Part shown: positions 1 through 64,000 of the stretch, piece after piece | How the letters are laid out: every line of letters begins with the position of its first letter | Position numbering within the stretch: the stretch's first letter is position 1 | From: Escherichia phage nithesis | Reading direction: 5' to 3' (one strand) | Sequence record: PV252060.1 | Length of the DNA stretch: 64,000 bases | Translations under genes and position numbers: made by a program | The notes under the pieces: model-generated | The model's database searches: none | What the model was told of the DNA's origin: nothing | The model's input: the letters and a program-made list of their open reading frames with translations, nothing else

Positions 1-690
1 ATGAGTGAACTAACTAAGCAGCAGATTATTAATGCCTTACCTGCTAACTTCAAAAACAGTGTGACCCAGGAGTTGGTAGATACAATTAACAACATTACCC
101 AAGACCAACTGGTTGCTGAGTCCTTCCGTGAAAACTTTATCTCCTACTCTAGCGTAATGAAGGAGGGTAAGTTTAAGACGCAGGACTACATGAATGCAGT
201 TCAGTATGTGACTTACAAACACATGGGCTACTCAAATAAGGAAGCCTACTTCAAGACATTCCCTAATCGGCAAGCTGAACTCGTAGCACGAGGAACCAGT
301 GAGAAAGATATTAGTGCTTATGTATCTGCTTATCACAGAGGTAAGTTAGTTAACCTCATCATGGAACAAAGTTTGGTTCCAGTGTGGATTGTGAACCAGG
401 ACAATTATCAGAAGGCTATCAATGTTCAGGTTGAACTGATGACTACGGCAGCAAGTGAGAAGGTACGTTGTGATGCAGCTAACTCTATCCTTACCCACTT
501 AGCTAAACCAAAAGACCAGGTAACGAATATCAATCTGGACTTGAGAGAGAACTCTGGATTGACTGACCTCAAGGCAACACTTGCTGCATTAGCTGAACAG
601 CAAATTAATGCAATCAACAGTGGTGTACCTACCAAAGAGGTTGCTGGTTCTAAACTAGTACGTGCAGATGAGGACATTACAGATGTCTGA
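1..690 (+). CDS. putative terminase small subunit (possibly truncated at window edge)
   Basis: 229-aa ORF immediately upstream of and overlapping the terminase large subunit; assignment is by position only, no motif recognised; ATG at position 1 may not be the true start. Confidence 0.3.
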   Translation: MSELTKQQIINALPANFKNSVTQELVDTINNITQDQLVAESFRENFISYSSVMKEGKFKTQDYMNAVQYVTYKHMGYSNKEAYFKTFPNRQAELVARGTSEKDISAYVSAYHRGKLVNLIMEQSLVPVWIVNQDNYQKAINVQVELMTTAASEKVRCDAANSILTHLAKPKDQVTNINLDLRENSGLTDLKATLAALAEQQINAINSGVPTKEVAGSKLVRADEDITDV

Positions 691-2272
691 GTTAATTAAA
701 CAGGAACTAGATGAATGGCTAGACCAGGTGGATTATTCCCATCTTAATTCATCTAACTATGTTCCCAGTCAGTTTGCCCTTACCTTTGCCAACTTTATTA
801 AGTTGGTTAATGGCAAAGAAGGTGAGTCCAACAAAACACCCCCAGTTCACTTGAAGATGCTGGATAAGATGATTAGTCCGAACCAGTATGTAGTTAACCT
901 GTGCTTCCGTGGTGCAGGTAAGACTGCTGTGTTCATGGAATACTTTACTTTATTCCTGGCAGTGTTCGGGCATTTACCAAGTCTGGGTAAGGTAGAAGGA
1001 ATGATTTACGTATCTGACTCAATGGATAACGGTGCTAAGTCTGCACGTAAAAACATTGAGTTTCGTTACAAGAATAGTGAGTTCCTTCAGCAATGGATAC
1101 CTGAAGCTACCTTTACGGATAACCTACTGGAGTTCCGTAATGTAGAAGGGCATCGACTTGGTGTTAAGCTGTTTGGTGCTAAGACGGGTCTTCGTGGTAC
1201 GAAGATATATGGTAAGCGTCCAACACTCTGTGTACTGGATGACTTGATTAGTGATGGTGATGCTAACTCCAAGACTAGCATGGAAGCTATTAAGGATACC
1301 GTCTATAAAGGTGTGAACCATGCTCTTGACCCAACCCGTCGTAAAGTAATCTTCAATGGTACTCCCTTTAATAAGGAAGACATTATCATTGAAGCAGTCG
1401 AATCTGGTGCATGGGATGTCAACGTATGGCCTGTATGTGAGAAGTTCCCCTGTAGTAGGGAAGAATTTCAGGGTGCATGGGATGACCGTTTCTCTTACGA
1501 CTACATTAAAGCCCAATATGACATGGCAGTTAAGACCGGTAAGCTGGCAGGCTTCTATCAGGAACTTATGCTCCGTATTAGCTCAGAAGATGAGAGACTG
1601 GTTCAGGATAGTGAAATTAGATGGTATAGCAGACAGCAGCTATTAAGAATGAAGTCCTGCTACAACTATTACATTACAACCGACTTTGCTACTTCGGAGA
1701 AACAGACCAGTGACTACAGTGTCATATCAGTTTGGGCTTATAGTTCTAATGGAGATTGGTTCTGGGTTGATGGTGTGGCTAATCGTCAGCTTATGGATAA
1801 AAACTTTGATGACCTGTTTCGTCTGGTTCAAGAATACCAACCACAAAACGTTGGGGTCGAAATCACAGGGCAGCAAGGTGGATTCATTTCACTCCTTCAG
1901 AAAGAAATGATTAACCGTAATGTCTTCTTTAACTTTGCGTCCTCTGAGGGTGGTAAGCCAGGCATACGTCCTGTAACCTCTAAGCTGTCTCGCTTTAACC
2001 TGGTAGTTCCATGGTTCAAAGCTGGTAAGATGTACTTCCCAGAAGAGTTGAGAGATTCAACTATTATGGGACTGTTCATGGGCCAGATTAAACTAGCTAC
2101 CATTAATGGAATCAAAGGTAAGGATGACTGTATTGATACTATCTCCATGCTGGGTTATCTCAATCCTTGGAAACCACAAGCAGGTATGACTATGGTGGAT
2201 AACAAGGGTGACCCGATGTGGGATGACGAAGAAGAAGATAGTGTTAACCCACTACGTTCATACATTGTGTGA
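662..2272 (+). CDS. terL: terminase large subunit
   Basis: 536 aa; P-loop-like RGAGKTAV near N-terminus, acidic C-terminal nuclease-like region; position at head of structural module as in N4-like phages. Confidence 0.75.
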   Translation: MQMRTLQMSELIKQELDEWLDQVDYSHLNSSNYVPSQFALTFANFIKLVNGKEGESNKTPPVHLKMLDKMISPNQYVVNLCFRGAGKTAVFMEYFTLFLAVFGHLPSLGKVEGMIYVSDSMDNGAKSARKNIEFRYKNSEFLQQWIPEATFTDNLLEFRNVEGHRLGVKLFGAKTGLRGTKIYGKRPTLCVLDDLISDGDANSKTSMEAIKDTVYKGVNHALDPTRRKVIFNGTPFNKEDIIIEAVESGAWDVNVWPVCEKFPCSREEFQGAWDDRFSYDYIKAQYDMAVKTGKLAGFYQELMLRISSEDERLVQDSEIRWYSRQQLLRMKSCYNYYITTDFATSEKQTSDYSVISVWAYSSNGDWFWVDGVANRQLMDKNFDDLFRLVQEYQPQNVGVEITGQQGGFISLLQKEMINRNVFFNFASSEGGKPGIRPVTSKLSRFNLVVPWFKAGKMYFPEELRDSTIMGLFMGQIKLATINGIKGKDDCIDTISMLGYLNPWKPQAGMTMVDNKGDPMWDDEEEDSVNPLRSYIV

Positions 2273-2278
2273 GGAACC

Positions 2279-2989
2279 ATGCAAAAATTATCGGAAGTAT
2301 ATCGTGGCTTGGCATTAAGTACCTTGAAGGGTACTGGTGCAGTCACCGATGACAGATTAGGCATTGAACCAGATAGTAAGCCAGAGATATTGGCTGCTAT
2401 TAATGAAGGGTTAGTTCGACTGCATAGTCGTTTCCCCCTTAGAACTAATAGCTGCATTGTGGAGATGAAGGAAGGTCGTACTGATTATCCCCTCCAATCT
2501 CGGTATGCTTACTCCAGATTTACTAAGCCTACTCTTGAGATTCAATATCCATACATCATGGATGGGTTCATGAAACCTTTCCAGGATGATGTTATTAAAA
2601 TCTTAAATGTGTTTGATAACTCAGGGAATCGCCGTAGACTTAACGACGATTCAGATCCCCATGCAATTTTCACCCCACGGCCTGATACTATTCAGTGTAT
2701 GCGACCTCGACACTTCGAGGCACTTAACGTAACTTATCAAGCTAAGCACCCAATACTTACGGGTGATGAAGAACAGGAAGTTGACTTAGCAGATACACTA
2801 ATGACAGCACTTCATAACTGGGTGGGTTATCGTTACCACACTGGTTTGAATACTCCGGAAGCTAATGCTAAGGCAGCAGAGTATCTGCAAACGTATGAAA
2901 GCATCTGTGGTGAGGTTGTTGATTACGACCTGGCTAATGGAAGTATTTCAATTACCGAAACTAAATTTGAACAACGAGGATGGCGATGA
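2279..2989 (+). CDS. virion structural protein, function unknown
   Basis: 236-aa ORF between terminase and tail fibre genes; 10-nt overlap with the next gene suggests translational coupling. Confidence 0.4.
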   Translation: MQKLSEVYRGLALSTLKGTGAVTDDRLGIEPDSKPEILAAINEGLVRLHSRFPLRTNSCIVEMKEGRTDYPLQSRYAYSRFTKPTLEIQYPYIMDGFMKPFQDDVIKILNVFDNSGNRRRLNDDSDPHAIFTPRPDTIQCMRPRHFEALNVTYQAKHPILTGDEEQEVDLADTLMTALHNWVGYRYHTGLNTPEANAKAAEYLQTYESICGEVVDYDLANGSISITETKFEQRGWR

Positions 2990-5900
2990 ACGCACATACC
3001 CCCTTTGATGCAAAACAGGATTGGACCAATCCATACTGCCAGAACAGTTCCAATGACCCAATGGTAGATGCACTACTTGGTAATGCTTACCATGTGGTTC
3101 GAACTGTGTACTGCAATCTTGGTAACCTCAAACTTCTGTATGATTTCCTGAACCAGTATGGAATGGTACTTGGTGTACAGTCTGAGGCAGAACTTAAGGC
3201 TCTAACCACTGAAGCTAAGTATGCCCGTATCTACGGTTTCTCCCGTGCAGGTGACCGTCAGATAACTGACTACCTTTATGTGGAAGGTGACCGTACCGGT
3301 ATCATTCCAGATGACCCAAAGGCAACTGGTTCATGGATTACCGTTGCTACTTCTGGTTCCAATGATAGTGGTACTTCCTCCGGTGAAGGTGCTTATATTC
3401 CATGGGTATATGCAAACGGTTCTGCTACTGGTGGTGAAACTACAATCAACGTACCAGATGGTACGGTGGGTGTACCTTTTATTATTGTTAATGGCGACAT
3501 GCAGTATGTAGGTCGTGGTTTTGAGTTTAATATTGACAGCCTGTCTGTAACTCTGGCTCAACCTCTGGAAGAGGGTGATGAAGTAGTATTCCTGCTGACT
3601 GGGGTTCCTGCTGTGCCAGATAACCCTAACGTTAGTGATTGGGTTCAGATCAACTGGTTATATAACAATGGTGCTGCTGTAGGTGGCGAGCAGGTTATTG
3701 CTATTCCTTATACCTTCCAGTCTGTTCCTGCTGTGTATAAGAATGGGCTTCGTTTATATAAAGGATTAACCACTGAGTCTTATACTGCTGACCCCGATAA
3801 CCAACGTATACTTCTTACTGAGTCACTGGCAACCGATGACCGGTTGATTGTACAGCTTGGTGGCGAGTCATGGGTATTTGAAGCATCAGACAGTACACTT
3901 CAAGAAGTGGCTCGTGCAGCTAACGTAAAAGACTCTGAAGTAATCCTTAGTACGGACACCACTCAGGTACTTAATGGTAAGAAGGTAATTTATGATGTAG
4001 TTTCCCAACGTATATACTGGTTACCTACCCTACCTACCAATGTTTATATCATCTCTGTCTCAGACGGACAGCTAACATATTCTCCTGGAAATATTACTGT
4101 TACTCTGCTGGATTCCTACCAGCAGCAGAATGCCAGAGAACTATGGCGACGTAACCTTGCTGAGGCCGGTTTAACTCTTGTCGATGGTAGCTTTGAAGAA
4201 GGTGTCACGGCGAACAGTGCAACTGATGCTGTTTGGCATATCGCTGGTGGGCAGTGTTACACGTGGGGTGGCGAATTTCCTAAAACTGTAGTACCTGGCT
4301 CAACTCCAGCAACAACTGGTGGGATTAGTGATGATGCATGGTTAAGTGTTGGTGATGTAAGTTTAAGAAGTGACCTGGCTGATGATGACGGAGTTGATTT
4401 AGTTAACGGAGCAGTCAAGGATAAAGATTTTGAGCTTTACAAAAGGCAATCAATTGCAAAAAATAGATTTAATTTCGCTTTTGGGAATAAATACTCAAGA
4501 AGCTTTAATAATAATTTGCGCTTACAGTTGCAAACTTATGTAGAGAATGTATTTAACTTTGCACCAAAAGCGGTGTCACTTCCGAGTGGGCGGGTGGTAT
4601 GTATCTACACAGTGAAGGATGGTGCTAATATTGACCCAGGACAGGACGGCACACCTATGCACATTGATTACCTAATATCTGATGATAACGGTGTGAACTG
4701 GACCACTGGAACTGTTGTTAACAAAGGACCAGGATATGCCACTTCTGAAACGGTACTATTCCTAAATAATCTTGATGGATATTTGTATTGTTTCTTTACA
4801 TCAATGAAGGGGATTACTGGGTGGGGACATGCACAACAAGGAACTAACCCTGACACAACATCAACTATTGAATATGTCATATCAAAAGATGGTGGCAATA
4901 CATGGAGCACCCCTGTTGATATTACGCCATTGGTTAAACCATCTGGTGCTTACTTCTCATCAATTGCACCTACACAAGTCGGGTACATAAATGGCAAGCC
5001 TGCAATTCCTTATTATTATTTAACTCAACTATCTACAGGAATAGTTGAGGGGTATATCACAGTTGATGATAGCGGTAACTACACCTACGGTGAAGATGTC
5101 AGGAAAGACACCGATGTCGATACGCTAGGAACTTCTGGCGGCGAGATTGGATTTGGCAATTTCTATGATGGAACACCTTTTGCAATTGAGCGTGCTGCCG
5201 ACACAACAATCAAACCGTATAAAATCGCAATACAAAAGCTATTAATGCAAGATTCTAGTGGAAAGTGGGTTGTAAAAGGACAGTTCCCTACCACTAACTG
5301 TATGGCGTCGTTCTTACGCGTTGGCCCTGATTATGGTTTTGATAAGGATTATCTCTTTGTTATCGCACCTGTTGGTCAATCAGGTAATTATGAAGGACGT
5401 GCAAACATTAGAGTATTCGACTGCTCTGACGATTTTAGCAATCCTATTGATCGCGGCATGATAACAGACACAAATGCTTTGGAGGCAGGTTACAGTTCAA
5501 CCGTGCTTCTATCTTCTGGTTCATTTATGAGTATGTGGAACGGTAGACAGTGGACGATTAGCAATTCAATTTACACTATTAACAGGCTTGCGGGCAACGC
5601 AATTATCCCTGTCCCGTTTTGTGGCACTATTAAAATTGTTGACATTAGAAAGACTTTTGCACCCGATTTAAGAACCAACGAGCGAGTGATTGGTCTTGCT
5701 GACGGCAAAGAATATACATGGAACGGTTCATCATTTGTGCTTGGTATTTCGTCACCAACGAAAACGCTAACAACTGAAACAACTACATTAGATGCCAACT
5801 CTTGCGACGTATTTTATCTCGACGCTGGAAGTAATGGGTCAGTGATAACGTCAATCACTGGTGGATATATCGGACAAAGGATATCAATACTTCCGTTATC

Positions 5901-6072
5901 CGGCAGCACTGTTGTGACGCTTTCAAGACAAGCGTCCGGCGTCTCTGTCACCGACAGAATTATGTATAATACAGAAACCGGGAAGACAAAATACAACACA
6001 AACGGGGAGATTGTAGAGTTAATAAAAACGAACTACGGATGGTATTTAAACAAATCAGCAAATGCATCATAA
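2980..6072 (+). CDS. tail fibre/tailspike with BNR/Asp-box (sialidase-like) C-terminal domain
   Basis: 1030 aa; two Asp-box motifs S-x-D-x-G-x-T/N-W (ISDDNGVNWTTG near nt 4675-4710; ISKDGGNTWSTP near nt 4880-4915); Gly/Ser/Thr-rich N-terminal half typical of fibres; hairpin terminator follows. Confidence 0.6.
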   Translation: MAMNAHTPFDAKQDWTNPYCQNSSNDPMVDALLGNAYHVVRTVYCNLGNLKLLYDFLNQYGMVLGVQSEAELKALTTEAKYARIYGFSRAGDRQITDYLYVEGDRTGIIPDDPKATGSWITVATSGSNDSGTSSGEGAYIPWVYANGSATGGETTINVPDGTVGVPFIIVNGDMQYVGRGFEFNIDSLSVTLAQPLEEGDEVVFLLTGVPAVPDNPNVSDWVQINWLYNNGAAVGGEQVIAIPYTFQSVPAVYKNGLRLYKGLTTESYTADPDNQRILLTESLATDDRLIVQLGGESWVFEASDSTLQEVARAANVKDSEVILSTDTTQVLNGKKVIYDVVSQRIYWLPTLPTNVYIISVSDGQLTYSPGNITVTLLDSYQQQNARELWRRNLAEAGLTLVDGSFEEGVTANSATDAVWHIAGGQCYTWGGEFPKTVVPGSTPATTGGISDDAWLSVGDVSLRSDLADDDGVDLVNGAVKDKDFELYKRQSIAKNRFNFAFGNKYSRSFNNNLRLQLQTYVENVFNFAPKAVSLPSGRVVCIYTVKDGANIDPGQDGTPMHIDYLISDDNGVNWTTGTVVNKGPGYATSETVLFLNNLDGYLYCFFTSMKGITGWGHAQQGTNPDTTSTIEYVISKDGGNTWSTPVDITPLVKPSGAYFSSIAPTQVGYINGKPAIPYYYLTQLSTGIVEGYITVDDSGNYTYGEDVRKDTDVDTLGTSGGEIGFGNFYDGTPFAIERAADTTIKPYKIAIQKLLMQDSSGKWVVKGQFPTTNCMASFLRVGPDYGFDKDYLFVIAPVGQSGNYEGRANIRVFDCSDDFSNPIDRGMITDTNALEAGYSSTVLLSSGSFMSMWNGRQWTISNSIYTINRLAGNAIIPVPFCGTIKIVDIRKTFAPDLRTNERVIGLADGKEYTWNGSSFVLGISSPTKTLTTETTTLDANSCDVFYLDAGSNGSVITSITGGYIGQRISILPLSGSTVVTLSRQASGVSVTDRIMYNTETGKTKYNTNGEIVELIKTNYGWYLNKSANAS

Positions 6073-6077
6073 CAACA

Positions 6078-6100
6078 AACCCCGCTTAGGCGGGGTTTTC
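6078..6100 (+). terminator. intrinsic terminator after tailspike 1
   Basis: CCCCGC-TTAG-GCGGGG hairpin followed by TTTTC. Confidence 0.6.
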
Positions 6101-6121
6101 TAGAAAAACAATGAGGTTTAC

Positions 6122-8419
6122 ATGAACGAATTATTCTCTCAAGGTGGTAAAGGCTCTACTGGTATTCTTACCAATAAACAAGCCATTGCCCGTAAGTTTG
6201 GTGTTAAACAGAATGAAGTGGTCTACTTTGCTGTAGGTGTAGACTTAGGTGGTTACAAAGTTATTTACGATAAGACTACCCAGCGTGCTTACTCATTACC
6301 CGCACTCCCAACAGGAACTACTGCTGTAAGCCTCAATGAACATGCAATCCTGATTCATTCAGCAGGTACAGTTGATTTGGGGGAACTGGCTGCTACACGT
6401 AGAGAGTTCGTGGTCCTGTCTGACACGTTTGCTACTGGTTTGGTAGTGAATACACGAAATGAATTATTATTTCATAATGGAGTAGGTTATACCTACTTAG
6501 GTACTCTACCTGTAACAATTACCACAGGAACTAATCCTGTAGGTAACACAGATTGGAAACCACAGACTGACCTTAATTTACGGGAAGAATTAGCGGCTGA
6601 CTTCGGTTATCAGCTAGTTCCGTCTGTGGAAAAGCAACGATGGCTTTACGCCGGGGACGTGCGTGCTTTTGGGGTTGTTGGTGATGGGTCTGATGAGGCA
6701 TCTAGTTTGCAGTTAGCCATTAACTCGGGTAATGTTTTTGTTCCCCCGGGCATGACGGTTTCTCATTCACAAGTCAACATACCAAAAGGTACGATTTTTA
6801 CTTTCGGTCATGGTGCTGGGTTGACATCATTGACTGCTAATGCTCTTAATTTCGTCAGCGAGAGCCAATTCAGCTTGCTTTCCCCTGCAGCTTCTGGAGC
6901 AACGTCCATCACATTAACATCTGAGGTGACAGGAACTGGGTATACCCGGGCTTTGGTAATACGCACTGAGGACACAAGTGACGCTTGGTATATCGCCAAC
7001 GCACAGAATCCGGATGTAATCGGATACCAAGGTGAATCTTTTTTAATATCGTCCATATCAGGTGCTACTGTAAATTTAGCAACGGCTTTACCGTGGGACC
7101 TAACTACCACCAATTCGATTATTTATCTTATAAAAGGCAACGCTACTAAGTTCATCGGGGGAATCTTAAAAAATGCTGCGTCAGGGTCTAGCTACATGTA
7201 CCAATCCGTGGGGGCTTCACTTATAGAGTTCCATGGTACTGCTTTTGATTATAATGGAAACGGCGGTTCAAGGCATGATAACGCGTACGGTGTGGTTTAC
7301 CACAACACTACCCATACCGGGCGTGTCGGAAATGGTAATATATTTTTTGGTTATGGATCTACAGATTGTACTGTCACGGGTACGACCCACATTGGAGGGA
7401 CCGGTGGGGATGCGCAAATAATATCTTACGCTGGCTGCCGTAACATCCGTACATCCCTTAACATCCTAAAACCTACAGCTAACAACGGGGGTATATATTT
7501 TGGTGCAAAAAGCTTCGACTGCAACACCCATGCTGATTATATTAAAGGCGGAAAGTATGGGGTTATGGGGGCATTTGGTGCTCAGCGTATTGTTGTGGAC
7601 TCGCTGGCGGCAGACGACCAAGTATCAGGCGCTATCTTTATGGAGCAATGCCAGAACTTTACCATCACAAACCCGTCTATTAGATTCGTAAGGACTGGCG
7701 CTCAAACAACCGCTGCGATATTAATTAAGGACTGCGATTATGTGACAGTGGATGCAAATGTCCCTGTAAATACAGGGGCGAACGGGTATATAGTCAGTAT
7801 GTATAGCGCTCCTGCATACGCCCTAACAGTTAGAAAAAATATAAACATTACGGTAAAAGGTACTGGCAGTGTATACCTTACTAGCCCTATGACCAATTTC
7901 TCGATTAAAGACTGTTTAACATCCGGCGGTATGACAGTTTACTACGCCAATGGTACGTCTACTTACGGCAAGGTTACGCGTAATAGTTGCCGGTTTTTAG
8001 TAGCTCAAAGTTTCCAATATTGTGACATAGATAGTAACACCATTGTGGGGGATTCTGATTCTGAGGGTATACGCCTTGGTGGTAACTGTAGATGGAACAA
8101 CGTATATAGAAACAAGGTTAGTGGGGTTACTACGGCATTCTTCGTTAACTCAGCACCCGCAAATCTATACACGAATGCGTTTCATGATGATAACGTAATA
8201 GATTACTCAACAGTAACCACCTTCGTATCATCTCAGACTGGAACCACCACACCAGTTACTGGAGTGTTAAACCCCGCTCCAGTGAGGAATTTCTTTCTCC
8301 CGGCAACAGGTTGGCAGGATAGCCCTACGGTAAAAAGAACTGTTAGTGGCTGGAGGCATAAAGGCACTACAACAGGCACAGCGTCTGATTGGTTTACTAT
8401 CCCCTCGTCAGAAGCGTGA
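6122..8419 (+). CDS. second tailspike / tail fibre, probable beta-helix depolymerase-type protein
   Basis: 765 aa; long Gly/Thr/Asn/Ser-rich repetitive sequence consistent with a beta-helix tailspike; located in the tail module; followed by a hairpin. Confidence 0.5.
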   Translation: MNELFSQGGKGSTGILTNKQAIARKFGVKQNEVVYFAVGVDLGGYKVIYDKTTQRAYSLPALPTGTTAVSLNEHAILIHSAGTVDLGELAATRREFVVLSDTFATGLVVNTRNELLFHNGVGYTYLGTLPVTITTGTNPVGNTDWKPQTDLNLREELAADFGYQLVPSVEKQRWLYAGDVRAFGVVGDGSDEASSLQLAINSGNVFVPPGMTVSHSQVNIPKGTIFTFGHGAGLTSLTANALNFVSESQFSLLSPAASGATSITLTSEVTGTGYTRALVIRTEDTSDAWYIANAQNPDVIGYQGESFLISSISGATVNLATALPWDLTTTNSIIYLIKGNATKFIGGILKNAASGSSYMYQSVGASLIEFHGTAFDYNGNGGSRHDNAYGVVYHNTTHTGRVGNGNIFFGYGSTDCTVTGTTHIGGTGGDAQIISYAGCRNIRTSLNILKPTANNGGIYFGAKSFDCNTHADYIKGGKYGVMGAFGAQRIVVDSLAADDQVSGAIFMEQCQNFTITNPSIRFVRTGAQTTAAILIKDCDYVTVDANVPVNTGANGYIVSMYSAPAYALTVRKNINITVKGTGSVYLTSPMTNFSIKDCLTSGGMTVYYANGTSTYGKVTRNSCRFLVAQSFQYCDIDSNTIVGDSDSEGIRLGGNCRWNNVYRNKVSGVTTAFFVNSAPANLYTNAFHDDNVIDYSTVTTFVSSQTGTTTPVTGVLNPAPVRNFFLPATGWQDSPTVKRTVSGWRHKGTTTGTASDWFTIPSSEA

Positions 8420-8436
8420 CTTATAGCTGTAAAACT

Positions 8437-8460
8437 AAGGCCCCAAATGGGGCCTTTTCT
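8437..8460. terminator. bidirectional hairpin terminator between convergent genes
   Basis: AAGGCCCC-AAAT-GGGGCCTT perfect hairpin with T-rich flank, between + gene ending 8419 and - gene ending 8460. Confidence 0.6.
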
Positions 8461-9113
8461 TATATAGAATTTACTGTTTGCATTACCCTAACCGATACTG
8501 CTGTTAAGGTTATTACTTGTCCTGATATATTAAACATACCCAACTGAATACCATCTACCATGAAAGGGTCAGATGAACCAAGTGTGTAAGTAGCTAGTAC
8601 GTTATCCCTATTAGCTATGTCCGTACCCTGTACCTTAACACTAGCATCTGAACCTACTACCGTAGTTCCATTGGTTCGTCTTGTTTGTGTTCTCCATTCT
8701 CTTGCTGTACCAGCACCTCCTGCAATAGTTCCTGAGATACGAACACTGAACATTACCTGGGTATTCCTGGTTCTAGCAGGGAACTTAAGATTACCCCCTT
8801 CAATCGTTAGTGCTGCTGTACCTCCTGGTGATTTAGTTATTCCTGGTAATGAAAAGTAATTGAACCAGGTCTGGTCATTTACTGCTTGGTTACCAGTCCA
8901 TGTATACAAGTCCAGAAGGAAAGTATCTTCTAACTCTGTTGGTGGGATGGGTAGTAGTTCAGGGGGAAGCTCTGAAACGTTATTAGCAGAAACTATTCGT
9001 TCCCCATAGCTTCCCACGACCAACAAACCACCCTTCATTTTGCACACAACATCCTTACCACTTTGGAAAATATCTTTAATAGACATAGTTACCTCGTAGT
9101 TGATACCAGACAC
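8460..9113 (-). CDS. hypothetical protein on opposite strand inside the late module
   Basis: 217-aa ORF in a gap with no + strand ORF; GAGGT Shine-Dalgarno 6 nt upstream of the ATG; Gly/Thr-rich, possibly tail-associated. Confidence 0.45.
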   Translation of the reverse strand: MSGINYEVTMSIKDIFQSGKDVVCKMKGGLLVVGSYGERIVSANNVSELPPELLPIPPTELEDTFLLDLYTWTGNQAVNDQTWFNYFSLPGITKSPGGTAALTIEGGNLKFPARTRNTQVMFSVRISGTIAGGAGTAREWRTQTRRTNGTTVVGSDASVKVQGTDIANRDNVLATYTLGSSDPFMVDGIQLGMFNISGQVITLTAVSVRVMQTVNSI

Positions 9114-9210
9114 TATGTCTGGATGTACTTCATCATACTAAGTATTATCTAAGAGTCATCTTATGATACGACCCTATTGGGGTTCCTAACTTCACAACTA
9201 CGGTAATATT
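9114..9210. promoter_or_regulatory. divergent intergenic region (putative promoters for 8460-9113 and the lysis cassette)
   Basis: 97-nt AT-rich gap between divergently oriented genes; no promoter consensus verified. Confidence 0.25.
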
Positions 9211-9540
9211 ATGAATGAATCGGGTGAACTGCTTCTAGTCAGACTGGAGGAACGATTGAAGACTCTGTTTGAGAACCAGACAAGGGACAGGCAGGACCGT
9301 GAGAAACTGGAGGAAACTCTGGTAGAACTACGGGATTCAATCAATGACATAGGCAATAGACTAAAGAATGTGGAGGATAGCTTAGCTAAGAATGAACCTA
9401 CTATTGAAGAGTTCATCACCATTAAGCATAAAGTTGTTGGTGCTGGAATCTTCGGTAAGTGGGTGTGGGCTGGGGCAGGTGCAATTATTGGTGTATTGGC
9501 TGCTGCAAGACGGGAGATATTCGCATGGTTCGCAGGTTAA
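9211..9540 (+). CDS. putative holin/antiholin-like protein (coiled-coil plus C-terminal transmembrane segment)
   Basis: 109 aa; charged coiled-coil-like N-terminus, hydrophobic Gly/Ala-rich C-terminal segment IFGKWVWAGAGAIIGVLAAA; directly upstream of endolysin. Confidence 0.35.
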   Translation: MNESGELLLVRLEERLKTLFENQTRDRQDREKLEETLVELRDSINDIGNRLKNVEDSLAKNEPTIEEFITIKHKVVGAGIFGKWVWAGAGAIIGVLAAARREIFAWFAG

Positions 9541-9785
9541 AAAGAAAGGTAGAGTTAGTACCTAACTGGAAAAGATGTTGGAAGTGGGCATCCATTCAGA
9601 TTAGTACATTTGGTTTAATTCTGTTCTCTGCTGTAGATATTATCCAACCAATGCTGACTGGGTTACCCCGTCACATCCTGGAAGATATTCCCCATGGTTC
9701 CAATATTGCAATTGCACTGTTTGCCTTAAACATCATAGGCAGATTGATACGATTCCGTCCAAAGGAAGATTCACATGAAAGCTAA
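9525..9785 (+). CDS. putative holin (two predicted transmembrane helices)
   Basis: Start moved to internal ATG at 9525 overlapping the upstream stop; basic N-terminus then two hydrophobic stretches; overlaps endolysin start. Confidence 0.4.
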   Translation: MVRRLKRKVELVPNWKRCWKWASIQISTFGLILFSAVDIIQPMLTGLPRHILEDIPHGSNIAIALFALNIIGRLIRFRPKEDSHES

Positions 9786-10410
9786 ACAAAAACTTGCTGC
9801 GAAAGGTGGTGCAGTGGGAGGAGTTGTCGCTGCTATCCTGGGGGCAGTGTTCTATATGGAAGGGGGATATGTAAACAATCCTCGTGACCCAGGTGGGGAA
9901 ACTAATCATGGTATTACCCATGCAGTAGCTAAGTCTCACAAAGAAATTCTGGCCACTGAATACGGTTGGGATGGTTCTATGAAAGGTTTATCTAAAGAGA
10001 TGGCTGCTGAGATATATATTGATGACTACGTACTTAAGCCTAACTTCGTATCCTTCGCTGATATATCTCCTGCTGTAACACATAAGCTGGTAGATGCTGG
10101 TGTTAACACTGGTGTAACCCGTCCTGCTAAGTGGTTGCAGTTATCTCTTAATGAAATGTCCCGTAATGGCAAAGACTACCCTAAAATACAGGTTGATGGT
10201 AAAGTCGGTACAAGTACTGTTAATGCATATAAAGCATTACAGAAAAAACGAGGCAAAGTTGCAGCATGTCAGGTAATGATTAAGTTACTTGATGCCAAAC
10301 AACTGAACCACTACACCTCATTAAACATGCCAGACTTTACGTATGGTTGGGTAGCTAACCGAATAGGCAATGTGCCACTGGAGGCATGTAATGAAGATGC
10401 TAATCTCTAA
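9775..10410 (+). CDS. endolysin, GH108-type N-acetylmuramidase with peptidoglycan-binding domain; possible SAR N-terminus
   Basis: EGGYVNNPRDPGGETNHGIT matches the GH108 catalytic motif; N-terminal weakly hydrophobic Gly/Ala-rich stretch GGAVGGVVAAILGAVFY resembles a signal-arrest-release segment. Confidence 0.75.
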   Translation: MKAKQKLAAKGGAVGGVVAAILGAVFYMEGGYVNNPRDPGGETNHGITHAVAKSHKEILATEYGWDGSMKGLSKEMAAEIYIDDYVLKPNFVSFADISPAVTHKLVDAGVNTGVTRPAKWLQLSLNEMSRNGKDYPKIQVDGKVGTSTVNAYKALQKKRGKVAACQVMIKLLDAKQLNHYTSLNMPDFTYGWVANRIGNVPLEACNEDANL

Positions 10411-10897
10411 AGGTTGGCCTTATCTTCTGGTGGTGGTCCTAGGGACCACCATTTACTTTTGGGGCAATTCCAATGGGCAGTCTACTGTTCAAAAGAAGTG
10501 GGATGACCAAAAGGTTGAATATCAGAAGGCAATGCAAAAATTACAGGACAAATATAATGCTCTCCAAAGAAACCATAGTTATGAAGTCGGGTTACTCACT
10601 TCCCGGTTGCAGACGGCTGAGAGTAATTACGCAAGCGAGCTTGCTCGCGTTAGCAGTGATTACGACAGCCGGATGCAACAGTCTGAAAGACGAGCATCGG
10701 TATATAAACGTCAAGCCGAAGCCGGAACCTTTGAGTGCAGAAGTCTTGCAAGCCATGCAGCCAGACTCGACAACAGTCTTGAAGAAGGCAGACGTTTGGT
10801 TGAAGAACTCAGGGCAACTGTTAGACTCCGTGACAGCCAACTAATTGAGTTGGGTAAACAGATTCAGGCTGACCGTAAACTTTTTGAACAGGAATAA
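10391..10897 (+). CDS. i-spanin (Rz-like)
   Basis: N-terminal transmembrane helix ([16 protein letters not shown]) then charged coiled-coil-like periplasmic domain; directly after endolysin; start moved to internal Met. Confidence 0.55.
10581..10844 (+). CDS. o-spanin (Rz1-like lipoprotein) embedded in the i-spanin gene in another frame
   Basis: Embedded ORF with basic n-region, hydrophobic region ending in a T-A-G-C lipobox-like motif, and a proline-rich mature part (KPKPEPL). Confidence 0.5.
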   Translation: MKSGYSLPGCRRLRVITQASLLALAVITTAGCNSLKDEHRYINVKPKPEPLSAEVLQAMQPDSTTVLKKADVWLKNSGQLLDSVTAN

Positions 10898-10899
10898 CT

Positions 10900-13170
10900 A
10901 TGGAACACCAAGACACTTTTAAGCCTTTACCAGACCCAGCTCAATCAGAGAAGTTAACGGACTGGAAAAAAGAACCAAGTATCCAATTACTGAAAGGTGA
11001 TTTGGAATCAGCTAAACCTGCTCACGATGCAATCATGGCTCAGATTCGTGAGTGGAATGACCTGATGGAAGTCAAAGGCAAAGCTAAACCCCCAAAGGTT
11101 AAAGGGCGTTCTCAAGTTCAGCCTAGACTGGTTCGCCGTCAGGCTGAGTGGCGTTATGCACCACTATCTGAACCATTCCTCTCTTCTAATAAACTCTTTA
11201 AAGTAACTCCTGTTACTTTTGAAGATGAGTTAGCTGCACGACAGAATGAATTAGTTCTTAACTACCAATTCCGTACCCAGCTTAATAAAGTAAAGCTGGT
11301 GGATGATTACGTACATAGTGTCGTAGATGACGGTACTGGTATTGCACGTATTGGCTGGGAACGTAAGACTGTTAAGATTAAAACAGAAACCCCGGTCTTC
11401 CAGTTGTATCCAATTGAGAACCAAGAACAAGCAGATATTCTTCAGCAGGCTTTGCAGCTTCAGGCAGAGAATCCCCGTGAGTATGATGAAACAATGCCGG
11501 AAGATATTAAGGAAGCTGTTAACTACTTCAATGAAACTGGAGAAGCCACTTATGCAATCCAGACTGGTGTTACTGAGGTAGAGGTAGAGAAAGCATTGGT
11601 TAACAGACCTACTGTTGAAATGCTTAATCCAAATAACGTAGTTATTGACCCAAGCTGTAATGGTGATTTGGATAAAGCTTTGTATGCAGTTATCTCATTT
11701 GAGACATGCAAAGCAGACCTCATGAAGAACAAAGACCGTTATCATAATCTGGATAAGATTGACTGGGAAAGTTCCAGTCCTATGACTGACCCAGACCATG
11801 AAAGTAAAACTCCTGGTGACTTCCAGTTTAAGGATGCACTTCGTAAGAAAGTAATTGCTTATGAATACTGGGGATTTTACGACATCAACGATGATGGCTC
11901 ACTGGAACCAATTGTAGCTACCTGGATTGGTTCTACTCTTATTCGCATGGAAAAGAATCCATTCCCGGATGGTAAGTTGCCTTTGGTAGTTGTTCCTTAT
12001 ATGCCTCGTAAACGCGAACTCTACGGTGAAGCTGATGCTGAATTGTTAGGAGATAACCAAGCAATTCTTGGTGCAACTATGCGTGGGATGATTGACCTGT
12101 TAGGTCGAAGTGCAAATGGGCAACGTGGTTATCCTAAGGGGATGTTAGATACCCTAAACCGACGTCGATATGATGATGGTCAAGACTATGAGTATAACCC
12201 AATGCAGGGCAATCCTAGTCAGGCCATTATGGAACATAAGTTCCCTGAGTTACCTCAGTCGGCAATAGTAATGACTCAGATGCAGAACCAGGAAGCTGAA
12301 GCACTAACTGGTGTTAAAGCATTCTCTGGTGGTGTAACTGGTGCAGCTTACGGAGATGTGGCTGCTGGTATTCGTGGTGCACTCGATGCAGCATCCAAAC
12401 GTGAGATGGCAATCCTTCGTCGGTTAGCTAAGGGTATGGCAGACATTGGTACTAAGATTTGTGCAATGAATGCTGTGTTCTTATCTGAGAAAGAAGTAGT
12501 ACGTATTACTAATGAGCAATATGTAGAAATTAACCGTGAAGACCTTAAAGGTAATTTCGATATTGAAGTTGATATTAATACTGCTGAAATTGATAACCAG
12601 AAATCTCAAGATTTGAGCTTCATGGTTCAAACGTTAGGTAATACAGTTGACCAGACTATTACTTTATCTCTTGTAGCTAAGATTGCAGAACTCAAACGCA
12701 TGCCTGACCTTGCACATGAATTACGTACCTGGAAACCACAACCAGACCCTATGGAAGAACAGCTTAAGCAATTGGCAATTCAGAAAGCACAGCTTGAGAA
12801 TGAAGAGTTGAAAAGTAAGATTGCACTCAATAATGCTAAGGCTAAAGAGGCTATTTCTAGTGGTGATCTTAAAGACCTGGATTATCTGGAACAGGAATCT
12901 GGTACTAAACATGCTCGTGATATGGAAAAACAAAAAGCACAATCTCAAGGAAACCAGAACCTTCAGATAACTAAGGCGTTGACAACACCTACTAAAGAAG
13001 GTGAAACTACCCCCAACATATCTGCTGCTGTCGGATATAACGCTTTGACTAACGGGAACTCTTTACAGGAACGTGACTTAGCTGCACAGCAAGACCCGAC
13101 TTATTCACTTAGTTCCCAGTATTATGACCCTAGCCAAGACCCAGCATCGGCTCTTGGTATGAACTTATAA
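10900..13170 (+). CDS. portal protein
   Basis: 756 aa, size and position match N4-like portal; follows lysis genes and precedes scaffold/capsid genes. Confidence 0.65.
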
Positions 13171-13183
13171 GGCAGACCTTCAC

Positions 13184-13528
13184 ATGAGTAAAGAATCAAC
13201 AATCGCAGGACTGGAACATCGACTGGAAGTTGCTAAAGGTGCAGTTGCACATGCAGAAGATGTACGTAAACTTCTGGAGAACCCACTGTTCCGTAAAGTA
13301 ATCCTTCGTCAGTTCTGTGTAGAAGATTGTGCACGTTACGTGCAGGAGTCTGGTGACCCACTCCTTGAACCTAATAACCGTGCTGATGCATTGAACATGG
13401 CTCAGGCTGCTGGTCACTTACGTCGTTGGCTCGACCTCGCCATTCGTATGGGTGAAAACGAAGCTGACGTTATTCTTCAGGTAGAAGAAGAACTCGATGC
13501 AGTTCGTGCTGAACCTGAAGACGAATAA
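13184..13528 (+). CDS. hypothetical head-morphogenesis protein
   Basis: 114-aa ORF between portal and scaffold-like gene. Confidence 0.35.
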   Translation: MSKESTIAGLEHRLEVAKGAVAHAEDVRKLLENPLFRKVILRQFCVEDCARYVQESGDPLLEPNNRADALNMAQAAGHLRRWLDLAIRMGENEADVILQVEEELDAVRAEPEDE

Positions 13529-13547
13529 TTAACCGGAGATATTTCCT

Positions 13548-14768
13548 ATGACTACGGAAGCTGCAACCACAGCTTCCGACATTCTCGCAATGTCGGATGA
13601 TGAGATTCTGAATATGGAAGCCCCAGCAATTGTTGCTGAGGAAGAAACTTCCACTCAGAACAACCCAGAAACCAACGGCGTACAGACTCCTGATGAAGAA
13701 GTTGACACCTCTGCTGTTGAAGACCTACCAACCGAAGAAACCTCCCCCGAAACTGAACCAGTTGAAGATGATTCAGCAAATTCTTTAACTTCTGATAAAG
13801 TTGATGATAAAGTTGTTGACACAGAAGTTGATAGTAACGGCAAGCCGATTACTAAAGCTGAACCTTCTACTGCTGAACCAGGCCAGGAACAGAAAGAAGA
13901 AGGCAAACAGTCTGAAGGTCTGCCTGCTGACTTCAACTATAAGGAAGGTTATGAGAAGTTGATGGCTCCTTTTAAAGCTAACGGCAAAATGATTACTCCC
14001 CGTTCACCGGAGGAGGCCATTAGCCTGATGCAGATGGGTGCTAACTATACTCGTAAGATGCAAGAACTTCAGCCGTACCGTAAGGTAATGCTGATGCTAC
14101 AAAACAACGGTTTAATGGATGAGGAAAAACTTTCTTTCCTGATTGACCTGGATAAGAAGAATCCTGAAGCCATTAAAAAGTTGTTGAAAGACTCTGGTAC
14201 AGATCCTCTGGACTTTAATCCAGAAGAGGAGATTAACTACCAGGGTGGCAAACACCGTGTTACAGACACCGAAGCAGATTTTGCAACCGAAATTGACGAC
14301 TTAAAGTCTACTCAAGAAGGACAAGCTACATTAGGTGTTATTAGCTCGACATGGGATGCTGCCAGTAAAGATGCTCTTTATCAGAATCGTGGCTTACTCC
14401 ACACCATTCACGAACAGCGTGAGAATGGTATTTATGACACCATTGCTAACGAAGTGAATCGTCTTCAGGTGTTAGGTCAGATTCCGGTAGGTACTCCGTT
14501 TATTCAGGCTTATAACTACGTTGGTAACCTCCTTGCACAACAGGGAGCATTTAACCAAGTGGCTAAGCCTGAACCGGTACAAGCAGTTAAACCAGCAGTT
14601 CAGCCGGTAGTGCGTATAGCACAACCTAAGCAGACTCTGGCTAACAATGAGCAAGCTAAAGCAGCTTCCCTTAATCGGGCTGCTACACGTAAAGCAACAC
14701 CTATTGTAAACCCACTCGCTATGAGTGATGAAGATTTCGCTAAACTCCCAGTACCGGGTAGTCTTTAA
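13548..14768 (+). CDS. putative scaffolding protein
   Basis: 406 aa; strongly acidic low-complexity N-terminal region (E/D/T/P-rich); immediately upstream of major capsid gene. Confidence 0.4.
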   Translation: MTTEAATTASDILAMSDDEILNMEAPAIVAEEETSTQNNPETNGVQTPDEEVDTSAVEDLPTEETSPETEPVEDDSANSLTSDKVDDKVVDTEVDSNGKPITKAEPSTAEPGQEQKEEGKQSEGLPADFNYKEGYEKLMAPFKANGKMITPRSPEEAISLMQMGANYTRKMQELQPYRKVMLMLQNNGLMDEEKLSFLIDLDKKNPEAIKKLLKDSGTDPLDFNPEEEINYQGGKHRVTDTEADFATEIDDLKSTQEGQATLGVISSTWDAASKDALYQNRGLLHTIHEQRENGIYDTIANEVNRLQVLGQIPVGTPFIQAYNYVGNLLAQQGAFNQVAKPEPVQAVKPAVQPVVRIAQPKQTLANNEQAKAASLNRAATRKATPIVNPLAMSDEDFAKLPVPGSL

Positions 14769-14784
14769 ACAGGAATGAGATGAT

Positions 14785-15987
14785 ATGTTAAACTATAACG
14801 CTCCAATTGACGGTCAGAAATCTAGCATTGATGGTGCTGGTTCCGACCAGATGAATACCTATTACTGGCTGAAAAAGGCTATTATTCAGTCCCGTAAAGA
14901 CCAATATTTCATGCCTCTGGCTAACACCGTTAACATGCCGAAGAACTACGGTAAGACTGTTAAGGTGTACGAGTACGTTCCTCTGCTTGACGATAAGAAC
15001 ATTAACGATCAGGGTATTGATGCTAACGGTGCTACCATAGTTAACGGTAACCTGTACGGTTCTTCCAAAGACGTTGGTAACATCACCTCTAAACTGCCTC
15101 TGCTGTCAGAGAACGGTGGTCGTGTTAACCGTGTAGGCTTTACTCGTCTGGCTCGTGAAGGTTCTATTCATAAGTTCGGTTTCTTCTACGAATTTACTCA
15201 AGAATCTCTGGACTTTGATTCTGACGACCAACTTAAAGAACACCTGTCTCGTGAACTGATGAACGGTGCTGTACAGTTGACTGAAGCTGTTCTCCAGAAA
15301 GACCTGCTGGCTGCTGCTGGTACTGTACTGTATGCAGGTGCTGCTGTTTCTGATGCTACCATCACTGGTGAAGGTTCTACCCCGTCTGTAGTTTCTTATA
15401 AGAACCTGATGCGTCTTGACCAGATTCTTACTGAGAACCGTACTCCGACCCAGACTACTATCATCACTGGTTCTAAACTGACTGATACCAAAGTACTTGG
15501 TGGTACTCGTGTAATGTACGTTGGTTCTGAACTGGTTCCAGAACTGAAAGCGATGAAAGACCTGTTTGGTAATAAAGCATTCATCGAAGTTCAGCACTAT
15601 GCTGATGCTGGTACACTGATGAATGGTGAAATTGGTTGTATTGATAAGTTCCGTATTATCCAGGTTCCAGAGATGCTGCATTGGGCAGGTGCTGGTGCAC
15701 AGGTTACTACTAACCCGGGTTACCGTACCACTATGGTATCTGGTCAGGAGCACTACGACGTATTCCCGATGCTGGTAGTTGGTGATGATTCCTTCTCTAC
15801 CATTGGCTTCCAGACTGATGGTAAGTCTGTTAAGTTCACCATCATGACTAAGATGCCTGGTAAAGAAACTGCTGACCGTAATGACCCGTATGGTGAGACT
15901 GGCTTCAGTTCTATCAAGTGGTACTATGGTATCCTGGTTAAACGCCCAGAACGTCTGGCTCTGATTAAGACTGTTGCTCCTCTGTAA
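14785..15987 (+). CDS. major capsid protein
   Basis: 400 aa, size and position match N4-type major capsid protein; codon usage of a highly expressed gene; strong hairpin terminator directly downstream. Confidence 0.7.
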
Positions 15988-16003
15988 TAGTCCGAAATAA
16001 AAC

Positions 16004-16030
16004 AAGGGGGACATAAGTCCCCCTCTTAAT
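16004..16030 (+). terminator. intrinsic terminator after major capsid gene
   Basis: GGGGGAC-ATAA-GTCCCCC hairpin followed by TCTTAAT. Confidence 0.6.
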
Positions 16031-16054
16031 AAAACTAAATGAACTACAGGAAAT

Positions 16055-16693
16055 ATGAACATGAGCATTAACGATAAACCGACCACTGACGTAGAAGTGA
16101 ACGTACAGGGCAACGAAGATACCGTTAACGATATTGCAATGCCTAGCGAACTTGAAGTTCTTAAGCAACGAGCAACGTTGATGAATATCAAGTTCTCTAA
16201 CAACATTTCCGTTGAGAAGCTTCGTGAGAAGATTGAAGCTGCACAAGTAAAAGATGAACCAGTAGTAGAAGCTACTGTTAACCCATTGGGTGCTAATCAG
16301 GAAGCCGGTGTTAAGAAGATGACCCTGGGTCAGAAGATTCGTGCAGAACAGACTCGACTGATTCGTGTACGTATTCAGAACCTTGACCCTAAGAAGAAAG
16401 ACCTCCCGGGTGAGATTATCACCGTAGCTAACGAATACATGGGTACTGTACGTAAGTTTGTTCCGTTCGGTGAAGTAACCGACAATGGTTATCATATTCC
16501 GTACTGTATCTACGAGTTCCTTAAAGAGCGTAAGTTCATTAACATTACTACCCGTAAAGGTAAGAATGGCTTACCTGACATCCGTGCAACAGAAGCACGA
16601 GAGTTCTCCATTGAAGTACTGCCTCCGTTGACAGAAGCTGAATTAGCTCAACTGGCTCAAGCACAGATTGCTGCTGGTAGCCTTAACGATTAA
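16055..16693 (+). CDS. virion-associated protein, function unknown
   Basis: 212-aa ORF downstream of capsid gene. Confidence 0.4.
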   Translation: MNMSINDKPTTDVEVNVQGNEDTVNDIAMPSELEVLKQRATLMNIKFSNNISVEKLREKIEAAQVKDEPVVEATVNPLGANQEAGVKKMTLGQKIRAEQTRLIRVRIQNLDPKKKDLPGEIITVANEYMGTVRKFVPFGEVTDNGYHIPYCIYEFLKERKFINITTRKGKNGLPDIRATEAREFSIEVLPPLTEAELAQLAQAQIAAGSLND

Positions 16694-16763
16694 CGTATAA
16701 GCTACAGTTCAACACGGCTCACTGGGGTAACTCCGTGGGCCGTTTCTTTTTGAACCAAGAGGA

Positions 16764-17606
16764 ATGATTATGTCTTGTTCTGCTGAGGTAGAAGCTAACC
16801 GACTCCTAGAAGAGTTAACTAAGGGTGATGACTTTACCCTTCCTGATATTGATATGTCTGGCCCTGAATGGGATATCCCTGGTGGTGATGATTCTCCAAT
16901 CTTTGGTGCCATTACTAAAGTAACCAACGAATCTCTTACTACCCGTGAAGTAGGTGGCAGTGGTACGTTTGATGCATTAATGGAATCTGCACATAATCAC
17001 CTTAAAGCTGAGTTTAAGGCTAACCGTATTACAGGTGGTGAATATACCAAAGCATACATTGCTATGATGGAATCATGCATGAGTAATGCTGTTCAGTTCT
17101 TACTTGGTCGTGACCAGGCATACTGGGCTGCTGCATTGGCACAGATTCAGGCTGTTACTGCACGTGTTACACTGGCTACCTCTAAAGCACAGTTTGTACT
17201 AGCTAAGATTCAAGCAATATCTGCTAAGAGTGAATACGCTCTTACTAAGATGAAGATTGCTACTGAGTCTGAAACGTACTGTGCTGCATTGTTTAATGCC
17301 GACCAGATGTTACCTCAACAGCTTAAATTGCTTACTGAGCAGACTGAAGCACAACGTGCACAGACACTGGATACTCGTACTGATGGTGCAGTAGTTAAGG
17401 GTTCTGTAGGTAAACAGAAAGAGTTGTACTCCCAGCAGATTACTTCTTACCAACGTGATGCAGAGGTTAAAGCATCTAAGCTGTTCACTGATGCATGGAT
17501 TACACAGAAGACTATTGATGAAGGCTTGAATCCACCTAATGGTTTCACCAACGCAAGTATTGACACCATTCTGACCAAGCTGAAGTCTAACAACGGGCTG
17601 AACTAA
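16764..17606 (+). CDS. virion structural protein, function unknown
   Basis: 280-aa ORF in structural block. Confidence 0.4.
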
Positions 17607-17607
17607 T

Positions 17608-20262
17608 ATGGGTTTATTCAGTGGGAAGACCAAAGTATACGTAGCATCCTCTGTCTATAACATGGCAGGGGATATACACAAACGTCCCAACTATATGAAG
17701 ACTGTAGTCATCGGTAACATTGTTTCCAATACAGGATTCACTATGGCAGACACTATCTCTGATAGTTATCTGAATGGACCGGGTATTCGTATGCGACTGT
17801 TCTCTAGCTGGAGTAAGAACCACTATGATTCAGAAGTTGGTATGGCTGGCTCTTCATTAGGTGTACTGGCTAAGATTGACCCTACTGTTATAGAGGGTCA
17901 AATTACACCACCTGCTGGAGAGTCCGTCTATGTTCAGGCAGCAGAGATTGGTTTTGCTGACTTTGAACAATGGTGTGACCAGTATCTTTATGAGAATGCC
18001 CCAAGTCGAATCATGGAACGATTCGATATAGACATTGATGAAGATACTAATGAAATTACTATGACCTCCCTGGATGGAGGTTCTACTATTAAATTCACAC
18101 CTACTAACTTTGAACCAGGTGCTTTGTATCTCTATGCTGATTACTCGTTTTACAAGTCCCCCTCTATCAATCCACCTGTAGTAGGGCCAACTACTGTCTA
18201 TGATGATGAGGATGACTTACCCTCTACTTTGCTATGGACTACTGTATCAAGTGATACAACAGCCAATACAACTAACCTTACTAAGATTATACATACTCAT
18301 TCTGTTTACTCTGATGGTAGACCGGATGAAGATAGTACCGTCACGGAACCAAGTGTAGATAACTGGAACTCTTACGTTAAGGTCTACCGTAGAGGGTTTA
18401 CTGAGAAACCTGATGGTGTGACTGTGGTTGTATCTGACAGGGTAATGACTCATAAAAAGTTTGGTGAGGTTCAATCCAGTACCACTGTAACTACCAATGT
18501 AGTTGATATAGGTGGAGGAGTTACTCGTACTGACACAATCACTACAACCACAGAGACACTGGTTCGTAAGTATTCCTCCCAGACTACTCGTACAGATACA
18601 GAGATGACTGCTGTTGGTACACCTAAGATGCTTATCTATAAGCAGAACTCTGGTAACGTTGCACTGGATTCACTGTTTGAGACTGAGGCTACTGACAACC
18701 GATTCTACCCATTCATCCCAATCAGGAATGATAAACGATGGGTAGAGAATGACCCAATATACCCTCACTGTAAGAAAGCTCTTTATAAAGCTACAGGTGG
18801 TAAGCTCAATAATGTAGTAACTGAGCTTAAGAAGAATAAGGATATAGGAGATATCCAATACATTTATGGCACATTCGGTGTATCTCTTAATACCCCAGAA
18901 GATACTGCTAAAGAATACATCTACCGTTTCTTTCAGATGGCTACTGAAGCATTCCCACCTGACCCAACCTACCCTACATTGGAAGCAGTGATTGCAGGTT
19001 ATCAGGCAGCTAATGATGCAGTTGATGCATACGTAAAATGGTGGAACGAGGGGGTAAATCAGGTAGTTGGAACACCCCCACCACTGCCAGAATACCCTGT
19101 CATACCTAAGCGAGAGTTTAGGGTACATAGTAATAAGCAGTACAAGTATGACATGACTATTGGCTGGAATTACGTGTCTGAAACTACTCACTCAGGGCAA
19201 GCATGGTCTGGTGCTAAGCAGGGGCAACTTCGATCCAGGTATGCAGGAGATATAACCCTTACCCGTAAGAACATACGTACTGCTAGTAACTCTGGCTCAA
19301 CTAAGAAGCTGGAGGTTACTACTACATTTTACTCTATGCAGGAATACGAACTGCTTTGGCAGGATGGTAATAATACCTACCGTAAACTTAGGGTACTGGG
19401 CCTAAACCACAATAACAGGGTATATAAAAATAAGTCAGTGCATATTGATGTTGCCGGGGCAATGGGTGATGCAGAGGAGAGTGGATTTATTATTCCACTG
19501 CATACTAACATCTATCGTTCAATGTCACTGGTTCGAAGTACTCAGTTATCCACTGCCTGTTCCTACTTAGTGATGAACTCATATAAGAAGGTTAAGCAGA
19601 AGTGGTATCAAACATCTGCTTTTAAAATTGTGGTTGTTGTAGTTGCTGTCGTTGTATCCGTATTCACTATGGGTGCTGGTGGTGCAGGTATACTTGGAGC
19701 ATATGGTGCAGTTGGTGCATCACTTGGCTTTGTTGGATTAGCTGCCGTGATAGTTGGTGCTGTAGCAAACGCTATTGCTGGAATGATTCTGGTATCCATT
19801 ATTACAAAAGTATCCACTGCACTGTTCGGTGATAAACTGGGCTTTATTATTGCAGCTATTGCTTCGATGGTAGCTATGAATGTTGGTACTGCATTGTCTA
19901 CTGGTACATCTCTGTCTACCTTAGCCAGTGAGATGATGAATGCCCAAAACATCATGCAGCTTACCAGTTCAGTTGGTAATGGTATTAGCCAGTATATTAA
20001 TGCATCTACGGCTGCTACTATTCAGAAAGCAGAGAAAGTAATGCAGCAGTACAATACTGATATGATGGCAATCAATAAGCAGTATGAAGAGATGTTTGGT
20101 ACTGCTGGACAGGGCGTAATTGACCCTATGCAATTCGTGTCAATGGAGTCACTGGATTCTTTCTTATCCCGTACACTTATGACTGGTTCGGATATAGCTG
20201 ACATGTCTTTAAACATGGTTGGCAGCTTCTCTGACATGACCCTTAATACTGATCTTGTTTAA
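17608..20262 (+). CDS. large virion protein with C-terminal Gly/Ala-rich multi-transmembrane region (putative internal/ejection protein)
   Basis: 884 aa; C-terminal 150 aa contain consecutive hydrophobic segments (VVVVVAVVVSVFTMGAGGAGILGAYGAVGASLGFVGLAAVIVGAV...). Confidence 0.45.
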   Translation: MGLFSGKTKVYVASSVYNMAGDIHKRPNYMKTVVIGNIVSNTGFTMADTISDSYLNGPGIRMRLFSSWSKNHYDSEVGMAGSSLGVLAKIDPTVIEGQITPPAGESVYVQAAEIGFADFEQWCDQYLYENAPSRIMERFDIDIDEDTNEITMTSLDGGSTIKFTPTNFEPGALYLYADYSFYKSPSINPPVVGPTTVYDDEDDLPSTLLWTTVSSDTTANTTNLTKIIHTHSVYSDGRPDEDSTVTEPSVDNWNSYVKVYRRGFTEKPDGVTVVVSDRVMTHKKFGEVQSSTTVTTNVVDIGGGVTRTDTITTTTETLVRKYSSQTTRTDTEMTAVGTPKMLIYKQNSGNVALDSLFETEATDNRFYPFIPIRNDKRWVENDPIYPHCKKALYKATGGKLNNVVTELKKNKDIGDIQYIYGTFGVSLNTPEDTAKEYIYRFFQMATEAFPPDPTYPTLEAVIAGYQAANDAVDAYVKWWNEGVNQVVGTPPPLPEYPVIPKREFRVHSNKQYKYDMTIGWNYVSETTHSGQAWSGAKQGQLRSRYAGDITLTRKNIRTASNSGSTKKLEVTTTFYSMQEYELLWQDGNNTYRKLRVLGLNHNNRVYKNKSVHIDVAGAMGDAEESGFIIPLHTNIYRSMSLVRSTQLSTACSYLVMNSYKKVKQKWYQTSAFKIVVVVVAVVVSVFTMGAGGAGILGAYGAVGASLGFVGLAAVIVGAVANAIAGMILVSIITKVSTALFGDKLGFIIAAIASMVAMNVGTALSTGTSLSTLASEMMNAQNIMQLTSSVGNGISQYINASTAATIQKAEKVMQQYNTDMMAINKQYEEMFGTAGQGVIDPMQFVSMESLDSFLSRTLMTGSDIADMSLNMVGSFSDMTLNTDLV

Positions 20263-20719
20263 CAGGAGAATCCCCATGGATTTGTCATTCTTAACAGGCA
20301 ACCAAACCCCACAGCCAGCTGCTATGTCTTGGATGTCTAACAACAATCAGAACTTTAATACCCCAGCTATGAACTATAACCCAGGTGCAGCTATTGGTAT
20401 GGGTACGAATTTGGGAGCATCTTCCCCTACTACTTTCATGTCTGGTTCAGCTAATCAGTTGGGCCTGAACGTACCCACCTTCCAGTTAGGACTGGGTGCA
20501 CTTGGTTCATTAGCTAATATCTATAGTGGTTTCCAGGCCAATAAGTTAGCCAAAGACCAGTTGAACTTTGCTAAGAGTGTTACTAACACTAACCTGAATA
20601 ACCAGATTAAGTCTTATAACACTGCACTGGAAGACCGTGCTCGTAGCCGTGCTGTTGCAGAGAACCGTGACCAGTCTACTGCTGATGCTTATATTGCAGC
20701 TAATAAATTAACCCGTTAA
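20255..20719 (+). CDS. virion protein, function unknown
   Basis: 154-aa ORF overlapping the upstream stop; Asn/Gly/Ser-rich. Confidence 0.35.
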   Translation: MFNRRIPMDLSFLTGNQTPQPAAMSWMSNNNQNFNTPAMNYNPGAAIGMGTNLGASSPTTFMSGSANQLGLNVPTFQLGLGALGSLANIYSGFQANKLAKDQLNFAKSVTNTNLNNQIKSYNTALEDRARSRAVAENRDQSTADAYIAANKLTR

Positions 20720-20731
20720 TAGGAAACCATC

Positions 20732-22678
20732 ATGGCTCAAATTACATGGCGTAATGTTGATGCACCTAACTTCTCTGGAGTTGGTGACAGCATTCGCACA
20801 TTTGGCAACATGATTGGTAACGCCACCTCCGGCTTAAGTGATGCACTGGGTAATTTCCAGAACGCTGCCAAGCAGGAGGCTGGCAATGCCGTCATGATGA
20901 ATGCTATGCAGTATCAAGACCCTACTGAGTACCGTAATGCTTTAGCATCCGGTGCACTATTTCAGGGGGTTGACCCTTCATTAGTAAGTCAGCGTACCCT
21001 CCAAAATCTGGATGAACGAGCAGGTACTCTTTTGACCCAACAAGGTCAGCAGGGAATTAATGACTACAATGCTTATCGTTTTGGCCGTTTACAGGATACT
21101 GACTCTGCATTAGATAATGCATCTCCAGCTATTCGTTTACTGTCTGAGGCATATCAGTCTGGTGACCAGAACCGTGTTAATGCTGCACTGAGTCAAACCC
21201 GTGATGCACTGTCTGCACTACCTGCTGACCAACAACTGGATTTGTTGAGTCGTCTACAAGGACAAGGTGGTGCTGCTATTAATCAGGCGAGTAATCGCTT
21301 TGACCTTAATGTACGTCAACGTAATGATGCTGATTCACAAGCTGCATCCGGTATATTGACGGATATTTTCCGTAGTGCTTCTACACCTATGGATGCTCTT
21401 ACACTGGCAGAGTCTGCTATGCAGAATGCTTCCCCGGGTGTACGTGCTGCAATCATGCGAGGTGTGAACCAGAGATTCCCAGGTACTTACGCTACGTCTC
21501 CTTCTGGTTCTGCTCCTGGAACTGCTGGTACTCGTTCTGGTTCTCCTTATGATGCAACCTATACCTTTGCTGCTACTGATAAGCCTATTACTGAAATGAC
21601 ATTAGGTGAGGTTACTAATCATCAGCAAACTATGATTAATAACCCGTCACAAGGTCATTCCCCTGTGGGTGCATTCCAGATTAATAAAGCTACTCTGGAG
21701 GACTATGCTCCTAAAGTACTTGGTTCAGATTGGCGTAATCAGCAAATGACTCCTGAAGTACAGGACAAAATAGCTGAAGCAATCTTTAATGACCGCAAGG
21801 GTGGTAACCTTTCCAAGACTTGGGCTGCATTGCCTGATTTAGGTGTAGGCGGTTATAAGGATATGCCTTGGAGTGAGGCACGTCAGTTAATTGCACAAGC
21901 AGAAGTAGGTGCACCCCTTGATCAGCTACAGACCCAGCAAGTAGTCTCAAACATGGCAGGCAATACGGTTGCTGCTCGTCAGTCTGAAGATAATACTGGA
22001 ACCATTACTGCTAACTATGCTCGTGCATTACGTGACAACTCTACCATTGGTGAAGTAGCAGACCGTCTTCTTAAGGATGCTTTTAAAGGTTCTGAGAAAG
22101 GATGGATGATTGCACGACTGAATGATGTTATGCAGGAATCTGGGCAGTCTCCTGCTGTAGCTGCTGAGATTCTTAAGCAGTCTACTACCAACGTACCGGA
22201 AGGTATGATTAGTCGAGCACTTGATGCACTTAACCCATTCATCTCCAATGAGGGTGGTGGTGGTATTCGTATTGACGATACCGTTGCCAGAGAACTAGCA
22301 CGTTCAGTACGACGTGGGGAAGGTATTGAAGCTACTGCTCGTGATAATGTTCTTACTCTGGTACAGGGTAATATTGAAAATGCTCAGAACCAGGTAACAC
22401 AAGCAGAAGCCTTACTTGCTGATACCCGTCGTCGTGTAGCTGCTGGACAAAGTGGACTTGCTGCTACTATTCCTGCTCGTGAAGCTGAGTTAGTAAGAGC
22501 ACGTGCTGCACTTGATGCTGCTGTTAATACTGTGGTAGCTGACCAGGGAAATCTGGTTCCACAGAACTTCCGTTCTAATGCTTCAGTAGAACGTGAACGT
22601 AGTCGTGAAGATGAAGAACGAGCTAAACGTTATCGAAAATTAGCAGAGGGTTTACCTCCCTATATGCAACCTCGATAA
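20732..22678 (+). CDS. virion protein, function unknown
   Basis: 648-aa ORF immediately upstream of the virion RNA polymerase gene. Confidence 0.4.
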   Translation: MAQITWRNVDAPNFSGVGDSIRTFGNMIGNATSGLSDALGNFQNAAKQEAGNAVMMNAMQYQDPTEYRNALASGALFQGVDPSLVSQRTLQNLDERAGTLLTQQGQQGINDYNAYRFGRLQDTDSALDNASPAIRLLSEAYQSGDQNRVNAALSQTRDALSALPADQQLDLLSRLQGQGGAAINQASNRFDLNVRQRNDADSQAASGILTDIFRSASTPMDALTLAESAMQNASPGVRAAIMRGVNQRFPGTYATSPSGSAPGTAGTRSGSPYDATYTFAATDKPITEMTLGEVTNHQQTMINNPSQGHSPVGAFQINKATLEDYAPKVLGSDWRNQQMTPEVQDKIAEAIFNDRKGGNLSKTWAALPDLGVGGYKDMPWSEARQLIAQAEVGAPLDQLQTQQVVSNMAGNTVAARQSEDNTGTITANYARALRDNSTIGEVADRLLKDAFKGSEKGWMIARLNDVMQESGQSPAVAAEILKQSTTNVPEGMISRALDALNPFISNEGGGGIRIDDTVARELARSVRRGEGIEATARDNVLTLVQGNIENAQNQVTQAEALLADTRRRVAAGQSGLAATIPAREAELVRARAALDAAVNTVVADQGNLVPQNFRSNASVERERSREDEERAKRYRKLAEGLPPYMQPR

Positions 22679-22694
22679 AATCTTACATACTAAT

Positions 22695-22720
22695 AAAGCC
22701 CCATCCGGGGCTTTTCTCTT
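22695..22720 (+). terminator. hairpin terminator/attenuator upstream of virion RNA polymerase gene
   Basis: AAAGCCCC-ATCC-GGGGCTTT hairpin followed by TCTCTT. Confidence 0.5.
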
Positions 22721-22763
22721 ACATTCACTTACTGTACAGTGAATCTTCTTATACGATATAAGT

Positions 22764-25700
22764 TTGAACAGGAATCATGCTATGTCAACATTTGACCGTC
22801 TGGCAGGTTTCGCAGACAGCATCACTACTGCTAAGCAAGTCGATGTCTCTACTGCAACCTCTCGGAAACAAGCTGAACAAGGGCAAAACCCTTTCCAATT
22901 AACTCCTCAGAATGCCTACCAATTACAGGCAGGTCGTGCTGGTAACTTAGGTGCTGGTGCATTTGACCTAGGTTCTATTCAGGCAGATTTTACTAATGCC
23001 TCTCCTCTTGAAATCATAAACAAATATGGCAATGAGCAAGGAATGGACATTCTCAATGCCCGTGTCAATGCAGCTAATGCTGTTCGTCGTGATTTAACTA
23101 AGAGTCGTACATATGGTGAAGCACTTGGTGATACCCTCTCTGGTGTTGGTCTTGGTGTTGCTAATACCCTTGGGGGCATTGCTGCTCTTGGTACAGGTTT
23201 GGTCAATGATAATGCCGGGGCATCCATTGCTTCCGGTCTTGACTGGTTAAACAAAGGTGTACACAACCTACAGTCTGATGCATTGAATGCTCGTCGTAAT
23301 GTAGTACAGAACCAGAACGTAATATCTGCACAGGAAAATGAGAAACTCTATAAGCAAGATGTTGCTAAAGGAGAAAGTGAACTCGTTGCATCCTTATCTC
23401 GTATTGGTCGTGATGCTTATGATTCTGTTGCTAATACTTTGTCCAATGGCATGGCTGCTACAGATGGACTGGCTGAGGGTGTTGGTTCTCTGTTTACTGG
23501 TGGCCCACTTATCCGTGGTGTATCTGCGCTCGGTAAAGTAATGGTAGGTGGTGATAAAGCTGTTAAGGGTATTACCCTAGCTGCTGAGTTAGGTTCACGT
23601 CCTGCACGTACTGCATTAGCTACTGGTCATGTTGCTGCACCTGCTATAGCAATTGGTGGTATGGAAGCTGGTGGTGCATACCAACAGACTGCTAATGAAA
23701 TTATGGAAATGCCATTCAGTGAGTTGGCTGCTAAATCTCCAGTATACCAACAGCATATTAAAGATGGTTTATCTCCTGAAGAAGCACGTCGTCAGACTGC
23801 ATCTGAAACAGGTATCACTGCTGCTGGCTTAACTGCTCCGGTTGCTGCTCTTACTGGTCCACTGGTATCCAAGTTTGAACTTAATCCACTTAAAGTAGGT
23901 TCATTGGCTGGTGCTGGTTCTAACATGCTGCGTGAGACTGTAGAAGAAGGTATCCAGTCTGGTACAAGTCAGTTTGCACAGAACAAAGCAATTCAGGGTA
24001 ATGTAGATGCTAATCGTGATTTGCTTAAAGGTGTGGGTGAACAAACTGGTCTTGGTGCATTGTATGGCTTTGGTTCTGCTGGAGTTGCTCAAGCTCCTGG
24101 TGCAACTGTTAAGGCTGCTGGTGCTGCCGTTGGTCCTGCTGTACGTACTACCCTGGCTGGTGCTTCTCTGGCTGGTAAGGCATTAGTAAAAGCTGCCTCC
24201 CCTATTACTAACATTCTGGTTCAACGTGGGGAAGAAATAGCCAAACGTAATGAACAAGCATCCCCTGTATCAGATGCTACGGTTAACGCTGCTGCACAAG
24301 AAGCTACTGCTCAGGCAGAACAAGCACAAGCAATTGTTCAGGAAGCAGTAGATGCAATGGATATTTCTCCTGAAGAGAAAGCTGCTGCTACTCAGTATGC
24401 TGCTGACTTAACTCAGGCGATGAAGTTCGACCCAGTAGAACTGGAACAAGCTAGTCCTGCAATCCATGAAGCTGTTTCTGGTTCCACTAACCGTGTTGAA
24501 GCTATTCAGAAGATGGCTGACTTGGTTAATACTGCTGAAGACCCTAATGTTCAAATGGAAGCTGCAATCCAGATGTATGACAACATCATGTCTATGGATA
24601 GCTTCATTAACCGTGACCCAGGTGCATTAGCTAATCTGGAACAAGGTTCTCCTGCTGCTAATATTGTTGACCAGTTCTCTGGTCTGATGGCTAACGTTCA
24701 GAATACACCAAAGGTACTTCGTGCATTCCGTGCTATTCATTCTATGATTCAGGAACAGGCTGAAGCAGGTAAACTGAAAGCTACTGAGGAAGCCAACCAA
24801 GCTCAGGCAAACAATATTGCTATGGCTGCTGATATGTCTCCAGAAGTACTGGATGCAGATTCAGTGAACATGGTTCTGAAACATGCAAGTGAAGGTAAGA
24901 TTACACTGGGGAATCGTCAGCGTGCTGCCCTGCAATCTGCTGCTGCTCTATTGCAAGGAGCACGAGAATTTGACGCTAAAGCAGAAGAACTAGGCTTACG
25001 TCCTCAAGACATTGTTAGTAAACAGATTAAAACCGACGAATCTCGTTCTAATGAAGGCCAGTACTCTGCGTTGCAACATGCTAAACGCATTCGTTCTGCG
25101 TACAACTCTGGTAACTTCGATTTGGCTTCCGCTTATCTCGACGACTTTATGAAGTTCGCCCAGCACATGCAGAATAAGGTCGGAGCGTTGAATGAGCATC
25201 TGATTTCTGGGAATGCGGATAAGAATAAGTCTGTCCATTATCAGGCTCTTACTCCCTCCCGTGAATGGGTACGTAGTCGTACTGGCCTCGGTATCAATCC
25301 GTATGATACCAAGTCTGTTAAGTTTGCCCAGCAAGTAGGACTGGAAGCCAAGACCGTAGCTGATATTGCTAACGCACTTGCTACGGCTTACCCGGAGCTT
25401 AATGTTTCTCATGTGAAAGTTACCCCATTGGATTCACGTCTGAACAAGCCTGCTGCCCAGGTAGTTAAAGAGTTCCGTCAGGGCAATCTTGATGCTGCTC
25501 AATCCCAACAGACCAATGAACCAGTGAATCAGGTTGATGAAACTCCTGTTACGAAACAGGAACCAGTTACCCCTACTGTACAGACTAAACCCTCTGTTAG
25601 TGAAGCTGTTAAAACAGAACCTACTATTAAAGAGTCTAAACCACAGACTGTAAAAGAACCTGAGAATCAGTCTGAAAAACAGGATGTCATCGAGAAGTCT

Positions 25701-28700
25701 ACTGAATCTGAAAGGGATACTTATGTGAAAGAGAATACTATTTCACAGGAAACCCTTAATAAGTATGGCGACCGTAAAGAGAGTCCTTGGCTCTTCGCAG
25801 ATGGTACTGTTGTTGGTTCTAATGGTGACCATATCAGTCTGTCCGATGTGTTTGGGCATGATGGTTATCGCGATATGTCTATGGACACTGGTGCTGTTCG
25901 CTCTACCTTCTACAAAGGAAGTGAGCAACCATTTGTATCATTGCAACTGTTTGATAATCAGAAGCTGACTGCTGAACAATTCAATACTGTTCAATCATTC
26001 GTAGAAGCAAACAATGCACTGATTCAGATTGGTGTAGATATGTCTGGGCGTAATACCAATAACGTTGAAAAAGAAGAAGTATCACTGGCTCAACTGAAAG
26101 CAGACTATACCGTTGGTGGTAAACCTCTATCGGAAATGGAAACAGTGTTCCCTGTCTATAACAATGACAAAACACCGAACCAGTTCCTTAAAGCATTTTC
26201 TCTGCCAGAAGAACCTAAGTCCCGTACCATTGGTTCTGAGTCTCCTTTGACTGATGTTAAGAAAGCACTGTCTTCTGCTGCTCGCTTTGAAGCATTCACT
26301 CAAAAAGAAAATAACGCTCTCACAAATGATGTGATTAAGCGTTATCAGGACTTGTTTGATTTTGGTGAAACTTTGAAGACTACTCTGTCTGACCGTCTGG
26401 CTAAGTTCCTTGCTAACAAGAACGTTGGTAAACGTTTTGTAGAAGGTACTGAGGCTAACCGTTGGGTAGGTGGTAAGTTACTTAACATCGTTGAGAAAGA
26501 TGGTGATACCTTTAAGTTCAATGACCAGTTGTTAGAGACTGCTGTACTTGCTGGTCTGCAATGGCGATTAACTGCTACACAGAATGCTGCTGTTAAAGAC
26601 GTGAAAGACGTAGCTGCTATTACTGGTGTAGAAGCATCTCTGCTACCAGAAGGCATTTTGGCTGACTTCGAAAATGCTCAGACATTGGTTGAAGCTACTA
26701 ACTCACTGGCTCAAAAGATTGAATCTTATTGGGGTTTAAATCGTAATCCTAATGCACCACTGGGTTATACCAAGGGTATCCCAATGGCAATGGCTACAGA
26801 GATTCTGTCTTCTCTCATTGAAATGGGTGAAGTTAAAGAGTCCATGCTGGATGTATCTGAGATTGACCCAGAATCTAACAAGACTGTTGGTCTGTATACC
26901 ATTGAGAAGTTAGATGATAACGATGCCATTAACAAATTCCCTACTGCTATTGAAGAAGCTGTTCTCGTAGAACCAGTAGAGAAATTGTACCTGGGTGATG
27001 ATATTCCTTCCGTGGCTCAAACTCAGTTACGTAACCCGGCTGTTAAGAATACCCCGGAACAGAAAGCTGCTCTTAAAGCTGAGCAGGCTACTGAGTTCCG
27101 TGTACATATGCCGATGGTTAACTTCTACGAAGCATTAGGTCGCGACAATATTCTGGAATTGATGGGTGCTGGTGCTCTTAATCCAGAATTGTTGAATGTG
27201 AATACTGCTAAGTCTCTGGAAGGTAAAAACCTGTCAGTGTCTATGGCATATGATTCTTTGTTTGGTGTAATCAACCAGATTAAGGAACAAGAGAATGGTC
27301 TGGATACACCTATTCACTACGGTTACAACATGACCCGTGTAGGTCGTATGCAGATGCTTGGTAAGAACAACCCACAGTCCAGCAAGTTGGTTCGTGAAGC
27401 AATTCTGCCAACCTTCTCTACTATCGACTTGAGTAATGAAAACAGCCAAACGTTCTCTGATTTCCAGTTAGGTCTGGCTCAGGCATTGGGTATCAAAGTT
27501 CATAAAATGTCCCGTGAAGTTATGTCAGATGAGCTGACTAAAGCTCTGGAAGGTAAACTGAAGCCTGCTGTTGATATGATGGTTGAGTTTGATAAGTCTG
27601 GACACTTACCTACCAATGCAGTGGATATTCTGAAGACTTCTTTGGGAAGCGATAAATCATTCGTAGCTCTTATGGCTCTTATGGAATATGCCCGTTATCT
27701 GAATAGTGATGACCGTGCCAACTTTAATACCCCACTGTACGTTGAAGCCGATGGTGTAACCAATGGGCCAATCAACGCAATGGTATTAATGACTGGTGGT
27801 AAGTTCACATCAGACTGGATTAAGAATACTGCTAAGGGGGGTTTGTTCTTTGGTAAAGCTGGCAAGACTATGAACGAGCATCATTCGCATGAGGACAGTG
27901 TTGACCTGTATGAAGCATCCACTAATAATCTACAACAGGCACTGAATGAATTACGCAATACTTACCGTAACAACGTTCCTGTTATGAACCAGATGAATCA
28001 TCTCCAGAAATTAATGGATTTGTTCATTAAAGACTTCAATCTTAATGAAGATGGTACTCTGGACCTGAAACGTGGTATTGCTAAAAACCCACTGACTATT
28101 ACCATCTATGGTTCTGGTGCTCGTGGTATTGCAGGCAAGATGGTTAGTGCAATTACTGATGTCATCTATGAACGCTTTAGTGACGTTCTGCAAGCTCGTG
28201 CTGCTGACCCTAGCATTTCTCCAGCTATGGCTATGTTTGGTAAGGAGGCTGCGTCTGAGGCCGATGCTCAGGCTATGCTGGATACTTTCCTTACTTCTAT
28301 GGAAGCACTGACTGGTAATGTTCCGGTTATGCGTAAAGGGGAGTTGTCTATTCAACAAGTAGAAGGTGCTCTGACTGGTAAGTTAAATCCCCAGAAGTTT
28401 ACTGTATCTGGGAATGCTCTGAAGAACTTGCAGGAGAATATGCTCCATCTGTTCGTTGAACCAATGCGTACTGGTATCCGAAATACTGTTGGTGAGGGTT
28501 TGATGCATTCTACTGAGAATTTGCAGAAGGCTACTCAGATTCAATCTCTGGTATTGCAGGATATGTTCCAGCAAGCAGTACAGGCTAAGCTGGCAGAAAA
28601 AGAAAAAGACCCAACGTGGAAAAAGGGTGATTTCTTAACACAGAAAGAACTGAATGAAATCCAGAATAGCTTAGCTCCACTGGCTCCAATGATTGAGACT

Positions 28701-31700
28701 GGTTCACAAACTTTTTATATTGCAGGTAGTGAGAATACTGATGTTGCTAACCAGGTTCTGGCTACCAACTTGGATGACCGTATGCGTGTGCCAATGAGTA
28801 TCTATGCTCCGTCACAGGCAGGTGTTGCAGGTATTCCATTTATGACCATCGGTACAGGTGATGGCATGATGATGCAGACCCTTTCTACTATGAAAGGTGC
28901 TCCAAAGAATACCCTGAAAATCTTTGATGGTATGAACATTGGTATCAATGACATTACTGATGCAAGTCGTAAAGCTAATGAGGCTGTATATACTTCCTGG
29001 CAGGGGAACCCTATCAAGAATGTTTACGACTCCTACGCTAAGTTCATGAAGAATGTAGACTTCAGCAAACTGTCTGATGAAACCAAACAGGCTATTGCCA
29101 AGTCTGCTCTGGAATACGACCAGCGTGAGGGTGCTACTGATGACCTGTTACGTGTTGGTGCTGAACAGATTGAACGTAACCTACGTAACATTGCTCTGGG
29201 TGTAGATATTCGTCACAAGGTAATGGACCAGGTGCAGGTCACTGTTGACCAGATGGCTGCTGTTGGTGCTCCTTATGTGAACAACGGTAAAATCTCTCTG
29301 GAAGGCCTTACTGTAGACCAGCAAGTAGCTAAGCTGAACGAACTGTTTGATGCTGAATTAAACAAGCGTCGTGATGCAGTGCGTGCTACTAAAGCAGAAC
29401 CAGTAAAAGAAGTACCTGCTATGGAACAGTTTGGTCGTGTACTGAAGTCTGGTGTACGTCTGCTGTCTAATACTGCCATTGCTAAACTGGCTAAAGAGAT
29501 GTCTCCTGAACAGCAAGCAGTATTGAAAGAAATACAGAAATCCCTTGCTGCTAAAGACTATAAAGTTGTTTATGGTACACCTTCTCAACTGGATGCCTAC
29601 GCTATTGAGAAGAATATTACTCGCCCAGCACCAGAAGACATTGAAGCTGCCGAAGCAGGTAATGCATATGGCTGGACTAACTTTGAAGATAAAACCATCT
29701 ATTTAGTTACCCCTTCCTTAGAGACTCTGGTTCATGAATTGGTACATGCTTCTACTTTTGAATCTGTACTGGCTCACTATGAGGGTACTCCTAATGAAGC
29801 AGTCCAGAATATTGAAGACCTGATGAACCAGTTCCGTACTCTGGATGTTAAGGATGAATCTCCGGTAGTACGTGAAGCATATGCTGATGCACTCAATACC
29901 ATTAATGGTCACTTGTCTAATGGTTTTATTGAACCAGCAATGGCTAAAGCTGCTGCACTGAATGAGTACATGGCTTGGGGTTTAACCAACCGTGAACTGA
30001 TTGGTAAGCAGAAGAAAACTACTGCACTTAAAACTATGGTTCAGGCTGTATATGAAGCAATCAAGCGTCTGGTATTCGGACGTAAGAAAGCTCCGGCTAA
30101 TGCAGATGATATGTTCTCTGGTTTACTGTTTAACTCTGCTGTAGTAATGCGTGGACAAGCTCCTACTGCTGCTGTAGCCAAAGACACTACTCTGTTCCAT
30201 AACAAAGCATATGGTGACAATACTCGTCTGGAAGAGCTAGGGAAAACCTTCGATAAGCTGATTACTGACTACATTGGTTCAGAACCAGTACAGCAAGTAA
30301 TTCGTAAAGGTAAGTTCTCTGATGCAGTAGTGAATGCAACTAAAGTAACCCGTGATGTTCAGGCTCATGGCTTCACCATGAATATGCAGGAACAACGTCT
30401 CTTTACTAACATTGTTGCTGCACTAGCTACCGAGGCTGCTATTAATCCAGCTGCTCTGGCTCGTGCACAGGAATACTACACACACGTTACTAAGAACCTG
30501 ACCGTCGAAGCATTCATGGCTGACCCAGATAGTACTAACCCTGCTGACCGTTATTATGCACAGCAGAAGTTCGATACCATCATGGGTGCTAACAACATTG
30601 AGTTTGATGCACAGGGTCGTTCTTCCTTACTGCCTACCTTTGTAGGTCTGGCAATGGTAAGTGAGGAAGTACGTAAGGTACTGGCTGACATTCCTGTTAT
30701 GAAAGCAGATAAGAAATCTGGCAATACTGTTGATGCAATGCTGACTAACATCGGTACTGCTGCAATGGCTAGTCTGAATGCTCGTGTAGCAGGTGATACT
30801 AAAGCTACTAACGTACAGGAAGGTATGGATGCACTGGCTCAGACAATCATGCAGACCAGTCTTAATGCAGAGTCTTTCTATGATTCAGTTGCTACCCCTA
30901 CCGGTAATGCTATTGACCGTGCTAACCAGTATCTGGTGGATTCTATTGATGTACTGTCTACCCGTGCTTTGGAAGGTGCTCGTGAAGTTGCAGCTAATAC
31001 CAAGAACCCACTGGTTAAAGGTGCTGCTCATGCTGCACAACTGGTAGCTGCTATTGCTACAGAGAAGAATGGTTCAATCGTAGCCGAAGGTGTTATGACT
31101 GCAATGAACCAGGGTAAAGTATGGCAACCTTTCCATGACCTGGTTAATGACATAATCGGTCGTACTAAGAGCAATGCTTCTGTATATGACTTGATTAAGG
31201 CAGTACGTGCACAGGTACAGGCTGACCGTCAGCAGTTCCGTGAACACTTGCCTACCACTATCGCATCTAAGTTCAGCCGTAAGCTGACTAATGATGAGTG
31301 GAAAGCAATGCATACCGGTATGGGTAAAACTGACTTAGCTGTTCTGCGTGACACTATGTCTCTGGATGAAATCCGTGACCTACTGTCTGACCAGAAAATT
31401 GTTGACCGTGAGGTTAATAAACTGGAAGCAGATTTGCAGAAACAAGCAGGACGTAACTGGCCTCTGATTAATCGTAAATCTAAGCAACTGGCTCAGTACA
31501 TGATTAATGGTACTGTTGGTAATAACCTGCTGCGTAATGCTACTGCAATTTCTCGTTTGCTGGGTGAACGTAAGACTACCAGTTCTATCGTAGATGTAGC
31601 TCAACTGGATAAACTCATTACCCTGTATGCACTAGAAGCAATGAATAAGACTGACCGTGAGATGTTATCTTCACTGGCTCAGACAGAAATTGAAGGTATG

Positions 31701-33536
31701 GACTTTGCTACTTCTTATCTGGTTGGTCAGCGTAAAGATGAAATGGCTAAAGCCAAGTCTGATAGCCGTGCAACCATGAACCAGTACAAAGGATATATCC
31801 CTGGTGAGAACAAACAGGGTGTTAACCTGATTGTTGCTGAAGATAGTCAGTTTGCTGATTTGATTGAGAAATCCTATGTACGACTGGGCACTTATCATGG
31901 TAGCTCTGCTAACCGTGGTCCAGCACGTAGCTACTACTTTGCACCAGTACAGGCACAGGCTCCATTCTCACAGGGTATCCTACAGAACGTTCGTAATACT
32001 GCTAGTGGTGTAGACCTTGGCACAGGCTTTACGATGGGAACCATGGTAGCTGGTCGTATTACTGACAAGCCTTCCGTGGACCGTATTACTAAAGCACTGG
32101 CTCGTGGTGAACGTGGTAATGAACCACTGCTGCCTGTATATGATGCTAATGGTAATGTGGTTGCTTATGAGCAATCCATTGACCCTAACATGCTGAAGCA
32201 TATTGAAGGTGAGAACCATCTTGCTCGTGCAATTGGTGTATGGCGTGGTCGTCAGGTGGAAGAAGCTAAGGCTCAGCGTTTCAACGATATGCTGATTGAA
32301 AACCTGCATAGCATGTATGAGAACGACCTTAAGATGTCTGCCTCTAATAAGTCCCAGTACGTTAACCTTCTTGGTTCTAAACTGGACCCAGTGACTGCTG
32401 ATGCACTTAAGCTGATGAACAGTGAAACTCGTCAGAAAGCAGAAAGTTTGTTTGGCCCGGGTGAGCTGTGGGTGCGTCGTGACATGCTTAATGATGCTCT
32501 TGGTTATCGTGCAGCTTCTGTTGGTGATGCCTGGTCTGGTAATTCTCGATGGTCCCCAGAAACACTGGATACCTTTAAGAAAGCTATGCTGGGTGTATTC
32601 GGCAACCGTGCTTACAAGTACGTAATGGGTGGTGAGAACCTGGTTCAGAACTTAGTTAAAGAAGCTAAGACCCTGATTGTAGTTAAGTCAGTAGTCGTAC
32701 CTGCTGTTAACTTCTTGGCTAACCTTTACCAGATGGTTGCTCGTGGTGTACCTGTTAAGAACATTGCTAAGAGCATCCCACAGAAAACTGCTGAGATTAA
32801 TCAGTACCTTAAATCTCGTCTGCGTCAGGTAGATGCAGAAGCAGAATTACGTGCAGCTACTAACCCGAACCAGATTCGTAAACTTAAGGCTGAGATTCAG
32901 TCCATCTCTGATAGTCATAAGCGTTTGAGTATCTGGCCTCTGTTGGAAGCTGGTGAGTTCTCCTCAATTGCAGATGCTGGTATTGGGCGAGATGATATTC
33001 TGATTACTGAAGGTAAACTTCACGAATACATGGAAAAGCTGGCTGATAAGTTGCCTAAGTCTGTACGTAACGCAGGCCGTTATGCACTTATCACTAAGGA
33101 TACTGCTCTGTTCCAGGGTATCCAGAAGACGGTTGAGTACTCTGACTTTATCGCTAAAGCAATCATCTATGATGAACTGACTCAGCGTAAAGGTAAGACT
33201 CGTGAAGAAGCACTTGGACGTGTAACGGAAGAGTTTATTAACTATGACCGTCTGCCTGGTCGCTTCCGTGGGTATATGGAAAGTGTTGGTCTGATGTGGT
33301 TCTACAACTTTAAGATTCGTTCTGCAAAAGTTGCAGTGTCCATGATTCGTAACAACCCAGTTCATGCTGCTATGGCTATGTTGGCTCCAACTCCTACCAT
33401 GTTTGGTAACGTTGGTCTTCCTATTCAGGACAACATCTTTAGTATTGCTGCACAAGGCAACCTCGGTTACTCCTTCGGATTCGGTCAAGGCTTACGTGCC
33501 CATACTCTGAACCCTTGGCTCAACCTCACTAACTAA
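22764..33536 (+). CDS. virion-encapsidated giant RNA polymerase (N4 vRNAP-like)
   Basis: 3590 aa single ORF, the hallmark of N4-like phages; central region has T7-like polymerase motif B-like LKRGIAKNPLTITIYGSGARG near nt 28081. Confidence 0.85.
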   Translation: MNRNHAMSTFDRLAGFADSITTAKQVDVSTATSRKQAEQGQNPFQLTPQNAYQLQAGRAGNLGAGAFDLGSIQADFTNASPLEIINKYGNEQGMDILNARVNAANAVRRDLTKSRTYGEALGDTLSGVGLGVANTLGGIAALGTGLVNDNAGASIASGLDWLNKGVHNLQSDALNARRNVVQNQNVISAQENEKLYKQDVAKGESELVASLSRIGRDAYDSVANTLSNGMAATDGLAEGVGSLFTGGPLIRGVSALGKVMVGGDKAVKGITLAAELGSRPARTALATGHVAAPAIAIGGMEAGGAYQQTANEIMEMPFSELAAKSPVYQQHIKDGLSPEEARRQTASETGITAAGLTAPVAALTGPLVSKFELNPLKVGSLAGAGSNMLRETVEEGIQSGTSQFAQNKAIQGNVDANRDLLKGVGEQTGLGALYGFGSAGVAQAPGATVKAAGAAVGPAVRTTLAGASLAGKALVKAASPITNILVQRGEEIAKRNEQASPVSDATVNAAAQEATAQAEQAQAIVQEAVDAMDISPEEKAAATQYAADLTQAMKFDPVELEQASPAIHEAVSGSTNRVEAIQKMADLVNTAEDPNVQMEAAIQMYDNIMSMDSFINRDPGALANLEQGSPAANIVDQFSGLMANVQNTPKVLRAFRAIHSMIQEQAEAGKLKATEEANQAQANNIAMAADMSPEVLDADSVNMVLKHASEGKITLGNRQRAALQSAAALLQGAREFDAKAEELGLRPQDIVSKQIKTDESRSNEGQYSALQHAKRIRSAYNSGNFDLASAYLDDFMKFAQHMQNKVGALNEHLISGNADKNKSVHYQALTPSREWVRSRTGLGINPYDTKSVKFAQQVGLEAKTVADIANALATAYPELNVSHVKVTPLDSRLNKPAAQVVKEFRQGNLDAAQSQQTNEPVNQVDETPVTKQEPVTPTVQTKPSVSEAVKTEPTIKESKPQTVKEPENQSEKQDVIEKSTESERDTYVKENTISQETLNKYGDRKESPWLFADGTVVGSNGDHISLSDVFGHDGYRDMSMDTGAVRSTFYKGSEQPFVSLQLFDNQKLTAEQFNTVQSFVEANNALIQIGVDMSGRNTNNVEKEEVSLAQLKADYTVGGKPLSEMETVFPVYNNDKTPNQFLKAFSLPEEPKSRTIGSESPLTDVKKALSSAARFEAFTQKENNALTNDVIKRYQDLFDFGETLKTTLSDRLAKFLANKNVGKRFVEGTEANRWVGGKLLNIVEKDGDTFKFNDQLLETAVLAGLQWRLTATQNAAVKDVKDVAAITGVEASLLPEGILADFENAQTLVEATNSLAQKIESYWGLNRNPNAPLGYTKGIPMAMATEILSSLIEMGEVKESMLDVSEIDPESNKTVGLYTIEKLDDNDAINKFPTAIEEAVLVEPVEKLYLGDDIPSVAQTQLRNPAVKNTPEQKAALKAEQATEFRVHMPMVNFYEALGRDNILELMGAGALNPELLNVNTAKSLEGKNLSVSMAYDSLFGVINQIKEQENGLDTPIHYGYNMTRVGRMQMLGKNNPQSSKLVREAILPTFSTIDLSNENSQTFSDFQLGLAQALGIKVHKMSREVMSDELTKALEGKLKPAVDMMVEFDKSGHLPTNAVDILKTSLGSDKSFVALMALMEYARYLNSDDRANFNTPLYVEADGVTNGPINAMVLMTGGKFTSDWIKNTAKGGLFFGKAGKTMNEHHSHEDSVDLYEASTNNLQQALNELRNTYRNNVPVMNQMNHLQKLMDLFIKDFNLNEDGTLDLKRGIAKNPLTITIYGSGARGIAGKMVSAITDVIYERFSDVLQARAADPSISPAMAMFGKEAASEADAQAMLDTFLTSMEALTGNVPVMRKGELSIQQVEGALTGKLNPQKFTVSGNALKNLQENMLHLFVEPMRTGIRNTVGEGLMHSTENLQKATQIQSLVLQDMFQQAVQAKLAEKEKDPTWKKGDFLTQKELNEIQNSLAPLAPMIETGSQTFYIAGSENTDVANQVLATNLDDRMRVPMSIYAPSQAGVAGIPFMTIGTGDGMMMQTLSTMKGAPKNTLKIFDGMNIGINDITDASRKANEAVYTSWQGNPIKNVYDSYAKFMKNVDFSKLSDETKQAIAKSALEYDQREGATDDLLRVGAEQIERNLRNIALGVDIRHKVMDQVQVTVDQMAAVGAPYVNNGKISLEGLTVDQQVAKLNELFDAELNKRRDAVRATKAEPVKEVPAMEQFGRVLKSGVRLLSNTAIAKLAKEMSPEQQAVLKEIQKSLAAKDYKVVYGTPSQLDAYAIEKNITRPAPEDIEAAEAGNAYGWTNFEDKTIYLVTPSLETLVHELVHASTFESVLAHYEGTPNEAVQNIEDLMNQFRTLDVKDESPVVREAYADALNTINGHLSNGFIEPAMAKAAALNEYMAWGLTNRELIGKQKKTTALKTMVQAVYEAIKRLVFGRKKAPANADDMFSGLLFNSAVVMRGQAPTAAVAKDTTLFHNKAYGDNTRLEELGKTFDKLITDYIGSEPVQQVIRKGKFSDAVVNATKVTRDVQAHGFTMNMQEQRLFTNIVAALATEAAINPAALARAQEYYTHVTKNLTVEAFMADPDSTNPADRYYAQQKFDTIMGANNIEFDAQGRSSLLPTFVGLAMVSEEVRKVLADIPVMKADKKSGNTVDAMLTNIGTAAMASLNARVAGDTKATNVQEGMDALAQTIMQTSLNAESFYDSVATPTGNAIDRANQYLVDSIDVLSTRALEGAREVAANTKNPLVKGAAHAAQLVAAIATEKNGSIVAEGVMTAMNQGKVWQPFHDLVNDIIGRTKSNASVYDLIKAVRAQVQADRQQFREHLPTTIASKFSRKLTNDEWKAMHTGMGKTDLAVLRDTMSLDEIRDLLSDQKIVDREVNKLEADLQKQAGRNWPLINRKSKQLAQYMINGTVGNNLLRNATAISRLLGERKTTSSIVDVAQLDKLITLYALEAMNKTDREMLSSLAQTEIEGMDFATSYLVGQRKDEMAKAKSDSRATMNQYKGYIPGENKQGVNLIVAEDSQFADLIEKSYVRLGTYHGSSANRGPARSYYFAPVQAQAPFSQGILQNVRNTASGVDLGTGFTMGTMVAGRITDKPSVDRITKALARGERGNEPLLPVYDANGNVVAYEQSIDPNMLKHIEGENHLARAIGVWRGRQVEEAKAQRFNDMLIENLHSMYENDLKMSASNKSQYVNLLGSKLDPVTADALKLMNSETRQKAESLFGPGELWVRRDMLNDALGYRAASVGDAWSGNSRWSPETLDTFKKAMLGVFGNRAYKYVMGGENLVQNLVKEAKTLIVVKSVVVPAVNFLANLYQMVARGVPVKNIAKSIPQKTAEINQYLKSRLRQVDAEAELRAATNPNQIRKLKAEIQSISDSHKRLSIWPLLEAGEFSSIADAGIGRDDILITEGKLHEYMEKLADKLPKSVRNAGRYALITKDTALFQGIQKTVEYSDFIAKAIIYDELTQRKGKTREEALGRVTEEFINYDRLPGRFRGYMESVGLMWFYNFKIRSAKVAVSMIRNNPVHAAMAMLAPTPTMFGNVGLPIQDNIFSIAAQGNLGYSFGFGQGLRAHTLNPWLNLTN

Positions 33537-33541
33537 ATGAA

Positions 33542-33570
33542 AAAGCCCCTCTAATGAGGGGCTTTACTTT
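33542..33570. terminator. bidirectional terminator at convergence of late (+) and middle (-) transcription
   Basis: AAAGCCCCTC-TAAT-GAGGGGCTTT perfect 10-bp hairpin between + gene ending 33536 and - gene ending 33569. Confidence 0.65.
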
Positions 33571-33775
33571 AGAATCGAGAAATTCTCAATTCAAGTACAC
33601 GGGCATATGCAGACATAGTATCTAATTGCGTGCGTAGTAATGCCTGGTCAAACTGGTCCAGTTTGGTAAATGTTTCATTTGTATTGATAAACACTGATAG
33701 ATCATGAATTTTTTGATTCAGTGAACCCAATTCATCTAATACACGAAGTTGATGTGCTGCAAAAGATTTAGTCAT
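33569..33775 (-). CDS. small hypothetical protein
   Basis: ORF-track ORF; start probably at internal Met; overlaps next gene. Confidence 0.3.
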   Translation of the reverse strand: MTKSFAAHQLRVLDELGSLNQKIHDLSVFINTNETFTKLDQFDQALLRTQLDTMSAYARVLELRISRF

Positions 33776-34001
33776 GTGTCCCCCACATTTTAGGCTTACG
33801 CCCTTCACTTGGAAATTTACCAGTCTCTTTAATCTTCCGTAGTGTTTCCTCTGATGGGAACCACAGGAATGTGAAGTAAAGTTTCTTAGCTACGTAACGA
33901 GTTACGCCCAGTTTCTCTGCGATTTCATCAAATGAATATGTACGAACGGTATTGTTGAGAATGGCTTCACGAACAACAGAGGTAATAGATACTTGTGTCA
34001 T
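33768..34001 (-). CDS. small putative DNA-binding (helix-turn-helix-like) protein
   Basis: 77 aa; segment FDEIAEKLGVTRYVAKKLY resembles an HTH motif. Confidence 0.35.
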   Translation of the reverse strand: MTQVSITSVVREAILNNTVRTYSFDEIAEKLGVTRYVAKKLYFTFLWFPSEETLRKIKETGKFPSEGRKPKMWGTHD

Positions 34002-34124
34002 GCTATTTTCCTATAAATGATAAAGCCCTCACTAGGAGGGCTTTTATTTTACTGGCTTCTAGAGCCTTACTACTTTGTCGGGTAGTTCAGTACCTTTCGG
34101 TAAAAACTACCTTACACCTTTGAA

Positions 34125-34505
34125 TCAGATTGTACAACCACCACCGTCACAGGTGTTGTTTTCTGCAAATGAAGCCAGAGCCTTAGCAGTCTCTTCTTTC
34201 TCGTGCAGTGCCTGACGTAGCAGGTAACCTTCTAATTCCCAAATCTTATTGAATGCATTTTCATATGCATACTGACGACCCTTCTGTTCATCATAGATAG
34301 CAGGGTCTACGCAAGCAGATACACCTTCAATTTTGAATCCATTTTCCAGGATGATAATGCAATGGGTTGTCAGACCCAGATTAGCCAAATCATCTGCTGG
34401 AAGTGCAGAAGGATCAACGAATGCAGACTTCACTGCGTCAGCACCATTGAAAAAGTAAATGCTCTTAATCTTAGCTTCGATTGCTTCTTTACTTACTGTT
34501 GCCAT
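34125..34505 (-). CDS. conserved phage protein (N4 gp49-like family, tentative)
   Basis: About 126 aa; recalled similarity in character to the Phage_gp49_66 family and matching position; start moved to internal ATG with AGG upstream. Confidence 0.35.
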   Translation of the reverse strand: MATVSKEAIEAKIKSIYFFNGADAVKSAFVDPSALPADDLANLGLTTHCIIILENGFKIEGVSACVDPAIYDEQKGRQYAYENAFNKIWELEGYLLRQALHEKEETAKALASFAENNTCDGGGCTI

Positions 34506-34565
34506 TATTAACCTCATAGAGTGGTTTGAATTTGTACTTAAACATGATTGTGCTTATTAATACTC

Positions 34566-34595
34566 AAATAAAAAAGTCCCTCCGAAGAGGGACTT
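34566..34595 (-). terminator. intrinsic terminator downstream of tRNA-like cluster
   Basis: On the minus strand: AAGTCCCTC-TTCG-GAGGGACTT hairpin followed by TTTTTATTT. Confidence 0.6.
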
Positions 34596-34717
34596 AGTAG
34601 CTTTAACTTAGCTAACGAGGCTAGGTCTCTTAGTATATATTAGTAGAGTGCCGGACTGTCTCACCGGCATTGTCTTTAGAGTGCAATGCAATCAGGACTA
34701 TGTTCTCTATTAAAAAG

Positions 34718-34791
34718 TACCCACTACTGGATTTGAACCAGTGACCTTCCGATTATTAGTCGGTTGCTTTCCCCGTCTAAGCTAAGTGGGC
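34718..34791 (-). tRNA. tRNA gene, anticodon uncertain (apparent AAU with mismatched anticodon stem)
   Basis: Minus-strand cloverleaf: acceptor GCCCACT/AGTGGGT, D-arm GCTT..AAGC, T-arm ACTGG-TTCAAAT-CCAGT; anticodon arm ACCGA-CUAAUAA-UCGGA has an A-A mismatch; no encoded CCA. Confidence 0.55.
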
Positions 34792-34796
34792 ATAAA

Positions 34797-34872
34797 TGGT
34801 TACCCGGACAGGATTCGAACCTGCGTCCTAGTTGGTTTACTAGTGGGGCTTTACCACTAAGCCTACCGGGTA
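34797..34872 (-). tRNA. tRNA-like gene with non-canonical 6-nt (or 8-nt) anticodon loop
   Basis: Acceptor TACCCGG/CCGGGTA, D-arm GGCT..AGCC, T-arm GCAGG-TTCGAAT-CCTGT, encoded CCA; the only good anticodon stem (CTAGT/ACTAG) leaves a 6-nt loop AAACCA. Confidence 0.5.
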
Positions 34873-35315
34873 TTAATGAGTGAGTCATGCCAGACTTTAA
34901 CTGGCTCCTTCTTCGCAATCCTTACATACCCCTACATAATTATTGCGTTAAGCTTTTTTGTTTAAGTTTAAATGAAGGCGTTCTTGCTGACTCATAATAG
35001 AGTGGGCGTTTGACGAATGACTAGTTCGTTACTACCCGTTTGCCATAAGTACCTGGCGACTTTGGTTTGAGGTGGGAGTCCGAGTCCTGTACAGCCTTAC
35101 CGTTCACACATTGGCAGCGTATCTAGAATAGCACTTCCGGCAACTGGATTTAACTGTTACACCCCAAATCTGGTAGGGGCGTCCAGAGGTCTCATCTGGT
35201 ACTTACGCCGTCGTATGGTTACGCCTTACCCCCATAATTCTTATAATTCAGAGTAGCACTGCTCCATGTTTGGCCTTTGAACTCCGGGATGGATTAGTGC
35301 AATGCTACTTTGAAT

Positions 35316-35439
35316 TGGTTACCAGTGAAGGATTCGAACCTCCGGTTGGAGTCTATAGCTTACCGCAGCAGCCCTCCAATCTAGCGGTGTCACACTTAGT
35401 CCAAACTTGAACATGTCAAGCCATCTCGTGCAACTGGTA
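35316..35439 (-). tRNA. tRNA-like element with elongated body (124 nt; insertion-containing or degenerate tRNA)
   Basis: Canonical 3-prime module (GGAGG-TTCGAAT-CCTTC, acceptor ACTGGTA, A, CCA) but the only complementary 5-prime acceptor strand (TACCAGT) lies about 120 nt upstream; internal hairpins present. Confidence 0.3.
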
Positions 35440-35441
35440 AT

Positions 35442-35507
35442 TGGTTCCGGCGTCTGGACTCGAACCAGAACACTCATGCCGTGCACGACACTAGTACCTA
35501 CACCGGA
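35442..35507 (-). tRNA. short tRNA-like element (66 nt, apparently lacking a normal D-arm)
   Basis: Acceptor TCCGGTG/CGCCGGA with one G-U pair, T-arm TCTGG-TTCGAGT-CCAGA, encoded CCA; only 31 nt between acceptor and T-stem. Confidence 0.3.
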
Positions 35508-36507
35508 ATTAATTGCCAGGGATTCCACCTGGCTCCATCTGTTTTTATAGTCACTCAGATATCGTCTGGACTTGTTGTGGTGGCCGGTACTGATCTCCGA
35601 CATAAGGCGCTTATTCGGCGGCGTCGAGCTTGCTTATTCGCTTGAGCCATCCTCGTGAGTCAGCCACGTCCCACTGCGCATCAGCCTGCGCATTCACCAC
35701 AACGGAAAGAGCACTTAACAGAAGATAGGTCTGATTGCCTCGGATGATTTCTCAGTAGCCTAAATGCTCTTACCTGTTGTGTGCCCATTATTAATCACAG
35801 CGGGCCACTGCGCCGAATTTGCTTACAAGGAGTCGGAAGACCTTGCTGACTTACAGGCTATTACGCCGCCATCAGAATAACATCATCGTTTGCATTTATG
35901 TTATTGGTTCGTTTCTAAAAAAACCGCATAATCGCTACGAAAACTATCGGGGAGTGCACTGAGGGTTAGCTAGACCTCCACAAACTGGGATATCCCTATG
36001 TTTGGTTAGATGGGCTTACCTGTATTAGCGCACTAACACAGTCTTAATCACCACTCTCGCACGATACAATGCACTCTCCGATAGTTCATAATAGGAGGGA
36101 GGAGACGAATCCCCCCTTTATACCCTATATTGCATGTAAGATCTAACAGTTCGATGTTGTAGACGGATAGGCTTATACTTACCGGCATTAAACTCCCGCC
36201 CCCTTAGTGGGCTGGGTTAATTAGTATGCTCAACATGAGCGGTTAGTTGATAAGGTATCTGAAGCCTTATCCAAAAGATACTAACCTTTGGGATATAGCC
36301 TAAGATTCAGAAATGGCCCCTATAGGAGAGGCCATTGATTAACCCTAATGTTGCTTTACATTTTCTGAGATAACCCATTCTTAAAATAGTCTGTCTGACG
36401 GATGGGGGGCCACCCCTAGCGTCAGTGCCATACGGCAAAGATTAAGTTAAGAAAGGTTATGATAGGAGTTCCTATCTCAAAGGATTCTAACAGAACCCTT
36501 CACGATA

Positions 36508-36678
36508 TTAACTACTCTTTTTTAATGCTTCTACTTCACCCTCTTTATACCAAGCATATGGTACTAAGATTTTGCAGCCTTCTGATTCAATGTGAAATGC
36601 TTTCTTTCCTTCAACAGGTTCTCCACCCATGAAAGAACTAACCTTTCCATTGAGCCAGTGAATAGTAAATTTGTTCAT
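36508..36678 (-). CDS. small hypothetical protein
   Basis: 56-aa version of the ORF-track ORF starting at an internal ATG preceded by GAGG. Confidence 0.3.
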   Translation of the reverse strand: MNKFTIHWLNGKVSSFMGGEPVEGKKAFHIESEGCKILVPYAWYKEGEVEALKKSS

Positions 36679-36909
36679 ATTAGCCTCAGTTGAACCAATG
36701 CACAGGGGAGAGTATTCCTGCACACTGGTTCTGTTGTTGTTACTCTGGCGGCTTGTCACCACCGTGTTTACCACTGCATTTCCACAGGATAATGACAGTG
36801 ATGATAAAAGCTATGTATGGAGCCGACACGTCTATAATCCTGACCAGTAGTAGCATCAGGACTATAAACACTACCACACCTAGCAGCAGCTTCTGAGCCA
36901 CCTACCAGA

Positions 36910-37389
36910 TTAACTACGTTTAAGGCCAGCGAACAGTGAAGGCTTAGTAGCAGGTTTCTCTGCTGGTTCTTCAGCCTTAGTCTCTTCCTGCACAACTTCT
37001 TCTTGTGCTTCTGGTTCAGCTACTGCTTCTTCTTCAGGTTCCGGCGTAGAACTCTCGTTCTGACCACCAACTGAGGTCGGGGCATCTACTTTCGGTCCCA
37101 GAGGTGCTCCCTCCTTTACAGATTCGGTAACAACTTGCTCACCAACCTCAGGTTCTGGAGTTGAGTCAACAGGACGATGTTTGGCTTCTTGTGGATTCTT
37201 ACGAGAACGACGAGTTTTTTTCTCTACTCCCACGGGTGGAGTATCTTCGTGAACCTCTTCGTTGATACCAACGGAGGCTGTGCCATCTGCATTGATGACA
37301 ATACTAATGTCACCAGCAAGATTGATTTGATCATCGACATATGCCTGTACAGCAGCTTCTACTTCGGACTGGTTCAAAATGATTTGCAT
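36910..37389 (-). CDS. acidic, Pro/Glu-rich low-complexity protein of unknown function
   Basis: 159 aa; folded-looking N-terminal 45 aa then long acidic repetitive region (PEPEVGEQ, EPEEEAVAEPEAQEEVVQEETKAEEPAEKP). Confidence 0.4.
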   Translation of the reverse strand: MQIILNQSEVEAAVQAYVDDQINLAGDISIVINADGTASVGINEEVHEDTPPVGVEKKTRRSRKNPQEAKHRPVDSTPEPEVGEQVVTESVKEGAPLGPKVDAPTSVGGQNESSTPEPEEEAVAEPEAQEEVVQEETKAEEPAEKPATKPSLFAGLKRS

Positions 37390-37390
37390 A

Positions 37391-37945
37391 TTACGCCTTT
37401 ATTAATTTAATGAGGTTCTGGAAAGCTGGGAGATTTACACCAGCATGGATTGCACCGATTGCATCTGCTAAGTGCTCATTCTTATTCAGAAGTTTGCCTT
37501 TCTTATCAGTGAGCCAGTTGGCTTCAGGATAAATGGCATGAGCAGCACGAATCATCGTGTCCTTAGATGCTGTTTTATCACCGACCAGTGCAAGTTTGTT
37601 TTCAATTGGGGATACTTCAAAGATTGGACAACCCAATGCACGAAATGCACCAATTAATCCTACGCATACTCCATAGGATTTCATACCGTTAGCAGACTGA
37701 GAGCCTACTGGTACTTCTACGAATACTGCTTTAGCAGATCGTAACCATTCCTCACAACCAAGAAACAAATCGTGAGCGGCTTGTATATCTTTGGAGTTGG
37801 TTCGAACTTGTTTGTTGTGGTCAACTTCAGTTTGAACCAGTTTAAGTTCGACCTGCTCGAAAACGCCGGACTCAATGTCCAGCATCCCACGAGCTAAACC
37901 CCAATTGCGGAGACTAATGTCTGCACCGACAATTGGGATTTTCAT
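37391..37945 (-). CDS. RuvC-like Holliday junction resolvase (tentative)
   Basis: 184 aa; N-terminal IVGADISLRNWGLA, later FVEVPVG and HLADAIGAIHAG, consistent with RNase H-fold resolvase acidic residues. Confidence 0.45.
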   Translation of the reverse strand: MKIPIVGADISLRNWGLARGMLDIESGVFEQVELKLVQTEVDHNKQVRTNSKDIQAAHDLFLGCEEWLRSAKAVFVEVPVGSQSANGMKSYGVCVGLIGAFRALGCPIFEVSPIENKLALVGDKTASKDTMIRAAHAIYPEANWLTDKKGKLLNKNEHLADAIGAIHAGVNLPAFQNLIKLIKA

Positions 37946-38748
37946 TAACGTTTACCGAACAGTGATTTACCACCAGCAGGAGTAGTACCCGTGCCAGCAC
38001 CTGCACCTGGTTTAGGAGGCAAGCCACCTTTACCATTACCACCAGCAGAACTCTTAGTTTTGTCACGAGTTTTGCCTTTGTTCTTTTCCAGCCATGCTGC
38101 ATAGAATACAGCCAGTTCTGGGGTCAGTTCTTTCTCAGCCTTCTCTGCTTCCTGAGCCTCGACGACTGTGACCAGCAGTTCCGGGTGAAACACCTTCTGA
38201 ATCTCATTTACTTCACGAGTTTCACCGGAGTCAACGTAACCGTTGTCACCTTTAACCTGCTTGGATTCCAGAACTTTTTCCAGAGCGAAGGTAACAGTCT
38301 GACCTACCAGGTCAACTGGAACCATGACAGACTTATTAACTTCTGCTTTAGCATCGAAGTCATAGACTTTGACAATCTTCTCTTCGAAATCAGCTTCAGG
38401 CAGTTCAGTACCGGTAGCCATCAGCATCATGTCGTTAATGACGGTATAGCCAGGCAAGAAGTATTCTTTACCGTTCTTCTCGTAAGTCGGTTTATTACCT
38501 TTAGCATTACCAGAAGTGAAGTACACCTGAGCACGGAACTCACCGGCAGGTACGCCATCAGAGTTTTTCAGGTCTTCAACGATTAACTGCATCCAGTCTG
38601 CACCAGAGTCAGCTTTACCTACGTAAGCTACTTTTACAGTACCAGTGTAGATATCGGATTCTTTTGCACCGAAGCCACCACCACCCAGGGAGTCTTTTAC
38701 AGCTTCAACGTTTTTGGTTTTTTCTTTCAGATTACTGAACAATGACAT
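37945..38748 (-). CDS. single-stranded DNA-binding protein (N4 gp45-like)
   Basis: 267 aa with Gly-rich flexible C-terminal tail; size and position at the end of the replication block match the N4 SSB arrangement. Confidence 0.5.
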   Translation of the reverse strand: MSLFSNLKEKTKNVEAVKDSLGGGGFGAKESDIYTGTVKVAYVGKADSGADWMQLIVEDLKNSDGVPAGEFRAQVYFTSGNAKGNKPTYEKNGKEYFLPGYTVINDMMLMATGTELPEADFEEKIVKVYDFDAKAEVNKSVMVPVDLVGQTVTFALEKVLESKQVKGDNGYVDSGETREVNEIQKVFHPELLVTVVEAQEAEKAEKELTPELAVFYAAWLEKNKGKTRDKTKSSAGGNGKGGLPPKPGAGAGTGTTPAGGKSLFGKR

Positions 38749-38787
38749 ATGATTTTCCTAATAAGTGATTAACAACCAGGCAAACGC

Positions 38788-39540
38788 TTAAGCGTAATAT
38801 TCAGCCAGATGGTCTAAGAGTTTCTGGGCATCATTATCAATGTAAGTCTCGGACTTATCGAACATACCCATTGGGGAACGAAGTCGTTTACCAACAGACT
38901 TCTTGGTTGGACGGGTCTGGAATACGTGCTTATACCCTAAGTCACGTTCTTCTTCCGTAATTTCTAACATCTTGTTCCCATACTTCTCCAGTTCTTTGAT
39001 GTCTACACGTTCTGCGTAAACCACTGTAGAGAAGTAGGCTTCAAGCCCGTTATTCTTAAGAGAGCCTTTCACTGGGATGAACGTTTTCATCACACCGGCA
39101 GCTTCATCAAGTTCGTCTTTAGCATGAGCAGTAATAATTACTGGCTTACCAAACTTAACGACTTTTTGTTGCAGCAGTATCTTAAAGAACTGTGCAAAAT
39201 CTCCCCATGCTTTCTGCGTGTTTGCAGATGGCAGAACATACTGGGATTCCAGCATATCCATCATGAAGGTTGCTGAGTCAATGATGATGCCATCAACATC
39301 GTCTGCCATTTCTCCACCAGGAGATGCAACATCAAATGCTTCCCAGATTTGATAAGGGTCTTCAATGTTGTAGGTATTGAACTTATTACGGAAAGGCAGA
39401 CGTTTACCTGCTTCAGTATTCAGATAGAGCCAGCGTTCCTGGTTCCTGATGTTACGTAGTGATGCTGATTTACCACTTGCTGAGAAACCTGCAATCAGGA
39501 TTAGCTGAGTGTTCATATCATTGGGAATTACTTCGGACAT
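38788..39540 (-). CDS. P-loop ATPase (Sak4/RecA-like, N4 gp44-like)
   Basis: 250 aa; Walker A GFSASGKS near N-terminus, Walker B-like hydrophobic stretch ending in D (GIIIDSA). Confidence 0.5.
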   Translation of the reverse strand: MSEVIPNDMNTQLILIAGFSASGKSASLRNIRNQERWLYLNTEAGKRLPFRNKFNTYNIEDPYQIWEAFDVASPGGEMADDVDGIIIDSATFMMDMLESQYVLPSANTQKAWGDFAQFFKILLQQKVVKFGKPVIITAHAKDELDEAAGVMKTFIPVKGSLKNNGLEAYFSTVVYAERVDIKELEKYGNKMLEITEEERDLGYKHVFQTRPTKKSVGKRLRSPMGMFDKSETYIDNDAQKLLDHLAEYYA

Positions 39541-39596
39541 TATTTTTCCTCATTTAATTTAGGAGTCCTTCAAACCAAAGAAAGACTCCTGTTTGC

Positions 39597-41750
39597 TTAC
39601 TTGCCAGCGAAGCGTTTAGCCACGGTGACCATTACGGTTGCATTCAATTCATCATCTGGTAATGGATTAGCCAGCTTCTTATTGAATGAGTGGACGGCTT
39701 GCTGTACTTGGGCAAAATCCCAACCACTGTCAACCAATGCCAGTGCGTACTTAATCATTTGATTATTACGATTACCGGTAGCAATACGACTAGCGAACCA
39801 ACGCTCCAGATTATCCAACGACTGTACTTCCTTCATCTGGTTCTGGAACTGCTCGTTCTTACTAGTACGAGGAATAAAGTCACGCACGTCCAACAGATTT
39901 GCTTCAAGATTGTAATGATAGGAACCAGTCTCACAGGACATCCATTTCTTGGCTCGCTGGTTAGCAGATTCATCCGTTTCGAACGGTAGCCAAGACATAA
40001 CGTTATTCATGAACTCTTTGTACTCCTCGGTATCGAGGTGTAACTCATAGTTCATTGGAATAATCAATCGGAATCGGTTCTCTTCATCGGAATGACGCTT
40101 AGTGGTATAGGTCATGAACTTATATTCCTTCATTAGTTCATGGCACGTATGCAGTGGTACTCCACCATCACAGTCAATAACAATCATGTTAAATCCTGGA
40201 ATAACGTTCTCTTCAGAACGATGCCCATTCTTCATGTGATGGTTTACCCAGTGCATACCTGGAGCTTGGGTTAATACATGCAACTGATCGAACGGTACAC
40301 GCTCACCAATGTAGTCATAAGCAAAGCTATCACTATATGCCACTATCATCTCATTGATGTCAGTCTCTTTCAGAGTCTCACCACGGAAGAACTCAATACC
40401 TTCATTGAAGGTTTTCTTAATGATGATGTGCTGTTTGTAGCCCCATGCTGTAGCAAGAGTCATCATCTCATTACGGGCTGCATTGCCACTCTTATAGAAA
40501 GGCAATGACTCCAGTAAGTCAGCATGTGTCACTTCTTTACCTACAGAGGCAATGTACTTAGCCAGCTTCACATAGGCTTTCTCACGATTGAGAATACCCT
40601 GGAATGCTGCCCCGGATTCCTCTACAAGCAGAATTGCTTGTTTGAGGTGAGACATCTCAATGAATGAACTCTGGTCAATAAACGCCAGTGCTCCAGCCAG
40701 TTTAAGTGCTTTGAAGTAACGGTGGGAGATTTCAGCTTTACGAATTTCTTCGTGGTCAGCCATAGCTTCTGCTTGTTTCTCACAATCAATCTTGTAAGTA
40801 ATCAGAGCAATTCCCACAGCATCTTCCACAACCATCTTAAAGCCGAACAAGTTTGGATCAGCCAGACTATGGAAGTGGTTAGCCCATTTGCCAAGAGACT
40901 GTACGTTATCCTGCTTAATCAGGTTACGGTAGATTTCTTCTGGAGACATTGTTGCATGTGCTCGTTTGTCTAAATGCCCAATAGCAAACAGACAACGACG
41001 TGCATACCCTGTATCAAGGAAGTCATAGAACTGGTCTTCGGTCTGACCACCATCTAATAGCTTACTTGGTGTACCAAATAGCAACAGGTTAGCTGGAGTT
41101 TTACCATCCAGTTCTTCACCACGAACACTTTCAGCAGTGTTCTTGGTTAGCTTCTGCTTAACCTTACCCTGGTCATATAACTCCAGGAACAGGGTTAATA
41201 CATCAGTGTTAGCCAACAGGTTTGAACCAATCTCATCAATCTGAAGGTTGATTGAACCACACCCAGCCATTAACAGTTTATGTCGTAGCTGTTTAACTGC
41301 TGGTGGAGTACCAGAGTCAAACGTAAACGGATATGCTCCAGCACGTTTATATTCTGCTTCAACTTTATCAAACTCATCATTCTGGTCTGTACCTTGTCGA
41401 GCAGCACGTTCGTTAGCAATCTTCCATAAACGGTCATTTGCAATGACGGGCATGGTGTCTTCCATAAAGCGTTTACGGAAGCCAGTCATGAACCCGTCTT
41501 CAATAATATTTACCGAGTGACCTTTACCGAAGCCAGACGTTGCTAATGCCATAGCGTAAATGTTGACTGGTAAGTCACCACGGTCTTTAGTGACAATGGT
41601 TGCACCCATGCAGGATGCCATTTTAGCCAGGAAGTAGGCTACTTCGACACGGAAGAATCCTCTGTCGTTGTTTTGTGTCTTGTTACACAGCACGTCTACA
41701 ATTTCTTCAATTGCAGGGTGGTGAGTGACTCCGGTCAGGTCAATACTCAT
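39597..41750 (-). CDS. putative DNA primase (N4 gp43-like)
   Basis: About 717 aa; position between nuclease and ATPase genes matches N4-like replication module order; glycine-rich loop TSGFGKGHS; start moved to internal Met to abut upstream gene. Confidence 0.45.
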   Translation of the reverse strand: MSIDLTGVTHHPAIEEIVDVLCNKTQNNDRGFFRVEVAYFLAKMASCMGATIVTKDRGDLPVNIYAMALATSGFGKGHSVNIIEDGFMTGFRKRFMEDTMPVIANDRLWKIANERAARQGTDQNDEFDKVEAEYKRAGAYPFTFDSGTPPAVKQLRHKLLMAGCGSINLQIDEIGSNLLANTDVLTLFLELYDQGKVKQKLTKNTAESVRGEELDGKTPANLLLFGTPSKLLDGGQTEDQFYDFLDTGYARRCLFAIGHLDKRAHATMSPEEIYRNLIKQDNVQSLGKWANHFHSLADPNLFGFKMVVEDAVGIALITYKIDCEKQAEAMADHEEIRKAEISHRYFKALKLAGALAFIDQSSFIEMSHLKQAILLVEESGAAFQGILNREKAYVKLAKYIASVGKEVTHADLLESLPFYKSGNAARNEMMTLATAWGYKQHIIIKKTFNEGIEFFRGETLKETDINEMIVAYSDSFAYDYIGERVPFDQLHVLTQAPGMHWVNHHMKNGHRSEENVIPGFNMIVIDCDGGVPLHTCHELMKEYKFMTYTTKRHSDEENRFRLIIPMNYELHLDTEEYKEFMNNVMSWLPFETDESANQRAKKWMSCETGSYHYNLEANLLDVRDFIPRTSKNEQFQNQMKEVQSLDNLERWFASRIATGNRNNQMIKYALALVDSGWDFAQVQQAVHSFNKKLANPLPDDELNATVMVTVAKRFAGK

Positions 41751-42727
41751 GATGGAAAATATCTCTCTCTTTGTTTGCAAATGGACGCGACAGGGCAGTA
41801 TAGACAACGCTTAACCTGCCCCTCCACGACCTTGATAGCACCCTTGCCACCTTTTTCAGCCATGAAGATACGAGCAGATGCCATATCGTCAAAGTTTTTG
41901 GTACTTCTGGCTCCAGGTACATCTACCTTAGAAGCATCAGAGAAGTATTTGAACTGTGGCTCTGTTCGCCACAACTCTTCATCAGTACATTCAGGAATTT
42001 CCTCTTCAGGAGCATTCCAGTACTTCTCAATAAGGTGAATCTTCTCTTCTACCCAACGTTCAGTCTTCTCGACAGATAGCAACGGAATATCCTTATGCAT
42101 AATACGATTAGCAGGATAGTTCGGATTGCTATTAGCCATATGCTTCATGAAGTCAGTGAAGATGTAGTTAATACGAATTACATCCTCGGTAATGATGTCG
42201 TTGTGAATCCAACGGTACAAGCTGCCTTGCATCTTGTGTTCATCATCACGGGAACCAGCAACCCAGGAATAGGTTGAGGTAGACTTAAAGTCCTGCAACA
42301 GACCTTCTGTTACGATGTCGAACTTACCACCAATAGTCCAACCCTTAACTACCCTGGTTCCACGCTGTTCAATGTAGATTGGGATAAGGTCAGGGTTAGC
42401 ATCAAAGTCTGCTTTGGTTGGGTTAATGACTACTGCATCAATTACTCGCTGAGGATAACCCAGTTTCTTCAATGCAGTTTTATGACCCAGCTTCCAGGCT
42501 TTCTCAATAGAATCATGTAAACCAGTACCCATTGATGTGGAGACGAAATCCATAACATCAATTGACTGGTCACTAAGATCTACACGATGTTTCATGACGA
42601 TTTGCTTAATAGGCTTAAGCAATGTAGTAACAGACAAATACTTAGGATTGTCTACGTAATCATACTCGTCATGTAATAGCCATACAGCCAGGGCCAGTGA
42701 GACATCATGGTTGTTGGTTATCTTCAT
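41747..42727 (-). CDS. PD-(D/E)XK-family exonuclease with C-terminal Cys cluster (Cas4/RecB-like)
   Basis: 326 aa; C-terminal CTDEEL...CLYCPVASIC cysteine cluster typical of Fe-S-containing RecB/Cas4-type nucleases; in replication module. Confidence 0.45.
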   Translation of the reverse strand: MKITNNHDVSLALAVWLLHDEYDYVDNPKYLSVTTLLKPIKQIVMKHRVDLSDQSIDVMDFVSTSMGTGLHDSIEKAWKLGHKTALKKLGYPQRVIDAVVINPTKADFDANPDLIPIYIEQRGTRVVKGWTIGGKFDIVTEGLLQDFKSTSTYSWVAGSRDDEHKMQGSLYRWIHNDIITEDVIRINYIFTDFMKHMANSNPNYPANRIMHKDIPLLSVEKTERWVEEKIHLIEKYWNAPEEEIPECTDEELWRTEPQFKYFSDASKVDVPGARSTKNFDDMASARIFMAEKGGKGAIKVVEGQVKRCLYCPVASICKQRERYFPS

Positions 42728-43194
42728 CAGTAGGTAATCCTGTATTTATGCACCTGGTTCCAGCGAATACCCTCTACCTCATCGAAGTTATAGCTGACTA
42801 TATTATCTAGCTCACCTTTGTACGCTACCTCAATGAACTGAAAGTTTGTTGTTATATAAGGCTTCCCATTTCCTGGGTAATGCCAGCATCTCCCAATAGC
42901 AGTGGTATCTGTGGCAGGAAATTCATCTACTAACTTCTCCTTAGTAAGAATACGATTAGCGTAATGAACTAGCTTTTCAGCGTCATATACTGAAGTGTTT
43001 CCTGGTTTACCATTACCCATACGGGCAGCAGCATTTCGCCATAGAGCTTTAAAGGCACAACCTTCATCGAAGGTCATGCCCAGTGCTTGGATAATATCCT
43101 CACACTCCGCTTGATATGGCTCTTGCTCTTTCCGTTGAGGGTGCTTAACCAGTACTACATACCAGTTATTCAATCCACCGGAGAGCTTAGCCAT
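42727..43194 (-). CDS. hypothetical protein
   Basis: 155-aa ORF, start/stop coupled to neighbours. Confidence 0.35.
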   Translation of the reverse strand: MAKLSGGLNNWYVVLVKHPQRKEQEPYQAECEDIIQALGMTFDEGCAFKALWRNAAARMGNGKPGNTSVYDAEKLVHYANRILTKEKLVDEFPATDTTAIGRCWHYPGNGKPYITTNFQFIEVAYKGELDNIVSYNFDEVEGIRWNQVHKYRITY

Positions 43195-43499
43195 TACTTC
43201 TCCTTAGGAATCATGTTTGCCTGGAACTCTGGTTCAGACATCAGACCCAGGTTGCTAAGAGACAGGTAAACAATGTCTTTCAAGTCAACTGAGGTATCGA
43301 AGCGTTGGTCCAGACTAATTTTCAGGGAGTGATTGGCACGGGCCAAATCTTTATAGGTCACATAAGGTTCATCAGTGAGCAACATTGTGTTCATGGTAAG
43401 CAGGGAACCATCATCCACTTTAGGAAGCTGGAAGACTACCTGTGCTGCTACCATCCAATGATATTTTCTGACTACGGTTTCTTTAGTACTTTTGGTCAT
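43194..43499 (-). CDS. hypothetical protein
   Basis: 101-aa ORF overlapping neighbours by 1-4 nt. Confidence 0.35.
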   Translation of the reverse strand: MTKSTKETVVRKYHWMVAAQVVFQLPKVDDGSLLTMNTMLLTDEPYVTYKDLARANHSLKISLDQRFDTSVDLKDIVYLSLSNLGLMSEPEFQANMIPKEK

Positions 43500-46075
43500 G
43501 CGAATGCCTTTTGAATTATTTGATGAACTTCTTCTGGGGTAGCGTGATTTGGAATTTCAATCTCGTTAGCCCACGTTGGGTAGAACAAGGATAGTTCCCC
43601 ACCCAAACCAACCTCTGGGTGAGCAATATCAGGATGGTCTTGCCAGTTAACGGCCTCAACCAGATGCTTGTTCGTGAACTGCAAGGTATCCATGTTGTCA
43701 CGAATCATGAAGTACTGAGCATCATGAATGTGAATACTAGGACGTATATCTAACCTGAACTCACTGGCTCTGACTTTACGCATAAATTCTGAACCAGCAC
43801 GGTTATTTAGTAGACACCAGCTTTGCCCTAAAGCATTACCAGCAGTTCTACCTTCTGCTTCTGCTTCATACGGAGTCTTACATGTCCCACGTAAAACCTG
43901 AGCCAGTAAAGGAGTACGCACTCTCAAACCGAATGCGGCAGTAACATAACCAGTTTTGGCAGCCTCGTCTAGTTTAGCCTGAACCCACTGGTCGCTAACT
44001 ACATAGAGATCGTGATAACGTTTCTCTGTAGTCTTAGCCTTCTCTTCAGAGAAGCCACAGTTTTTCATTAAGCCCATATAAGTACCACCATAGGTAAGCA
44101 AGAAGGTTGGAGCCTTCGAGTCACTACGCAATGATTTGTACTTATGCTGAATGGAGTTAATGGATTCTACAGTATCTACTATGTCTGGCATCTGCTCACC
44201 AAAGTAAGCATATGCACGGAGACTGTGACCATCATAGCCATCGGTATACACCTTGAGCTTCTGTGGGTCTTTAGTAGTCAGTGCAGATATTCTGTCTTCC
44301 AGCGAGGCGAAATCCAAGCCGCAAAATATCCAGCCTGGAGGAGCTTCGAAGCATTTCTTAATCTTCTTGGCATATTTAGAGCCGGATGGAATTGTTTGTA
44401 GATTTGGCTCTGAAGCCGATAACCTACCGGAGACTGTGCCTCCCAGATTGAGGTTACCGAACAGGTAGTGCCAGCCGTCCGGTCCCGGTTGGGCATTCCG
44501 GAAAGCTGGTATAAAGCTAGTGATAATCTTATCCACGAGCTTATAGTCGATAAGTGCATTGAGCAGTTCCTTAACATCTTCACTCTGCGTATGTGTACGC
44601 AGTGCTTTAATAGTGTCACCGTCAGTAGCAGGTTGCTTGCTCTTGGTAAGACCAAGAACCGGTAAGCCAATATAATCAAATAACAGTTTTTGTAATTGTG
44701 GACCGGAGTTAGGATTAAACTCGATGTCACAATCAGCAAGTGTTACTTGTTTCTTCTTCAGCTTAGCATTCTTATCGTCTACCCATTCCTGACGGAGCAT
44801 CAGGGTGAAGTTCTTCATGAGCTTAGACTCACGAATAGTTTTCAGAGCCTGGTTCCTGTCAGTTTCCATCTCCTTAGCTACCTGGTTAACGGTATCCATA
44901 TTCATGGGCATACCGGTTAACTGCATCTGGATGATGTCTTCACAAGCTGGTTTAAAGATGTTGTTGTAAACATCTAGTTGGTCATCTGCAATGAGAGTAT
45001 CCCAGTGCTTCTCATAGGTGTACCAGGTACACAAACCATCAATGAGGTTGTAGCGTAACAGTTGCTCATTAGGTATAAGACGGATGTCTTTAATATCATC
45101 CTGAGCATAGTTACCAGCATACTCCTGAGCCTGGTCTTTCAGACTAAGATGATTACCAGCACAACTATTAGTAGCCAGGTAGGTTATTAACTTAGTACAG
45201 TCCCAGTTGCGTAGCATGATCTCCATGCCATGCAGTAAGCCTTCCGTATCAATCAGGTTATCCATGAATAACTGATAGATAAGCACATACACGTCATAGC
45301 TAATGTTGTGATACATCTGCCGTTGGGTGTACTTAATGAAGAACTCACGTAGAAGATTTCGAACAATATCATTTCTGTTAATACGACCGTAGGGTGCTTC
45401 AGTAGCCCCAGGAATTGGCTCGTAGTCCACATTAAAGGCTATGCCTTGCGTCTTACTCCAACAGAATGTAATTGTTCCTATACCGGCGTTATAGTGCTTT
45501 AAACCGAATGCTTCGATGTCTATAGCCAGTGGCTTATTCATCTCAAGCAGTTGGTCTAACCAGGCTTTAATCTTCTCTGGAGTATCCGGGTAGGCTTCAA
45601 ACTCAATGATTCCCTGACCTGGTTCAGCATATTGCCCACGTATGTGGTTAAGTAATGCATCCATACCCTGAGCAATCTTGGACTTCACTACAGGTGGGTC
45701 ATAAAATACCTGCCTGTAGCTAGGTGCATAGATAACCTTCTGCTTACCCCATACTGAGTCACAAACATAGCCGAGGTTGGCCTCTGCTTTAGCCTCTTTA
45801 GTCAGTATTTTGAAGTAATCGGAATCGGTACAGATAATGTACTGAGTCTCTGCATCATCCAGTACTTGTTGTAGTTCCTGCTGTATGAACTCCTTAATCT
45901 CCCTTGCGGGAGTCTTCTTCTTGCCAGGGGCAGAATGAAGTTCAATGAAGATGAAATCTTCCATGCTTAGGTCATTAGGCAGCAGGTAGGTTTTAATCAT
46001 CTCCTCCCTTCGGATTTGATGACCGAGGATAGCAATAGGATACTTACCCGTATCTTGAGAGGTGATGTAACGCAT
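43496..46075 (-). CDS. family A DNA polymerase with 3-prime-5-prime exonuclease domain
   Basis: 859 aa; motif A-like LDFASLEDRI, motif B-like RSDSKAPTFLLTYGGTY, motif C-like IHIHDAQYF. Confidence 0.8.
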   Translation of the reverse strand: MRYITSQDTGKYPIAILGHQIRREEMIKTYLLPNDLSMEDFIFIELHSAPGKKKTPAREIKEFIQQELQQVLDDAETQYIICTDSDYFKILTKEAKAEANLGYVCDSVWGKQKVIYAPSYRQVFYDPPVVKSKIAQGMDALLNHIRGQYAEPGQGIIEFEAYPDTPEKIKAWLDQLLEMNKPLAIDIEAFGLKHYNAGIGTITFCWSKTQGIAFNVDYEPIPGATEAPYGRINRNDIVRNLLREFFIKYTQRQMYHNISYDVYVLIYQLFMDNLIDTEGLLHGMEIMLRNWDCTKLITYLATNSCAGNHLSLKDQAQEYAGNYAQDDIKDIRLIPNEQLLRYNLIDGLCTWYTYEKHWDTLIADDQLDVYNNIFKPACEDIIQMQLTGMPMNMDTVNQVAKEMETDRNQALKTIRESKLMKNFTLMLRQEWVDDKNAKLKKKQVTLADCDIEFNPNSGPQLQKLLFDYIGLPVLGLTKSKQPATDGDTIKALRTHTQSEDVKELLNALIDYKLVDKIITSFIPAFRNAQPGPDGWHYLFGNLNLGGTVSGRLSASEPNLQTIPSGSKYAKKIKKCFEAPPGWIFCGLDFASLEDRISALTTKDPQKLKVYTDGYDGHSLRAYAYFGEQMPDIVDTVESINSIQHKYKSLRSDSKAPTFLLTYGGTYMGLMKNCGFSEEKAKTTEKRYHDLYVVSDQWVQAKLDEAAKTGYVTAAFGLRVRTPLLAQVLRGTCKTPYEAEAEGRTAGNALGQSWCLLNNRAGSEFMRKVRASEFRLDIRPSIHIHDAQYFMIRDNMDTLQFTNKHLVEAVNWQDHPDIAHPEVGLGGELSLFYPTWANEIEIPNHATPEEVHQIIQKAFA

Positions 46076-46084
46076 AGCTTTACC

Positions 46085-46615
46085 TTAGAAAATCAGATGG
46101 GAAGCTGCATAGTACTCAATAGAAGGCAGAATCTTCTCATACTGTTTGATTGCCATAGCATCACCAGCAAGTGTCCAGGCTGCTTCACGAGTACGTGGCA
46201 GTTCCTTGTACTTGCCAGTCTGGTCCTGGGCTACCAGGCATTCAGGCAAAGCATCACGTACATCCTGATAAGACATACAACCACGAACCAGACGATATAC
46301 AGTCTGGTTCACAAGGTGTACTTCCATAATCAGACGACTGGAGGCTTTCAGATACTTGTCCATTGCAGGCCATAGTTCTGGATTAAGTGTTAATCGTTCA
46401 CCGTAGGTTGGAGGTCTGGCAGCATTAGAACGCTGATAGAACTCTCCCTGATAAAGGAATCCAGCCGATACATCAATACCATTGATACGGTCATTCTTAT
46501 CAATGATACCGTTTAACACACTATCAAGACGAACCAGTTCTGCTAAGAACAGGTGTTTGACTATCTCACTGCTATTGGCAACTTGACTAATAGTCGCTGA
46601 ACCAATCTGAGGCAT
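46085..46615 (-). CDS. hypothetical protein
   Basis: 176-aa ORF between helicase and polymerase genes. Confidence 0.35.
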   Translation of the reverse strand: MPQIGSATISQVANSSEIVKHLFLAELVRLDSVLNGIIDKNDRINGIDVSAGFLYQGEFYQRSNAARPPTYGERLTLNPELWPAMDKYLKASSRLIMEVHLVNQTVYRLVRGCMSYQDVRDALPECLVAQDQTGKYKELPRTREAAWTLAGDAMAIKQYEKILPSIEYYAASHLIF

Positions 46616-46625
46616 ATACCCTCCC

Positions 46626-47936
46626 TTAGAAAGTTAGACCACCATACTTACTGGCAAGATTTCCATAGAACACTACTCGCTTACGGGCACGAGACACAGC
46701 GACGTAAAGCAGACGAGCAACCATATCAGGTTGGCGACAGCTTGAGAGGTCATCTGCATCAATGAAGATTGTGTCGTAAGTAGAGCCTTGTGATTTATGG
46801 ACAGTACATGCATGAGTAGCACGTAAGTCTGGAATGGTTTCTTTAAGACGAAAGTAAGGTTCCCAGTTCTTCTCTTTACCTAGCCACTTAACCAAACGGT
46901 TGAAGTATTCCGGGTCAGTAGGTACTGGAACTTCGCTTACAATACCACCATAACCAAGGTCCAGAGTACTATCACGAACTTCCAGTTCCAGATCACCTGT
47001 AACCTTAATCATGCGAGTACTGCTATCCTGGTCGATGAGTTTTACGTCTTGCTCGATAGACAGACGGTCATCCACCCCCAAGCGAACAGCAGAGTTAGAT
47101 ACTAGCTGTTCACCAATGGAGTACTCGCCCACGTAGCCATTAGCTTCACGAATGTAGTTATTGTAATTAATAACCTGGTCATTTGTGTAAGCAACAATAC
47201 GGCTATTGGTAGGCTGAGTGAAGTGACTGAGAACCAGTTTCTCCATCTCTTCTCCCTGTACCCAGTCAATAATGCCTGGAATACATTTAATGGGCAGGAA
47301 TCCTGTCTTACCTTCTACCGTATCACGCAATTGCTGGTGCAATGCTTTGAGTTCCGGTGCATCGGTACGCATCTGTTCAGTCAGATAGTGTGTTGGGATA
47401 TTACCTGCATATACAGGAGACTTATTCTCTTTAACAGGTAGAAGCTGAGAAGCATCTCCTACGAATACCAGTTTGCACTGGTGAGTACCTTCACGAGCAT
47501 ACTTAAGTAACTGACGGTCAATCATGGATGCTTCGTCTACGAAGATGATTTTGTTCTTCTTAATATTGAATGATTTAGAAGGTACGACATTAGCCTCACC
47601 AGTCTTAAAGTCATTCTTAACAATCAATCCCTGGAAGGAATGATAGGTAGATGTTGGACGTCCAGTAGCCTGAGCCAGAACTTCAGCAGCTTTGTTCGTG
47701 GTCGCAGTCATAACAACTTCGTTATACAGGGGCTTGGTTCCCATCAGGGAGCAAGTTTCCATATATGCAGGCATAGTGTCATCAATGAGGTGCGACATCA
47801 GGAATGTCTTGCCAGTTCCCCCTGGGCCACTAATATTGAATTCGGTAGCATTAGGGTCGAGCAGGAAGTCGAAGAACTCCTTCGCAACCGCTTCTTGCCC
47901 CTTGTTCAGCGGGGCTTTGGTAGGTTTGGAAAACAT
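46626..47936 (-). CDS. SF1 DNA helicase (Dda/RecD-like)
   Basis: 436 aa; Walker A GPGGTGKT, Walker B FVDEASMI, C-terminal CTVHKSQGSTYDTIFI motif typical of RecD/Dda helicases. Confidence 0.7.
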   Translation of the reverse strand: MFSKPTKAPLNKGQEAVAKEFFDFLLDPNATEFNISGPGGTGKTFLMSHLIDDTMPAYMETCSLMGTKPLYNEVVMTATTNKAAEVLAQATGRPTSTYHSFQGLIVKNDFKTGEANVVPSKSFNIKKNKIIFVDEASMIDRQLLKYAREGTHQCKLVFVGDASQLLPVKENKSPVYAGNIPTHYLTEQMRTDAPELKALHQQLRDTVEGKTGFLPIKCIPGIIDWVQGEEMEKLVLSHFTQPTNSRIVAYTNDQVINYNNYIREANGYVGEYSIGEQLVSNSAVRLGVDDRLSIEQDVKLIDQDSSTRMIKVTGDLELEVRDSTLDLGYGGIVSEVPVPTDPEYFNRLVKWLGKEKNWEPYFRLKETIPDLRATHACTVHKSQGSTYDTIFIDADDLSSCRQPDMVARLLYVAVSRARKRVVFYGNLASKYGGLTF

Positions 47937-47969
47937 TAAAATCTCCAGTAAAAAACCCTCCGTAGAGGG

Positions 47970-48437
47970 TTAGATGTAAGGGGTTAAATCCGGGGGAGTG
48001 TAGTCTTTCCCTTTCATAACTTTCTTATTCTCGTTGAAGACAGGTTCTCCATCTTCAAACTTAGAATAGTTTGAGCGATTGACTTCAGCCAATGCTCCAG
48101 GGACATTCATCCCAAGGAAAGTACCGACGCCAGTTGCTGTAACAATCTGGTCTGCCAGTGAATCCAGCAAAGCTAAGCGATTGTTATTAGCTGGGAAGAT
48201 AGCCATGTGGTTTGTTTTCATCAGCAGAGATAATTTACCCAAAGCAGCCTGTGCATCGGCTAACACTTGCATACTATCCTCACTGGATGGGGTTAACTCA
48301 TCTAACATTTCACATACTTCTTCCAGATGGCAACCAATCTGGGTACTAATGTTCTTACTTGTCGGATTTGGTACTGCTTTCCGGAACCAGGCTTCCGTAT
48401 TTACCAGCGTACAAACGGATGAACTTGTCATGCTCAC
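47970..48437 (-). CDS. MazG-like nucleotide pyrophosphohydrolase (tentative)
   Basis: 155 aa; acidic helix motif HLEEVCEMLDEL and later LLDSLADQIV resemble the EExxE/D metal-binding helices of all-alpha NTP pyrophosphatases. Confidence 0.3.
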   Translation of the reverse strand: MSMTSSSVCTLVNTEAWFRKAVPNPTSKNISTQIGCHLEEVCEMLDELTPSSEDSMQVLADAQAALGKLSLLMKTNHMAIFPANNNRLALLDSLADQIVTATGVGTFLGMNVPGALAEVNRSNYSKFEDGEPVFNENKKVMKGKDYTPPDLTPYI

Positions 48438-48750
48438 TCTCTTGGTTAAGGTGGCGATTGTTATATGCCTCCAGAATCAAGTCTCTTACATATGAGCGAA
48501 TCTCATAAGCAGGACCAACTTGTTCTGACAGCCAATCAGCCACATGGGTTGGTAAAGGACGTAATACGTTTTCCATGAACGTCCGACGTGTGTCGGCTGG
48601 TTCAATGTTTAGAGAACGCAATCGCAAAGTAACCGTAGTGGGGTGAACCCCCAACGTCTTAGCGATAGTTGCGAGGGACATACCAACAGCATTCATACGA
48701 ATGATGTCTTCATCAGTTGCTTTGCGATTACTTCTGAATACTTTAGACAT
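48355..48750 (-). CDS. putative HTH DNA-binding protein
   Basis: 131 aa; MSLATIAKTLGVHPTTVTLRL resembles a helix-turn-helix; its end overlaps the start of the gene at 47970-48437. Confidence 0.35.
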   Translation of the reverse strand: MSKVFRSNRKATDEDIIRMNAVGMSLATIAKTLGVHPTTVTLRLRSLNIEPADTRRTFMENVLRPLPTHVADWLSEQVGPAYEIRSYVRDLILEAYNNRHLNQESEHDKFIRLYAGKYGSLVPESSTKSDK

Positions 48751-48812
48751 AGCTTATTTCCTCTTCAAAGATAGCCTCACTTTATTATAAGTGAGGCTAT
48801 TTGAACAGGCTA

Positions 48813-50858
48813 TTACTTAGCAGCTTTGACCAGCTTGGTAGCTAACTTAGCTTCTTCTTCAGTCAGACCCATTGCAGTGAATGACTTCTTAGCATGACGC
48901 TTATAGTCTTGCAGAGCATGACCTTTCTGATAGTCGGAGTACGTCGTATCGTTAAGGATGCTACGTAGATTATCAGCATATTTACCAGATGGAGCTACTT
49001 TAGTGGCAGTAGCTGGTCGGTAAACCTTAGCTTTCTTCACTGATTTAGTTTTTGGTGCAGGAATGCGAGTACTACGGATAGTAGCAATAGCGTCTACTAC
49101 ATCGCTACCTACTTCGAATGCACCCCAAGGCTTACGAGCTTTACTACGCAGTTCTACCAGAAGATCAGCAGCAGCTAACTTATCTTCTGGTGTTGTTGCA
49201 TGAAGGAACTCTTTAACCAGTTCCTGAATCTGTTCTTTCACAGTAGGAGCCTTCTTATTAACAGGTTTAAGGTCAGTAGCCTTCACTGGTTCAGCAGCTA
49301 CAGCTTCATTCAGTGACTCTTCCATGTTCAGTGCTTCTTTACTAGCAACTGTACGGAATTGTTCTACAGAACCAGATGTGAGATTGGTGTATTTGAGGTT
49401 AGTACCATAATGACCACCAACCATAATAAGTGTGGTAGGTGAACTATGGTTCCCAACGATGGCATCATTAAGCAGCTTCTTACCTACTTCTGTTTTAGAC
49501 AGGTAGATACCATTGTTAACGTTATTACGCTCTTCTTCCGGTAACTCAGCAATAATATGATATGCAGATACACGCATCTTATTAGTGTTGTACTGAGGAA
49601 CAGCAAATACATCTTCCGGTGCTACTTTACCGAGAATAGTTACGTTACCACCGAAGCTACGGATATAGCTCATGGATGCTACATGCAGACCATTTGAGCA
49701 GTCCTGACGACGGTCAGGGTCTACCAGGTCTTCACGTACCTGCACTTTACAGCCTACCCATTGACGAATATTACCTGAGTGACAGTCAACGAATACACGC
49801 TTACCACCATTTACCTCTTTATACTTCAGACGCTTCAGGAACAGGATTGAACCATCATCAGCAATAGGCAGTTCAGCAGTTTCCATGAATTTCATCAGGT
49901 CTTCCACTGAGTGCAGACGGTCTTTAATAACCGGAGCCAGACGCTCAAGGAACTTAGTAAAACCCTTGTAGTCTTTCAGCTTGGCAGACTGACGTAAGTG
50001 ACGATGCAGGTTCTCAACTCCAGGGATAACCCCATTGTTGGTAACAGCAACAACCACTTCATCTTCCTTCATTTCGGTGTGGAAGTTAGCGTCATCGGTA
50101 CTAATAGCACCTAATGCAGCTAACTTCTCGGAGGCAGCAGCCAGTTTGTCCTGGTTCGTAACTTTAACCACTTCCACATGAGGAGGTGGCACTTCCCCCC
50201 TGTTAGTAAATACAACGTATACGCCTTTGATGTGCTGAGCTTGTTTAGCAAACTCATTCATCTCATCATCGGATACTGCACGAACTGCAACAGGCCATTC
50301 TTGTTTGAGCATGGTGTTGGTATGTTCATGACCCCAACACAGTACGTCGTTAATAAAACGAACCAGTGCAGGATGGTTATGGTCCTTATCCCAGCCAGTA
50401 ACCCACATCAGATTGTCACGTCTGTCGTAGAAACCGTCAGATACTGTTACTTCCGGTTCATTAGCCTGTACAGCCAGGAAGGTATCCATGGCTTTAGACA
50501 CTAGTGTCTTAGTAGGATTGCCTAACTTGATATCTGAGACGATATGTGCAGGTGGAACACCTGTACCATCCTGGAAGAACTCTTTCAGTTTAGCTTTAGC
50601 TACCTTGAAAAAACGGACGAATCCGTTAGTGTTCTTCTCTGCTTCCAGATATTCAGTACGCAGGTTTACTTCTGGTGCGATGTTTACTTCTATCTGGTCT
50701 TTGGTAGTTCCCAGACCTTTGGTTTGTGCTTCAGATACAATGCGAGCAACCCGTGGGTCGCTCTGAGGATATACAACCGTGGAGCCATCAGGCTTCCACA
50801 GTGTAAGGTTACGACTGTCAACTGCCAGTGCGATGATAGAAATCAGTTCGATTTTCAT
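48813..50858 (-). CDS. rIIB-like protein (tentative)
   Basis: 681 aa directly downstream of an rIIA-like gene; Lys-rich C-terminus; assignment by synteny and size only. Confidence 0.35.
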   Translation of the reverse strand: MKIELISIIALAVDSRNLTLWKPDGSTVVYPQSDPRVARIVSEAQTKGLGTTKDQIEVNIAPEVNLRTEYLEAEKNTNGFVRFFKVAKAKLKEFFQDGTGVPPAHIVSDIKLGNPTKTLVSKAMDTFLAVQANEPEVTVSDGFYDRRDNLMWVTGWDKDHNHPALVRFINDVLCWGHEHTNTMLKQEWPVAVRAVSDDEMNEFAKQAQHIKGVYVVFTNRGEVPPPHVEVVKVTNQDKLAAASEKLAALGAISTDDANFHTEMKEDEVVVAVTNNGVIPGVENLHRHLRQSAKLKDYKGFTKFLERLAPVIKDRLHSVEDLMKFMETAELPIADDGSILFLKRLKYKEVNGGKRVFVDCHSGNIRQWVGCKVQVREDLVDPDRRQDCSNGLHVASMSYIRSFGGNVTILGKVAPEDVFAVPQYNTNKMRVSAYHIIAELPEEERNNVNNGIYLSKTEVGKKLLNDAIVGNHSSPTTLIMVGGHYGTNLKYTNLTSGSVEQFRTVASKEALNMEESLNEAVAAEPVKATDLKPVNKKAPTVKEQIQELVKEFLHATTPEDKLAAADLLVELRSKARKPWGAFEVGSDVVDAIATIRSTRIPAPKTKSVKKAKVYRPATATKVAPSGKYADNLRSILNDTTYSDYQKGHALQDYKRHAKKSFTAMGLTEEEAKLATKLVKAAK

Positions 50859-50862
50859 CAGA

Positions 50863-53430
50863 TTAGTTACCTTTCAGTTTATTTAGACGATTACGGTAGA
50901 GGGACTTAAACCCAGGAATATCCTCTGGATTCTTCTTGAGATGTTTAACCAAACTACCTAAGTCCAGTGTCTGTAGAATGTCATTTTTATTCCAGCTATA
51001 ACTGAATAATTCTTTGTAACCGTTAAGTATTTTAAAGTACTTATGGTTACGGGGATTAACCATCTTTGCATACGGCTCTAAGTCATTCACTGACTTAATA
51101 CAACCCATTTCAACAAGTTTTTCTTTGTTGTCGTGTGGCCGATTTCGTAGAAAGTCATACGCCCATTCATATTCTGGTTTAAAAATCAGATTCTGTAATG
51201 GTTTGAATGTTAGACCCAGTATGTCGAGGATTTCCCAATATTCCCTGTCATCCAGTCCCACGTATTCAAGAATACCAATACGGTGTTCAGTAACATATTT
51301 CTTGAAGCCTTTACTGGTAATAACTGACATCAATTCACTAAAGCGAACATCATCAATGTGGATAGCACCACGTCGTTTAGCCTTGTTAGCTTCGATTTGA
51401 TTGCGACAGACAACTGTCTCTGCTTTCATCTCATCGGACAATTCATACCATTTCCACATGGTTCCTATTTGAGCAGTTACAGGACTACCAGAACCAACCT
51501 GATTGGCTAGCACGTAGTACTTAGGTTGCTCCACTTCGACGAAACCGTACTTCTTATGGCGACTTGAGTCAGCAAAACCCTTGTCAATGAATGGTTTAGA
51601 TACCAAATCACCGCTCTTATCCCGTACAGGGGTAGTACCAAGAACTGCATTCAATGAAATCAGAGCATTGGTTTTACCCCCTGCTTTGGTTTTATTGGCA
51701 GCTATTGTCTTAGCACGTTTCTCAGCAGCTAACTTAGCCTGCTCTCTACGGAAGTTAGTCGGTTTGTCCCACTCATTATATTGAGTAAGGTCAATTACTC
51801 TATAACCCATAGCAGTGAACTTAGCTACAGCTTCCTCTGCTGCACCCTTCTTAGGACCAACAACGTGAACAAAAGCTGTACGCTCCAGGTCACCTCGGTT
51901 GTACTCAGGGAAGTATGAGAAAGAGTCTGCACAATCAGATAAACGTCGGGTAACTACAACGTTCTTGGTAGTGAATATGCCAATACTCTGATGAGAGTTA
52001 TGGAATATCCTAAAGTAGTCAGCGAGTTTACCCTTCTCCAAGTCAACACTGTTACCCTGGTTCACTATGTAACCAGACCACTTAATACCAGTAGCTTTTA
52101 AAGCAGCAAGCTGAGGTAAGTGCAGATGTCGATAAACTAATTCATGGAATTGGGAGTGTGTACCTTCTTCACGAGTATCCTTAAGAGCACGCATAGCCTT
52201 ACCATAAAGTTTCTTAAGACCTGCATATTCAGGACGAGCTAACAATGCTTTATTGGATAAATTACGCCAATGCTTGATGTGATGCTTACGTTGCTTAGCC
52301 CATAAACTAGAGGACATATAACGTTGAACGATTCTGTCTGTAACAGCAAGCATAAAAGAAGGATAGGTCCAGAAGCAAGTAGAGGATTTAGAGGCGTATT
52401 CTTCAATCTGCTTAATAGCTTCAGGAATCTTAGCCTTAATCTCTTTCTCCATACGGTCTACTAAATCTACACATAGAGTAGTAATACCATCGTCGGTTAA
52501 CTTCTGGTTAGACAGCGTTTCTCGACTAGGAGCAATAGCCAGAGTATCCGGTGCAGCCTGAACTACTAAATTAGATGCTCCAATAATATTCATGAAGTTG
52601 AGGATAAGACCTACAGCCTCTTCACTAGCCGGGCTGGATACAATTGGGTACATTACGTTACCGTAACGAACGAATATGTTGCTGTTACCCATATAGCCTT
52701 TATACCAGCTATCAGACATATCATATGAACCAGGTTCAAATGACATGCCTAATGTATTCAGTAGAGTGTAGTCACCCTGCTGAATGCTATTACCTGCTTC
52801 TGTTTTAACAAGTTTAGGGATACTAAGCTTAGCTTTAATCTCACCATTGAACACGATTGATGTGATGTAATGCACGAAGGTATTTACGTCATGTTTACCC
52901 AACTGGAATTTAACTTCCAGTCCAGATTCCTCAGTGGGAATATTAGTAACAATAGGAACAATACCAGGCTTACCATCATTCTCAATCGCAGCTTTAGCTA
53001 CGTTATATACCGACATCTTCCCTTGGTTCCATGAAGTAACCTGGAAGCTATCTGTATAAGCGAATGGGGATTTACATCCCAGACCAAAGCCACCAGTAAC
53101 ACTACTGTTGGACTTTTTAGTAGATGTACCATAGACACCATAAATGGAACCAATGAGTTCATCTGGGATACCGTTACCGTAGTCACGAAAGGTAATAAAG
53201 TTGTTTGTATCAATAGTGATACGAATAGGGGTATCAGTCTTACCTGCTTCAATATGAGCATCCCAACTGTTACAGATAGTCTCACGGACTACTGCCAGAG
53301 TAGGATTGTTATACAAGGAAGTACTTAATACATGGAAGAATGCCGGGTCATCAGAGATGCCAAAGGCAATTGTTTCTTTGCCACCCAGTGTCGCTGAGGT
53401 AGCTATTTCATTGGTATCTGCAACTAACAT
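50863..53430 (-). CDS. rIIA-like protein with N-terminal GHKL/histidine-kinase-like ATPase domain
   Basis: 855 aa; N-box-like RETICNSWDAH, G1-box-like RDYGNGIP, G2-like GTSTKK...GGFGLG. Confidence 0.5.
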   Translation of the reverse strand: MLVADTNEIATSATLGGKETIAFGISDDPAFFHVLSTSLYNNPTLAVVRETICNSWDAHIEAGKTDTPIRITIDTNNFITFRDYGNGIPDELIGSIYGVYGTSTKKSNSSVTGGFGLGCKSPFAYTDSFQVTSWNQGKMSVYNVAKAAIENDGKPGIVPIVTNIPTEESGLEVKFQLGKHDVNTFVHYITSIVFNGEIKAKLSIPKLVKTEAGNSIQQGDYTLLNTLGMSFEPGSYDMSDSWYKGYMGNSNIFVRYGNVMYPIVSSPASEEAVGLILNFMNIIGASNLVVQAAPDTLAIAPSRETLSNQKLTDDGITTLCVDLVDRMEKEIKAKIPEAIKQIEEYASKSSTCFWTYPSFMLAVTDRIVQRYMSSSLWAKQRKHHIKHWRNLSNKALLARPEYAGLKKLYGKAMRALKDTREEGTHSQFHELVYRHLHLPQLAALKATGIKWSGYIVNQGNSVDLEKGKLADYFRIFHNSHQSIGIFTTKNVVVTRRLSDCADSFSYFPEYNRGDLERTAFVHVVGPKKGAAEEAVAKFTAMGYRVIDLTQYNEWDKPTNFRREQAKLAAEKRAKTIAANKTKAGGKTNALISLNAVLGTTPVRDKSGDLVSKPFIDKGFADSSRHKKYGFVEVEQPKYYVLANQVGSGSPVTAQIGTMWKWYELSDEMKAETVVCRNQIEANKAKRRGAIHIDDVRFSELMSVITSKGFKKYVTEHRIGILEYVGLDDREYWEILDILGLTFKPLQNLIFKPEYEWAYDFLRNRPHDNKEKLVEMGCIKSVNDLEPYAKMVNPRNHKYFKILNGYKELFSYSWNKNDILQTLDLGSLVKHLKKNPEDIPGFKSLYRNRLNKLKGN

Positions 53431-53457
53431 TTATTTACTCTCCAGATTAAATGTTGC

Positions 53458-53706
53458 TTACATTAGAACTTGTTTACACTTATCAAAAATAGCTTTACGA
53501 AGTTCAGCTTCTTCCCGTGGTTCATCATTAGGATGGTGACCCACTGGACTGTTTTGAAAAGCATTCATTAGGAATAAGACCTGATACTCGGTTAAGCCAT
53601 TAATCTGAATGCTATACGTTTTCTCTGAGGTGATATTTACATTAGCCATTACGTTTACCTGCCATTGCTTGTAATACAAACACAGCCATATCTGATGCCA
53701 TGTCAT
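53458..53706 (-). CDS. small hypothetical protein
   Basis: 82-aa ORF in a run of tightly packed small minus-strand ORFs. Confidence 0.3.
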   Translation of the reverse strand: MTWHQIWLCLYYKQWQVNVMANVNITSEKTYSIQINGLTEYQVLFLMNAFQNSPVGHHPNDEPREEAELRKAIFDKCKQVLM

Positions 53707-54016
53707 CCGTTATATCGTTGACCGTTCCATATGGTAATGGGCCATTCTCTTCCCAGTTATCTAATGTGTTTTGTACTTCAGCTAAACCAGCCTGAATCAT
53801 TTCCCTATTTGGCTCCAGCCATAATTTACGTTCCTCTGCTAATGCAGCAATACACACACAAAGGGAGGCTATATTAGCTGGACAAGCAGCAATATCACCC
53901 GTAACAGCAATCTCACTAAGTGGGACAGCCTTACCGGTTTTACTATGAATTACTTCAGGGTTAATCATGAATTTGCTCCAGGTTATGGGCAGGAATAGGG
54001 AAGCATGGATAGTCAC
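53642..54016 (-). CDS. small hypothetical protein
   Basis: ORF-track ORF; true start probably at an internal Met. Confidence 0.3.
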   Translation of the reverse strand: MTIHASLFLPITWSKFMINPEVIHSKTGKAVPLSEIAVTGDIAACPANIASLCVCIAALAEERKLWLEPNREMIQAGLAEVQNTLDNWEENGPLPYGTVNDITDDMASDMAVFVLQAMAGKRNG

Positions 54017-54173
54017 CGGTAGGGTCCAGTGTTACTGATACATGCAGTGTATTGGTCATTTGGGTTAGCATCTGAGCAGCATTGAAATCATCCTGGATAC
54101 AGGCATATACAATGTCACCCTTCTCACCCTCACACATTATTGGGGTGTCTTTAATGCGGTATTTAGCAGGCAT
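53961..54173 (-). CDS. small hypothetical protein
   Basis: 70-aa ORF. Confidence 0.3.
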   Translation of the reverse strand: MPAKYRIKDTPIMCEGEKGDIVYACIQDDFNAAQMLTQMTNTLHVSVTLDPTGDYPCFPIPAHNLEQIHD

Positions 54174-54202
54174 ATGCCCTCCTGAAAGAGTTAATTGAAA
54201 CC

Positions 54203-54227
54203 AAAAAAAGACCTCCCGGAGGAGGTC
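54203..54227 (-). terminator. intrinsic terminator (minus strand)
   Basis: GACCTCC-CGGA-GGAGGTC hairpin followed on the minus strand by T7. Confidence 0.6.
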
Positions 54228-54233
54228 TTAGGT

Positions 54234-54470
54234 TTACTTACGATTTCCACCAAAGAAGCGTATCACACGTTCCTTTGCTTCATCCTGCTCTTTAATAGCT
54301 ACATAGTCTCGTGCATAGTAATAAGCACACCATAAGCCAATACTACATGCAGAGAAGCGAGCCACTACGAAGAACATCTCTTCTAGGCTCTGAGCATTAT
54401 GTAATGAAAATACAAATTCCAGAACCAGGATGATACTTACAATCATTGCCTGGATAGCTAGTTTTTTCAT
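54234..54470 (-). CDS. small membrane protein
   Basis: 78 aa with two hydrophobic segments. Confidence 0.35.
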   Translation of the reverse strand: MKKLAIQAMIVSIILVLEFVFSLHNAQSLEEMFFVVARFSACSIGLWCAYYYARDYVAIKEQDEAKERVIRFFGGNRK

Positions 54471-55411
54471 TCAGTAATAGTCTCACCTGGGATTAATTTA
54501 CGGAACTGGATAAAGTGGAGTAAGTTGCCTGAGTACAGATTTCCTTCTTTATCCATGGATGTAACACCTTGTTCCCAAGTAACTGAGTTCATGTTATTCA
54601 CATACTTCTCACTAAGGTTCATAGGAGTAGCCTGATGTTCTGTTGGAGAAGCATGAATAGGTTGGTCTTCCACTAACTTAGCAAATAAGCTAAGGTCTTC
54701 TTCGATAGTAGATGGGCGTCCCTCAAAATTGTTATAGGAAGCACGGGCACAGCGTGCAGCACTTACTTTAAGAAGTAGTCCATGCACTTCTGCATCACTT
54801 GGTTCATCGCGTGTAATTCGATTACGTTTGCAGAAATTGTAAGCCCCAACACGGTCAATATGAGCAATATATGGCAAATGCCATTGCCCATACGATAATG
54901 TCCTTGGTGTACTTTCTTCGTGTGCCTTACGCATGGCCTGAGCCAGTAAACGGATTTCCGGCTGGGCATCCTCATGGTCACGTAAACCATAGAAATTAGC
55001 CCAGCTAGTTGAAGTTACTACTACACGGATATGTGTGAAGGGTTCCAGAATACGGTTAACAATCTGCTTGTGTACTTGCCCACGACGCAGCTGTTCTGCA
55101 TACACAGCAGCAGCAGATGCAGCGTTATCCCAGATAAACTTAGCATCCTCAATCTCCATAGGAGTGAGTTCTTCCTCTGCTTGCATGCCTTTCTGGTTCT
55201 TGCCCCAGTGACTTGGCATCACTGGTTCATTACGAACCTGTTCGATAAGTTTAGAGGTAGGAATAGCACGACTACTTGAAGCATTACGGTTGAATACACG
55301 GTGAGTCATAAACTCACTGTGAATGAATCGGGGATAAACCAATTCAAAGGTTGTGATACGAGTTCCTGTTTCTGGATGAACGGAATCTGCAATTACTGAT
55401 GCCTTAATCAT
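54467..55411 (-). CDS. thyX: flavin-dependent thymidylate synthase (ThyX)
   Basis: 314 aa; HRVFNRNASSSR matches the ThyX signature (R)HR-x7-S-x-R apart from the first Arg. Confidence 0.55.
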   Translation of the reverse strand: MIKASVIADSVHPETGTRITTFELVYPRFIHSEFMTHRVFNRNASSSRAIPTSKLIEQVRNEPVMPSHWGKNQKGMQAEEELTPMEIEDAKFIWDNAASAAAVYAEQLRRGQVHKQIVNRILEPFTHIRVVVTSTSWANFYGLRDHEDAQPEIRLLAQAMRKAHEESTPRTLSYGQWHLPYIAHIDRVGAYNFCKRNRITRDEPSDAEVHGLLLKVSAARCARASYNNFEGRPSTIEEDLSLFAKLVEDQPIHASPTEHQATPMNLSEKYVNNMNSVTWEQGVTSMDKEGNLYSGNLLHFIQFRKLIPGETITE

Positions 55412-55854
55412 TAGAATGACCTTAGATAGTTGGTGATACCACTTCTCGTTTCTGTGATTCTCTTAACCTGAACATATACCAGCTTAAACTCACTACGAGG
55501 TAGTTCCTGTAATACTGCCACACCTTCAGTAAGAGCCACAGAACACGCTATGGCGGTTTCTTCTTTAAAGGAGTACAAGTCTTCATACATGAGGGCTTCA
55601 TACTCTTTACGGAGCATACAGAGAGCATTTCTTGCCTTATCACTTACTTCTTGTGAACCAGCAGTCATAGCTAAGCTGTATATGATAAAGACTTGTTCAA
55701 AAACAAAGTCCAGTAATCTATCAGGGTTGTTAGTCCCCATAAATAATTTTGTTATGCAGGAACGAGCTTTACGGTTGAGTTCATACTCATCCTCTATGCC
55801 TTTATTATAAAGAACAGGATTTCGTTCCCTTTTTCTTAGAAATGGGATACGCAT
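55411..55854 (-). CDS. hypothetical protein
   Basis: 147-aa ORF, stop/start overlap with neighbours. Confidence 0.35.
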   Translation of the reverse strand: MRIPFLRKRERNPVLYNKGIEDEYELNRKARSCITKLFMGTNNPDRLLDFVFEQVFIIYSLAMTAGSQEVSDKARNALCMLRKEYEALMYEDLYSFKEETAIACSVALTEGVAVLQELPRSEFKLVYVQVKRITETRSGITNYLRSF

Positions 55855-56237
55855 TAGTATTTACTACCTCTTCTATACCAGGGGTAGTGATGGGTAGTGC
55901 TCTTACCTTTGAACACATCCTTGGTACGGGGATTCTTTTGTATTTGGGCCAGATAAAGATGCATTTCGTCATAACATGGACTAAGCCAGAACTTATCTAT
56001 GATTCGGTCTACCTTAGATTTCAGATGTGGTTCTGGGGGAATGTATGGATGAAAAGATCTGCTAGTAGTCCATCCTTTTTGAACAAGAACCTGCATTGCT
56101 GCATAAACATCAGGACCAATTCCATTATCTTCTACTAGGTCATGGATAGTTTTACCCAAAGTGAGCATTGCAGTTTGTTCTAGTTTACTTAAGTCCAGCC
56201 CATACAAGATAGACTTACCATTTCGTCTGTTTGTCAT
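55854..56237 (-). CDS. hypothetical protein
   Basis: 127-aa ORF. Confidence 0.35.
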   Translation of the reverse strand: MTNRRNGKSILYGLDLSKLEQTAMLTLGKTIHDLVEDNGIGPDVYAAMQVLVQKGWTTSRSFHPYIPPEPHLKSKVDRIIDKFWLSPCYDEMHLYLAQIQKNPRTKDVFKGKSTTHHYPWYRRGSKY

Positions 56238-56252
56238 AAGAGTACCTGTAAA

Positions 56253-56280
56253 TAAAAAAGCCCACTGGTTAGGTGGGCTT
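56253..56280 (-). terminator. intrinsic terminator (minus strand)
   Basis: GCCCAC-loop-GTGGGC hairpin followed on the minus strand by a T-run. Confidence 0.5.
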
Positions 56281-56354
56281 GGGTTAGGAGATGGATAAGC
56301 AATGAGCTGGAAGCAACTTCCACAAGCACCACTATGTAATGATGCTTAGATTAG

Positions 56355-56651
56355 TTACTCTGCTTTACTGCTCGTTTGAGACACGTTGTATTGGTTACCA
56401 CTACCAACGTTAACGATTGTAGTCTGAGACTGTCCTTTATTAGACAGTGACCAAATCAGTGCTACTACCCAGAATACTAGTGACCAGCCTAATACGATAT
56501 TAAGCACACCAATGCCCCACTTAGAGGCATGGCCTCGTGCAAAAGCAATGATAGTAGGGATAAGGTATACAGCTAATATGAATAAGAAAACAAGGATTGC
56601 TGCTAAAGATTCCATGATGGTTCCTATGTGGGGTTGAGTTAGTTTCTTCAC
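56355..56651 (-). CDS. superinfection-immunity-like small membrane protein
   Basis: 98 aa; two transmembrane segments and IIAFARGHASKWGIGVLNIVLGWSLVFWVVALIWS pattern resembling the phage Imm family. Confidence 0.45.
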   Translation of the reverse strand: MKKLTQPHIGTIMESLAAILVFLFILAVYLIPTIIAFARGHASKWGIGVLNIVLGWSLVFWVVALIWSLSNKGQSQTTIVNVGSGNQYNVSQTSSKAE

Positions 56652-56688
56652 AAATAGCCCAACTATGTTGGGCTATTTAGGCAGCTAC

Positions 56689-56898
56689 TTACTCAGCATC
56701 TTTGCTTGTAGGAGCAAGAGCTTTTTTCAAGTAATTACGTACTGAACGATAAGTTTCTTTGGTTTCCATAGCACCATCATTTACGAATGTGATGCGTGCA
56801 CAATCAGACAGTGGAACAGATTCCACTGCAATCACGTTTGCAGCATTAATGGTTACACGTACATTTGAGGTTGCATTAGTTACTTGAAATACTGACAT
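56689..56898 (-). CDS. small hypothetical protein
   Basis: 69-aa ORF. Confidence 0.3.
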   Translation of the reverse strand: MSVFQVTNATSNVRVTINAANVIAVESVPLSDCARITFVNDGAMETKETYRSVRNYLKKALAPTSKDAE

Positions 56899-56907
56899 GT
56901 TGTTTCC

Positions 56908-57414
56908 TTATTTACTGCTTCTTGCAGCTACTGGTTTGTTTTCCTGATTCTGATACTTGCCATTGTAATTAGCAGGTTCTTGAACCAGATGAAATAATAC
57001 TTGAGCTATCCCAGCACCAGCCGGGATATGCAATTTCTTGCGACCATTATAGACCAGTTCAAGAGTCAAATACCCTTTCCATCCCGGTTCTATTACGGTA
57101 TTGAACACAGATAATGCACGTCTTGCCCACGTAGACTTATCGTGAACGATGGCTACGCAGGATGGTGACATGTTGAACTTCTCAATTGCTGAAGCCAATG
57201 TGAACTTACCGAGATGGCGTGATACTTGATCTCCATCAACGACCTTCACCATTGGAATCAACCCAAATAAGCGATAAAAGGTGATATCTTGTTTGATACG
57301 AATATCGTAACCAGCTTCACCTAATCCATAGCTTACACCGTGTTCGGATACCTTATGGTCTGGAACATCCAGCAATTGGGATGAACGATAGAGAGAATTA
57401 CCATTAACAACCAT
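56908..57414 (-). CDS. dcd: dCTP deaminase / dUTPase-superfamily protein
   Basis: 168 aa; GYDIRI, NTVIEPGWKGYLTLEL and GAGIAQ resemble conserved dCTP deaminase/dUTPase motifs. Confidence 0.55.
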   Translation of the reverse strand: MVVNGNSLYRSSQLLDVPDHKVSEHGVSYGLGEAGYDIRIKQDITFYRLFGLIPMVKVVDGDQVSRHLGKFTLASAIEKFNMSPSCVAIVHDKSTWARRALSVFNTVIEPGWKGYLTLELVYNGRKKLHIPAGAGIAQVLFHLVQEPANYNGKYQNQENKPVAARSSK

Positions 57415-58589
57415 TATTTCATTCCTTTAGGGATATGAACTACCTCCCCAAAAGGTACGGTAGCATTGGGATTATTCAGAACACACCAGATGATTGGAAT
57501 ATCAAATGGCAATTCTTCCATAGGGCGAACATACATATCAGAGAATATGATTGCAGCGGTTGGCTTATTCTTAATAATCCACTCGCGTACTGGTTCAAGG
57601 TTTGTACCACCACGACCGGTAATCTTAATCTCTTCAAAAGTATCTTCTTCAGTGATGTCTATTTCTTCCTGGATAATATCGTCGAAGGTAATTAGGGACA
57701 TCTTCTTAGGATTGAACTGGCTCTTAACGTAAGCAACCTCTGAGTTAAAACGCAGAGAGTCAGCACTACTAATAGAACCAGATACATCCTCAAAGTAGGC
57801 TAAGTGACGTAGACGTCCTTCATCATCTTCCAAGGAAGGTAGATAAATATCTGTGTAACGACGGTTAGGTCTGGCCCACGTATAGTGAGTGTCATCAATG
57901 TCGGTAAAGAAGTTCATGAGAACTTCCTGCCATGGAACCACTGGTTTAAGGAATTGGGTAATAACCTCTTCCATACGTCCAGCACCTTTACCGGGCATCT
58001 GTCCACCGGCCATTTTCTGGCTTTGCATTGAACGTACTACGTTGTTGACGACAGCACCCTGGGACTGCCCCGAAGTGGGGGATTTCATGTCGCCAGCAAG
58101 ACCTGCTCCAGCACCCCCTGACGGCTTCTGCCTTTTCTGGGGGTTCTTCATCAGGTCATCGTAGATGTCTTCTTCGACCCATCCCTTATATTTATGGTCT
58201 TTGCAAATACCTTCATTGATACCAGTGAACTTGTAACCATCTTCTTCTAACTGAAGGTTAATGAAGTGGTCACATGCCTGGTTCCAGATTTCCGGGTCAC
58301 GGCTTCCACGACGAATGTCATGTAGATATGCCACATGCCAGAGTTCGTGCATTAATACTGTTTCTCTTGCATCTGGACACATCCAGATAAAGAAATCAGG
58401 ATTGAAATGGAGTTCTATCCCATCAGTACATGCAGTGGGACAATCCTCACGTTTCCATGAGAATTTAAGACTACAAAGTAATGAACCAAAGAACGCAGCA
58501 GACTTGCCTAGGAAAGCCTGAGCCTGAATACGGTCATACTCACGCATGAGTTGTTCATCACTAAGTGTGTGCTGAGGAAATTGGTTCAT
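57414..58589 (-). CDS. VWA-domain protein with N-terminal HExxH metallopeptidase-like domain (DUF2201-like)
   Basis: HELWH zinc-binding-type motif in N-terminal half; MIDAS-like DVSGSIS motif in C-terminal half; adjacent to AAA+ ATPase gene; start moved to internal Met. Confidence 0.5.
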   Translation of the reverse strand: MNQFPQHTLSDEQLMREYDRIQAQAFLGKSAAFFGSLLCSLKFSWKREDCPTACTDGIELHFNPDFFIWMCPDARETVLMHELWHVAYLHDIRRGSRDPEIWNQACDHFINLQLEEDGYKFTGINEGICKDHKYKGWVEEDIYDDLMKNPQKRQKPSGGAGAGLAGDMKSPTSGQSQGAVVNNVVRSMQSQKMAGGQMPGKGAGRMEEVITQFLKPVVPWQEVLMNFFTDIDDTHYTWARPNRRYTDIYLPSLEDDEGRLRHLAYFEDVSGSISSADSLRFNSEVAYVKSQFNPKKMSLITFDDIIQEEIDITEEDTFEEIKITGRGGTNLEPVREWIIKNKPTAAIIFSDMYVRPMEELPFDIPIIWCVLNNPNATVPFGEVVHIPKGMK

Positions 58590-58593
58590 TGTT

Positions 58594-59646
58594 TTATCCG
58601 TGAATGTAGCGAGAGATATTAGCAGCAGCCTTACGCCATTCAGGAGTAGCCTGAAGATCTGGTAATGCATTGCCTACTGTACGGAAGTACAGAATCTTAT
58701 GGGTGAACGTTCTAAAACGTTCAATGTACTGAAGAACATCAACAAAGTTCTCTTCAGTAGTCTTGTTAGCCAAATGGTTAACAGTAGCCCAACACAGGTT
58801 GTTATCATCAGGTAGTGCACAGCCCAGAGGGTCTTTGACTACCTTCTCAATCGTAATTATACGATTGTATACCTGAGTAAACTGAACAAATTCTGTAGCC
58901 TTACCAGCAGTAACGTGTCCTGCATAGTAGATAGAATCTTCATCAGGAAGAGCACCTTCTGGTAAGTTCTTGAGGTCTTTGTTAACAAAGTCCCAGGTAC
59001 GAGGGCAACAGAACGTTTTGTTCTTATGTGCTGGGTCGAAGTCATGCAGATAACCAGGGTTAGCATGTAAGAATGCAACCAGACGTTCATCCCATTGCTG
59101 AGGAATCATTACGTCTTCAACAAAGATGTCGAAGTTAAGTTCCATTTCAAAGTGAACCACACGAGACTGCATTGCAGTACCTAATGGGTTAACAATGGCA
59201 CGGTCAGTAGCTTTATTACCTGCACAGACAATCATCACATTAGGATGAAGTTTTTTCTGACCAGTCATACGGTCTAGAATCAGTTTATATGCAGCAGCTA
59301 CTACTTCTTTCTTAGCTGAGTTGAACTCATCAAGGAATAAGAGCCAGCCATTATACCCTTCTGGTAATTCATCTCCCTCAATTGGGAATAAGTCAGCGAA
59401 TGGAATAAACTCTGCACGGTCACCATTACGGAATGGTAAACCAGACAGGTCTTCCGGGGCAGAAGTAGACAGACGATGGTCTATCAGTTTCATACCAAAT
59501 TCTTCTGCAATAGAACGAATGATTGCAGATTTACCCATACCAGGTGATGAAGTCAGGAACGGTACGTTACCTGCTTTCAAAGCACGGATAATAAAGTTAC
59601 GAGCTTGACGTGAATTACATACGGTCAAGGAGTCGATGCTTGTCAT
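58594..59646 (-). CDS. AAA+ ATPase (MoxR/AAA_5-like)
   Basis: 350 aa; Walker A SPGMGKSAI, Walker B LFLDEFN, sensor-like VCAGNKATD. Confidence 0.6.
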   Translation of the reverse strand: MTSIDSLTVCNSRQARNFIIRALKAGNVPFLTSSPGMGKSAIIRSIAEEFGMKLIDHRLSTSAPEDLSGLPFRNGDRAEFIPFADLFPIEGDELPEGYNGWLLFLDEFNSAKKEVVAAAYKLILDRMTGQKKLHPNVMIVCAGNKATDRAIVNPLGTAMQSRVVHFEMELNFDIFVEDVMIPQQWDERLVAFLHANPGYLHDFDPAHKNKTFCCPRTWDFVNKDLKNLPEGALPDEDSIYYAGHVTAGKATEFVQFTQVYNRIITIEKVVKDPLGCALPDDNNLCWATVNHLANKTTEENFVDVLQYIERFRTFTHKILYFRTVGNALPDLQATPEWRKAAANISRYIHG

Positions 59647-59680
59647 TTACTTACTCTCCTAAAGCTAATGGAATTACTGA

Positions 59681-60010
59681 TTAAGATTTGGTGCAGGGAT
59701 ATGCCTTGTGTACTGAGTACACAACAATTTGAGATGTATTCTTCATCTTGAGGATTGCAGAATCATAAATAACTACTTTGGCAATCTTAGGCAGAATGAC
59801 AGAATACTTAATACCTTCAGGAACACAGTTATTTGTACTCTCGATGTAAGAGATCATACTGCCCATGAAGAATCCTTGTCCGAACGCATCACGAGTGTCA
59901 TCCAGATAGGCCTGAGCACCTTCCAGAATTGGTTCTGGTTCAATTGCTTGTGCATTTGGAACCAAAGCTATCAGTGCAGCTACTGCAATACCTTTAAGTA
60001 AAGTTTTCAT
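59681..60010 (-). CDS. small secreted/periplasmic protein
   Basis: 109 aa with classical signal peptide MKTLLKGIAVAALIALVPNAQA. Confidence 0.4.
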   Translation of the reverse strand: MKTLLKGIAVAALIALVPNAQAIEPEPILEGAQAYLDDTRDAFGQGFFMGSMISYIESTNNCVPEGIKYSVILPKIAKVVIYDSAILKMKNTSQIVVYSVHKAYPCTKS

Positions 60011-60196
60011 TTAGTTACCTTTCATTTCATTGAGTTTAAGTACACCGATAGGGGTTAATGACCACCCAAGACCAGTATTGAACTGCACTAAGCCCAGTTT
60101 CTTAAGAGACTGTGCGGTTTTGTTATTACGGTTGCTGGTGGCAGAACCACCTTGAACCATACGAAGGAAAATAATCTGAGACTGGGTTAATTTCAC
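60011..60196 (-). CDS. small hypothetical protein
   Basis: 61-aa basic ORF abutting neighbours. Confidence 0.3.
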   Translation of the reverse strand: MKLTQSQIIFLRMVQGGSATSNRNNKTAQSLKKLGLVQFNTGLGWSLTPIGVLKLNEMKGN

Positions 60197-60453
60197 TCTT
60201 CTTCCTCTTCTTCGGGTAATACGGATAGATCAACCCCTAAATGTTTTAGGCGTTTCTCTAAGTCATCTATCTTCTTTTGATAAAATGCTACTAATTTAGG
60301 GTATATGCTTGCACGAGCTTGTATTCCTAAATCCGTATCACAGAAGGTTACTTTAATCATGTGAGGAGCTTTCTTCAGACTAGCCAATTGCTGCCGGTTG
60401 TCGTTGTACTCTTCATACAATTTTTCAACTAAACGTAGGTTGTGAATATTCAT
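60193..60453 (-). CDS. small hypothetical protein
   Basis: 86 aa, charged, coiled-coil-like. Confidence 0.3.
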   Translation of the reverse strand: MNIHNLRLVEKLYEEYNDNRQQLASLKKAPHMIKVTFCDTDLGIQARASIYPKLVAFYQKKIDDLEKRLKHLGVDLSVLPEEEEEE

Positions 60454-60671
60454 TTCTTCTCCGGTATGAACTGCATTATACAGTTTTGATTACGAGGGAT
60501 ATTCAATTCACATTCATACTTGAGGGTTTGTGTTACAGAGTTTGGGGTAGAACCAAAGTAGGTATTAGAAATAGCTACAAATCCTGCACCTATTAGACCA
60601 CCTAGCAAGAATGAGAAAAATGCAATCTCTTTATACATTTCCTGGCTCCAGATGTAGAAAACCCCAGTCAA
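60450..60671 (-). CDS. small membrane protein
   Basis: One predicted transmembrane helix (FFSFLLGGLIGAGFVAI). Confidence 0.3.
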   Translation of the reverse strand: MTGVFYIWSQEMYKEIAFFSFLLGGLIGAGFVAISNTYFGSTPNSVTQTLKYECELNIPRNQNCIMQFIPEKK

Positions 60672-60699
60672 TGCTGGGGTTTATCTATCAGTTTATGCT

Positions 60700-60960
60700 T
60701 TATAGGCCATGTGGTCGGCATAGACTACCCGAACCAAACGAACGGTGTCCAAGTCGGCCCAGGATTAGATTGCTTACTTCAGCAGCAGCACGGCTGAATG
60801 CTTTAAAGTCAAAGACTACGACACCAAAGAGTGGGGCTGCAATAGCAGCTACCATGATTGGCGTCAGGTCAACCAGTGACATACCCAAGATTAAGTGAGC
60901 AGCGTAGGCAATAATACCCATTCCAAAACCACAACCATATCCAATAGCAATTTTACGCAT
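60700..60960 (-). CDS. small membrane protein
   Basis: 86 aa, two hydrophobic segments. Confidence 0.3.
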   Translation of the reverse strand: MRKIAIGYGCGFGMGIIAYAAHLILGMSLVDLTPIMVAAIAAPLFGVVVFDFKAFSRAAAEVSNLILGRLGHRSFGSGSLCRPHGL

Positions 60961-61017
60961 AGTTACCTTCTTAGTTAGTAAGTTAATTAGTATTCATATA
61001 ACAGACAAACAATAGTC

Positions 61018-61044
61018 AAAAAAAAAAAAAAAAAAAAAAAAAAA
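61018..61044. repeat. 27-nt A/T homopolymer
   Basis: Uninterrupted run of 27 A on + strand (poly-T on minus strand) immediately next to the hairpin at 61045-61067. Confidence 0.9.
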
Positions 61045-61067
61045 GACCTCCCTTCAATATGGAGGTC
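61018..61067 (-). terminator. intrinsic terminator with unusually long T-tract
   Basis: GACCTCC-9 nt loop-GGAGGTC hairpin followed on the minus strand by T27; downstream of the gene ending at 61118. Confidence 0.6.
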
Positions 61068-61117
61068 AAACTTGAGGGTTTCATTTCAGGGTTTATAACC
61101 CCAAACAAAGAATACCC

Positions 61118-61951
61118 TTATTCTGCAACAGTAACAGGGATGGTTACATCGACAGTACCGTTGGTAACTACTACAGAAGTAGCATCACCAGCAGCTACTG
61201 GTTTAACTGTCAGGACATTGCCAGAAATGGTAGCTGTAGCACGTCCAGATTCTGGAGCAGTCTTGATAGACAAAGTACCGGAAGAGGAACCAACAGGCAT
61301 AGCAACAATTGTTACAGTCTTGCCAGCAACAGTATCGGCAGCAACAGACAGAGCCAGTGAATCAGGAGTAGCTACCAGAGAGCTTGCTTCGTAGTAGCCT
61401 ACAGCCAGCAGTGACTCATCTTCTACAGTGGTTACATTAGCATCTGTAACAATCACTTTATAAGTACCAGCAGAAGCAGCTGTTACGTCATTAAGGGTCA
61501 ATGTTGCAGTAGCAGCAGATGGGTTAGTACTGGAACTAATATCAGCGAATGCTGCACCAGCAGTATTTGCTTTGAATTGCCATTTATAAGTAAATGGTGC
61601 TTTACCACCTGCTACATCAACATGCCAGTTAATATCTTCACCTTCAATAGTGGAGACTACACGAGGCAGTTTGGTAGCAATGGTCAGTCGTGGAGTAGCT
61701 TTCATATCAATAGAGATAGACTGCATATCCACGATGTTGTTAGGCCAGAAGCCTTCTTCAGCAGGGTTTTTAGCAGAGCGTTTATATAGCAGATCACGAA
61801 CACTATGAAAGATAACTAAGCTATCTGGGTAAGTGGCATCTGGGTGTACAAAAGTACCTACTTCTACGGAACCACCTGGGATAGAACCACTGGCATCCAG
61901 TACAGTTGCAACATTAGTGGTTTTGTTAAAACCTACTTTCAAAGTTGGCAT
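61118..61951 (-). CDS. Ig-like (Big-type) domain protein
   Basis: About 278 aa from internal ATG with GAGGAA Shine-Dalgarno; Thr/Val/Ala-rich beta-strand-like repeats (TYKVIVTDANVTTVED, TVTIVAMPVGSSSGTLSI) typical of bacterial Ig-like domains. Confidence 0.4.
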   Translation of the reverse strand: MPTLKVGFNKTTNVATVLDASGSIPGGSVEVGTFVHPDATYPDSLVIFHSVRDLLYKRSAKNPAEEGFWPNNIVDMQSISIDMKATPRLTIATKLPRVVSTIEGEDINWHVDVAGGKAPFTYKWQFKANTAGAAFADISSSTNPSAATATLTLNDVTAASAGTYKVIVTDANVTTVEDESLLAVGYYEASSLVATPDSLALSVAADTVAGKTVTIVAMPVGSSSGTLSIKTAPESGRATATISGNVLTVKPVAAGDATSVVVTNGTVDVTIPVTVAE

Positions 61952-62025
61952 ATCAATTTCCTCATAAGTAAATAGCAGGATTAGTATACATGACATGTAA
62001 AAAAATAAACCCTCCGTTAAGAGGG

Positions 62026-62241
62026 TTAGTTGTTTACACAGTAGATAGCAAAAGCTATCCATCCTGCCATTACAAAGCAGCCAAGTGAGTATGCTCCATA
62101 GTAGCAGTAAGCAAACTTAGACTTGTGGGCATGAACTATTGTAGACAGAACCAGTACAGATAAAACTATCAGTATTAGCTGAAAGATTACTTCAAAAGGG
62201 ATTAGCATAGTTTTTACCTCCAAGCAAAAAATAGGCCTCAC
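62026..62241 (-). CDS. small membrane protein
   Basis: 71 aa, two hydrophobic segments; start likely internal. Confidence 0.3.
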   Translation of the reverse strand: MRPIFCLEVKTMLIPFEVIFQLILIVLSVLVLSTIVHAHKSKFAYCYYGAYSLGCFVMAGWIAFAIYCVNN

Positions 62242-62265
62242 TCCCGAAGGAATGAGGCTAGTTTA

Positions 62266-63483
62266 TTAACTTAATGCATAGTCAGTTTCAAGAATGTCCT
62301 GCCAGAGGCTGTCATCCAGCTTACCAGCAGAGAACTCTTGTCCTAGTACCTGTGACAGAATGAAGCCTAGCAGGTCACTCTTAGCAATGTCAGACAGAAT
62401 CTGATTGTACTGACGACGCAAGTCGTTGCCATAGTTAGGATGACAACGGAAGCAGTCATGTACAGTCATTACAGGGAAAGGTTTCTTAGGCATAGTATTG
62501 AGCATAGCTAAGATTACATCTGTATCTACCAATGCAATGGTTTCTGAGTCCAGATAATCAAGGATACGCGTAGACAGGAAGCCTGATTTCTCATAACTAG
62601 ACCACAGTGTATTAACCATTCCATAGTTATCATCAGAACCCACCATATAATCGCCAGTTCCTTCACAGAGGGATTTAATATAGTTCACCTGGTTCATGTC
62701 GAAGTTACAACGACGCAGCATCTCACGTACCACCATCCCATCAATAGAGTGAGTGATGTTAGCAGAGAGCATACGAGTCTTCTCTTCAGTACCCTGAACC
62801 ATACGAGTGATGTCGAATGGTTTACCTAAGAAGTTAACGGTCTGTACTTCTGGAACCATGACCTTAATGACAGCATGGAAGTTGTCAGGCAGTATCCATA
62901 CATAACGGTTGGCATCCGGGTTACCACATTGTAATAAGAACTTGTTAAGTGCCCAAGGACCACTAGCAACAGTTTCCATTACATTCTCAAAAGTCTTGAG
63001 ACGAATACCTTCACCGAATACTTCTTTAGGCTTAGCTTCTGAGCCGTAGAATGCAGTCATAACTGCCTGCTTAGTGTCACTACGTTTAATACGAGATGCT
63101 TCACCAAGGATGTCCAGCATCTTGTGATAGATAACTGTATAAGCATCACGACGTAATGGCTTACCATTCTCTCCCATGTAGTTAACTACGTTACACAGTT
63201 CAGCAGCAGAGCGGTCACCAGTTAGGCAGGCCAGTAACTGCAAGCCGGATGATGTAGCATCCAGAGCTACGGCATAACCGATAGGCTTACCTGCTTTCAT
63301 ATCTTTCCATGCGTTTACACCAGCAAAGAACAGAGCAGAATCTTCAGCTTCATCTACCAGATTAAGCAGGTTAGCTTCGTTTTCATCGAACCAGGCAATA
63401 CGCTCATCCCATGTCTTCTTATCTAAGCCATAGTTATTAGCGATATCTACTTTCAGGTATTCACGAGCGGTTAACAGTTGCAT
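62266..63483 (-). CDS. T7-like RNA polymerase, large (catalytic) subunit of split RNAP II (N4 gp16-like)
   Basis: 405 aa; VALDATSSGLQ matches T7 RNAP motif A (DGSCSGIQ), TVHDCF matches motif C (HDSFG); N-terminus aligns with the T7 RNAP region before motif A. Confidence 0.7.
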   Translation of the reverse strand: MQLLTAREYLKVDIANNYGLDKKTWDERIAWFDENEANLLNLVDEAEDSALFFAGVNAWKDMKAGKPIGYAVALDATSSGLQLLACLTGDRSAAELCNVVNYMGENGKPLRRDAYTVIYHKMLDILGEASRIKRSDTKQAVMTAFYGSEAKPKEVFGEGIRLKTFENVMETVASGPWALNKFLLQCGNPDANRYVWILPDNFHAVIKVMVPEVQTVNFLGKPFDITRMVQGTEEKTRMLSANITHSIDGMVVREMLRRCNFDMNQVNYIKSLCEGTGDYMVGSDDNYGMVNTLWSSYEKSGFLSTRILDYLDSETIALVDTDVILAMLNTMPKKPFPVMTVHDCFRCHPNYGNDLRRQYNQILSDIAKSDLLGFILSQVLGQEFSAGKLDDSLWQDILETDYALS

Positions 63484-63690
63484 TTTATGTTCCTTTTGCT
63501 TCTTGGCTCCCCACTATGGAGAGCCTGCTTATTGGATGATTAGGCAGTTACTACGTCAGCAGTTAGTTTATAAATAATGGTTTTACTTTCAGGGTTTTGA
63601 AGCTTGTAAAGCTTCTCAAAGTATAAGCACTTCACATATGTACCTGAGTAAACACATTCTTCATTAACCCATAGCTCATAAGAGCCAATG

Positions 63691-64000
63691 TTAGTCTTCA
63701 TTTACTAACTCCTTATCAGCGAATTCCAGTACAGCTTTGTTGTAGCTGGTTCCCTGAAAATTTATGTGGTAGCCACAGGCATATGTACGCCCACGTTTGT
63801 CGTATTTGTGAGCCAGGGAGAAGTTATTGCCTTCTTTGGTCACTAACTCCATTACTTCTTTAGCTGTACGGCTGTATTTCTCAAAGGCTTTAACACGTTT
63901 CTCATAGTCCTGACGGGTTTCCCCCTCTTTGGGTTTATCCATATTAGGACGTGAGTCTTTTACATAGTTAGCAACGTCCCAGTTAATGCAGAGACGTTGA
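63691..64000 (-). CDS. T7-like RNA polymerase N-terminal (small) subunit of split RNAP II (N4 gp15-like), 5-prime truncated by window
   Basis: KYDKRGRTYACGYHINFQG aligns with T7 RNAP NMDWRGRVYAVSMFNPQG; reading frame stays open to the window edge. Confidence 0.55.
   Translation of the reverse strand, partial: QRLCINWDVANYVKDSRPNMDKPKEGETRQDYEKRVKAFEKYSRTAKEVMELVTKEGNNFSLAHKYDKRGRTYACGYHINFQGTSYNKAVLEFADKELVNED

Follow-up and report, generated by a model that had tools for sequence, protein, structure and literature searches.

The 159-residue acidic product of an ORF in the window, that is, the whole 64,000-nt stretch of Escherichia phage nithesis DNA (PV252060.1) analyzed here, was assigned by profile comparison and synteny as the Gamaleyavirus ortholog of phage N4 gp47 and of Ab09 gp61 (Bes2), the window itself being that of an N4-like Gamaleyavirus. 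The gp47 protein is composed of four parts: behind a folded N-terminal domain (N-domain) of ~45 aa come a basic patch, a disordered linker that is hypervariable but always acidic, and, at the C-terminus, a conserved peptide (KPSLFAGLKRS). It is best read as a modular adaptor, neither an enzyme nor a folded mimic. [quoted passage not shown]

The ORF and its genomic context

The first-pass annotation gave no strand for 36910..37389, and the ORF was found exactly there on the minus strand (Table 1). It had also placed the ORF beside replication and recombination genes, which was borne out, as the neighbors are a Holliday-junction resolvase, an SSB, a Sak4-like annealase and a primase, all on the minus strand. 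The RuvC-like resolvase is 41% identical to Ab09 gp60 (Bes1) (E 7e-47), while the Sak4-like gene is the first of a conserved Sak4-SSB-resolvase-gp47 block. The ATG of the ORF lies 1 nt past the stop of the RuvC-like gene, and an AAAGGCG sequence is present 5 nt upstream of the ATG. From the 1-nt spacing and this Shine-Dalgarno sequence inside the resolvase 3′ end, translation of the ORF is plausibly coupled to the resolvase gene. A promoter and terminator scan of 36000-39000 gave no signal above shuffles and no sign of a separate transcription unit. A preprint describes the region around the ORF as an anti-defense hotspot, and an Acb4-like gene is located beside the ORF. A 79-aa ORF at 33569..33808 was considered as the counterpart of Ab09 gp59 (Sequestin domain), and was rejected as BLASTP gave no alignment.

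Table 1. Positions of the ORF, the parts of its product and the neighboring genes in the window
Feature	Position	Strand	Remarks
Whole ORF	36910..37389	minus	ATG to stop, 159 aa + stop; assigned ortholog of N4 gp47 and Ab09 gp61 (Bes2)
N-terminal domain, aa 1-45 (MQIILNQSEVEAAVQAYV…)	37255..37389	minus	Only predicted folded part; conserved family-wide
Basic patch, aa 56-73 (EKKTRRSRKNPQEAKHRP)	37171..37224	minus	Net positive inside an acidic protein
Acidic Pro/Glu-rich disordered linker, aa 74-146	36952..37170	minus	pLDDT mostly <50
C-terminal tip, aa 147-159 (KPATKPSLFAGLKRS)	36913..36951	minus	Short linear motif [RK][RKP]-S-L-F-[AG]-[GN]-L-x-[KR]
RuvC-like Holliday-junction resolvase (N4 gp46/Bes1 ortholog)	37391..37945	minus	phrog_159, E 3.5e-42
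SSB (N4 gp45 family)	37945..38748	minus	phrog_743, E 8e-89; same peptide at both ends
SSB C-terminal tip, GKSLFGKR	37948..37971	minus	[LIM]F in 65/65 SSBs
SSB N-terminal peptide, MSLFSNLKE	38722..38748	minus	Motif in 59/65 SSBs
Sak4-like annealase (N4 gp44)	38788..39540	minus	phrog_124, E 1e-49; Pfam AAA_24
Primase	39597..41807	minus	Neighbor of the Sak4-like gene

The ORF product matched phrog_7641 over its full length (hmmscan, E 3.5e-61) and also phrog_18842 (E 3e-13). Its homologs numbered 602 in a set of 5.8 billion proteins and were located by tblastn in 68 phage records, while a single-sequence phmmer search of 1.84 billion representatives returned 15 clusters only, with no new architecture. 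The ORF is a real, conserved gene, and the family conservation rules out a chance ORF or an antisense artefact. A virion or scaffold protein was likewise rejected, because the gene sits amid replication genes, which are of the middle class in N4, and no hint of a structural protein emerged. The ORF product had no Pfam match at E ≤ 1; searches with the protein and with the family gave noise only in NCBIfam and no match in a sequence-profile search of the PDB.

Relationship to N4 gp47 and Bes2

The N4 gp47/Bes2 family is represented by phrog_7641, phrog_18842 and phrog_7564. In hhalign comparisons, the gp47 alignment matched Bes2 with a probability of 95.1% (E 3.3e-8) and the Bes2 family with 94.6% (E 6.5e-8); gp47 of the Erwinia phage Pastis matched the gp47 PHROGs and the phrog_7564 of Bes2 alike, and the G7C and ort11 records annotate their own copies as similar to N4 gp47. 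The present analysis adds, by sequence comparison, that N4 gp47 is the Bes2 ortholog and is near-universal in Schitoviridae. The window protein has the features of the family, namely the N-domain, the place after a resolvase, a net-acidic middle predicted to be disordered and a C-terminal [ST][LIM]F.

Bes2 is gp61 of the Pseudomonas phage vB_PaeP_C2-10_Ab09 (Litunavirus) and, according to a 2026 preprint, aids evasion of Thoeris I/II and CBASS II-A; Bes1 and Bes2 have the same phenotype, neither binds the signal molecule, and either one alone rescues the Ab09 deletion mutant (10.64898/2026.06.04.730250). Bes2 on its own counteracts three systems, and its authors suggested that it is possibly no inhibitor as such (10.64898/2026.06.04.730250). 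Similar to the window gene, the Bes2 gene directly follows a RuvC-like gene (Bes1) downstream of SSB, and its product, of 145 aa compared with 159 aa, has a pI of 4.5, is predicted to be mostly disordered, carries a homologous N-domain (hhalign 95%, E 3e-8) and ends in SLF, as does the SSB of Ab09 itself. However, the pairwise identity is only ~29% (BLASTP E 0.014), and the Bes2 tip stops one residue past the Phe (…GGSLFS), whereas the window protein runs on (…SLFAGLKRS). Evasion of Thoeris I/II and CBASS II-A is known for the Pseudomonas protein Bes2 only, with which the window protein was compared by sequence.

N4 gp47 is both the positional ortholog and a sequence homolog of the window protein, and the N4-type sequence aligns through the N-domain, while its linker sequence is unrelated to that of the window protein. 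Other N4 isolates terminate in …AKPSLFAGLKR, but an A-run in the N4 reference record is short of 1 nt, and the annotated protein ends in …KPNLLCLQV, lacking the tip. If this frameshift is real and no sequencing error, the tip would be dispensable in the laboratory.

Architecture of the gp47 protein

The 159-aa product has a pI of 4.40 and a net charge of -18 at pH 7, and contains 26 Glu, 7 Asp and 15 Pro. In detail, residues 1-45 are hydrophobic and acidic without Lys or Arg, residues 46-75 (KKTRRSRKNPQEAKHRP) are net basic, and residues 76-159 contain 20 D/E vs. 7 K/R, as well as 11 Pro. The AlphaFold2 model predicted order in residues 1-44 only, with a helix at 7-21 and strands at 28-32 and 38-42 forming a beta-hairpin (block-mean pLDDT 63-85), while pLDDT stayed <50 for the greater part of residues 46-144 and rose again to 57-67 at the very C-terminus. 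Composition and model thus agree with the first-pass description, in which some 100 acidic disordered residues come after a short N-terminal domain. A Foldseek search of the model against the PDB found nothing below E = 1 (best E 1.1), and one against BFVD retrieved only family members and RusA fusions, including a roseophage 'RusA'.

Within the N-domain, M1, Q2, I3, L5, Q7, E9, E11, A13, N23, I30, D35, G36 and A38 were invariant or near-invariant, and the consensus MQ[IV]xLxQxE[IV]E… is present in the window protein; an alignment of 20 sequences, Bes2 and the RusA fusions among them, agreed with this conservation. Among the 120 closest homologs, the entropy was 0.06 bits in the basic patch, and 0.44 bits in the linker, which is hypervariable with indels. 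K/R clusters resembling the basic patch were found in KP8, Moo19, N4, Vibrio phi 1 and Ab09. The 159-aa allele of the window occurs in 12 of these 120 homologs and carries a 13-aa insertion vs. the common 146-aa allele, and linker sequence and length differ widely even between near-identical phages; TRF detected no tandem repeat in the acidic stretch. The linkers were nevertheless net negative, from -5 to -23, in 19 of the 19 homologs measured (the 20 aligned ones with P0137 skipped), and the pI of these 19 was 4.1-4.8. The best reading is that the linker is under selection for composition, not for sequence. In the tip, S151 is nearly invariant, and L152, F153 and L156 are invariant.

Linkage and fusion to Holliday-junction resolvases

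Of the 68 loci surveyed, 67 had the gp47 module directly behind a resolvase, comprising 46 with RuvC and a separate module, 17 with a fused RusA and 4 with RusA and a separate module. The distance from the resolvase stop to the module start was -4 to +9 nt in 34 of 49 loci of the survey, and the order SSB-resolvase-gp47 was the same in 17 isolate phages. Fusions of RusA and gp47 were confirmed in RHph_I1_6, ort11, ZC03, Vibrio phi 1 and P0137. In the RusA-like resolvases with a C-terminal extension from other Schitoviridae (phrog_33948, phrog_14238 and phrog_21721; e.g., ZC03 gp13, Vibrio phi 1 gp071 and ort11 gp064), the C-terminal ~135 aa are the gp47 module, from the N-domain through the acidic linker to the S[LI]F tip. 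In these proteins, the module is covalently joined to the RusA nuclease, whereas the window encodes it as a polypeptide of its own, after the RuvC-like nuclease; the fusions retain the module's own ATG with a Shine-Dalgarno-like sequence before it. These results indicated a firm evolutionary tie between the gp47 module and Holliday-junction resolvases, which are of two unrelated folds and in some phages form a single polypeptide with the module.

A terminal peptide common to SSB and gp47

The S-L-F peptide that ends gp47 also ends (…KSLFGKR) and starts (MSLFSNLK) the SSB; it is flanked by K/R/P, and 1-10 residues follow the Phe. Among the real genes of the window, S[LIM]F in the last 14 aa was found in SSB and this ORF only. 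All 17 isolate phages, of about 12 genera and with Escherichia, Shigella, Klebsiella, Erwinia, Pseudomonas, Vibrio, Rhizobium and Sinorhizobium as hosts, carry the peptide in both SSB and gp47. A search for related loci with a Sak4 alignment provided a survey sample of 80 IMG/VR loci with 65 SSBs, 63 distinct modules and 640 other ORFs. [LIM]F occurred in the last 24 aa of 63/63 distinct gp47 modules vs. the last 20 aa of 7.5% of the 640 other ORFs, and C-terminally in 65/65 SSBs, an L-F or I-F pair being present in all 63 modules and all 65 SSBs. The N-terminal copy was present in 59 of the 65 SSBs vs. 2.8% of the other ORFs, and is followed by a variable spacer of ~10 aa and then the conserved core. 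Alternatively, this N-terminal 'motif' may be no more than an element of the SSB fold, for which a structure model from the single sequence had a pLDDT of 34. At its N-terminus, the SSB of locus L029 has the very heptapeptide, SLFANLK, that is found in the gp47 tips of KP8 and Moo19.

The tail length past the Phe co-varied between SSB and gp47 (Spearman 0.57, p 0.017), with Pastis, Vibrio phi 1 and Ab09 having one residue past the Phe in both proteins. It is not host-dependent, as Ab09 is unlike ZC03 and Pastis is unlike phiEaP8. Co-variation of flank-residue identity between SSB and gp47 within a phage was not significant (permutation p = 0.066), and neighbor-joining trees of Sak4 and of the SSB core, constructed to ask if the short-tip phages are one clade, had deep branches.

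Proposed re-reading of the Ab09 deletion

In the Ab09 locus, the 7-mer CCGGCAG occurs at 41,096 and 42,899 only, and the two copies, which are separated by 1,803 nt and are each in codon phase 0, lie exactly at the published deletion boundaries. Because the boundaries coincide with two in-phase 7-bp repeats, the viable Ab09 Δgp57-61, published as removing the SSB 3′ end, should graft the Bes2 tail onto SSB in frame, as deduced from the quoted coordinates. The predicted junction is …GGTCGTCCTGCA-CCGGCAG-CCAAACAAG…, which would encode SSB(1-246)-Bes2(129-145) ending in …GRPAPAAKQAAPASTGGSLFS and the stop (…APASTGGSLFS). In the literature searched, neither this tail-swap reading, nor the sharing of the S-L-F peptide, nor the gp47-resolvase linkage was found.

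Proposed role of gp47

Based on the tight gene linkage, the RusA-gp47 fusions and the matching phenotypes of Bes1 and Bes2, gp47 probably acts in concert with the Holliday-junction resolvase of the adjoining upstream gene. As Bes1 and Bes2 each rescue the mutant alone, they would not be obligate partners, at least when over-expressed, and since the RuvC-like and RusA-like folds are unrelated, a direct N-domain contact common to both resolvases is not obvious. We infer that the tip is a docking peptide, which would plug into the same site as the SSB peptides. Its receptor would most likely be the phage-encoded, SSB-centered replication and recombination machinery, that is, the SSB core, the Sak4-like annealase, which is a candidate receptor for an SSB-type peptide, or the DNA polymerase. 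Such docking would bring the gp47 module, and hence junction resolution, to SSB-coated DNA. The Thoeris and CBASS evasion by Bes2 may then be a consequence of its role in phage DNA metabolism and development, and not of signal sequestration or DNA mimicry.

A conserved Phe peptide at the end of a disordered linker is also the form of the SSB docking tails of E. coli SSB (DDDIPF), T7 gp2.5 and HK620 SSB (NDYPPF, which recruits Sak4). These tails recruit partners, and the cognate tail is needed for Sak4 loading in phage HK620, where Sak4 binding to SSB-coated ssDNA requires the last 6 SSB residues (PMC5928155). The N4-type peptide further differs from them in that it is basic while theirs are acidic, its Phe is not the terminal residue, and copies are found at the SSB N-terminus and on a non-SSB protein. 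In T4, the late-transcription proteins gp33 and gp55 and the DNA polymerase gp43 have common C-terminal tips that bind the sliding clamp. The T4 case is similar in that several proteins of one phage place a short hydrophobic C-terminal peptide on one hub, coupling replication to late transcription, and gp33 is likewise small and acidic, but there is no sequence homology and the T4 hub is the gp45 clamp. It is conceivable, though we hold it only tentatively, that the peptide core S-L-F-G-N-L-K, used thrice (SSB N-end, SSB C-end and gp47/Bes2 C-end), constitutes a docking network by which SSB filaments and the junction resolvase, perhaps along with the host RNA polymerase, are brought together in one machine for replication, recombination and late transcription. 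Plugging of gp47/Bes2 into this network would be the 'novel mode' that blunts CBASS and Thoeris, e.g., via faster or re-timed DNA processing and late-gene expression.

Alternative explanations

The first-pass annotation had proposed an anti-defense role, by a DNA mimic blocking restriction or other DNA-binding defense proteins. The role itself gained indirect support. Bes2 expressed alone counteracts three systems and the gene lies in the preprint's anti-defense hotspot beside the Acb4-like gene; with the strong acidity of the family (19 homologs), these would suit a direct inhibitor of immune proteins, its acidic disordered region serving as a nucleic-acid decoy against restriction enzymes, ThsB/ThsA, CD-NTases and the like. 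The mechanism fared worse. Ocr (T7 gp0.3) and ArdA are also small and very acidic proteins of phages or plasmids, but they fold into rigid dimers that mimic B-DNA and are the first proteins to be expressed, whereas the acidic part of the window protein is predicted to be disordered and is hypervariable and indel-rich; a rigid folded scaffold with a fixed carboxylate array was not found, given the predicted disorder, the entropy of 0.44 bits and the 13-aa indel. The sequence and fold searches gave no resemblance to Ocr, to ArdA or to any structure that has been solved or, for viral proteins, predicted, and the gene lies among replication genes, whose N4 counterparts are middle genes (PMC4496689). 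Restriction as the target is disfavored by the reported Bes2 phenotype, which concerns nucleotide-signaling systems. Moreover, nearly all members of the family have the gene, in synteny with core replication genes and in phages of very different hosts, which is atypical of accessory anti-defense genes, the module is fused to resolvases, and inhibition of three mechanistically unrelated systems by one protein is unlikely. The first-pass annotation had regarded homology to a known structural or replication accessory protein as evidence against its proposal, and this applies in part, as the RusA fusion and the terminal peptide that gp47 has in common with SSB tie the protein to accessory functions of replication and recombination. 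Taken together, a direct inhibitor appears quite unlikely.

A modulator of late transcription acting on the host RNA polymerase, which would adjust when or how strongly late (structural) genes are expressed, appears unlikely as well. It would explain evasion of Thoeris and CBASS by less or later production of a late-protein trigger, e.g., the tail fiber, and is consistent with the Thoeris II trigger in Ab09/Lit1 being a late protein, the side tail fiber, with the binding of no signaling molecules by Bes2, and with the peptide core that gp47 has in common with SSB, as the C-terminal residues of N4 SSB are essential for late activation and N4SSB contacts the RNAP beta′ subunit (PMC4496689). The peptide is also kept across phages of alpha- and gamma-proteobacteria, as a conserved host target predicts. 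However, phages that share a host differ in tip format, and the format co-varies instead with the SSB of the respective phage, which points to a phage-encoded receptor; further, the RusA fusion and the tight RuvC coupling are left unexplained, and Bes1, which has a nuclease fold, gives the same phenotype. A host sliding-clamp binder, in which S-L-F is a beta-clamp motif of the QL[SD]LF type tethering SSB and the resolvase module to DnaN, is very unlikely. The [LM]-F core, C-terminal after a disordered linker, does resemble clamp-binding motifs, for which the RB69 polymerase tail KKASLFDMFDF is a comparison, and N4-like phages are not known to have their own clamp. Nevertheless, motif position 1 practically never holds the Gln that defines it, the residues at position -4 from the Phe being A15, R13, K10, P7 and G6 in the module and R39, K10, T9, G4 and V2 in SSB; the flanks are basic, the N-terminal copy in SSB is atypical of clamp ligands, and the tip format does not depend on the host. 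An adaptor that works with the resolvase and docks at the site of the SSB peptides remains our preferred reading.

Implications

The window gene is an ordinary conserved family member, and not a new class of anti-restriction DNA mimic. The conserved elements of gp47/Bes2 are only the 45-aa head, the basic patch and the SSB-type terminal peptide. Bes1 and Bes2 are reported to protect N4-like Pseudomonas phages, a group in therapeutic use, against three signaling immune systems (10.64898/2026.06.04.730250). The published Ab09 deletion mutant is open to re-reading as an SSB-Bes2 tail swap.

Gene context and composition of the window ORF

By sequence criteria, the N4 gp47/Bes2-like ORF of the window is a real gene, since a phrog_7641 match covers its full length (E 3.5e-61), and 602 homologues and matches in 68 phage records were found, the annotation, where present, being nearly always "hypothetical". 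It starts 1 nt past the stop of the preceding gene, and its Shine-Dalgarno-like AAAGGCG sits within the 3' end of that gene. The product, described in the first-pass annotation as highly acidic and Pro/Glu-rich, has indeed a pI of 4.40, a net charge of -18, 26 Glu and 15 Pro, and comprises four parts by composition (see the table); no tandem repeat was found in the acidic part. An AlphaFold2 model with a 20-sequence alignment as input confined order to residues 1-44 (helix 7-21 plus a beta-hairpin, block-mean pLDDT 63-85), with most of residues 46-144 at pLDDT <50 and a slight rise at the tip, in agreement with the short N-terminal domain followed by acidic disorder that had been proposed.

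The phage is N4-like, of the genus Gamaleyavirus (Schitoviridae), and the region is 93-95% identical to phages PD205, PE007, ECBP1 and Bp4. The gene order on the (-) strand is primase, Sak4-like annealase, SSB, RuvC-like resolvase, window ORF and a 53-aa membrane protein. As the G7C record labels its own copy "similar to N4 gp47", the window ORF is assigned as the N4 gp47 orthologue. The 53-aa protein probably has two transmembrane segments; the gp47 module (N-domain, acidic linker and S-L-F tip) has a similar small membrane ORF behind it in loci of Gamaleya-, Moo-, Kaypocta- and Enquatrovirus, as well as in some distant loci (L027, L031, L032, ort11, Vibrio phi 1).

The stretch from SSB to virion RNA polymerase is the counterpart of the 'anti-signalling hotspot' of a preprint on phage Ab09 (10.64898/2026.06.04.730250). 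Its PF13876 product is 43% identical over 60 aa (E 2e-17) to the Acb4 domain of Ab09 gp59 and is likely a cyclic-nucleotide sponge (anti-CBASS), while BLASTP of the 79-aa ORF at 33569..33808 against Ab09 gp59, an Acb4-Sequestin fusion, gave zero alignment. About 2 kb (34520..36500) lack convincing ORFs, and sub-threshold tRNA/tmRNA-like matches lie at 35812..35948; part of this segment may be decayed tRNA genes, because related phages have 4-6 tRNAs at the counterpart.

Features of the window, parts of the window ORF product and RusA-gp47 fusion genes checked as DNA
Feature	Location	Strand	Remark
Virion RNA polymerase	22764..33536		3,590 aa
ORF, Pfam PF13876 (Phage_gp49_66)	34125..34517	-	130 aa
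tRNA-Ile	34717..34791
Odd tRNA	34797..34872		ambiguous anticodon
Hydrophobic protein, phrog_19025	36740..36901	-	53 aa; directly 3' of gp47; MAQKLLLGVVVFIVLMLLLVRIIDVSAPYIAFIITVIILWKCSGKHGGDKPPE
N4 gp47/Bes2-like ORF	36910..37389	-	159 aa
Part 1	residues 1-45		hydrophobic/acidic, zero Lys/Arg
Part 2			basic patch, KKTRRSRKNPQEAKHRP
Part 3			acidic stretch rich in Pro/Glu/Val/Ala
Part 4			basic-hydrophobic end, KPSLFAGLKRS
SSB N-terminal peptide MSLFSNLK	38722..38748	-	SSB alignment A4; S-L-F-x-N-L-K as in gp47 C-terminus
Fusion gene, locus L034	2501-3301
Fusion gene, locus L035	2489-3304
Fusion gene, locus L037	2495-3337
Fusion gene, locus L038	2477-3274

Orthology with Bes2 and conservation along the protein

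The June 2026 preprint on the N4-like Pseudomonas phage Ab09 reported that Bes1 and Bes2 neither bind nor cleave signals, and its authors suggested that the two may help phage development rather than inhibit (10.64898/2026.06.04.730250). Ab09 gp60 (Bes1) is 41% identical to window gp46 (E 7e-47), and gp61 (Bes2) has 145 aa, a pI of 4.5 and the N-terminus MKIELQQAEVAAGIATYL…. Profile comparison matched the gp47 family to Bes2 with 95% probability (E 3e-8 to 6.5e-8), and the gp47 of Pastis bridges the PHROG families, therefore the window ORF is assigned as a Bes2 orthologue. The anti-defence role raised earlier is thus supported in part, by a route other than the DNA mimicry then proposed.

Conservation across an alignment of 24-90% identity was confined to the N-domain (M1 Q2 I3 L5 Q7 E9 E11 A13 N23 I30 D35 G36 A38) and the C-terminal tip (S151 L152 F153 L156), the ~100 residues between them being unalignable. 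The linker net charge was -5 to -23, negative in 19/19 homologues measured. Column entropy over the 120 closest relatives was highest in the linker (0.44 bits) and lower in the N-domain (0.11), the tip (0.08) and the basic patch (0.06), and the window allele with its 13-aa linker insertion was a minority (12/120). These patterns indicate selection on head, patch, tip and linker composition, not on linker sequence, as is typical of a docking motif on a tether and not of a folded mimic. Linker length is polymorphic in Litunavirus as in Gamaleyavirus: LIT1 gp66, a Bes2 homologue (P0167; compared with alignment A3), is shorter than Ab09 Bes2 (126 vs. 145 aa), its linker carrying two deletions.

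An S-L-F peptide common to gp47 and SSB

Among the real genes of the window, S[LIM]F in the last 14 residues occurred only in the window ORF (…KPSLFAGLKRS) and the SSB (…GGKSLFGKR), and these two proteins likewise carried it in 17/17 isolate phages of about a dozen genera. The SSB and gp47 tips, respectively, were KKSLFGKK and KPSLFANLKR in KP8, AQPRKSLFGNKG and AQPRRSLFGGLSKPTND in phiEaP8, PKSMFG* and GKSIFG* in Pastis, SSLFN* and KSLFG* in Vibrio phi 1, and PASLFS* (…KPASLFS*) and GGSLFS* (gp61) in Ab09. In a survey of 80 further IMG/VR loci, found via the Sak4 gene and scored with purpose-made HMMs, all 65 distinct SSBs and all 63 distinct gp47 modules had [LIM]F near the C-terminus (last 20-24 aa), vs. 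7.5% of the other ORFs (n = 640).

The SSB carries a further copy at its N-terminus (consensus M-S-x-L-F-G-N-L-[KT]), with a variable spacer between it and the conserved core; this copy was found in 59/65 SSBs of the survey vs. 2.8% of other ORFs. The gp47 tip, with the consensus [RK][RKP]-S-L-F-[AG]-[GN]-L-x-[KR]-P-x-N, resembles the SSB C-tip upstream of the Phe and the SSB N-tip downstream of it, and the heptapeptide SLFANLK at the SSB N-terminus of one phage is identical to gp47 tips of other phages. The length of the post-Phe tail co-varied between SSB and gp47 (Spearman 0.57, p 0.017) and did not track the host, while co-variation of flanking-residue identity was non-significant (p 0.066). 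In phage HK620, the cognate SSB recruits Sak4 through its six C-terminal residues (PMC5928155), and by this analogy we infer that S-L-F-type end peptides are docking sites.

In the reference N4 (L008, NC_008720, about 6040-6113), an A-run lacks 1 nt (GAAGAAG-AAAAG), which frameshifts the annotated gp47 C-terminus (…KPNLLCLQV), whereas PMBT57 (L040), OLB145 (L041) and the +2 frame of reference N4 all encode …EEAKEPVQAKPSLFAGLKR*. The missing nucleotide reflects a sequencing error or else a tip-removing laboratory-strain mutation.

Linkage to Holliday-junction resolvases

The distant homologue P0137 is a RusA-like resolvase fused to the gp47 module. Many Schitoviridae have such fusions as a rule (RHph_I1_6, ort11, ZC03, Vibrio phi 1), while in Erwinia phage Pastis the module has a gene of its own, which overlaps that of RusA. 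Across the survey loci, the module followed a RuvC-like gene in 46, was fused to RusA in 17 and followed RusA in 4, with a resolvase-module distance of -4 to +9 nt in 34/49 loci. That two unrelated resolvase folds keep one appended module argues for a functional partnership.

All four fusion genes checked as DNA keep the module's own ATG in frame, with a Shine-Dalgarno-like GAGGA, AGGGAG or AAGGA 7-10 nt upstream, so that free module may also be made by internal initiation beside the fusion. In three environmental loci (L048-L050, ORF 4981..5853/5877), a 290-298-aa ORF has the gp47 N-domain from residue 128 onward; the part before it had no match to the purpose-made RusA and RuvC profiles, and could be a further fusion partner or a mis-called start.

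Re-reading of the Ab09 delta gp57-61 mutant

Ab09 delta gp57-61 is viable (10.64898/2026.06.04.730250). The 7-mer CCGGCAG has only two copies in the 7-kb Ab09 locus (L039, HG962375), starting at 41,096 and 42,899, the published boundaries of the deletion; within its gene each copy is at codon phase 0, and the distance between them is 1,803 nt (3 x 601). From the quoted coordinates, the predicted product is therefore SSB(1-246) in frame with Bes2(129-145), …GRPAPAAKQAAPASTGGSLFS*, and not an SSB without a tail. In that case the SSB of the viable phage would still have an S-L-F tip, taken from Bes2, and the mutant would be an accidental swap experiment suggesting interchangeable tips.

Proposed mechanism and alternatives

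The reading with the best support, which we consider somewhat probable, is that gp47/Bes2 is a resolvase-associated adaptor docking at the SSB-peptide site. Its head and basic patch would be joined by an acidic tether to a docking tip, the protein would act together with the junction resolvase, and its tip would plug into the site receiving SSB peptides. A phage-encoded receptor is favoured because the tip format tracks the phage's SSB, not the host; the same observation makes host RNAP beta' as tip target, with a role in late-transcription timing, unlikely. Candidate receptors would be the Sak4-like annealase, the DNA polymerase and the SSB core, the last by analogy with gp32, which has an N-terminal cooperativity arm; the SSB N-terminal MSLFSNLK may be such an arm or may belong to the fold.

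A direct immune inhibitor or DNA mimic, the latter suggested by the first-pass annotation, is quite unlikely, as conserved head, patch and tip around a variable linker point to tethered docking instead. A beta-clamp ligand is very unlikely, the defining Gln of that motif being essentially absent. The window gene belongs, as an ordinary conserved member, to the family from which the Pseudomonas protein has lately received the name Bes2, and is not a new anti-restriction DNA mimic.

In the literature searched, we found neither the equation of N4 gp47 with Bes2, nor the use of an S-L-F peptide at three places, the module's fusion or linkage with two resolvase families, or a reading of the Ab09 mutant as a tail swap. 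With these four points combined, the Bes1/Bes2 mechanism becomes directly testable.

Follow-up and report, generated by a model that had tools for sequence, protein, structure and literature searches.

To our knowledge, T4 Imm is the only member of its family for which an exclusion phenotype has been demonstrated. Together with Sp, it blocks DNA injection by superinfecting phages (PMC7677548; PMC11436027). SieA of the Salmonella phage P22 is a functional analogue only: two reports describe it as an inner-membrane protein that blocks the entry of superinfecting DNA (PMC10883804; PMC11436027). SieA is expressed from a prophage (PMC10883804), whereas the gene discussed here would act in a lytic infection, and the two are assumed to be unrelated in sequence. 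N4-type podoviruses deliver their DNA via an ejectosome, of which the virion RNA polymerase is a component (PMC13434306). As this is unlike the T4 tail tube, exclusion may be directed at another target. A literature search found no exclusion experiments on any N4-like phage, nor any experiments on a Gamaleyavirus Imm or on N4 gp28-gp32.

The window analyzed here, a stretch of about 64 of the roughly 72 kb of the genome, belongs to a Gamaleyavirus coliphage (N4-like, G7C group). Megablast matched 100% of the region to ECBP1 at 90.9% identity and returned 72 related records; the stretch is ordinary N4-like E. coli phage DNA for which annotation is already present. The segment of interest lies between the dCTP deaminase and rIIA genes and matches N4 gp27-gp32 by synteny. 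The gene order is the same, with g25 corresponding to gp27, the C-terminus of g27 to gp28, g28 to gp29, thyX to gp30, g31 to gp31, and g32 to gp32, with the same terminator located ahead of gp28 and g27. Unlike this phage, N4 lacks imm, g30, and g33, and its gp28 comprises only 80 aa, without the N-terminal module of g27. The gene for an N4-type phage RNA polymerase is found at 62266-63483 of the window, on the same strand as imm and with imm downstream of it; in N4, the middle genes are transcribed by N4 RNAPII (PMC13434306). Synteny with N4 and the position downstream of the polymerase gene suggest that the block is of the middle class, a better fit than the "early-middle" assigned in an earlier note on this DNA. 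A promoter scan found no sigma-70-like promoters near imm on the coding strand, which fits the presumed transcription by a phage polymerase. An Rfam scan of the region gave sub-threshold chance matches only (a Trp leader at E = 0.2 in the terminator region and a fluoride riboswitch at E = 0.31).

The seven short ORFs previously listed at 53458-54470 and 55411-56651, flanking the thymidylate synthase gene, are all present on the minus strand. Each matches a PHROG family (E = 4e-30 to 1e-87), and dN/dS values of 0.07-0.41, calculated with 5-9 Gamaleyavirus relatives, point to purifying selection. Together, these two results identify the ORFs as genuine genes. One could still regard them as open frames that arose by chance, or as annotation errors in non-coding DNA, citing the over-long starts of three mechanically listed ORFs and the weak ribosome-binding site of g27. 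However, PHROG families exist for 7/7 ORFs at E of 4e-30 or lower, the frames are maintained across relatives under the dN/dS values given above, and most junctions show the overlapping stop/start codons typical of translational coupling. We therefore regard this possibility as vanishingly small and, given the PHROG matches and dN/dS, as effectively refuted.

Three of the mechanically read starts, those of g33, g32, and imm, are probably too long. For g33, a frame at 53458-53649 (63 aa) is probably to be preferred over the 82-aa reading, as the PHROG match spans residues 20-82 of the latter and the PhAPEC7 annotation covers 192 nt. Likewise, g32 probably occupies 53642-53968 (108 aa), given that its PHROG match spans residues 17-124 of the longer reading and that relatives are annotated with 327 nt. 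The imm gene, to which the earlier note had given 98 aa, probably starts at the ATG at 56615 (86 aa) rather than at the GTG at 56651. The GTG adjoins a 12-bp hairpin and is GAG at the same place in ECBP1; the ATG has AGGA 8 nt upstream, and the alignment with T4 Imm begins at residue 1 of the 86-aa reading.

The imm product (56355-56615, minus strand; 86 aa) is, by its family matches, a true homologue of T4 Imm, with two predicted transmembrane helices and a polar C-terminal tail. It matches PF14373 (Imm_superinfect) over the full-length domain (1-42/42; E = 7e-17) with 61.5 bits against a cutoff of 27.9; T4 Imm scores 58.2 bits on the same model, a similar margin above the threshold. It also matches phrog_1039, "immunity to superinfection" (E = 9e-34), and BLASTP aligns it with T4 Imm from Met1 at 29% identity over 69 residues (E = 2e-10). 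When T4 Imm was searched against the window with tblastn, it matched 56615-56424 (E = 3e-7). Hydropathy peaks at approximately residues 1-26 and 35-58, and the helices are placed at about residues 4-26 and 35-58, joined by the basic loop RGHASKWG. These matches and the two hydrophobic segments bear out the earlier reading of 56355-56651 as encoding a two-helix membrane protein of the Imm type. A single PDB sequence match, to a designed helical protein, was discarded as spurious. The annotation itself is already known: RefSeq relatives label the same gene "immunity to superinfection", and in the genome paper on EC1-UPM it appears as "putative membrane immunity protein, IPR016410" (PMC3853248). 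Imm homologues were found by tblastn in 888 phage records, many of them annotated "immunity to superinfection", and the relatives in PF14373 include Mycobacterium, Acinetobacter, and Salmonella phages.

Compared with T4 Imm (NP_049660), the protein is of similar length (86 vs 83 aa), and both begin with ME(S/T)L and consist of two hydrophobic helices with a short RG-x-x-S/K loop. Conserved positions include Y17, P20, R27-G28, W44-S45, W49, and I54-W55, and 21 alignment columns show no variation among T4 Imm and eight Imm sequences from Gamaleyavirus. Both genes lie amid nucleotide-metabolism genes in a pre-late region. In contrast, the two proteins are only 29% identical, the phage carrying the gene is an N4-like podovirus and not, like T4, a T-even myovirus, and the C-terminal tail is unrelated and occurs in alternative forms; function here is read from sequence. 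The T4 partner Sp (Spackle, gp61.3) and the neighbor imm.1 have no homologues in the 64-kb window (for T4 Sp, best tblastn E 2.0). The Gamaleyavirus orthologues (G7C, ECBP1, Bp4, IME11, EC1-UPM, PhAPEC7, and ZQ2) are the same gene in the same position, with 77-96.5% protein identity, and share the flanking hairpins and the terminator with this phage. Within Imm, dN/dS is 0.12 for the helix-containing residues 1-59 and 0.40 for the tail. The tail exists in long and short forms, the long form having two alternative endings; this phage carries a long form ending in NQYNVSQTSSKAE, whereas that of ECBP1, IME11, and others is six residues shorter.

By homology to T4 Imm, the protein would be made in mid-infection and inserted in the inner membrane, where it would hinder a second phage's DNA from crossing; the infected cell's resources would thereby be shielded from later-arriving phages. 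An N4-type middle segment with genuine genes and an imm cassette that has a T4-Imm-type exclusion role is, in our judgment, the best overall explanation and a fairly probable one. A different membrane role for Imm, such as superinfection sensing for lysis inhibition with rIIA/rIIB or protection of the membrane against host abortive infection, appears improbable. The rIIA and rIIB genes do lie ~3 kb downstream of imm, superinfection triggers lysis inhibition in N4 (bioRxiv 10.1101/2025.11.12.688109), and the spread of PF14373 over phages whose injection machineries differ widely speaks against one specific target. Yet N4 shows lysis inhibition without having imm, which is thus not required for lysis inhibition of the N4 type, and the N4 rapid-lysis mutations have so far all been in late-region membrane lysis proteins (bioRxiv 10.1101/2025.11.12.688109). 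Moreover, T4 Imm, the sole tested family member, is an exclusion protein (PMC7677548; PMC11436027). The analysis confirms that a true member of the T4 Imm family is encoded in Gamaleyavirus phages and lacking in N4; the gains lie mainly in annotation, namely the likely imm start codon and the boundaries of the cassette and operons. If exclusion does operate, Gamaleyaviruses used against pathogenic E. coli could exclude co-administered phages, a matter for cocktail design. Because of this use, it bears on cocktails whether the target of Imm is entry by N4-type ejectosomes or T-even competitors.

The imm cassette (~330 nt) comprises a leader, the ORF, and its own 3' hairpin, and is set within what is evidently an older intergenic region consisting of hairpin A, hairpin B, and a terminator. 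Neither N4 nor any of seven further N4-like loci from outside Gamaleyavirus carries the gene, and only the 3' 130 nt of the Gamaleyavirus spacer can be aligned with the intergenic regions of these imm-less loci. Hairpin A (56652-56678, minus strand), between the g25 stop codon and imm, has a 12-bp stem with a 3-nt loop, AAATAGCCCAAC-ATA-GTTGGGCTATTT. Its fold z is -4.65, it is kept in 10 Gamaleyaviruses, and an orthologue is present in an imm-less relative (L010); it could be a weak terminator or, alternatively, a promoter element of the hairpin type. Hairpin 1 (56323-56348, minus strand) forms the cassette's 3' edge and is an 11-bp stem starting 6 nt past the imm stop codon, in which three stem pairs are preserved via double changes in two relatives (L001/L004). 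Hairpin B (56309-56321, minus strand; GGAAG-TTG-CTTCC) belongs to the ancestral intergenic region and also occurs in imm-less N4-like phages. Hairpin A and the imm terminator have the stem core AGCCCA/TGGGCT in common, and these are its only two sites in the window, compared with 0.07 expected. There is a slim chance that the cassette shows a lytic podovirus capturing a T-even-type exclusion gene, or else that g27 is a modular effector specific to N4-like phages. Capture could have involved an insertion that duplicated a stop-codon and hairpin element.

The description of the block as tightly coupled proved right in part. Five junctions overlap (1 nt each for g27/g28 and g28/thyX, 4 nt for thyX/g30, and 8 nt each for g31/g32 and g32/g33), but two strong predicted intrinsic terminators split the block and imm stands alone, set off by 73 nt on its upstream side and 117 nt on its downstream side. 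Between g30 and g31 there is a spacer of 60 nt. The predicted imm terminator (56250-56280, minus strand), just upstream of g27, was found by a terminator scan and reads AAGCCCAC-CTAACCA-GTGGGCTT followed by TTTTAT; it is invariant across relatives including N4. In the g30-g31 spacer, the scan placed the predicted g30 terminator (54200-54229, minus strand), AAGACCTCC-TCCG-GGAGGTCTT followed by TTTTTGG. The PhAPEC7 annotation independently carries equivalents of both. From these terminators, three transcription units are predicted: imm; g27-g28-thyX-g30; and g31-g32-g33, with the rIIA start 27 nt beyond the last.

The thymidylate synthase gene (54467-55411, minus strand) encodes a 314-aa counterpart of N4 gp30, which profile matches identify as the flavin-dependent type, ThyX. 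It matches PF02511 at E = 2e-12 (47.8 bits, cutoff 24.8), phrog_85 at E = 5e-115, and TIGR02170 at E = 3e-13, with a score of 49.9 bits that lies below the 87.9 equivalog cutoff. Apart from Imm and ThyX, nothing encoded by the small ORFs exceeded the thresholds of Pfam, NCBIfam, or PADLOC, and a Pfam search with the divergent orthologues of N4 and further N4-like phages likewise gave nothing else. Sequence searches of the PDB with g31, g32, and profiles of g27 and g28 gave no match. For the six other proteins, no search yielded an assignable function, and homology to structural proteins, which would have spoken against the earlier reading, was not found in the Pfam, NCBIfam, PHROG, and PDB searches.

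Several of these proteins have counterparts in N4. The 147-aa g28 (55411-55854, minus strand) corresponds to gp29 and is a helical bundle; its N-terminus, MRIPF, is both disordered and invariant, and an ELPRSEFK motif is likewise invariant. Both g31 (53961-54173, minus strand; 70 aa, phrog_7900) and g32 (minus strand; 108 aa, phrog_9004 at E = 1e-63) are acidic, with identities of 51% to gp31 and 62% to gp32 and dN/dS of 0.18 and 0.19, respectively; g32 contains the conserved motif CPANIASLCVC.

The 127-aa g27 (55854-56237, minus strand; phrog_12812), the C-terminal half of which matches N4 gp28, consists of an N-terminal D(F/L)xKLE motif, a hypervariable, indel-rich middle, and an invariant basic and aromatic C-terminus, KSTTHHYPWYRRGSKY. 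In one relative (L007), its N-terminal two thirds are replaced. There is no Pfam match, and its family comprises only 18 cluster representatives among 1.84 billion proteins; N4 gp28 as a query returned itself alone. As the homologue search yielded only close relatives, the alignment is shallow; the AlphaFold2 model, with a pLDDT of 56.8, was unusable for a fold search. If g27 were a modular effector, the invariant peptide at its C-terminus, NPxTKDxFKGKSTTHxFPWYxRxxKY, would tether the protein to a conserved partner, and the hypervariable middle would track a fast-evolving host target, e.g., a defence protein. A g27 orthologue is labeled shikimate kinase in GenBank PV933157; this label was rejected, with no Pfam/NCBIfam match at E of 0.1 or lower, as was, by eye, a reading of the N-terminal NGKS as a Walker A motif (GxxxxGK[ST]).

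The remaining two proteins vary among relatives. The gene g33 (minus strand; 63 aa, phrog_7471; dN/dS 0.07) encodes an accessory protein present in 5/9 Gamaleyavirus loci sampled, with other small ORFs in its place elsewhere, and also occurs in some Klebsiella, Pectobacterium, and Kosakonia phage records. The 78-aa g30 (54234-54470, minus strand) is known from Gamaleyavirus records only and is by hydropathy a small membrane protein, with a strong transmembrane helix near the N-terminus, followed by a second, weaker hydrophobic segment and a C-tail that is charged. It was found by tblastn in 54 phage records, all with Escherichia, Shigella, Klebsiella, or Gamaleyavirus names, and falls into two divergent allele groups, matches being at 75-95% or 42-49% identity. 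At least one of the six unassigned proteins, most plausibly g27, g30, or g33, might be an anti-defence or host-takeover effector, a proposal along the lines of the earlier note that we consider unlikely while granting it some weight. It would accord with the accessory nature of g30 and g33 and the genus-specificity of imm, with the 42-49% identity shared between the g30 allele groups, with the variable middle of g27 between its invariant ends and the N-terminal replacement in L007, and with the differing small ORFs that relatives carry in the thyX-g31 and g32-rIIA slots. Against it, no characterized family was matched in Pfam, NCBIfam, PADLOC, PDB sequences, or the fold search, and for four of the six, which have counterparts in N4 and lie near thyX and the dCTP deaminase gene, roles in replication or nucleotide metabolism are equally possible. 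Diversifying selection was not detected in the g27 middle, the imm tail, or g30, where dN/dS is 0.38-0.41 (0.41 for the g27 middle), i.e., relaxed but below 1. For g30, assignment as a class II holin or pinholin was set aside, as its gene adjoins thyX, away from the lysis genes. In N4, the region of gp60-gp63 is one that we take to be late. These are the N4 lysis genes (bioRxiv 10.1101/2025.11.12.688109).

In a megablast search, the interval 53400-56700 matched 72 phage records, the best being Escherichia phage ECBP1 (90.9% identity, 100% query coverage). Every annotated record with a taxonomy line, among those fetched or in the best 25 of the 72, belongs to the genus Gamaleyavirus (Schitoviridae, Enquatrovirinae), and the phage can be assigned by sequence to the G7C group of N4-like podoviruses. 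On the minus strand, the block of small genes discussed here lies downstream of an N4-type RNA polymerase subunit gene (62266-63483) and of genes for a Hoc-like decoration protein, an ATPase, a VWA/metallopeptidase protein, and dCTP deaminase; rIIA (50863-53430) follows it. The same gene order runs from gp16 to gp33 in N4, where the middle-class genes transcribed by RNAPII include those of the corresponding stretch (PMC13434306). Thus, the block may be called "middle" by synteny.

Within this block, imm is a member of a known family and is already annotated in public relatives. Its 86-aa product matches the whole PF14373 (Imm_superinfect) model with E = 7e-17 and 61.5 bits against a cutoff of 27.9, T4 Imm reaching 58.2 bits on the same model, and it matches phrog_1039 ("immunity to superinfection") with E = 9e-34. 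By BLASTP, T4 Imm (from NC_000866) is 29% identical over 69 residues (E = 2e-10). Both proteins open with ME(S/T)L, 21 columns are invariant between T4 Imm and eight Gamaleyavirus Imm sequences, and hydropathy gives the two the same pattern of paired hydrophobic segments about a loop, placed in the window protein at approximately residues 1-26 and 35-58 with RGHASKWG between them. The two-helix, Imm-type protein proposed in the earlier note is therefore correct at the family level. Within Gamaleyavirus, the part with the helices hardly varies (dN/dS 0.12), and the polar tail at the C-terminus (dN/dS 0.40) occurs in long and short forms, the former with two alternative endings. Relatives were found by tblastn in 888 phage records, the closest beyond Gamaleyavirus being from Acinetobacter phages (~61% over the core), followed by T4-like phages of Citrobacter, Klebsiella, and Escherichia (40-53%). 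The RefSeq records of ECBP1, Bp4, IME11, EC1-UPM, and PhAPEC7 already name the gene "immunity to superinfection", and the EC1-UPM genome paper of 2013 gave it as a "putative membrane immunity protein" (PMC3853248). New here are the revised gene starts, a map of the operons, and the boundaries of the imm cassette.

All seven small ORFs, located at 53458-54470 and 55411-56651 around the thymidylate synthase gene as originally described, match PHROG families (E 4e-30 to 1e-87). Codon alignments against 5-9 related Gamaleyavirus loci (IMG/VR and GenBank) gave whole-gene dN/dS values of 0.07 for g33, 0.19 for g32, 0.18 for g31, 0.28 for g30, 0.16 for g28, 0.24 for g27, and 0.30 for imm. This conservation mapping, which had been suggested as a check, indicates purifying selection on every one of them, and the seven ORFs are real genes. 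Three starts seem to need shortening, yielding g33 at 53458-53649 (63 aa), g32 at 53642-53968 (108 aa), and imm at 56355-56615 (86 aa), all on the minus strand. The 98 aa formerly given for the Imm-type protein relied on a GTG at 56651, which directly adjoins hairpin A (12-bp stem) at its 3' end and is GAG in ECBP1. The likely start is the ATG at 56615, which has AGGA 8 nt upstream and aligns with Met1 of T4 Imm.

With the corrected starts, g27 (55854-56237) and g28 (55411-55854) overlap by 1 nt, as do g28 and thyX; thyX overlaps g30 (54234-54470) by 4 nt, and overlaps of 8 nt join g31 (53961-54173) to g32 and g32 to g33. Spacers of 73, 117, 60, and 27 nt separate g25 from imm, imm from g27, g30 from g31, and g33 from rIIA, respectively. 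Strong intrinsic terminators are predicted in the imm-g27 and g30-g31 spacers (stems 56280-56258 and 54229-54208), and the PhAPEC7 record independently annotates equivalents of both. Given the overlaps within groups and the terminators in these two spacers, the block is predicted to form three units, namely imm alone, g27-g28-thyX-g30, and g31-g32-g33 with rIIA close behind. The tight coupling claimed for the whole block thus holds inside the latter two units, not across units, and imm is coupled to no gene.

The imm gene is present in 9/9 Gamaleyavirus loci sampled and absent from N4 and seven further non-Gamaleyavirus N4-like loci sampled; one of these (L010) encodes a ThyX 79% identical to that of the window, yet lacks imm. 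In those phages without imm, the g25-like and g27-like genes are separated by a spacer that comprises, in order, a stop codon, hairpin A, GGAAGTTnCTTCC (hairpin B), CATTGCTTA, and a terminator GCCCAC...GTGGGCTTTTTT. Gamaleyaviruses have all of these elements. In addition, their hairpin A (56678-56652) is separated from hairpin B (56321-56309) by a leader of 36 nt, the imm ORF, and the 11-bp hairpin 1 (56348-56323), so that the inserted piece is about 330 nt long. The stem of hairpin 1 is maintained via three double (compensatory) changes in the lineage of loci L001 and L004. Local alignment of the g25 3' end plus hairpin A with the imm 3' end plus hairpin 1 scored 29 (shuffles, 16.3 +/- 3.4), a value reached by 6/1000 shuffles; this modest likeness hints that insertion duplicated a stop-codon and hairpin element.

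Across 10 Gamaleyaviruses, the 117-nt imm-g27 spacer (56238-56354, minus strand) has a mean pairwise identity of 92%, versus 85% for imm. It folds (z = -2.66) into three hairpins in a row and a small stem of 3 bp; the last two of these hairpins and the intervening CATTGCTTA motif are common to N4 and other imm-less relatives. The spacer may carry start signals for the g27-g28-thyX-g30 unit. Hairpin A (56652-56678) and the terminator of this spacer have the stem core AGCCCA/TGGGCT in common, which occurs nowhere else in the 64 kb (two sites, 0.07 expected). Hairpin A may be a terminator, weak since its T-run is poor; alternatively, it may act as a hairpin-type middle promoter of the kind mapped in LUZ7, another N4-like phage (PMC9163698).

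In T4, Imm acts with Sp to prevent superinfecting T-even phages from injecting their DNA (PMC7677548; PMC11436027). By homology, Gamaleyavirus Imm would most likely enter the inner membrane in mid-infection and hinder DNA entry of later-arriving phage, with the low identity to T4 Imm (only 29%) as a caveat. No Sp or imm.1 homologue was found within the 64-kb window, and no exclusion experiment on any N4-like phage was found in the literature searched. In N4-type phages, DNA enters the cell by way of an ejectosome that includes the virion RNA polymerase (PMC13434306), so the phages excluded could be T-even competitors rather than phages of the carrier's own kind. Less likely than superinfection exclusion is a link between imm and lysis inhibition of the N4 type, which N4 itself displays despite lacking imm.

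For the remaining six ORFs (g27, g28, and g30-g33), PHROG, Pfam, NCBIfam, PADLOC, and PDB sequence searches found no known structural, defence, or anti-defence family; the homology to structural proteins that would have spoken against the earlier note was thus not encountered. Some of the six are candidates for host-interaction or anti-defence factors, as that note proposed, and dN/dS >1 was not found in any segment tested. The g27 family is very small (18 representatives among 1.84 billion clusters). Its members share a D(F/L)xKLE motif at the N-terminus and an invariant C-terminus of basic and aromatic character, between which the middle is hypervariable and rich in indels. In N4 gp28, only the C-terminal module is present, and the predicted structure of the 127-aa g27 product (pLDDT 56.8) is too poor for use. 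The 78-aa g30 product, a small membrane protein by hydropathy, occurs in Gamaleyavirus records only, as two allele groups with a mutual identity of 42-49%. Both g31 and g32 encode acidic proteins with N4 counterparts. The g33 gene is accessory: a 37-aa hydrophobic ORF replaces it in L011 (7984-8097), and L006 and L012 also lack it, with a gap of similar size. An extra ORF of ~84 aa lies between g30 and g31 in L006, L007, L011, and L012 (7175-7472). Overall, the region is a mosaic across close relatives.

The thyX product (54467-55411, minus strand; 314 aa) looks like a divergent, extended ThyX. The Pfam Thy1 model spans only residues 21-169, the TIGR02170 score of 49.9 bits lies under the equivalog cutoff of 87.9, and the large C-terminal part is conserved across N4-like phages.

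Upstream of imm, g25 (56689-56898, minus strand) encodes a 69-aa protein of the N4 gp27 family and comes after the ATPase, VWA protein, and dCTP deaminase genes, the last of which is swapped in L005 and L012 for an allele only 45% identical. Weak, sub-threshold matches were seen to Pfam FlbD (flagellar and swarming motility protein) in 3/8 family members (best E = 0.0039) and to bpX6, a domain of MoxR-vWA-beta-propeller systems, in 2/8 (E = 0.002). Three names in the related record PV933157, the source of locus L001, look unsupported: "shikimate kinase" (g27), "tai4 protein", and "flagellar and swarming motility protein" (g25). When the window orthologues of g27 and g25 were scanned against families, g27 had no match in Pfam or NCBIfam, so that the shikimate kinase label lacks support from sequence, and g25 had the sub-threshold FlbD similarity from which its label probably stems. 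Elsewhere in the window, ARAGORN placed a tRNA-Ile gene (anticodon AAT) adjoining a second tRNA-like gene with an undetermined two-base anticodon (34717-34872, minus strand), near a GC-skew sign change at ~33-34 kb.

Follow-up and report, generated by a model that had tools for sequence, protein, structure and literature searches.

We analysed a 64,000-nucleotide stretch of DNA (hereafter the window) from Escherichia phage nithesis (PV252060.1), a Gamaleyavirus (G7C-like, N4-like coliphage) whose DNA is ~95% identical to that of known phages. Two adjacent genes of the window encode an AAA+ ATPase and a protein that combines a putative zincin metallopeptidase domain with a VWA domain (hereafter the peptidase-VWA protein; Table 1). 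The initial annotation had placed the pair at 57414-59646. These outer coordinates were correct, and both open reading frames lie on the minus strand there. The program-listed frame of the peptidase-VWA protein is 418 aa long and starts with an ATG at 58670, inside the ATPase gene; an alignment of 32 homologues, together with N4 gp25, favoured the Met at 58589, which gives a protein of 391 aa. With this start, the tight packing of the two genes is compatible with coupled translation. The first base of the dCTP deaminase gene is also the last base of the peptidase-VWA stop codon.

Table 1. Genes and motifs of the ATPase/peptidase-VWA locus (window positions)
Feature	Position	Strand	Length	Remarks
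AAA+ ATPase gene	58594..59646	-	350 aa	Orthologue of N4 gp24; MoxR/dynein/midasin-clade fold
Walker A / P-loop SSPGMGKS	59527-59550	-		G38-K39-S40 invariant
DHRLSTSAPEDLSGLP	59434..59481	-		Near-invariant in the alignment of ATPase homologues; between beta2 and beta3
Walker B LLFLDE	59326-59343	-		D106-E107 invariant
Sensor-1 through QSR segment	59161..59223	-
Sensor-1 AGN	59215-59223	-		N144 invariant
QSR	59161-59169	-		R162 invariant, candidate arginine finger
ATPase stop codon TAA	58596-58594	-
Spacer, ATPase stop to peptidase-VWA ATG	58590..58593	-	4 nt
Zincin metallopeptidase + VWA (MIDAS) gene	57414..58589	-	391 aa	Orthologue of N4 gp25
Peptidase-VWA ATG	58589-58587	-
HELWH (HExxH zinc-binding/catalytic motif)	58335-58349	-		H81, E82, H85 invariant, even at 24-31% identity
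ACD motif	58269..58277	-		D107 invariant; candidate third metal ligand or catalytic residue
MIDAS DVSGS	57774-57788	-		D268-x-S270-G-S272 invariant
Remaining MIDAS residues	57537..57611	-		GGT (T329) 57603-57611; SD (D351) 57537-57542; both invariant
dCTP deaminase gene	56908..57414	-		N4 gp26 orthologue; context, outside the pair

Domains and conserved motifs of the two proteins

We searched both proteins against profile libraries. The ATPase passed the Pfam AAA profile (PF00004; 6.8e-6, 27 bits, cutoff 21.2) and matched PHROG 1297 'ATPase' (1.2e-133). Its score against AAA_5, the profile that the initial annotation had pointed to, was sub-threshold (17 bits versus a cutoff of 22), whereas the S-TIM66 orthologue and a homologue on an archaeal contig both passed it. 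The Walker A, Walker B and sensor 1 motifs and R162 were invariant in 32 homologues (51-89% identity). Thus, the call of a Walker A/B AAA+ ATPase holds by the generic AAA match and the invariant motifs, but not by AAA_5 in this particular protein. The profile scores of the ATPase and of the peptidase-VWA protein are far above chance level; in NCBIfam, neither protein matched anything.

The ATPase has the helix 2 insert and the beta-hairpin before sensor 1, and its fold is nearest to the dynein/midasin/MoxR group: the closest solved folds were dynein and midasin, followed by CbbQ and NorQ. From its position after alpha4 only, R162 is a candidate arginine finger. Residues 59-100 form a low-pLDDT insert in the model. 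The DHRLSTSAPEDLSGLP segment lies at the helix-2 insert position and is a candidate pore or partner-contact loop.

The peptidase-VWA protein matched DUF2201_N (an HExxH zincin family; 4.4e-57, residues 17-253) and DUF2201 (VWA-like; 1.9e-34, residues 263-386) in Pfam. The HExxH motif, D107 and the full MIDAS (D268, S270, S272, T329 and D351) were invariant in 32 homologues. The same residues were kept at 24-31% identity in cyanophage S-TIM66, Bacillus phage G, two Vequintavirinae phages and a homologue from an archaeal MAG. The MIDAS is complete (DxSxS, then Thr, then Asp) and is predicted from sequence to bind a metal. These strong matches and invariant motifs bear out the earlier proposal of an HExxH motif joined to a MIDAS-bearing VWA domain; the DUF2201_N and VWA profile searches, whose failure had been named as the outcome that would speak against it, both succeeded.

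The structural model of this protein is of moderate confidence (pLDDT 77.5, pTM 0.55), and its linker at residues 150-260 is poor. It shows strands at 42-62 leading to a helix (72-87) with the HExxH motif and then to a second helix (99-116) with D107. The candidates for the third zincin ligand are the invariant D107 and H/D90. A VWA (Rossmann-like) fold is present in the C-terminal domain and dominated the matches of the fold search. For the zincin domain, neither phmmer with the full-length protein nor hmmsearch with an N-domain profile (residues 1-160) found a solved relative at E ≤ 10, and the N-domain gave only weak scattered Pfam matches to M91, SprT-like, M48 and M56. The zincin fold is thus a putative assignment, drawn from Pfam, the motif and the moderate-confidence model. 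Pfam detected no DNA-binding domain in either protein.

PHROG 1314 and many RefSeq records, including that of N4 gp25, label the peptidase-VWA protein 'HNH endonuclease'. Pfam finds no HNH family in it, and DUF2201_N and DUF2201 jointly span residues 17-386 of 391. In G7C, Bp4 and pSb-1, the genuine HNH genes are ORFs of their own, inserted beside or inside the pair, and these are the likely source of the wrong label.

Mobile elements home into both genes of relatives, as an intron-like insert, free-standing HNH genes and inteins. In pSb-1, an HNH-carrying intron-like element is inserted in the DHRLSTSAPEDLSGLP segment, with its breakpoint at window position 59443/59447. In Bp4 and G7C, the ATPase/peptidase-VWA junction is occupied by a free-standing HNH endonuclease gene, and two metagenomic homologues have inteins between A105 and C106 of the peptidase-VWA protein. 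Because the insertions sit exactly at the most conserved motifs, they point indirectly to the functional importance of the pair.

Orthologues of N4 gp24 and gp25 and their genomic setting

The two genes are orthologues of N4 gp24 and gp25, an already catalogued core pair of the N4-like phages (Schitoviridae). The N4 proteins are 61% identical to those encoded here, over 100% and 98% of the query, and orthologues were also found in JWDelta (52% and 52% identity) and LUZ7 (40% and 29%). The synteny is the same in N4 (gp24, gp25, dCTP deaminase … ThyX … rIIA): both phages have dCTP deaminase, ThyX and rIIA/B as neighbours and keep the pair on the strand of RNAPII and the replication genes. They differ in the gap between the two genes, which is 168 nt in N4 and 4 nt here, with no evident functional difference. 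N4 gp24 (AAA ATPase) and gp25 (vWFA protein) are within the 14 core genes of N4-like phages, and the genes of their region are described as middle transcripts (PMC4193335).

How far does this arrangement extend? The order ATPase, peptidase-VWA, dCTP deaminase is kept in N4, JWDelta and a Mesorhizobium contig, and the pair is adjacent or nearly so in N4, JWDelta, LUZ7, S-TIM66 and the archaeal contig. The genes next to the archaeal-MAG pair had no Pfam or PHROG match. The Vequintavirinae and phage G have both genes, but separated. In phage G, gp579 was considered as the ATPase partner and proved unrelated; the actual partner is gp566.

We found the VWA protein in 737 phage records and the ATPase in 828, with parallel host lists, so the claim that the pairing recurs in phages is well founded. 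Its recurrence in bacteria, asserted at the same time, has only indirect signs: the remark 'similar to S. coel. protein 1/2' that the N4 record carries for the pair, the archaeal-MAG contig, and a family size of 21,617 clusters at 50% identity. The hosts of the pair are alpha-, beta- and gamma-proteobacteria, cyanobacteria and Bacillus, and its carriers range over podo-, myo- and jumbo-type virions, the tails of which are unrelated. The conservation of the pair is similar to that of the helicase, SSB and RNAP2, and much better than that of rIIA/rIIB.

This distribution bears on a possible role in host takeover or counter-defence, in which the adaptor would capture a host regulator or defence factor whose destruction favours infection. 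We consider such a role quite unlikely. The pair is expressed before the late phase, 3 of 20 N-domains are weakly similar to the Peptidase_M91 effector family (best E 0.0057), and some phage records name relatives 'anti-sigma factor', all of which would fit. However, counter-defence genes are typically patchy and fast-evolving, whereas the pair consists of core genes of mid-range conservation. Given the range of hosts listed above, a target in the host would also need to be near-universal. PADLOC returned no credible match: the ATPase gave a weak DolB score (E 0.0062) without a matched stretch, and the peptidase-VWA protein gave none.

The 'anti-sigma factor' label itself is unsupported. In the Vequintaviruses, the upstream gene that bears it lacks any Pfam domain and shows no relationship to the ATPase (hhalign probability 0.1%); the true ATPase homologue is located elsewhere in these genomes.

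In the window, the pair shares its strand and block with RNAPII and replication genes, and the structural genes are on the opposite strand. Around the pair, dCTP deaminase, ThyX, thymidylate kinase, MazG, helicase and DNA polymerase recur. The LUZ7 pair lies directly beside the genes for helicase and DNA polymerase, and the middle genes of this phage are mostly replicative (PMC9163698). In S-TIM66, the genes next to the pair encode an Hsp20 chaperone and a virion structural protein.

The S-TIM66 setting is what one might expect if the MoxR-vWA pair folded and assembled structural proteins that the zincin then trimmed. A published proposal assigns this architecture to virion assembly in group 2.2 jumbo phages (PMC7824862), and the MoxR and VWA proteins p618 and p892 of Acidianus two-tailed virus also suggest an assembly role. 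PHROGs recognised no prohead protease among the late genes in the window, which lends this reading slight further support. We nevertheless regard it as unlikely. Every N4-like genome examined has the pair in its middle/replication block, with the structural genes on the other strand, and carriers of the pair build podo-, myo- or jumbo-type virions, whose tails are unrelated. T4-like cyanophages, which presumably have a prohead protease already, also carry the pair, and this counts against assembly. In the available text of the RPP1/RLP1 mass-spectrometry table, the gp24/gp25 homologues are absent from the virion proteins (PMC4193335).

A proposed remodelling and cleavage mechanism

We propose that the pair is a two-component ATP-driven machine for protein remodelling and cleavage, made in the middle (replication) phase; on balance, we consider this probable, though by no means assured. 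The proposal builds on the folds, on catalytic motifs that are intact and deeply conserved, on the linkage of the two genes and on their place in the early/middle-strand block. The 350-aa MoxR-type ATPase would assemble into a ring, and the 391-aa protein would be its adaptor, with the C-terminal VWA domain docking on the ATPase in the way that CbbO docks on CbbQ, NorD on NorQ and, in midasin, the MIDAS domain on the ring. An Asp or Glu side chain of the target would be captured by the metal ion of the complete MIDAS, ATP hydrolysis would remodel the target, and the fused N-terminal HExxH zincin would then cut it. We infer the binding of ATPase and adaptor, the formation of a ring and the protease activity alike.

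The pair evolves slowly and is a core module of phages with very different hosts and virion types, which favours a conserved target over a variable host-defence protein. The target may belong to the phage itself or be a universal protein, either of the host or associated with replication.

The cleavage step is where a non-proteolytic reading departs from our proposal. The pair could serve an enzyme of the phage or the host, perhaps one of nucleotide metabolism or replication, as its MoxR-VWA activase or metallochaperone; the HExxH domain would be only a metal- or partner-binding module, in parallel with CbbQO (Rubisco), NorQD (nitric-oxide reductase) and CobST. In a variant, the pair would clear DNA-bound protein roadblocks, like Wss1/Spartan with Cdc48/p97. 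After dynein and midasin, CbbQ and NorQ are the nearest characterised ATPase folds, nucleotide-metabolism and replication genes recur as neighbours, and the N-domain has one weak SprT-like match (E 0.11). To our knowledge, the best-studied MoxR-VWA systems (CbbQO and NorQD) involve no proteolysis, which counts against the cleavage step. On the other hand, the HExxH Glu (the zincin general base) and both His are invariant over deep divergence, which argues for catalysis rather than mere metal binding. Shared middle-phase expression alone may explain the neighbourhood signal, and the Pfam search that found no DNA-binding domain in the pair also speaks against this reading. We judge the activase reading, in either form, very unlikely.

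If the pair is indeed a remodelling and cleavage machine, it may exemplify a class of ATP-dependent proteases that has not been described before, essential in the middle phase of N4-like and many large virulent phages; this extension is tentative, and we would not yet bet on it. In that class, a MoxR-type ring would act through a separate adaptor on a zincin, and the substrate would be picked by contact of the MIDAS metal ion with an acidic residue. Such selection would differ from the threading of degrons through a Clp, Lon or FtsH-type chamber.

Relation to known systems and significance

The closest described architecture is that of group 2.2 jumbo phages, a MoxR-type ATPase with a vWA protein bearing an N-terminal zincin (Iyer et al. 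2021, PMC7824862). The likeness is one of architecture, and tblastn found relatives of the pair in jumbo phages. Those carriers are jumbo myoviruses for which virion assembly was proposed, whereas the phage studied here is a 72-kb podovirus with the pair in its middle-gene block.

Other MoxR-VWA systems are more distant. CbbQ-CbbO and NorQ-NorD (the MoxR 'CGN' subfamily with a VWA/MIDAS adaptor) lie at 13-16% sequence identity; CbbO and NorD have no peptidase domain, and these systems remodel or metallate enzymes without cleavage. The phage ATPase also has an extra C-terminal helical region (~residues 230-350) compared with CbbQ and NorQ. In cyanophages, the MoxR ATPase S-CREM1 ORF198 has been assigned to the CbbQ/GvpN/NorQ subfamily (PMC9964418), which could lend the activase reading some support. 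Midasin/Rea1, which acts in ribosome biogenesis, likewise joins an AAA ring to a C-terminal MIDAS domain, but it is a single eukaryotic chain of ~4,700-4,900 residues that fuses six AAA modules and lacks a peptidase. For Acidianus two-tailed virus p618 (MoxR) and p892 (VWA), two papers cite experimental support for a chaperone role (PMC7824862, PMC7159879). They are likened to the pair by description and differ from it in having no peptidase domain and in belonging to an archaeal virus whose tails develop outside the cell.

FtsH and Wss1/Spartan-Cdc48/p97 couple an AAA+ motor to an HExxH protease and serve as analogies only. Both lack VWA/MIDAS recognition, and FtsH has its two modules in one membrane-anchored chain of the classical AAA clade. 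The pair showed no significant sequence similarity to FtsH, Wss1 or Spartan, the one SprT-like match having an E of 0.11.

In the published literature that we searched, we found no experimental function for any member of the pair and, for N4-like phages, no essentiality data, including in phage CRISPRi-ART, HIDEN-SEQ and transposon screens. This agrees with the initial annotation, which held that the role in infection is not established. The pair in the window is a near-identical copy of published genes and by itself adds nothing new on function. The practical output is a corrected annotation (not an HNH endonuclease; start at 58589) and a list of residues for mutation.

Only 14 genes are shared by all N4-like phages (PMC4193335); gp24 and gp25 are among those of them that are still listed without a function, and their relatives occur in hundreds of sequenced phages, including therapeutic candidates against E. 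coli, Klebsiella, Pseudomonas and Achromobacter. Assigning the pair a function would close an obvious gap in what is known of a model phage and might reveal a new way for an AAA+ motor to be coupled to a protease.

The ATPase and peptidase-VWA genes in the middle block

The initial annotation had placed an AAA+ ATPase and a metallopeptidase-VWA protein side by side at window positions 57414-59646, and two minus-strand ORFs fill exactly that interval. At the DNA level, this 2.2-kb stretch shares 93-95% identity with ~55 sequenced Gamaleyavirus coliphages and Shigella phages, which belong to the G7C-like and ECBP1-like groups within the N4-like family Schitoviridae. The rest of the gene content agrees with this placement: the plus strand carries terminase, portal, major head protein and a virion RNA polymerase ORF (3,590 aa), and the minus strand carries RNAP2, rIIA/rIIB, ThyX and dCTP deaminase, each identified by its family match, as well as ORFs matching the N4 helicase, DNA polymerase and primase.

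A mechanical ORF list gave the second gene 418 aa by starting it at an ATG within the ATPase gene. The homologues of 32 diverse phages, like N4 gp25, start at the equivalent of Met 58589, which yields 391 aa. This start leaves 4 bases between the ATPase stop codon and the ATG that follows. The last base of the peptidase-VWA stop codon doubles as base 1 of the dCTP deaminase gene. Close relatives are annotated with a longer 419-aa frame that overlaps the ATPase gene by 77 nt.

Features of the window and of related loci
Feature	Sequence	Position	Strand	Details
ATPase ORF	window	58594-59646	minus	350 aa
Peptidase-VWA gene	window	57414-58589	minus	391 aa, Met at 58589
ORF directly upstream of the ATPase gene	window	59681-60010	minus	109 aa; signal-peptide-like N-terminus
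gp57-like gene	window	13548-14768	plus	just upstream of the major head protein gene
Terminator-like hairpins	window	62258-62235, 62027-62008, 56280-56258	minus
Equivalent of the pSb-1 insert site	window	59443-59447
Equivalent of the Bp4/G7C HNH gene site	window	58589-58594		4-nt spacer
Equivalent of the intein site	window	58269-58277
Insert in the ATPase gene	Shigella phage pSb-1 (L002)	3531-4403		~870 nt, with HNH endonuclease ORF
Free-standing HNH endonuclease gene	phage Bp4 (L003)	2643-3159
Free-standing HNH endonuclease gene	G7C (NC_015933.1)	10910-11393
Orthologous pair	cyanophage S-TIM66 (L012)	1990-4625
N4-like block	Mesorhizobium yinganensis CN2-181 (L006)	434974-448110		in a 727-kb bacterial contig

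The pair sits in the middle-gene block, on the replication-gene strand, and its N4 counterparts are described as middle transcripts (PMC4193335). Between 56000 and 64000, σ70-like promoter matches are depleted (7 found versus 19.3 ± 5.0 expected), and terminator-like hairpins bracket the unit holding the pair. Both observations fit transcription by the phage RNAPII rather than by the host polymerase.

Two other genes carry labels worth recording. The ORF upstream of the ATPase gene has a counterpart in phage 24-32N annotated as 'tai4 protein' (type VI amidase immunity); it matched no Pfam family, and its sole match was PHROG 11132 (unknown function). PHROGs and RefSeq call the gp57-like gene a 'tail length tape measure protein', though the phage is a short-tailed podovirus; judged by its position, its product could be, at a guess, a scaffolding protein.

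Conserved sites and predicted folds

The ATPase matched Pfam AAA above threshold (E 6.8e-6) and PHROG 1297 'ATPase' (E 1.2e-133), with Pfam AAA_5 just under threshold. It contains Walker A (SSPGMGKS), Walker B (LLFLDE), sensor 1 (AGN) and QSR motifs. Across 32 aligned relatives (51-89% identity), G38-K39-S40, D106-E107, N144 and R162 are invariant; most positions of the 16-residue stretch DHRLSTSxPxDxxGLP (residues 56-71), in the beta2-beta3 interval, are invariant as well. In the AlphaFold model, which is confident (pLDDT 86, pTM 0.83), the AAA+ core carries an insert at the position of helix 2 and a beta-hairpin preceding sensor 1, and the C-terminal half consists entirely of helices. The only solved proteins that matched by sequence were midasin AAA modules (E 2.7e-4). 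The name 'MoxR-like' is therefore reasonable, if by no wide margin, and the protein falls short of the curated AAA_5 model.

The second protein matched DUF2201_N, a 'putative metallopeptidase' (E 4.4e-57, residues 17-253), and DUF2201, 'VWA-like' (E 1.9e-34, residues 263-386), and contains HELWH and DVSGS motifs. Ten residues (H81, E82, H85, D107, D268, S270, G271, S272, T329 and D351) are invariant in 32/32 relatives. They are also invariant in a nine-sequence deep alignment that adds N4, LUZ7, S-TIM66, Bacillus phage G, two Vequintavirinae, an archaeal-MAG homologue and the Mesorhizobium copy, with identities to the window protein as low as 24%. By sequence, the HExxH zincin signature and the MIDAS (DxSxS, Thr, Asp) are both complete. 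In the model (pLDDT 77.5; the Gly-rich linker at ~150-260 is poorly predicted), a small sheet, then the HExxH helix, then a second helix with D107 precede the VWA domain. No solved relative of the zincin domain was detectable by sequence, profile search included, and other zincin families gave scattered weak matches only. Taken together, these results bear out both the observation and the interpretation of the initial annotation.

Public annotation of the pair is systematically wrong. The peptidase-VWA protein is called 'HNH endonuclease' in PHROG 1314 and in many RefSeq records, that of N4 gp25 (NC_008720.1) among them; we reject this label because Pfam detects no HNH domain in the protein, which is covered entirely by the two DUF2201 models. 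Equally unsupported are 'anti-sigma factor', a label given to relatives in Vequintaviruses, and 'virion RNA polymerase', which one Klebsiella phage record uses for the ATPase.

Distribution of the pair and its mobile elements

The pair is orthologous to N4 gp24/gp25 (61% identity over full length), and the gene order gp24, gp25, gp26 (dCTP deaminase) … gp30 (ThyX) … gp33/34 (rIIA/B) is common to both phages. By tblastn, 737 phage records match the VWA protein and 828 the ATPase, with near-parallel host-genus counts. Searching 1.84 billion representative proteins with a profile returned 21,617 clusters (5,318 at E ≤ 1e-30). Outside Schitoviridae the layout of the pair differs from group to group. 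Homologues occur in the T4-like cyanophages S-TIM66 and S-TIM5 and in several jumbo phages; Vequintavirinae carry both genes, a few kb apart in relatives with coordinates at hand, the Bacillus phage G homologues gp566 and gp576 are non-adjacent, and an AAA_5 gene adjoins a DUF2201 gene on an archaeal-MAG contig. The S-TIM66 order is Hsp20, MoxR-like ATPase, DUF2201 protein, and its ATPase is an unmistakable homologue (hhalign E 8e-40, 273 columns). Hsp20 there is a small heat-shock chaperone; the pair is followed by genes for a virion structural protein and ThyX, and ThyX also lies near it in N4-like phages.

N4-like phages are regarded as strictly virulent. The Mesorhizobium contig nevertheless holds an N4-like block (ATPase, DUF2201 protein at 46% identity to ours, dCTP deaminase … ThyX), and a 297-kb contig of a Roseococcus MAG (L005) holds a DUF2201 homologue at 50% identity. 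These loci suggest an integrated N4-like element, although an assembly artefact is conceivable.

Mobile elements interrupt both genes in relatives. The pSb-1 insert lies within DHRLSTS…GLP, the most conserved ATPase motif; a group I intron match (RF00028) overlapping it is weak (26.8 bits, E 0.0017, under the Rfam threshold), and GenBank lists each ATPase exon as a small gene of its own. In Bp4 and G7C, the HNH gene sits exactly at the ATPase/peptidase-VWA junction. Two metagenomic peptidase-VWA homologues, P0251 (701 aa) and P0244 (519 aa), contain inteins of different size (~300 and ~150 aa) between A105 and C106 in the 'ACD' motif beside invariant D107 (Pfam Intein_splicing 4.7e-11; Vint/Hint 1.2e-5). 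The window pair has no HNH, intron-like or intein insertion. Such elements usually target conserved sites in phage genes that matter, so their presence is an indirect sign that both genes are important.

N4-like phages share 14 core genes, and gp24 and gp25 are two of them; their function is given as 'unknown' or 'vWFA domain' (PMC4193335, PMC2784036). Iyer et al. described a MoxR ATPase with a vWA protein bearing an N-terminal metallopeptidase in group 2.2 jumbo phages (PMC7824862). The pair is therefore a known, named module, already catalogued as core in N4-like phages, and the window proteins are 95-98% identical to the closest published copies.

Iyer et al. predicted that the jumbo-phage pair acts in virion assembly with proteolytic processing (PMC7824862). 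An assembly chaperone with a maturation protease would suit the Hsp20 neighbour in S-TIM66 and the window, where no prohead protease was recognised in the late module. However, the pair lies in the middle block, is absent from the excerpted RPP1/RLP1 virion protein table (PMC4193335) and occurs in unrelated virion types, and we consider an assembly role unlikely.

A candidate mechanism and its client

Two linked genes encode intact, deeply conserved ATPase, zincin and MIDAS sites and a MoxR/midasin-like ATPase fold. Going by what is established for MoxR-VWA systems (CbbQ-CbbO, NorQ-NorD, RavA-ViaA and midasin, summarised in PMC7159879), we infer that the ATPase would assemble into a ring on which the VWA protein docks as adaptor, that the MIDAS ion would bind an acidic residue of a client, and that ATP hydrolysis would remodel the client. 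The fused HExxH domain may then cut it, as its invariant catalytic Glu suggests. We favour this adaptor-guided, ATP-assisted cleavage, and rate its chances slightly better than even.

The similarity of the ATPase to CbbQ/NorQ and the recurrent nucleotide-metabolism and replication neighbours could instead point to a non-proteolytic activase or metallochaperone, or to a remover of DNA-bound roadblocks. The same invariant Glu speaks against this, and no DNA-binding domain was found; roles of this kind seem improbable.

What would adaptor-guided cleavage act on? The pair is about as conserved as helicase, SSB and RNAP2, and clearly more so than rIIA/rIIB. This pattern, and the lack of a credible PADLOC match for the pair, make a host-takeover or counter-defence protease quite unlikely. 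Given its core-gene status, its helicase/SSB/RNAP2-like conservation and a host spread from alphaproteobacteria to Bacillus and cyanobacteria, the pair more likely serves a conserved client than a variable defence protein.

Follow-up and report, generated by a model that had tools for sequence, protein, structure and literature searches.

Layout of the gp17-gp24 interval

The window, a stretch of 64,000 nucleotides from Escherichia phage nithesis (PV252060.1), derives from a Gamaleyavirus, a G7C/Bp4-like N4-like coliphage. Its minus strand carries five successive ORFs at 59681-60960, designated here A to E, and the five consecutive small reading frames (61-109 aa) proposed in the initial annotation are confirmed. 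Read along the minus strand, these are: E (60700-60960, 86 aa); D (60450-60638, 62 aa, the gp17.1 equivalent); C (60193-60453, 86 aa); B (60011-60196, 61 aa from a GTG start, the gp17.2 equivalent); and A (59681-60010, 109 aa, the equivalent of G7C gp17.3). Each is preceded, at a distance of 6-10 nt, by a Shine-Dalgarno ribosome-binding site of the GGAG/AAGG type.

All five products match phage protein families (PHROGs) with E-values from 1e-31 to 1e-61, including phrog_19185 for C (2.6e-46) and phrog_26763 for E (6.7e-51), and every one of the five families is of unknown function. Pairwise dN/dS ratios against relatives of 0.03-0.27 reflect purifying selection. Together, the family matches and this selection identify A-E as real genes and not chance ORFs. 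For D, the mechanically called ORF is longer, running from a TTG over 60450-60671 (73 aa). Within it phrog_7508 spans residues 12-73, relatives annotate a gene of 189 bp, and the extension is unconserved; for these reasons the true start of D is almost certainly the ATG at 60638.

Adjacent genes are tightly packed: D and C overlap by 4 nt, as do C and B, and the stop codon of B abuts the ATG of A. The overlapping or abutting cistrons D-C-B-A are probably co-translated, and the abutting junction may permit translational coupling of B and A. Between E and D lies a stem-loop (60659-60682, minus strand) with a 9-bp stem, AAACCCCAG-CATTGA-CTGGGGTTT, followed by TCT. Its RNA fold has an energy of -19.1 kcal/mol (z -2.3), and it is terminator-like. 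The stem-loop is missing from relatives that lack E, which argues that it travels with the E cassette. A second element, resembling an intrinsic terminator, occupies 61018-61067 on the minus strand, where it follows gp17 and precedes the block. It consists of the hairpin GACCTCC..GGGAGGTC at 61045-61067 and a T27 run at 61018-61044. Of 16 Gamaleyavirus loci scanned, 14 keep the hairpin, followed there by T7-T8 and not by T27. A consensus scan found no sigma-70-like promoter before E or D. Structured RNA in the intergenic regions was also considered and rejected, as Rfam returned just a chance match to a miRNA model (E 0.46).

On the other side of the block, the conserved neighbour downstream of A is gp24 (58594-59646, minus strand), an AAA+ (MoxR-like) ATPase by its matches to Pfam AAA (6.8e-06) and phrog_1297 (1e-133). 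It is followed by gp25 (57414-58589, minus strand), which combines a DUF2201 metallopeptidase-like region (PF13203, 5e-57) with a VWA-like region (PF09967, 2e-34). Comparison with relatives gives gp25 a length of 391 aa, the mechanical ORF starting at 58670. The two genes had been described as an ATPase pair; this holds for gp24, whereas gp25 is not an ATPase. Further along the same strand, 3 kb downstream of the block, is a homologue of Imm, the superinfection-immunity membrane protein of T4 (56355-56651, the gp27.1 equivalent), which matches PF14373 at E 9.3e-17 with 61 bits against a cut-off of 27.9.

The block had also been assigned to the early region of the genome. This is doubtful, because synteny with N4 places it downstream of the early RNAPII genes gp15/gp16, and the equivalent region of N4 is transcribed as middle RNA (PMC4496689). 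Expression by analogy would be middle rather than early.

Core genes and cassettes of the block

Comparison of 25 related loci gives the order gp17-[P22 gp17-like sie]-[E]-D-[C]-[orf72]-B-A-gp24. Across these loci D, B and A form the core, while E and C are optional cassettes; G7C itself has D-B-A alone. The earlier treatment of the block as one unit therefore gives way to a conserved trio into which two cassettes would have been inserted, C and E, the latter bringing a terminator-like hairpin of its own. A-E is thus a patchwork and no single envelope system. The best explanation of the block is that it makes up the variable head of a Gamaleyavirus gp17-gp24 interval of the N4 type. With a core and swappable cassettes, what was a hypothetical block becomes a defined architecture.

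By hydrophobicity, one protein with a signal peptide (A) and two with transmembrane segments (one in D, two in E) are found, as had been noted. These are the only envelope-targeted products, three of the five, and the title given to the block, five secreted or membrane proteins, overstates the case because neither B nor C has a hydrophobic segment. The description of the block as a lytic-phage locus with many small envelope-targeted proteins stands, and no paper characterising them was found.

B is basic (pI 11.3), and its core topology is that of a minimal winged helix-turn-helix (wHTH). It is predicted to be a cytoplasmic winged-helix DNA-binding protein, although in alignments with proteins 130-156 residues long its 61 residues cover the wHTH core alone. 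C is soluble and ends in an acidic tail, EEEEEE. It was found in 21 phage records only and evolves under a dN/dS of 0.03-0.15.

D has an N-terminal transmembrane segment (residues 4-25 of the 62-aa form, Kyte-Doolittle 2.28) and a C-terminal peptide, ECELNIPRNQ(N/S)C(V/I)MQF(V/I)PEKK, containing two cysteines. This peptide is near-invariant in two allele classes that share just ~45% overall identity, and D is best described as a membrane-anchored Cys-loop peptide. It occurs in 98 phage records, among them those of Klebsiella, Erwinia and Enterobacter phages. E has hydrophobic segments at about residues 7-27 and 35-53 (Kyte-Doolittle 2.31) and a basic, conserved C-terminal tail with a net charge of +4; the predicted topology is two transmembrane helices, N-in/C-in. 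Its 21 records comprise 11 Gamaleyavirus-type genomes and 10 Klebsiella KP8-like phages. In other relatives E is absent, or a P22 gp17-like sie gene stands in its place. A holin or antiholin role for D or E was rejected: neither matches a holin family in Pfam or PHROGs, and the lysis cassette sits elsewhere. In St11Ph5 the holin gp62, the N-acetylmuramidase gp61 and the spanins gp60.1/60.2 lie in the late, opposite-strand region ~50 kb away.

Scans of A-E against Pfam, NCBIfam and PADLOC gave nothing significant, the sole recurring signal being a weak Rap1a match of A. PADLOC defence-system models had no match to A-E at E up to 1, so that an anti-defence role gains no support from these scans, and clear homology to housekeeping phage proteins, which would have spoken against the initial annotation, was likewise absent. 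That annotation had linked the block to superinfection exclusion. In favour of this link, a gene of the P22 gp17 superinfection exclusion type (PF17420, E 5.8e-45) occupies the slot in relatives and in N4, and the Imm homologue lies nearby. The PF17420 gene of those relatives is absent from the window; B, D and E have no Pfam match at all, and PF17420 is unmatched by A and C too.

The predicted exported product of gene A

A is the one gene in the block whose function can be inferred. Its n-region carries K2 and K6, the hydrophobic core spans residues 7-17, and cleavage at an AQA|I motif is predicted after residue 22. All full-length homologues of A start with an equivalent leader. Residues 1-22 (59945-60010, minus strand) are thus a signal peptide by sequence prediction, and A is predicted to be Sec-exported and, once processed, periplasmic. 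The 109-aa precursor would yield a mature part of 87 aa, modelled as all-helical.

Structure prediction, which the initial annotation had proposed, was run on A and points to a Rap1a/Tai4-type fold, which is shared with neutralisers of cell-wall toxins. The model is superposable on Rap1a as a small all-alpha subunit. Rap1a and Tai4 came well ahead of every other structure in two fold-comparison programs. The model is an AlphaFold prediction from a shallow alignment, with only two of five models confident, and Foldseek gave it no significant E-value. At the sequence level A is 4-9% identical to the solved chains of Rap1a and Tai4. Searches of PDB sequences and profiles with A (including the A2 profile and P0016) and with the B alignment returned no meaningful match. 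Consistent with the fold, matches to the Pfam Rap1a family (PF18602) recur in 10 of 11 A-family members, all below the gathering score of 27.7 bits, which no member reaches; A of the window scores 14.3 bits (E 0.058) and the best member, P0016, 24.0 bits.

The cysteines of A provide a further correspondence. Predicted helices 42-58 and 69-87 are joined by a loop that contains Cys62, and Cys106 is close to the C-terminus. The pair is invariant, with a spacing of 44, in 13 of 13 members checked. In Rap1a, a structural disulfide joins Cys78 in the alpha2-alpha3 loop to Cys122 in the C-terminal region, again with a spacing of 44 (PMC3852654). By this parallel A would have a Cys62-Cys106 disulfide, and by analogy with Rap1a it may also dimerise. 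Considered together, the model, family and cysteine data indicate that A, the most informative of the five, is a remote Rap1a/Tai4-type protein.

A occurs in every Gamaleyavirus record (56/56) and is absent from N4. An exhaustive HMMER search with A returned eight representatives, and every classifiable contig among them is an N4-like phage. Neither effector nor T6SS genes are linked to A in the loci found by HMMER, nor is any bacterial homologue. A word-index search with the wider A2 profile returned proteins from phage-sized or short contigs only. Descent from E. coli chromosomes or plasmids was dismissed, as blastn and tblastn gave no match in 5,426 E. coli genomes and 72,556 plasmids. Within its slot A is highly variable: at least four deeply diverged allele classes, among them the type of the window and Bp4 and those of G7C, phiG17 and Jgk1, share 29-42% identity between classes, within flanks that are 90-95% identical. 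Some GenBank records already name A "Tai4", and that of phage UE-S5a reads 'tai4'. The UE-S5a paper omits 'tai4', and literature searches for a phage-encoded Tai4/Rap1a found no paper discussing one.

In the known system, a Rap1a dimer sterically plugs the active site of Ssp1, a Tae4-family DL-endopeptidase. A mechanism for A can be drawn by analogy. The Sec pathway would export A and its 22-residue signal peptide would be removed; the periplasmic protein would fold as a small helical bundle of Rap1a/Tai4 type, stapled by a disulfide; and this bundle would bind and block a peptidoglycan endopeptidase entering the periplasm from outside. The leading candidate for this target is a T6SS-delivered Tae4-class effector of neighbouring Enterobacteriaceae. 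As an outcome, the wall of the infected cell would be preserved up to the point at which the phage triggers lysis with its own cassette, and the diverged allele classes of A would represent different target specificities.

The best overall explanation, which we favour tentatively and at somewhat less than even confidence, is a mosaic block in which A blocks an external, periplasm-acting endopeptidase, foremost a T6SS Tae4-class effector. The target would most likely be either such an effector or the lysin of an incoming phage, and the analysis suggests that the phage shields the cell wall of its infected host via exported A. A stronger form, possible but doubtful, is that A is a phage-borne 'virocell armour', with which the infected cell would survive T6SS amidase attack by neighbouring Enterobacteriaceae for long enough to release progeny, the alleles, swapped between Gamaleyaviruses that are otherwise nearly identical, being effector-matched variants of specificity. 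The literature searched held no description of such armour against interbacterial warfare.

Several other explanations for A must be weighed. One that is unlikely holds that A is a Spackle-like superinfection-exclusion factor, in which a Rap1a-like fold is directed at a phage enzyme, the virion-borne peptidoglycan hydrolase of a second phage. A would act together with the Imm homologue and, in relatives that have it, the P22 gp17-like gene. The precedent is T4, in which the periplasmic Sp inhibits the gp5 tail lysozyme and is partnered with the membrane protein Imm. A is similarly small, helical and equipped with a signal peptide, an Imm_superinfect homologue is encoded in the same window, and St11Ph5, U1G, IME11 and N4 each carry a PF17420 sie gene in this slot. 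The allele diversity of A would fit an arms race between competing phages. The Rap1a fold is a known blocker of cysteine endopeptidases, not of lysozymes.

It is also improbable, to a similar degree, that the resemblance is one of fold only, with A an unrelated periplasmic helical protein in a block of unrelated accessory genes. A small helical periplasmic bundle such as A could have many binding partners, and example roles would be an HdeA/YmgD-like chaperone, masking of a receptor or assistance to the MoxR-type ATPase/VWA pair, ahead of which A is always found. Here, the lead of Rap1a/Tai4 over other structures in both programs and the recurrence of the Rap1a Pfam family among A members argue otherwise, and the identical spacing and placement of the cysteines are hard to call chance. 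As gp24 and gp25 have no signal peptides, a direct partnership with A across the inner membrane is unlikely.

A host target is less probable still. A would then hit a housekeeping NlpC/P60 endopeptidase (MepS/Spr, MepH, NlpC or YafL), serving host takeover or lysis timing by freezing cell-wall growth or delaying lysis. E. coli has periplasmic peptidoglycan endopeptidases of the NlpC/P60 superfamily, of which Tae4/Ssp1 are members too (PMC3852654). Delayed lysis is known for N4-type phages, which carry rIIA/rIIB homologues, and the universal presence of A in Gamaleyavirus is what an invariant host target would predict. Such a target leaves unexplained the allele classes in their near-identical flanks, and N4 does without A. 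Regulation by A of the phage's own wall-degrading enzymes is disfavoured too, the endolysin being a muramidase and the N4 ejection proteins having no peptidoglycan hydrolase.

Least credible is the original reading of A-E as one early, envelope-directed module for host takeover or anti-defence: its envelope-targeted majority, five uncharacterised products and single string of four overlapping or abutting genes are outweighed by a DNA-binding B and a soluble C, by the restriction of E and C to 21 of the core-carrying phage records, by the separate hairpin of E, by the sufficiency of D-B-A in G7C, by the empty PADLOC scan and by the middle position under N4 synteny.

If the preferred explanation holds and A neutralises a periplasm-acting endopeptidase, lytic gut phages would join or resist contact-dependent warfare or phage-phage competition, using a protein borrowed from the T6SS immunity repertoire. 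This would connect phage infection biology with interbacterial antagonism, and would provide a testable reason for one among the many conserved small periplasmic phage proteins that have no assigned function. It would further bear on phage therapy in dense polymicrobial settings, given that Gamaleyaviruses are being isolated against UPEC, APEC and ETEC.

Comparison with known systems

The closest parallel to A is with Rap1a and Tai4, T6SS immunity proteins against DL-endopeptidases of the Tae4 family. The reference structures are those of Serratia marcescens Rap1a (SMA2260; PDB 3ZFI/4BI8) and Agrobacterium Tai4 (6IJE/6IJF), grouped in PF18602. These proteins have 26-residue leaders, comparable to the predicted 22-residue Sec leader of A. 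The differences are that A has a sequence identity in single figures and falls below the Pfam cut-off; that its family is restricted to N4-like phages; and that it resides in a virulent phage, with the winged-helix gene B and the gp24 AAA+ ATPase as neighbours and no effector or T6SS genes nearby. The divergence is too deep for the effector-contact residues of Rap1a to be mapped onto A.

T4 Spackle (Sp, gp61.3) offers a functional parallel, being a small, helical, periplasmic phage protein with a signal peptide, as A is predicted to be. Sp neutralises a peptidoglycan hydrolase that arrives from outside. The pairing of Sp with Imm is echoed by the Imm homologue on the same strand of this phage. 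The two differ in that no similarity of fold or sequence between Sp and A was detected.

Orphan T6SS immunity genes and acquired interbacterial defence (AID) clusters are similar in another respect: they too are immunity-type genes without a cognate effector, with diverged alleles and horizontal exchange. In contrast to A, they are carried by bacterial chromosomes or mobile elements and are active throughout the life of the cell. With a lytic phage as the carrier of A, any protection would be limited to one infection cycle.

B shares the wHTH core of the MarR family, but does not have the N- and C-terminal dimerisation helices of that family.

For the block as a whole, the counterpart is the gp18-gp23 interval of N4, which fills the same slot, bounded by the decoration protein gp17 on one side and the gp24 ATPase on the other. 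That interval likewise features small envelope-targeted proteins, together with a homing-type endonuclease. Its contents include a P22 gp17-like sie, the membrane proteins gp19 and gp23, and the lipoprotein gp20. Homology of A-E to gp18-23 was rejected by blastp; the top-scoring pair, A with gp19, reached E 0.003 against a database of six sequences and reflects noise from a hydrophobic segment. The two phages fill this slot with wholly different genes.

The gp17-gp24 slot and its five genes

The stretch 59400-61200 shares ~92% nucleotide identity with Escherichia phages PD38, Bp4 and IME11, and 56 Gamaleyavirus-type records matched it in total. Judged by annotated relatives (24-32N, St11Ph5, Bp4 and G7C), the block lies between gp17, an Ig-like head-decoration gene, and the gp24 ATPase gene. 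As this interval lies in the left arm of N4-type genomes, on the downstream side of the RNAPII genes gp15/gp16, synteny makes middle expression more likely than early.

Five minus-strand ORFs occupy 59681-60960, exactly where the initial annotation placed them: A (59681-60010, 109 aa), B (60011-60196, 61 aa, GTG start), C (60193-60453, 86 aa), D (60450-60671, 73 aa from a TTG) and E (60700-60960, 86 aa). On sequence criteria, all five are real genes. Each is preceded by a Shine-Dalgarno-like motif; D and C share 4 nt, as do C and B, and the stop codon of B abuts the ATG of A. Every product matches a phage-only PHROG family (E 1e-31 to 1e-61), and pairwise dN/dS against relatives is 0.03-0.27. 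The true start of D is almost certainly the ATG at 60638, giving 62 aa, because the PHROG profile spans only residues 12-73 of the 73-aa ORF, relatives annotate the gene as 189 bp, and loci without E do not conserve the sequence upstream of this ATG.

A carries a predicted Sec signal (K2, K6, a hydrophobic core and an AQA|I motif), and hydrophobic helices number one in D and two in E. This agrees with the earlier description of one signal-peptide protein and two with transmembrane helices; its title, which called all five secreted or membrane proteins, is too strong, as B and C have neither a hydrophobic helix nor a signal. Charge counting predicts E to be N-in/C-in and leaves D ambiguous. In E, TM2 and a basic C-terminal tail (net +4) are kept while TM1 varies; C is soluble with an acidic tail. 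D falls into two allele classes, ~45% identical overall, which share a nearly invariant C-terminal peptide with two cysteines, ECELNIPRNQ(N/S)C(V/I)MQF(V/I)PEKK. Family and PDB searches with D, E and C gave no informative match. Weaker homologues of D (60450-60638) occur outside N4-like phages, in phiEco32-like coliphages of ~76-78 kb (KBNP1711, TH42, Bas87) and an Enterobacter jumbo phage of 249 kb, pointing to a small-membrane-protein module that is shared widely.

In 25 related N4-like loci, drawn from GenBank phages, IMG/VR and contigs of metagenomes and mapped for gene families by tblastn, the gene order is gp17-[P22 gp17-like sie]-[E]-D-[C]-[Bp4 orf72]-B-A-gp24, where brackets mark optional genes and sie denotes superinfection exclusion. 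The type phage G7C has only D-B-A (gp17.1, 17.2 and 17.3). In the phage collection, A is present in 56/56 Gamaleyavirus-type records; B (81 records) and D (98) reach Klebsiella and Erwinia phages, D also an Enterobacter jumbo phage, and C and E are each limited to 21. In N4, the equivalent interval holds non-homologous yet envelope-directed genes: a P22 gp17-like sie, the membrane proteins gp19 and gp23, and the lipoprotein gp20. This makes the interval a hotspot of small accessory genes, of which many are aimed at the envelope; that part of the initial interpretation survives, and the idea of a single module does not.

Hairpins and neighbouring genes

In 14 of 16 Gamaleyavirus loci scanned, gp17 is followed by a conserved hairpin, GACCTCC..GGGAGGTC, with a T-run; in phages without E this hairpin lies ~25 nt before the start of D. 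A second hairpin of 9 bp (60659-60682) comes with the E cassette, so E looks like an inserted, self-contained unit. In relatives lacking E (L001, L002, L012, L013 and others), the gp17 hairpin and T7 are followed within ~25 nt by 'GACTTAAACA..CTGGAGCCAGGAAATG', which contains the RBS and start of D; its equivalent in the window is at ~60639-60660. This AT-rich stretch could be a candidate N4 RNAPII-type middle promoter. In the window, the terminator-like gp17 hairpin (61045-61067) is followed by a T27 run (61018-61044, minus strand), the sole homopolymer of >=10 bases in the 64 kb; the same conserved hairpin is followed by only T7-T8 in 13 related Gamaleyaviruses. This length could reflect true expansion of the homopolymer, or an error of assembly or sequencing.

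Between the RNAP2 gene and gp17, at the position of G7C gp16.1, terminator-like hairpins (62258-62235 and 62027-62008) flank a small hydrophobic minus-strand ORF (62026-62241, 71 aa, two hydrophobic stretches) for which no Pfam match was found. On the other side of the block, the proposed 'ATPase pair' is correct for gp24, an AAA+ ATPase, and not for gp25, a DUF2201 metallopeptidase-like/VWA protein. The mechanical gp25 ORF (57414-58670, 418 aa) shares 77 nt with gp24; in relatives the annotated protein has 391 aa, which would put the start at 58589. Inserted HNH or homing-endonuclease genes split gp24 in several relatives (Bp4, L003 3196-4247; U1G, L022 2862-4796; L008/L009), and gp25 is also split in Bp4; both are intact in the window. 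Further on, after the dCTP deaminase gene that follows this MoxR-like ATPase/VWA pair, a 69-aa gp27 equivalent (56689-56898, minus strand) has a weak, sub-threshold match to bpX6, a domain found in MoxR-vWA-beta-propeller ternary systems (E 0.0046; 17 bits, cut-off 27).

Gene A and its likely relation to the Rap1a/Tai4 fold

The AlphaFold model of A, built on a shallow alignment with 2/5 models confident, is a four-to-five-helix bundle with pLDDT 81-95 across the mature region. Foldseek returned no significant E-value; Tai4 (6ijf) was the sole target with TM >0.5, at 0.59/0.62. The Rap1a profile PF18602 matched 10/11 family members, always below its 27.7-bit cut-off (best 24.0 bits, E 5.5e-05), with every alignment reaching the last model position.

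In Rap1a the signal sequence is 26 residues long, and folding requires a disulfide that joins Cys78, in the alpha2-alpha3 loop, to Cys122 of the C-terminal region (PMC3852654). All 13 phage family members checked, down to ~25% identity, have one cysteine in the predicted alpha2-alpha3 loop and a second 1-3 residues from the C-terminus, spaced by exactly 44 residues as in Rap1a. Remote homology of A to the Rap1a fold is therefore judged likely, though it falls under the curated sequence threshold.

The family is tiny. A word-index search over 5.8 billion proteins and exhaustive HMMER over 1.84 billion gave 8 representatives at E below 1e-3, and searches of 5,426 E. coli genomes and 72,556 plasmids gave no homologue. 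Contigs were examined for five representatives: P0012, P0013 and P0015 occupy the same gp16/gp17-to-gp24 interval on contigs of N4-like phages, and P0016 and P0018 lie on ~2-kb contigs beside an AAA ATPase. P0016, the member nearest Pfam Rap1a, directly follows a 248-aa AAA ATPase instead of preceding gp24 (L005 1120-2204, a short metagenomic contig). The placing of A-type genes beside AAA ATPases may not be due to chance.

Between the window and G7C-type phages, A is 36-37% identical, against 90-95% for the flanking B, D and gp24. There are at least 4 allele classes (window/Bp4, G7C, phiG17 and Jgk1/P0012). Saturated dS between classes, together with dN/dS of 0.06-0.46 (mostly 0.06-0.3) within them, indicates ancient, recombination-shuffled alleles, each kept by selection. 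This is the pattern expected of a specificity determinant.

Proposed function of A and comparison with known systems

In the mechanism we propose, A would be exported by Sec, its leader cleaved after Ala22, and a Dsb-dependent Cys62-Cys106 bond would form; the protein, probably a dimer, would stoichiometrically block the active site of a peptidoglycan endopeptidase at work in the periplasm. The target is probably foreign, since the endolysin that the phage itself makes is an N-acetylmuramidase, encoded separately in a late lysis cassette, and N4 ejection proteins lack peptidoglycan hydrolase activity (PMC13434306). The leading candidate is a Tae4-class effector delivered by the T6SS of neighbouring Enterobacteriaceae; the toxicity of Tae4 and Ssp1 is confined to the periplasm, where an exported immunity protein neutralises them (PMC3695027, PMC3852654).

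An attractive alternative is that A acts like T4 Spackle, against the lysin of a superinfecting phage, because sie genes occupy the same slot in relatives and a homologue of Imm, the superinfection-immunity membrane protein of T4, lies 3 kb downstream on the same strand (56355-56651, PF14373, E 9.3e-17); a search for similarity between A and Spackle itself found none. A could also resemble Rap1a in fold alone, with an unrelated function. Inhibition of host NlpC/P60 housekeeping endopeptidases fits poorly, being at odds with the allele diversity.

Several recent GenBank records label gene A Tai4, and a third-party MAG annotation reads 'RAP1A...complex'. The phage UE-S5a record carries 'tai4' and the UE-S5a paper does not mention the gene; full-text literature searches found no paper discussing a phage-encoded Tai4 or Rap1a. 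The fold assignment thus already stands in the databases. The finding would be of much greater interest were A shown to protect infected cells from T6SS effectors or competing phages; the other genes of the block are accessory material of a kind usual in phages.

A is best seen as a branch of the Rap1a-type immunity fold that is orphan and restricted to phages, set within a mosaic accessory-gene slot. Compared with bacterial Rap1a/Tai4, it has no effector or T6SS genes nearby, its carrier is a virulent phage, and its population is structured, unusually, into allele classes.
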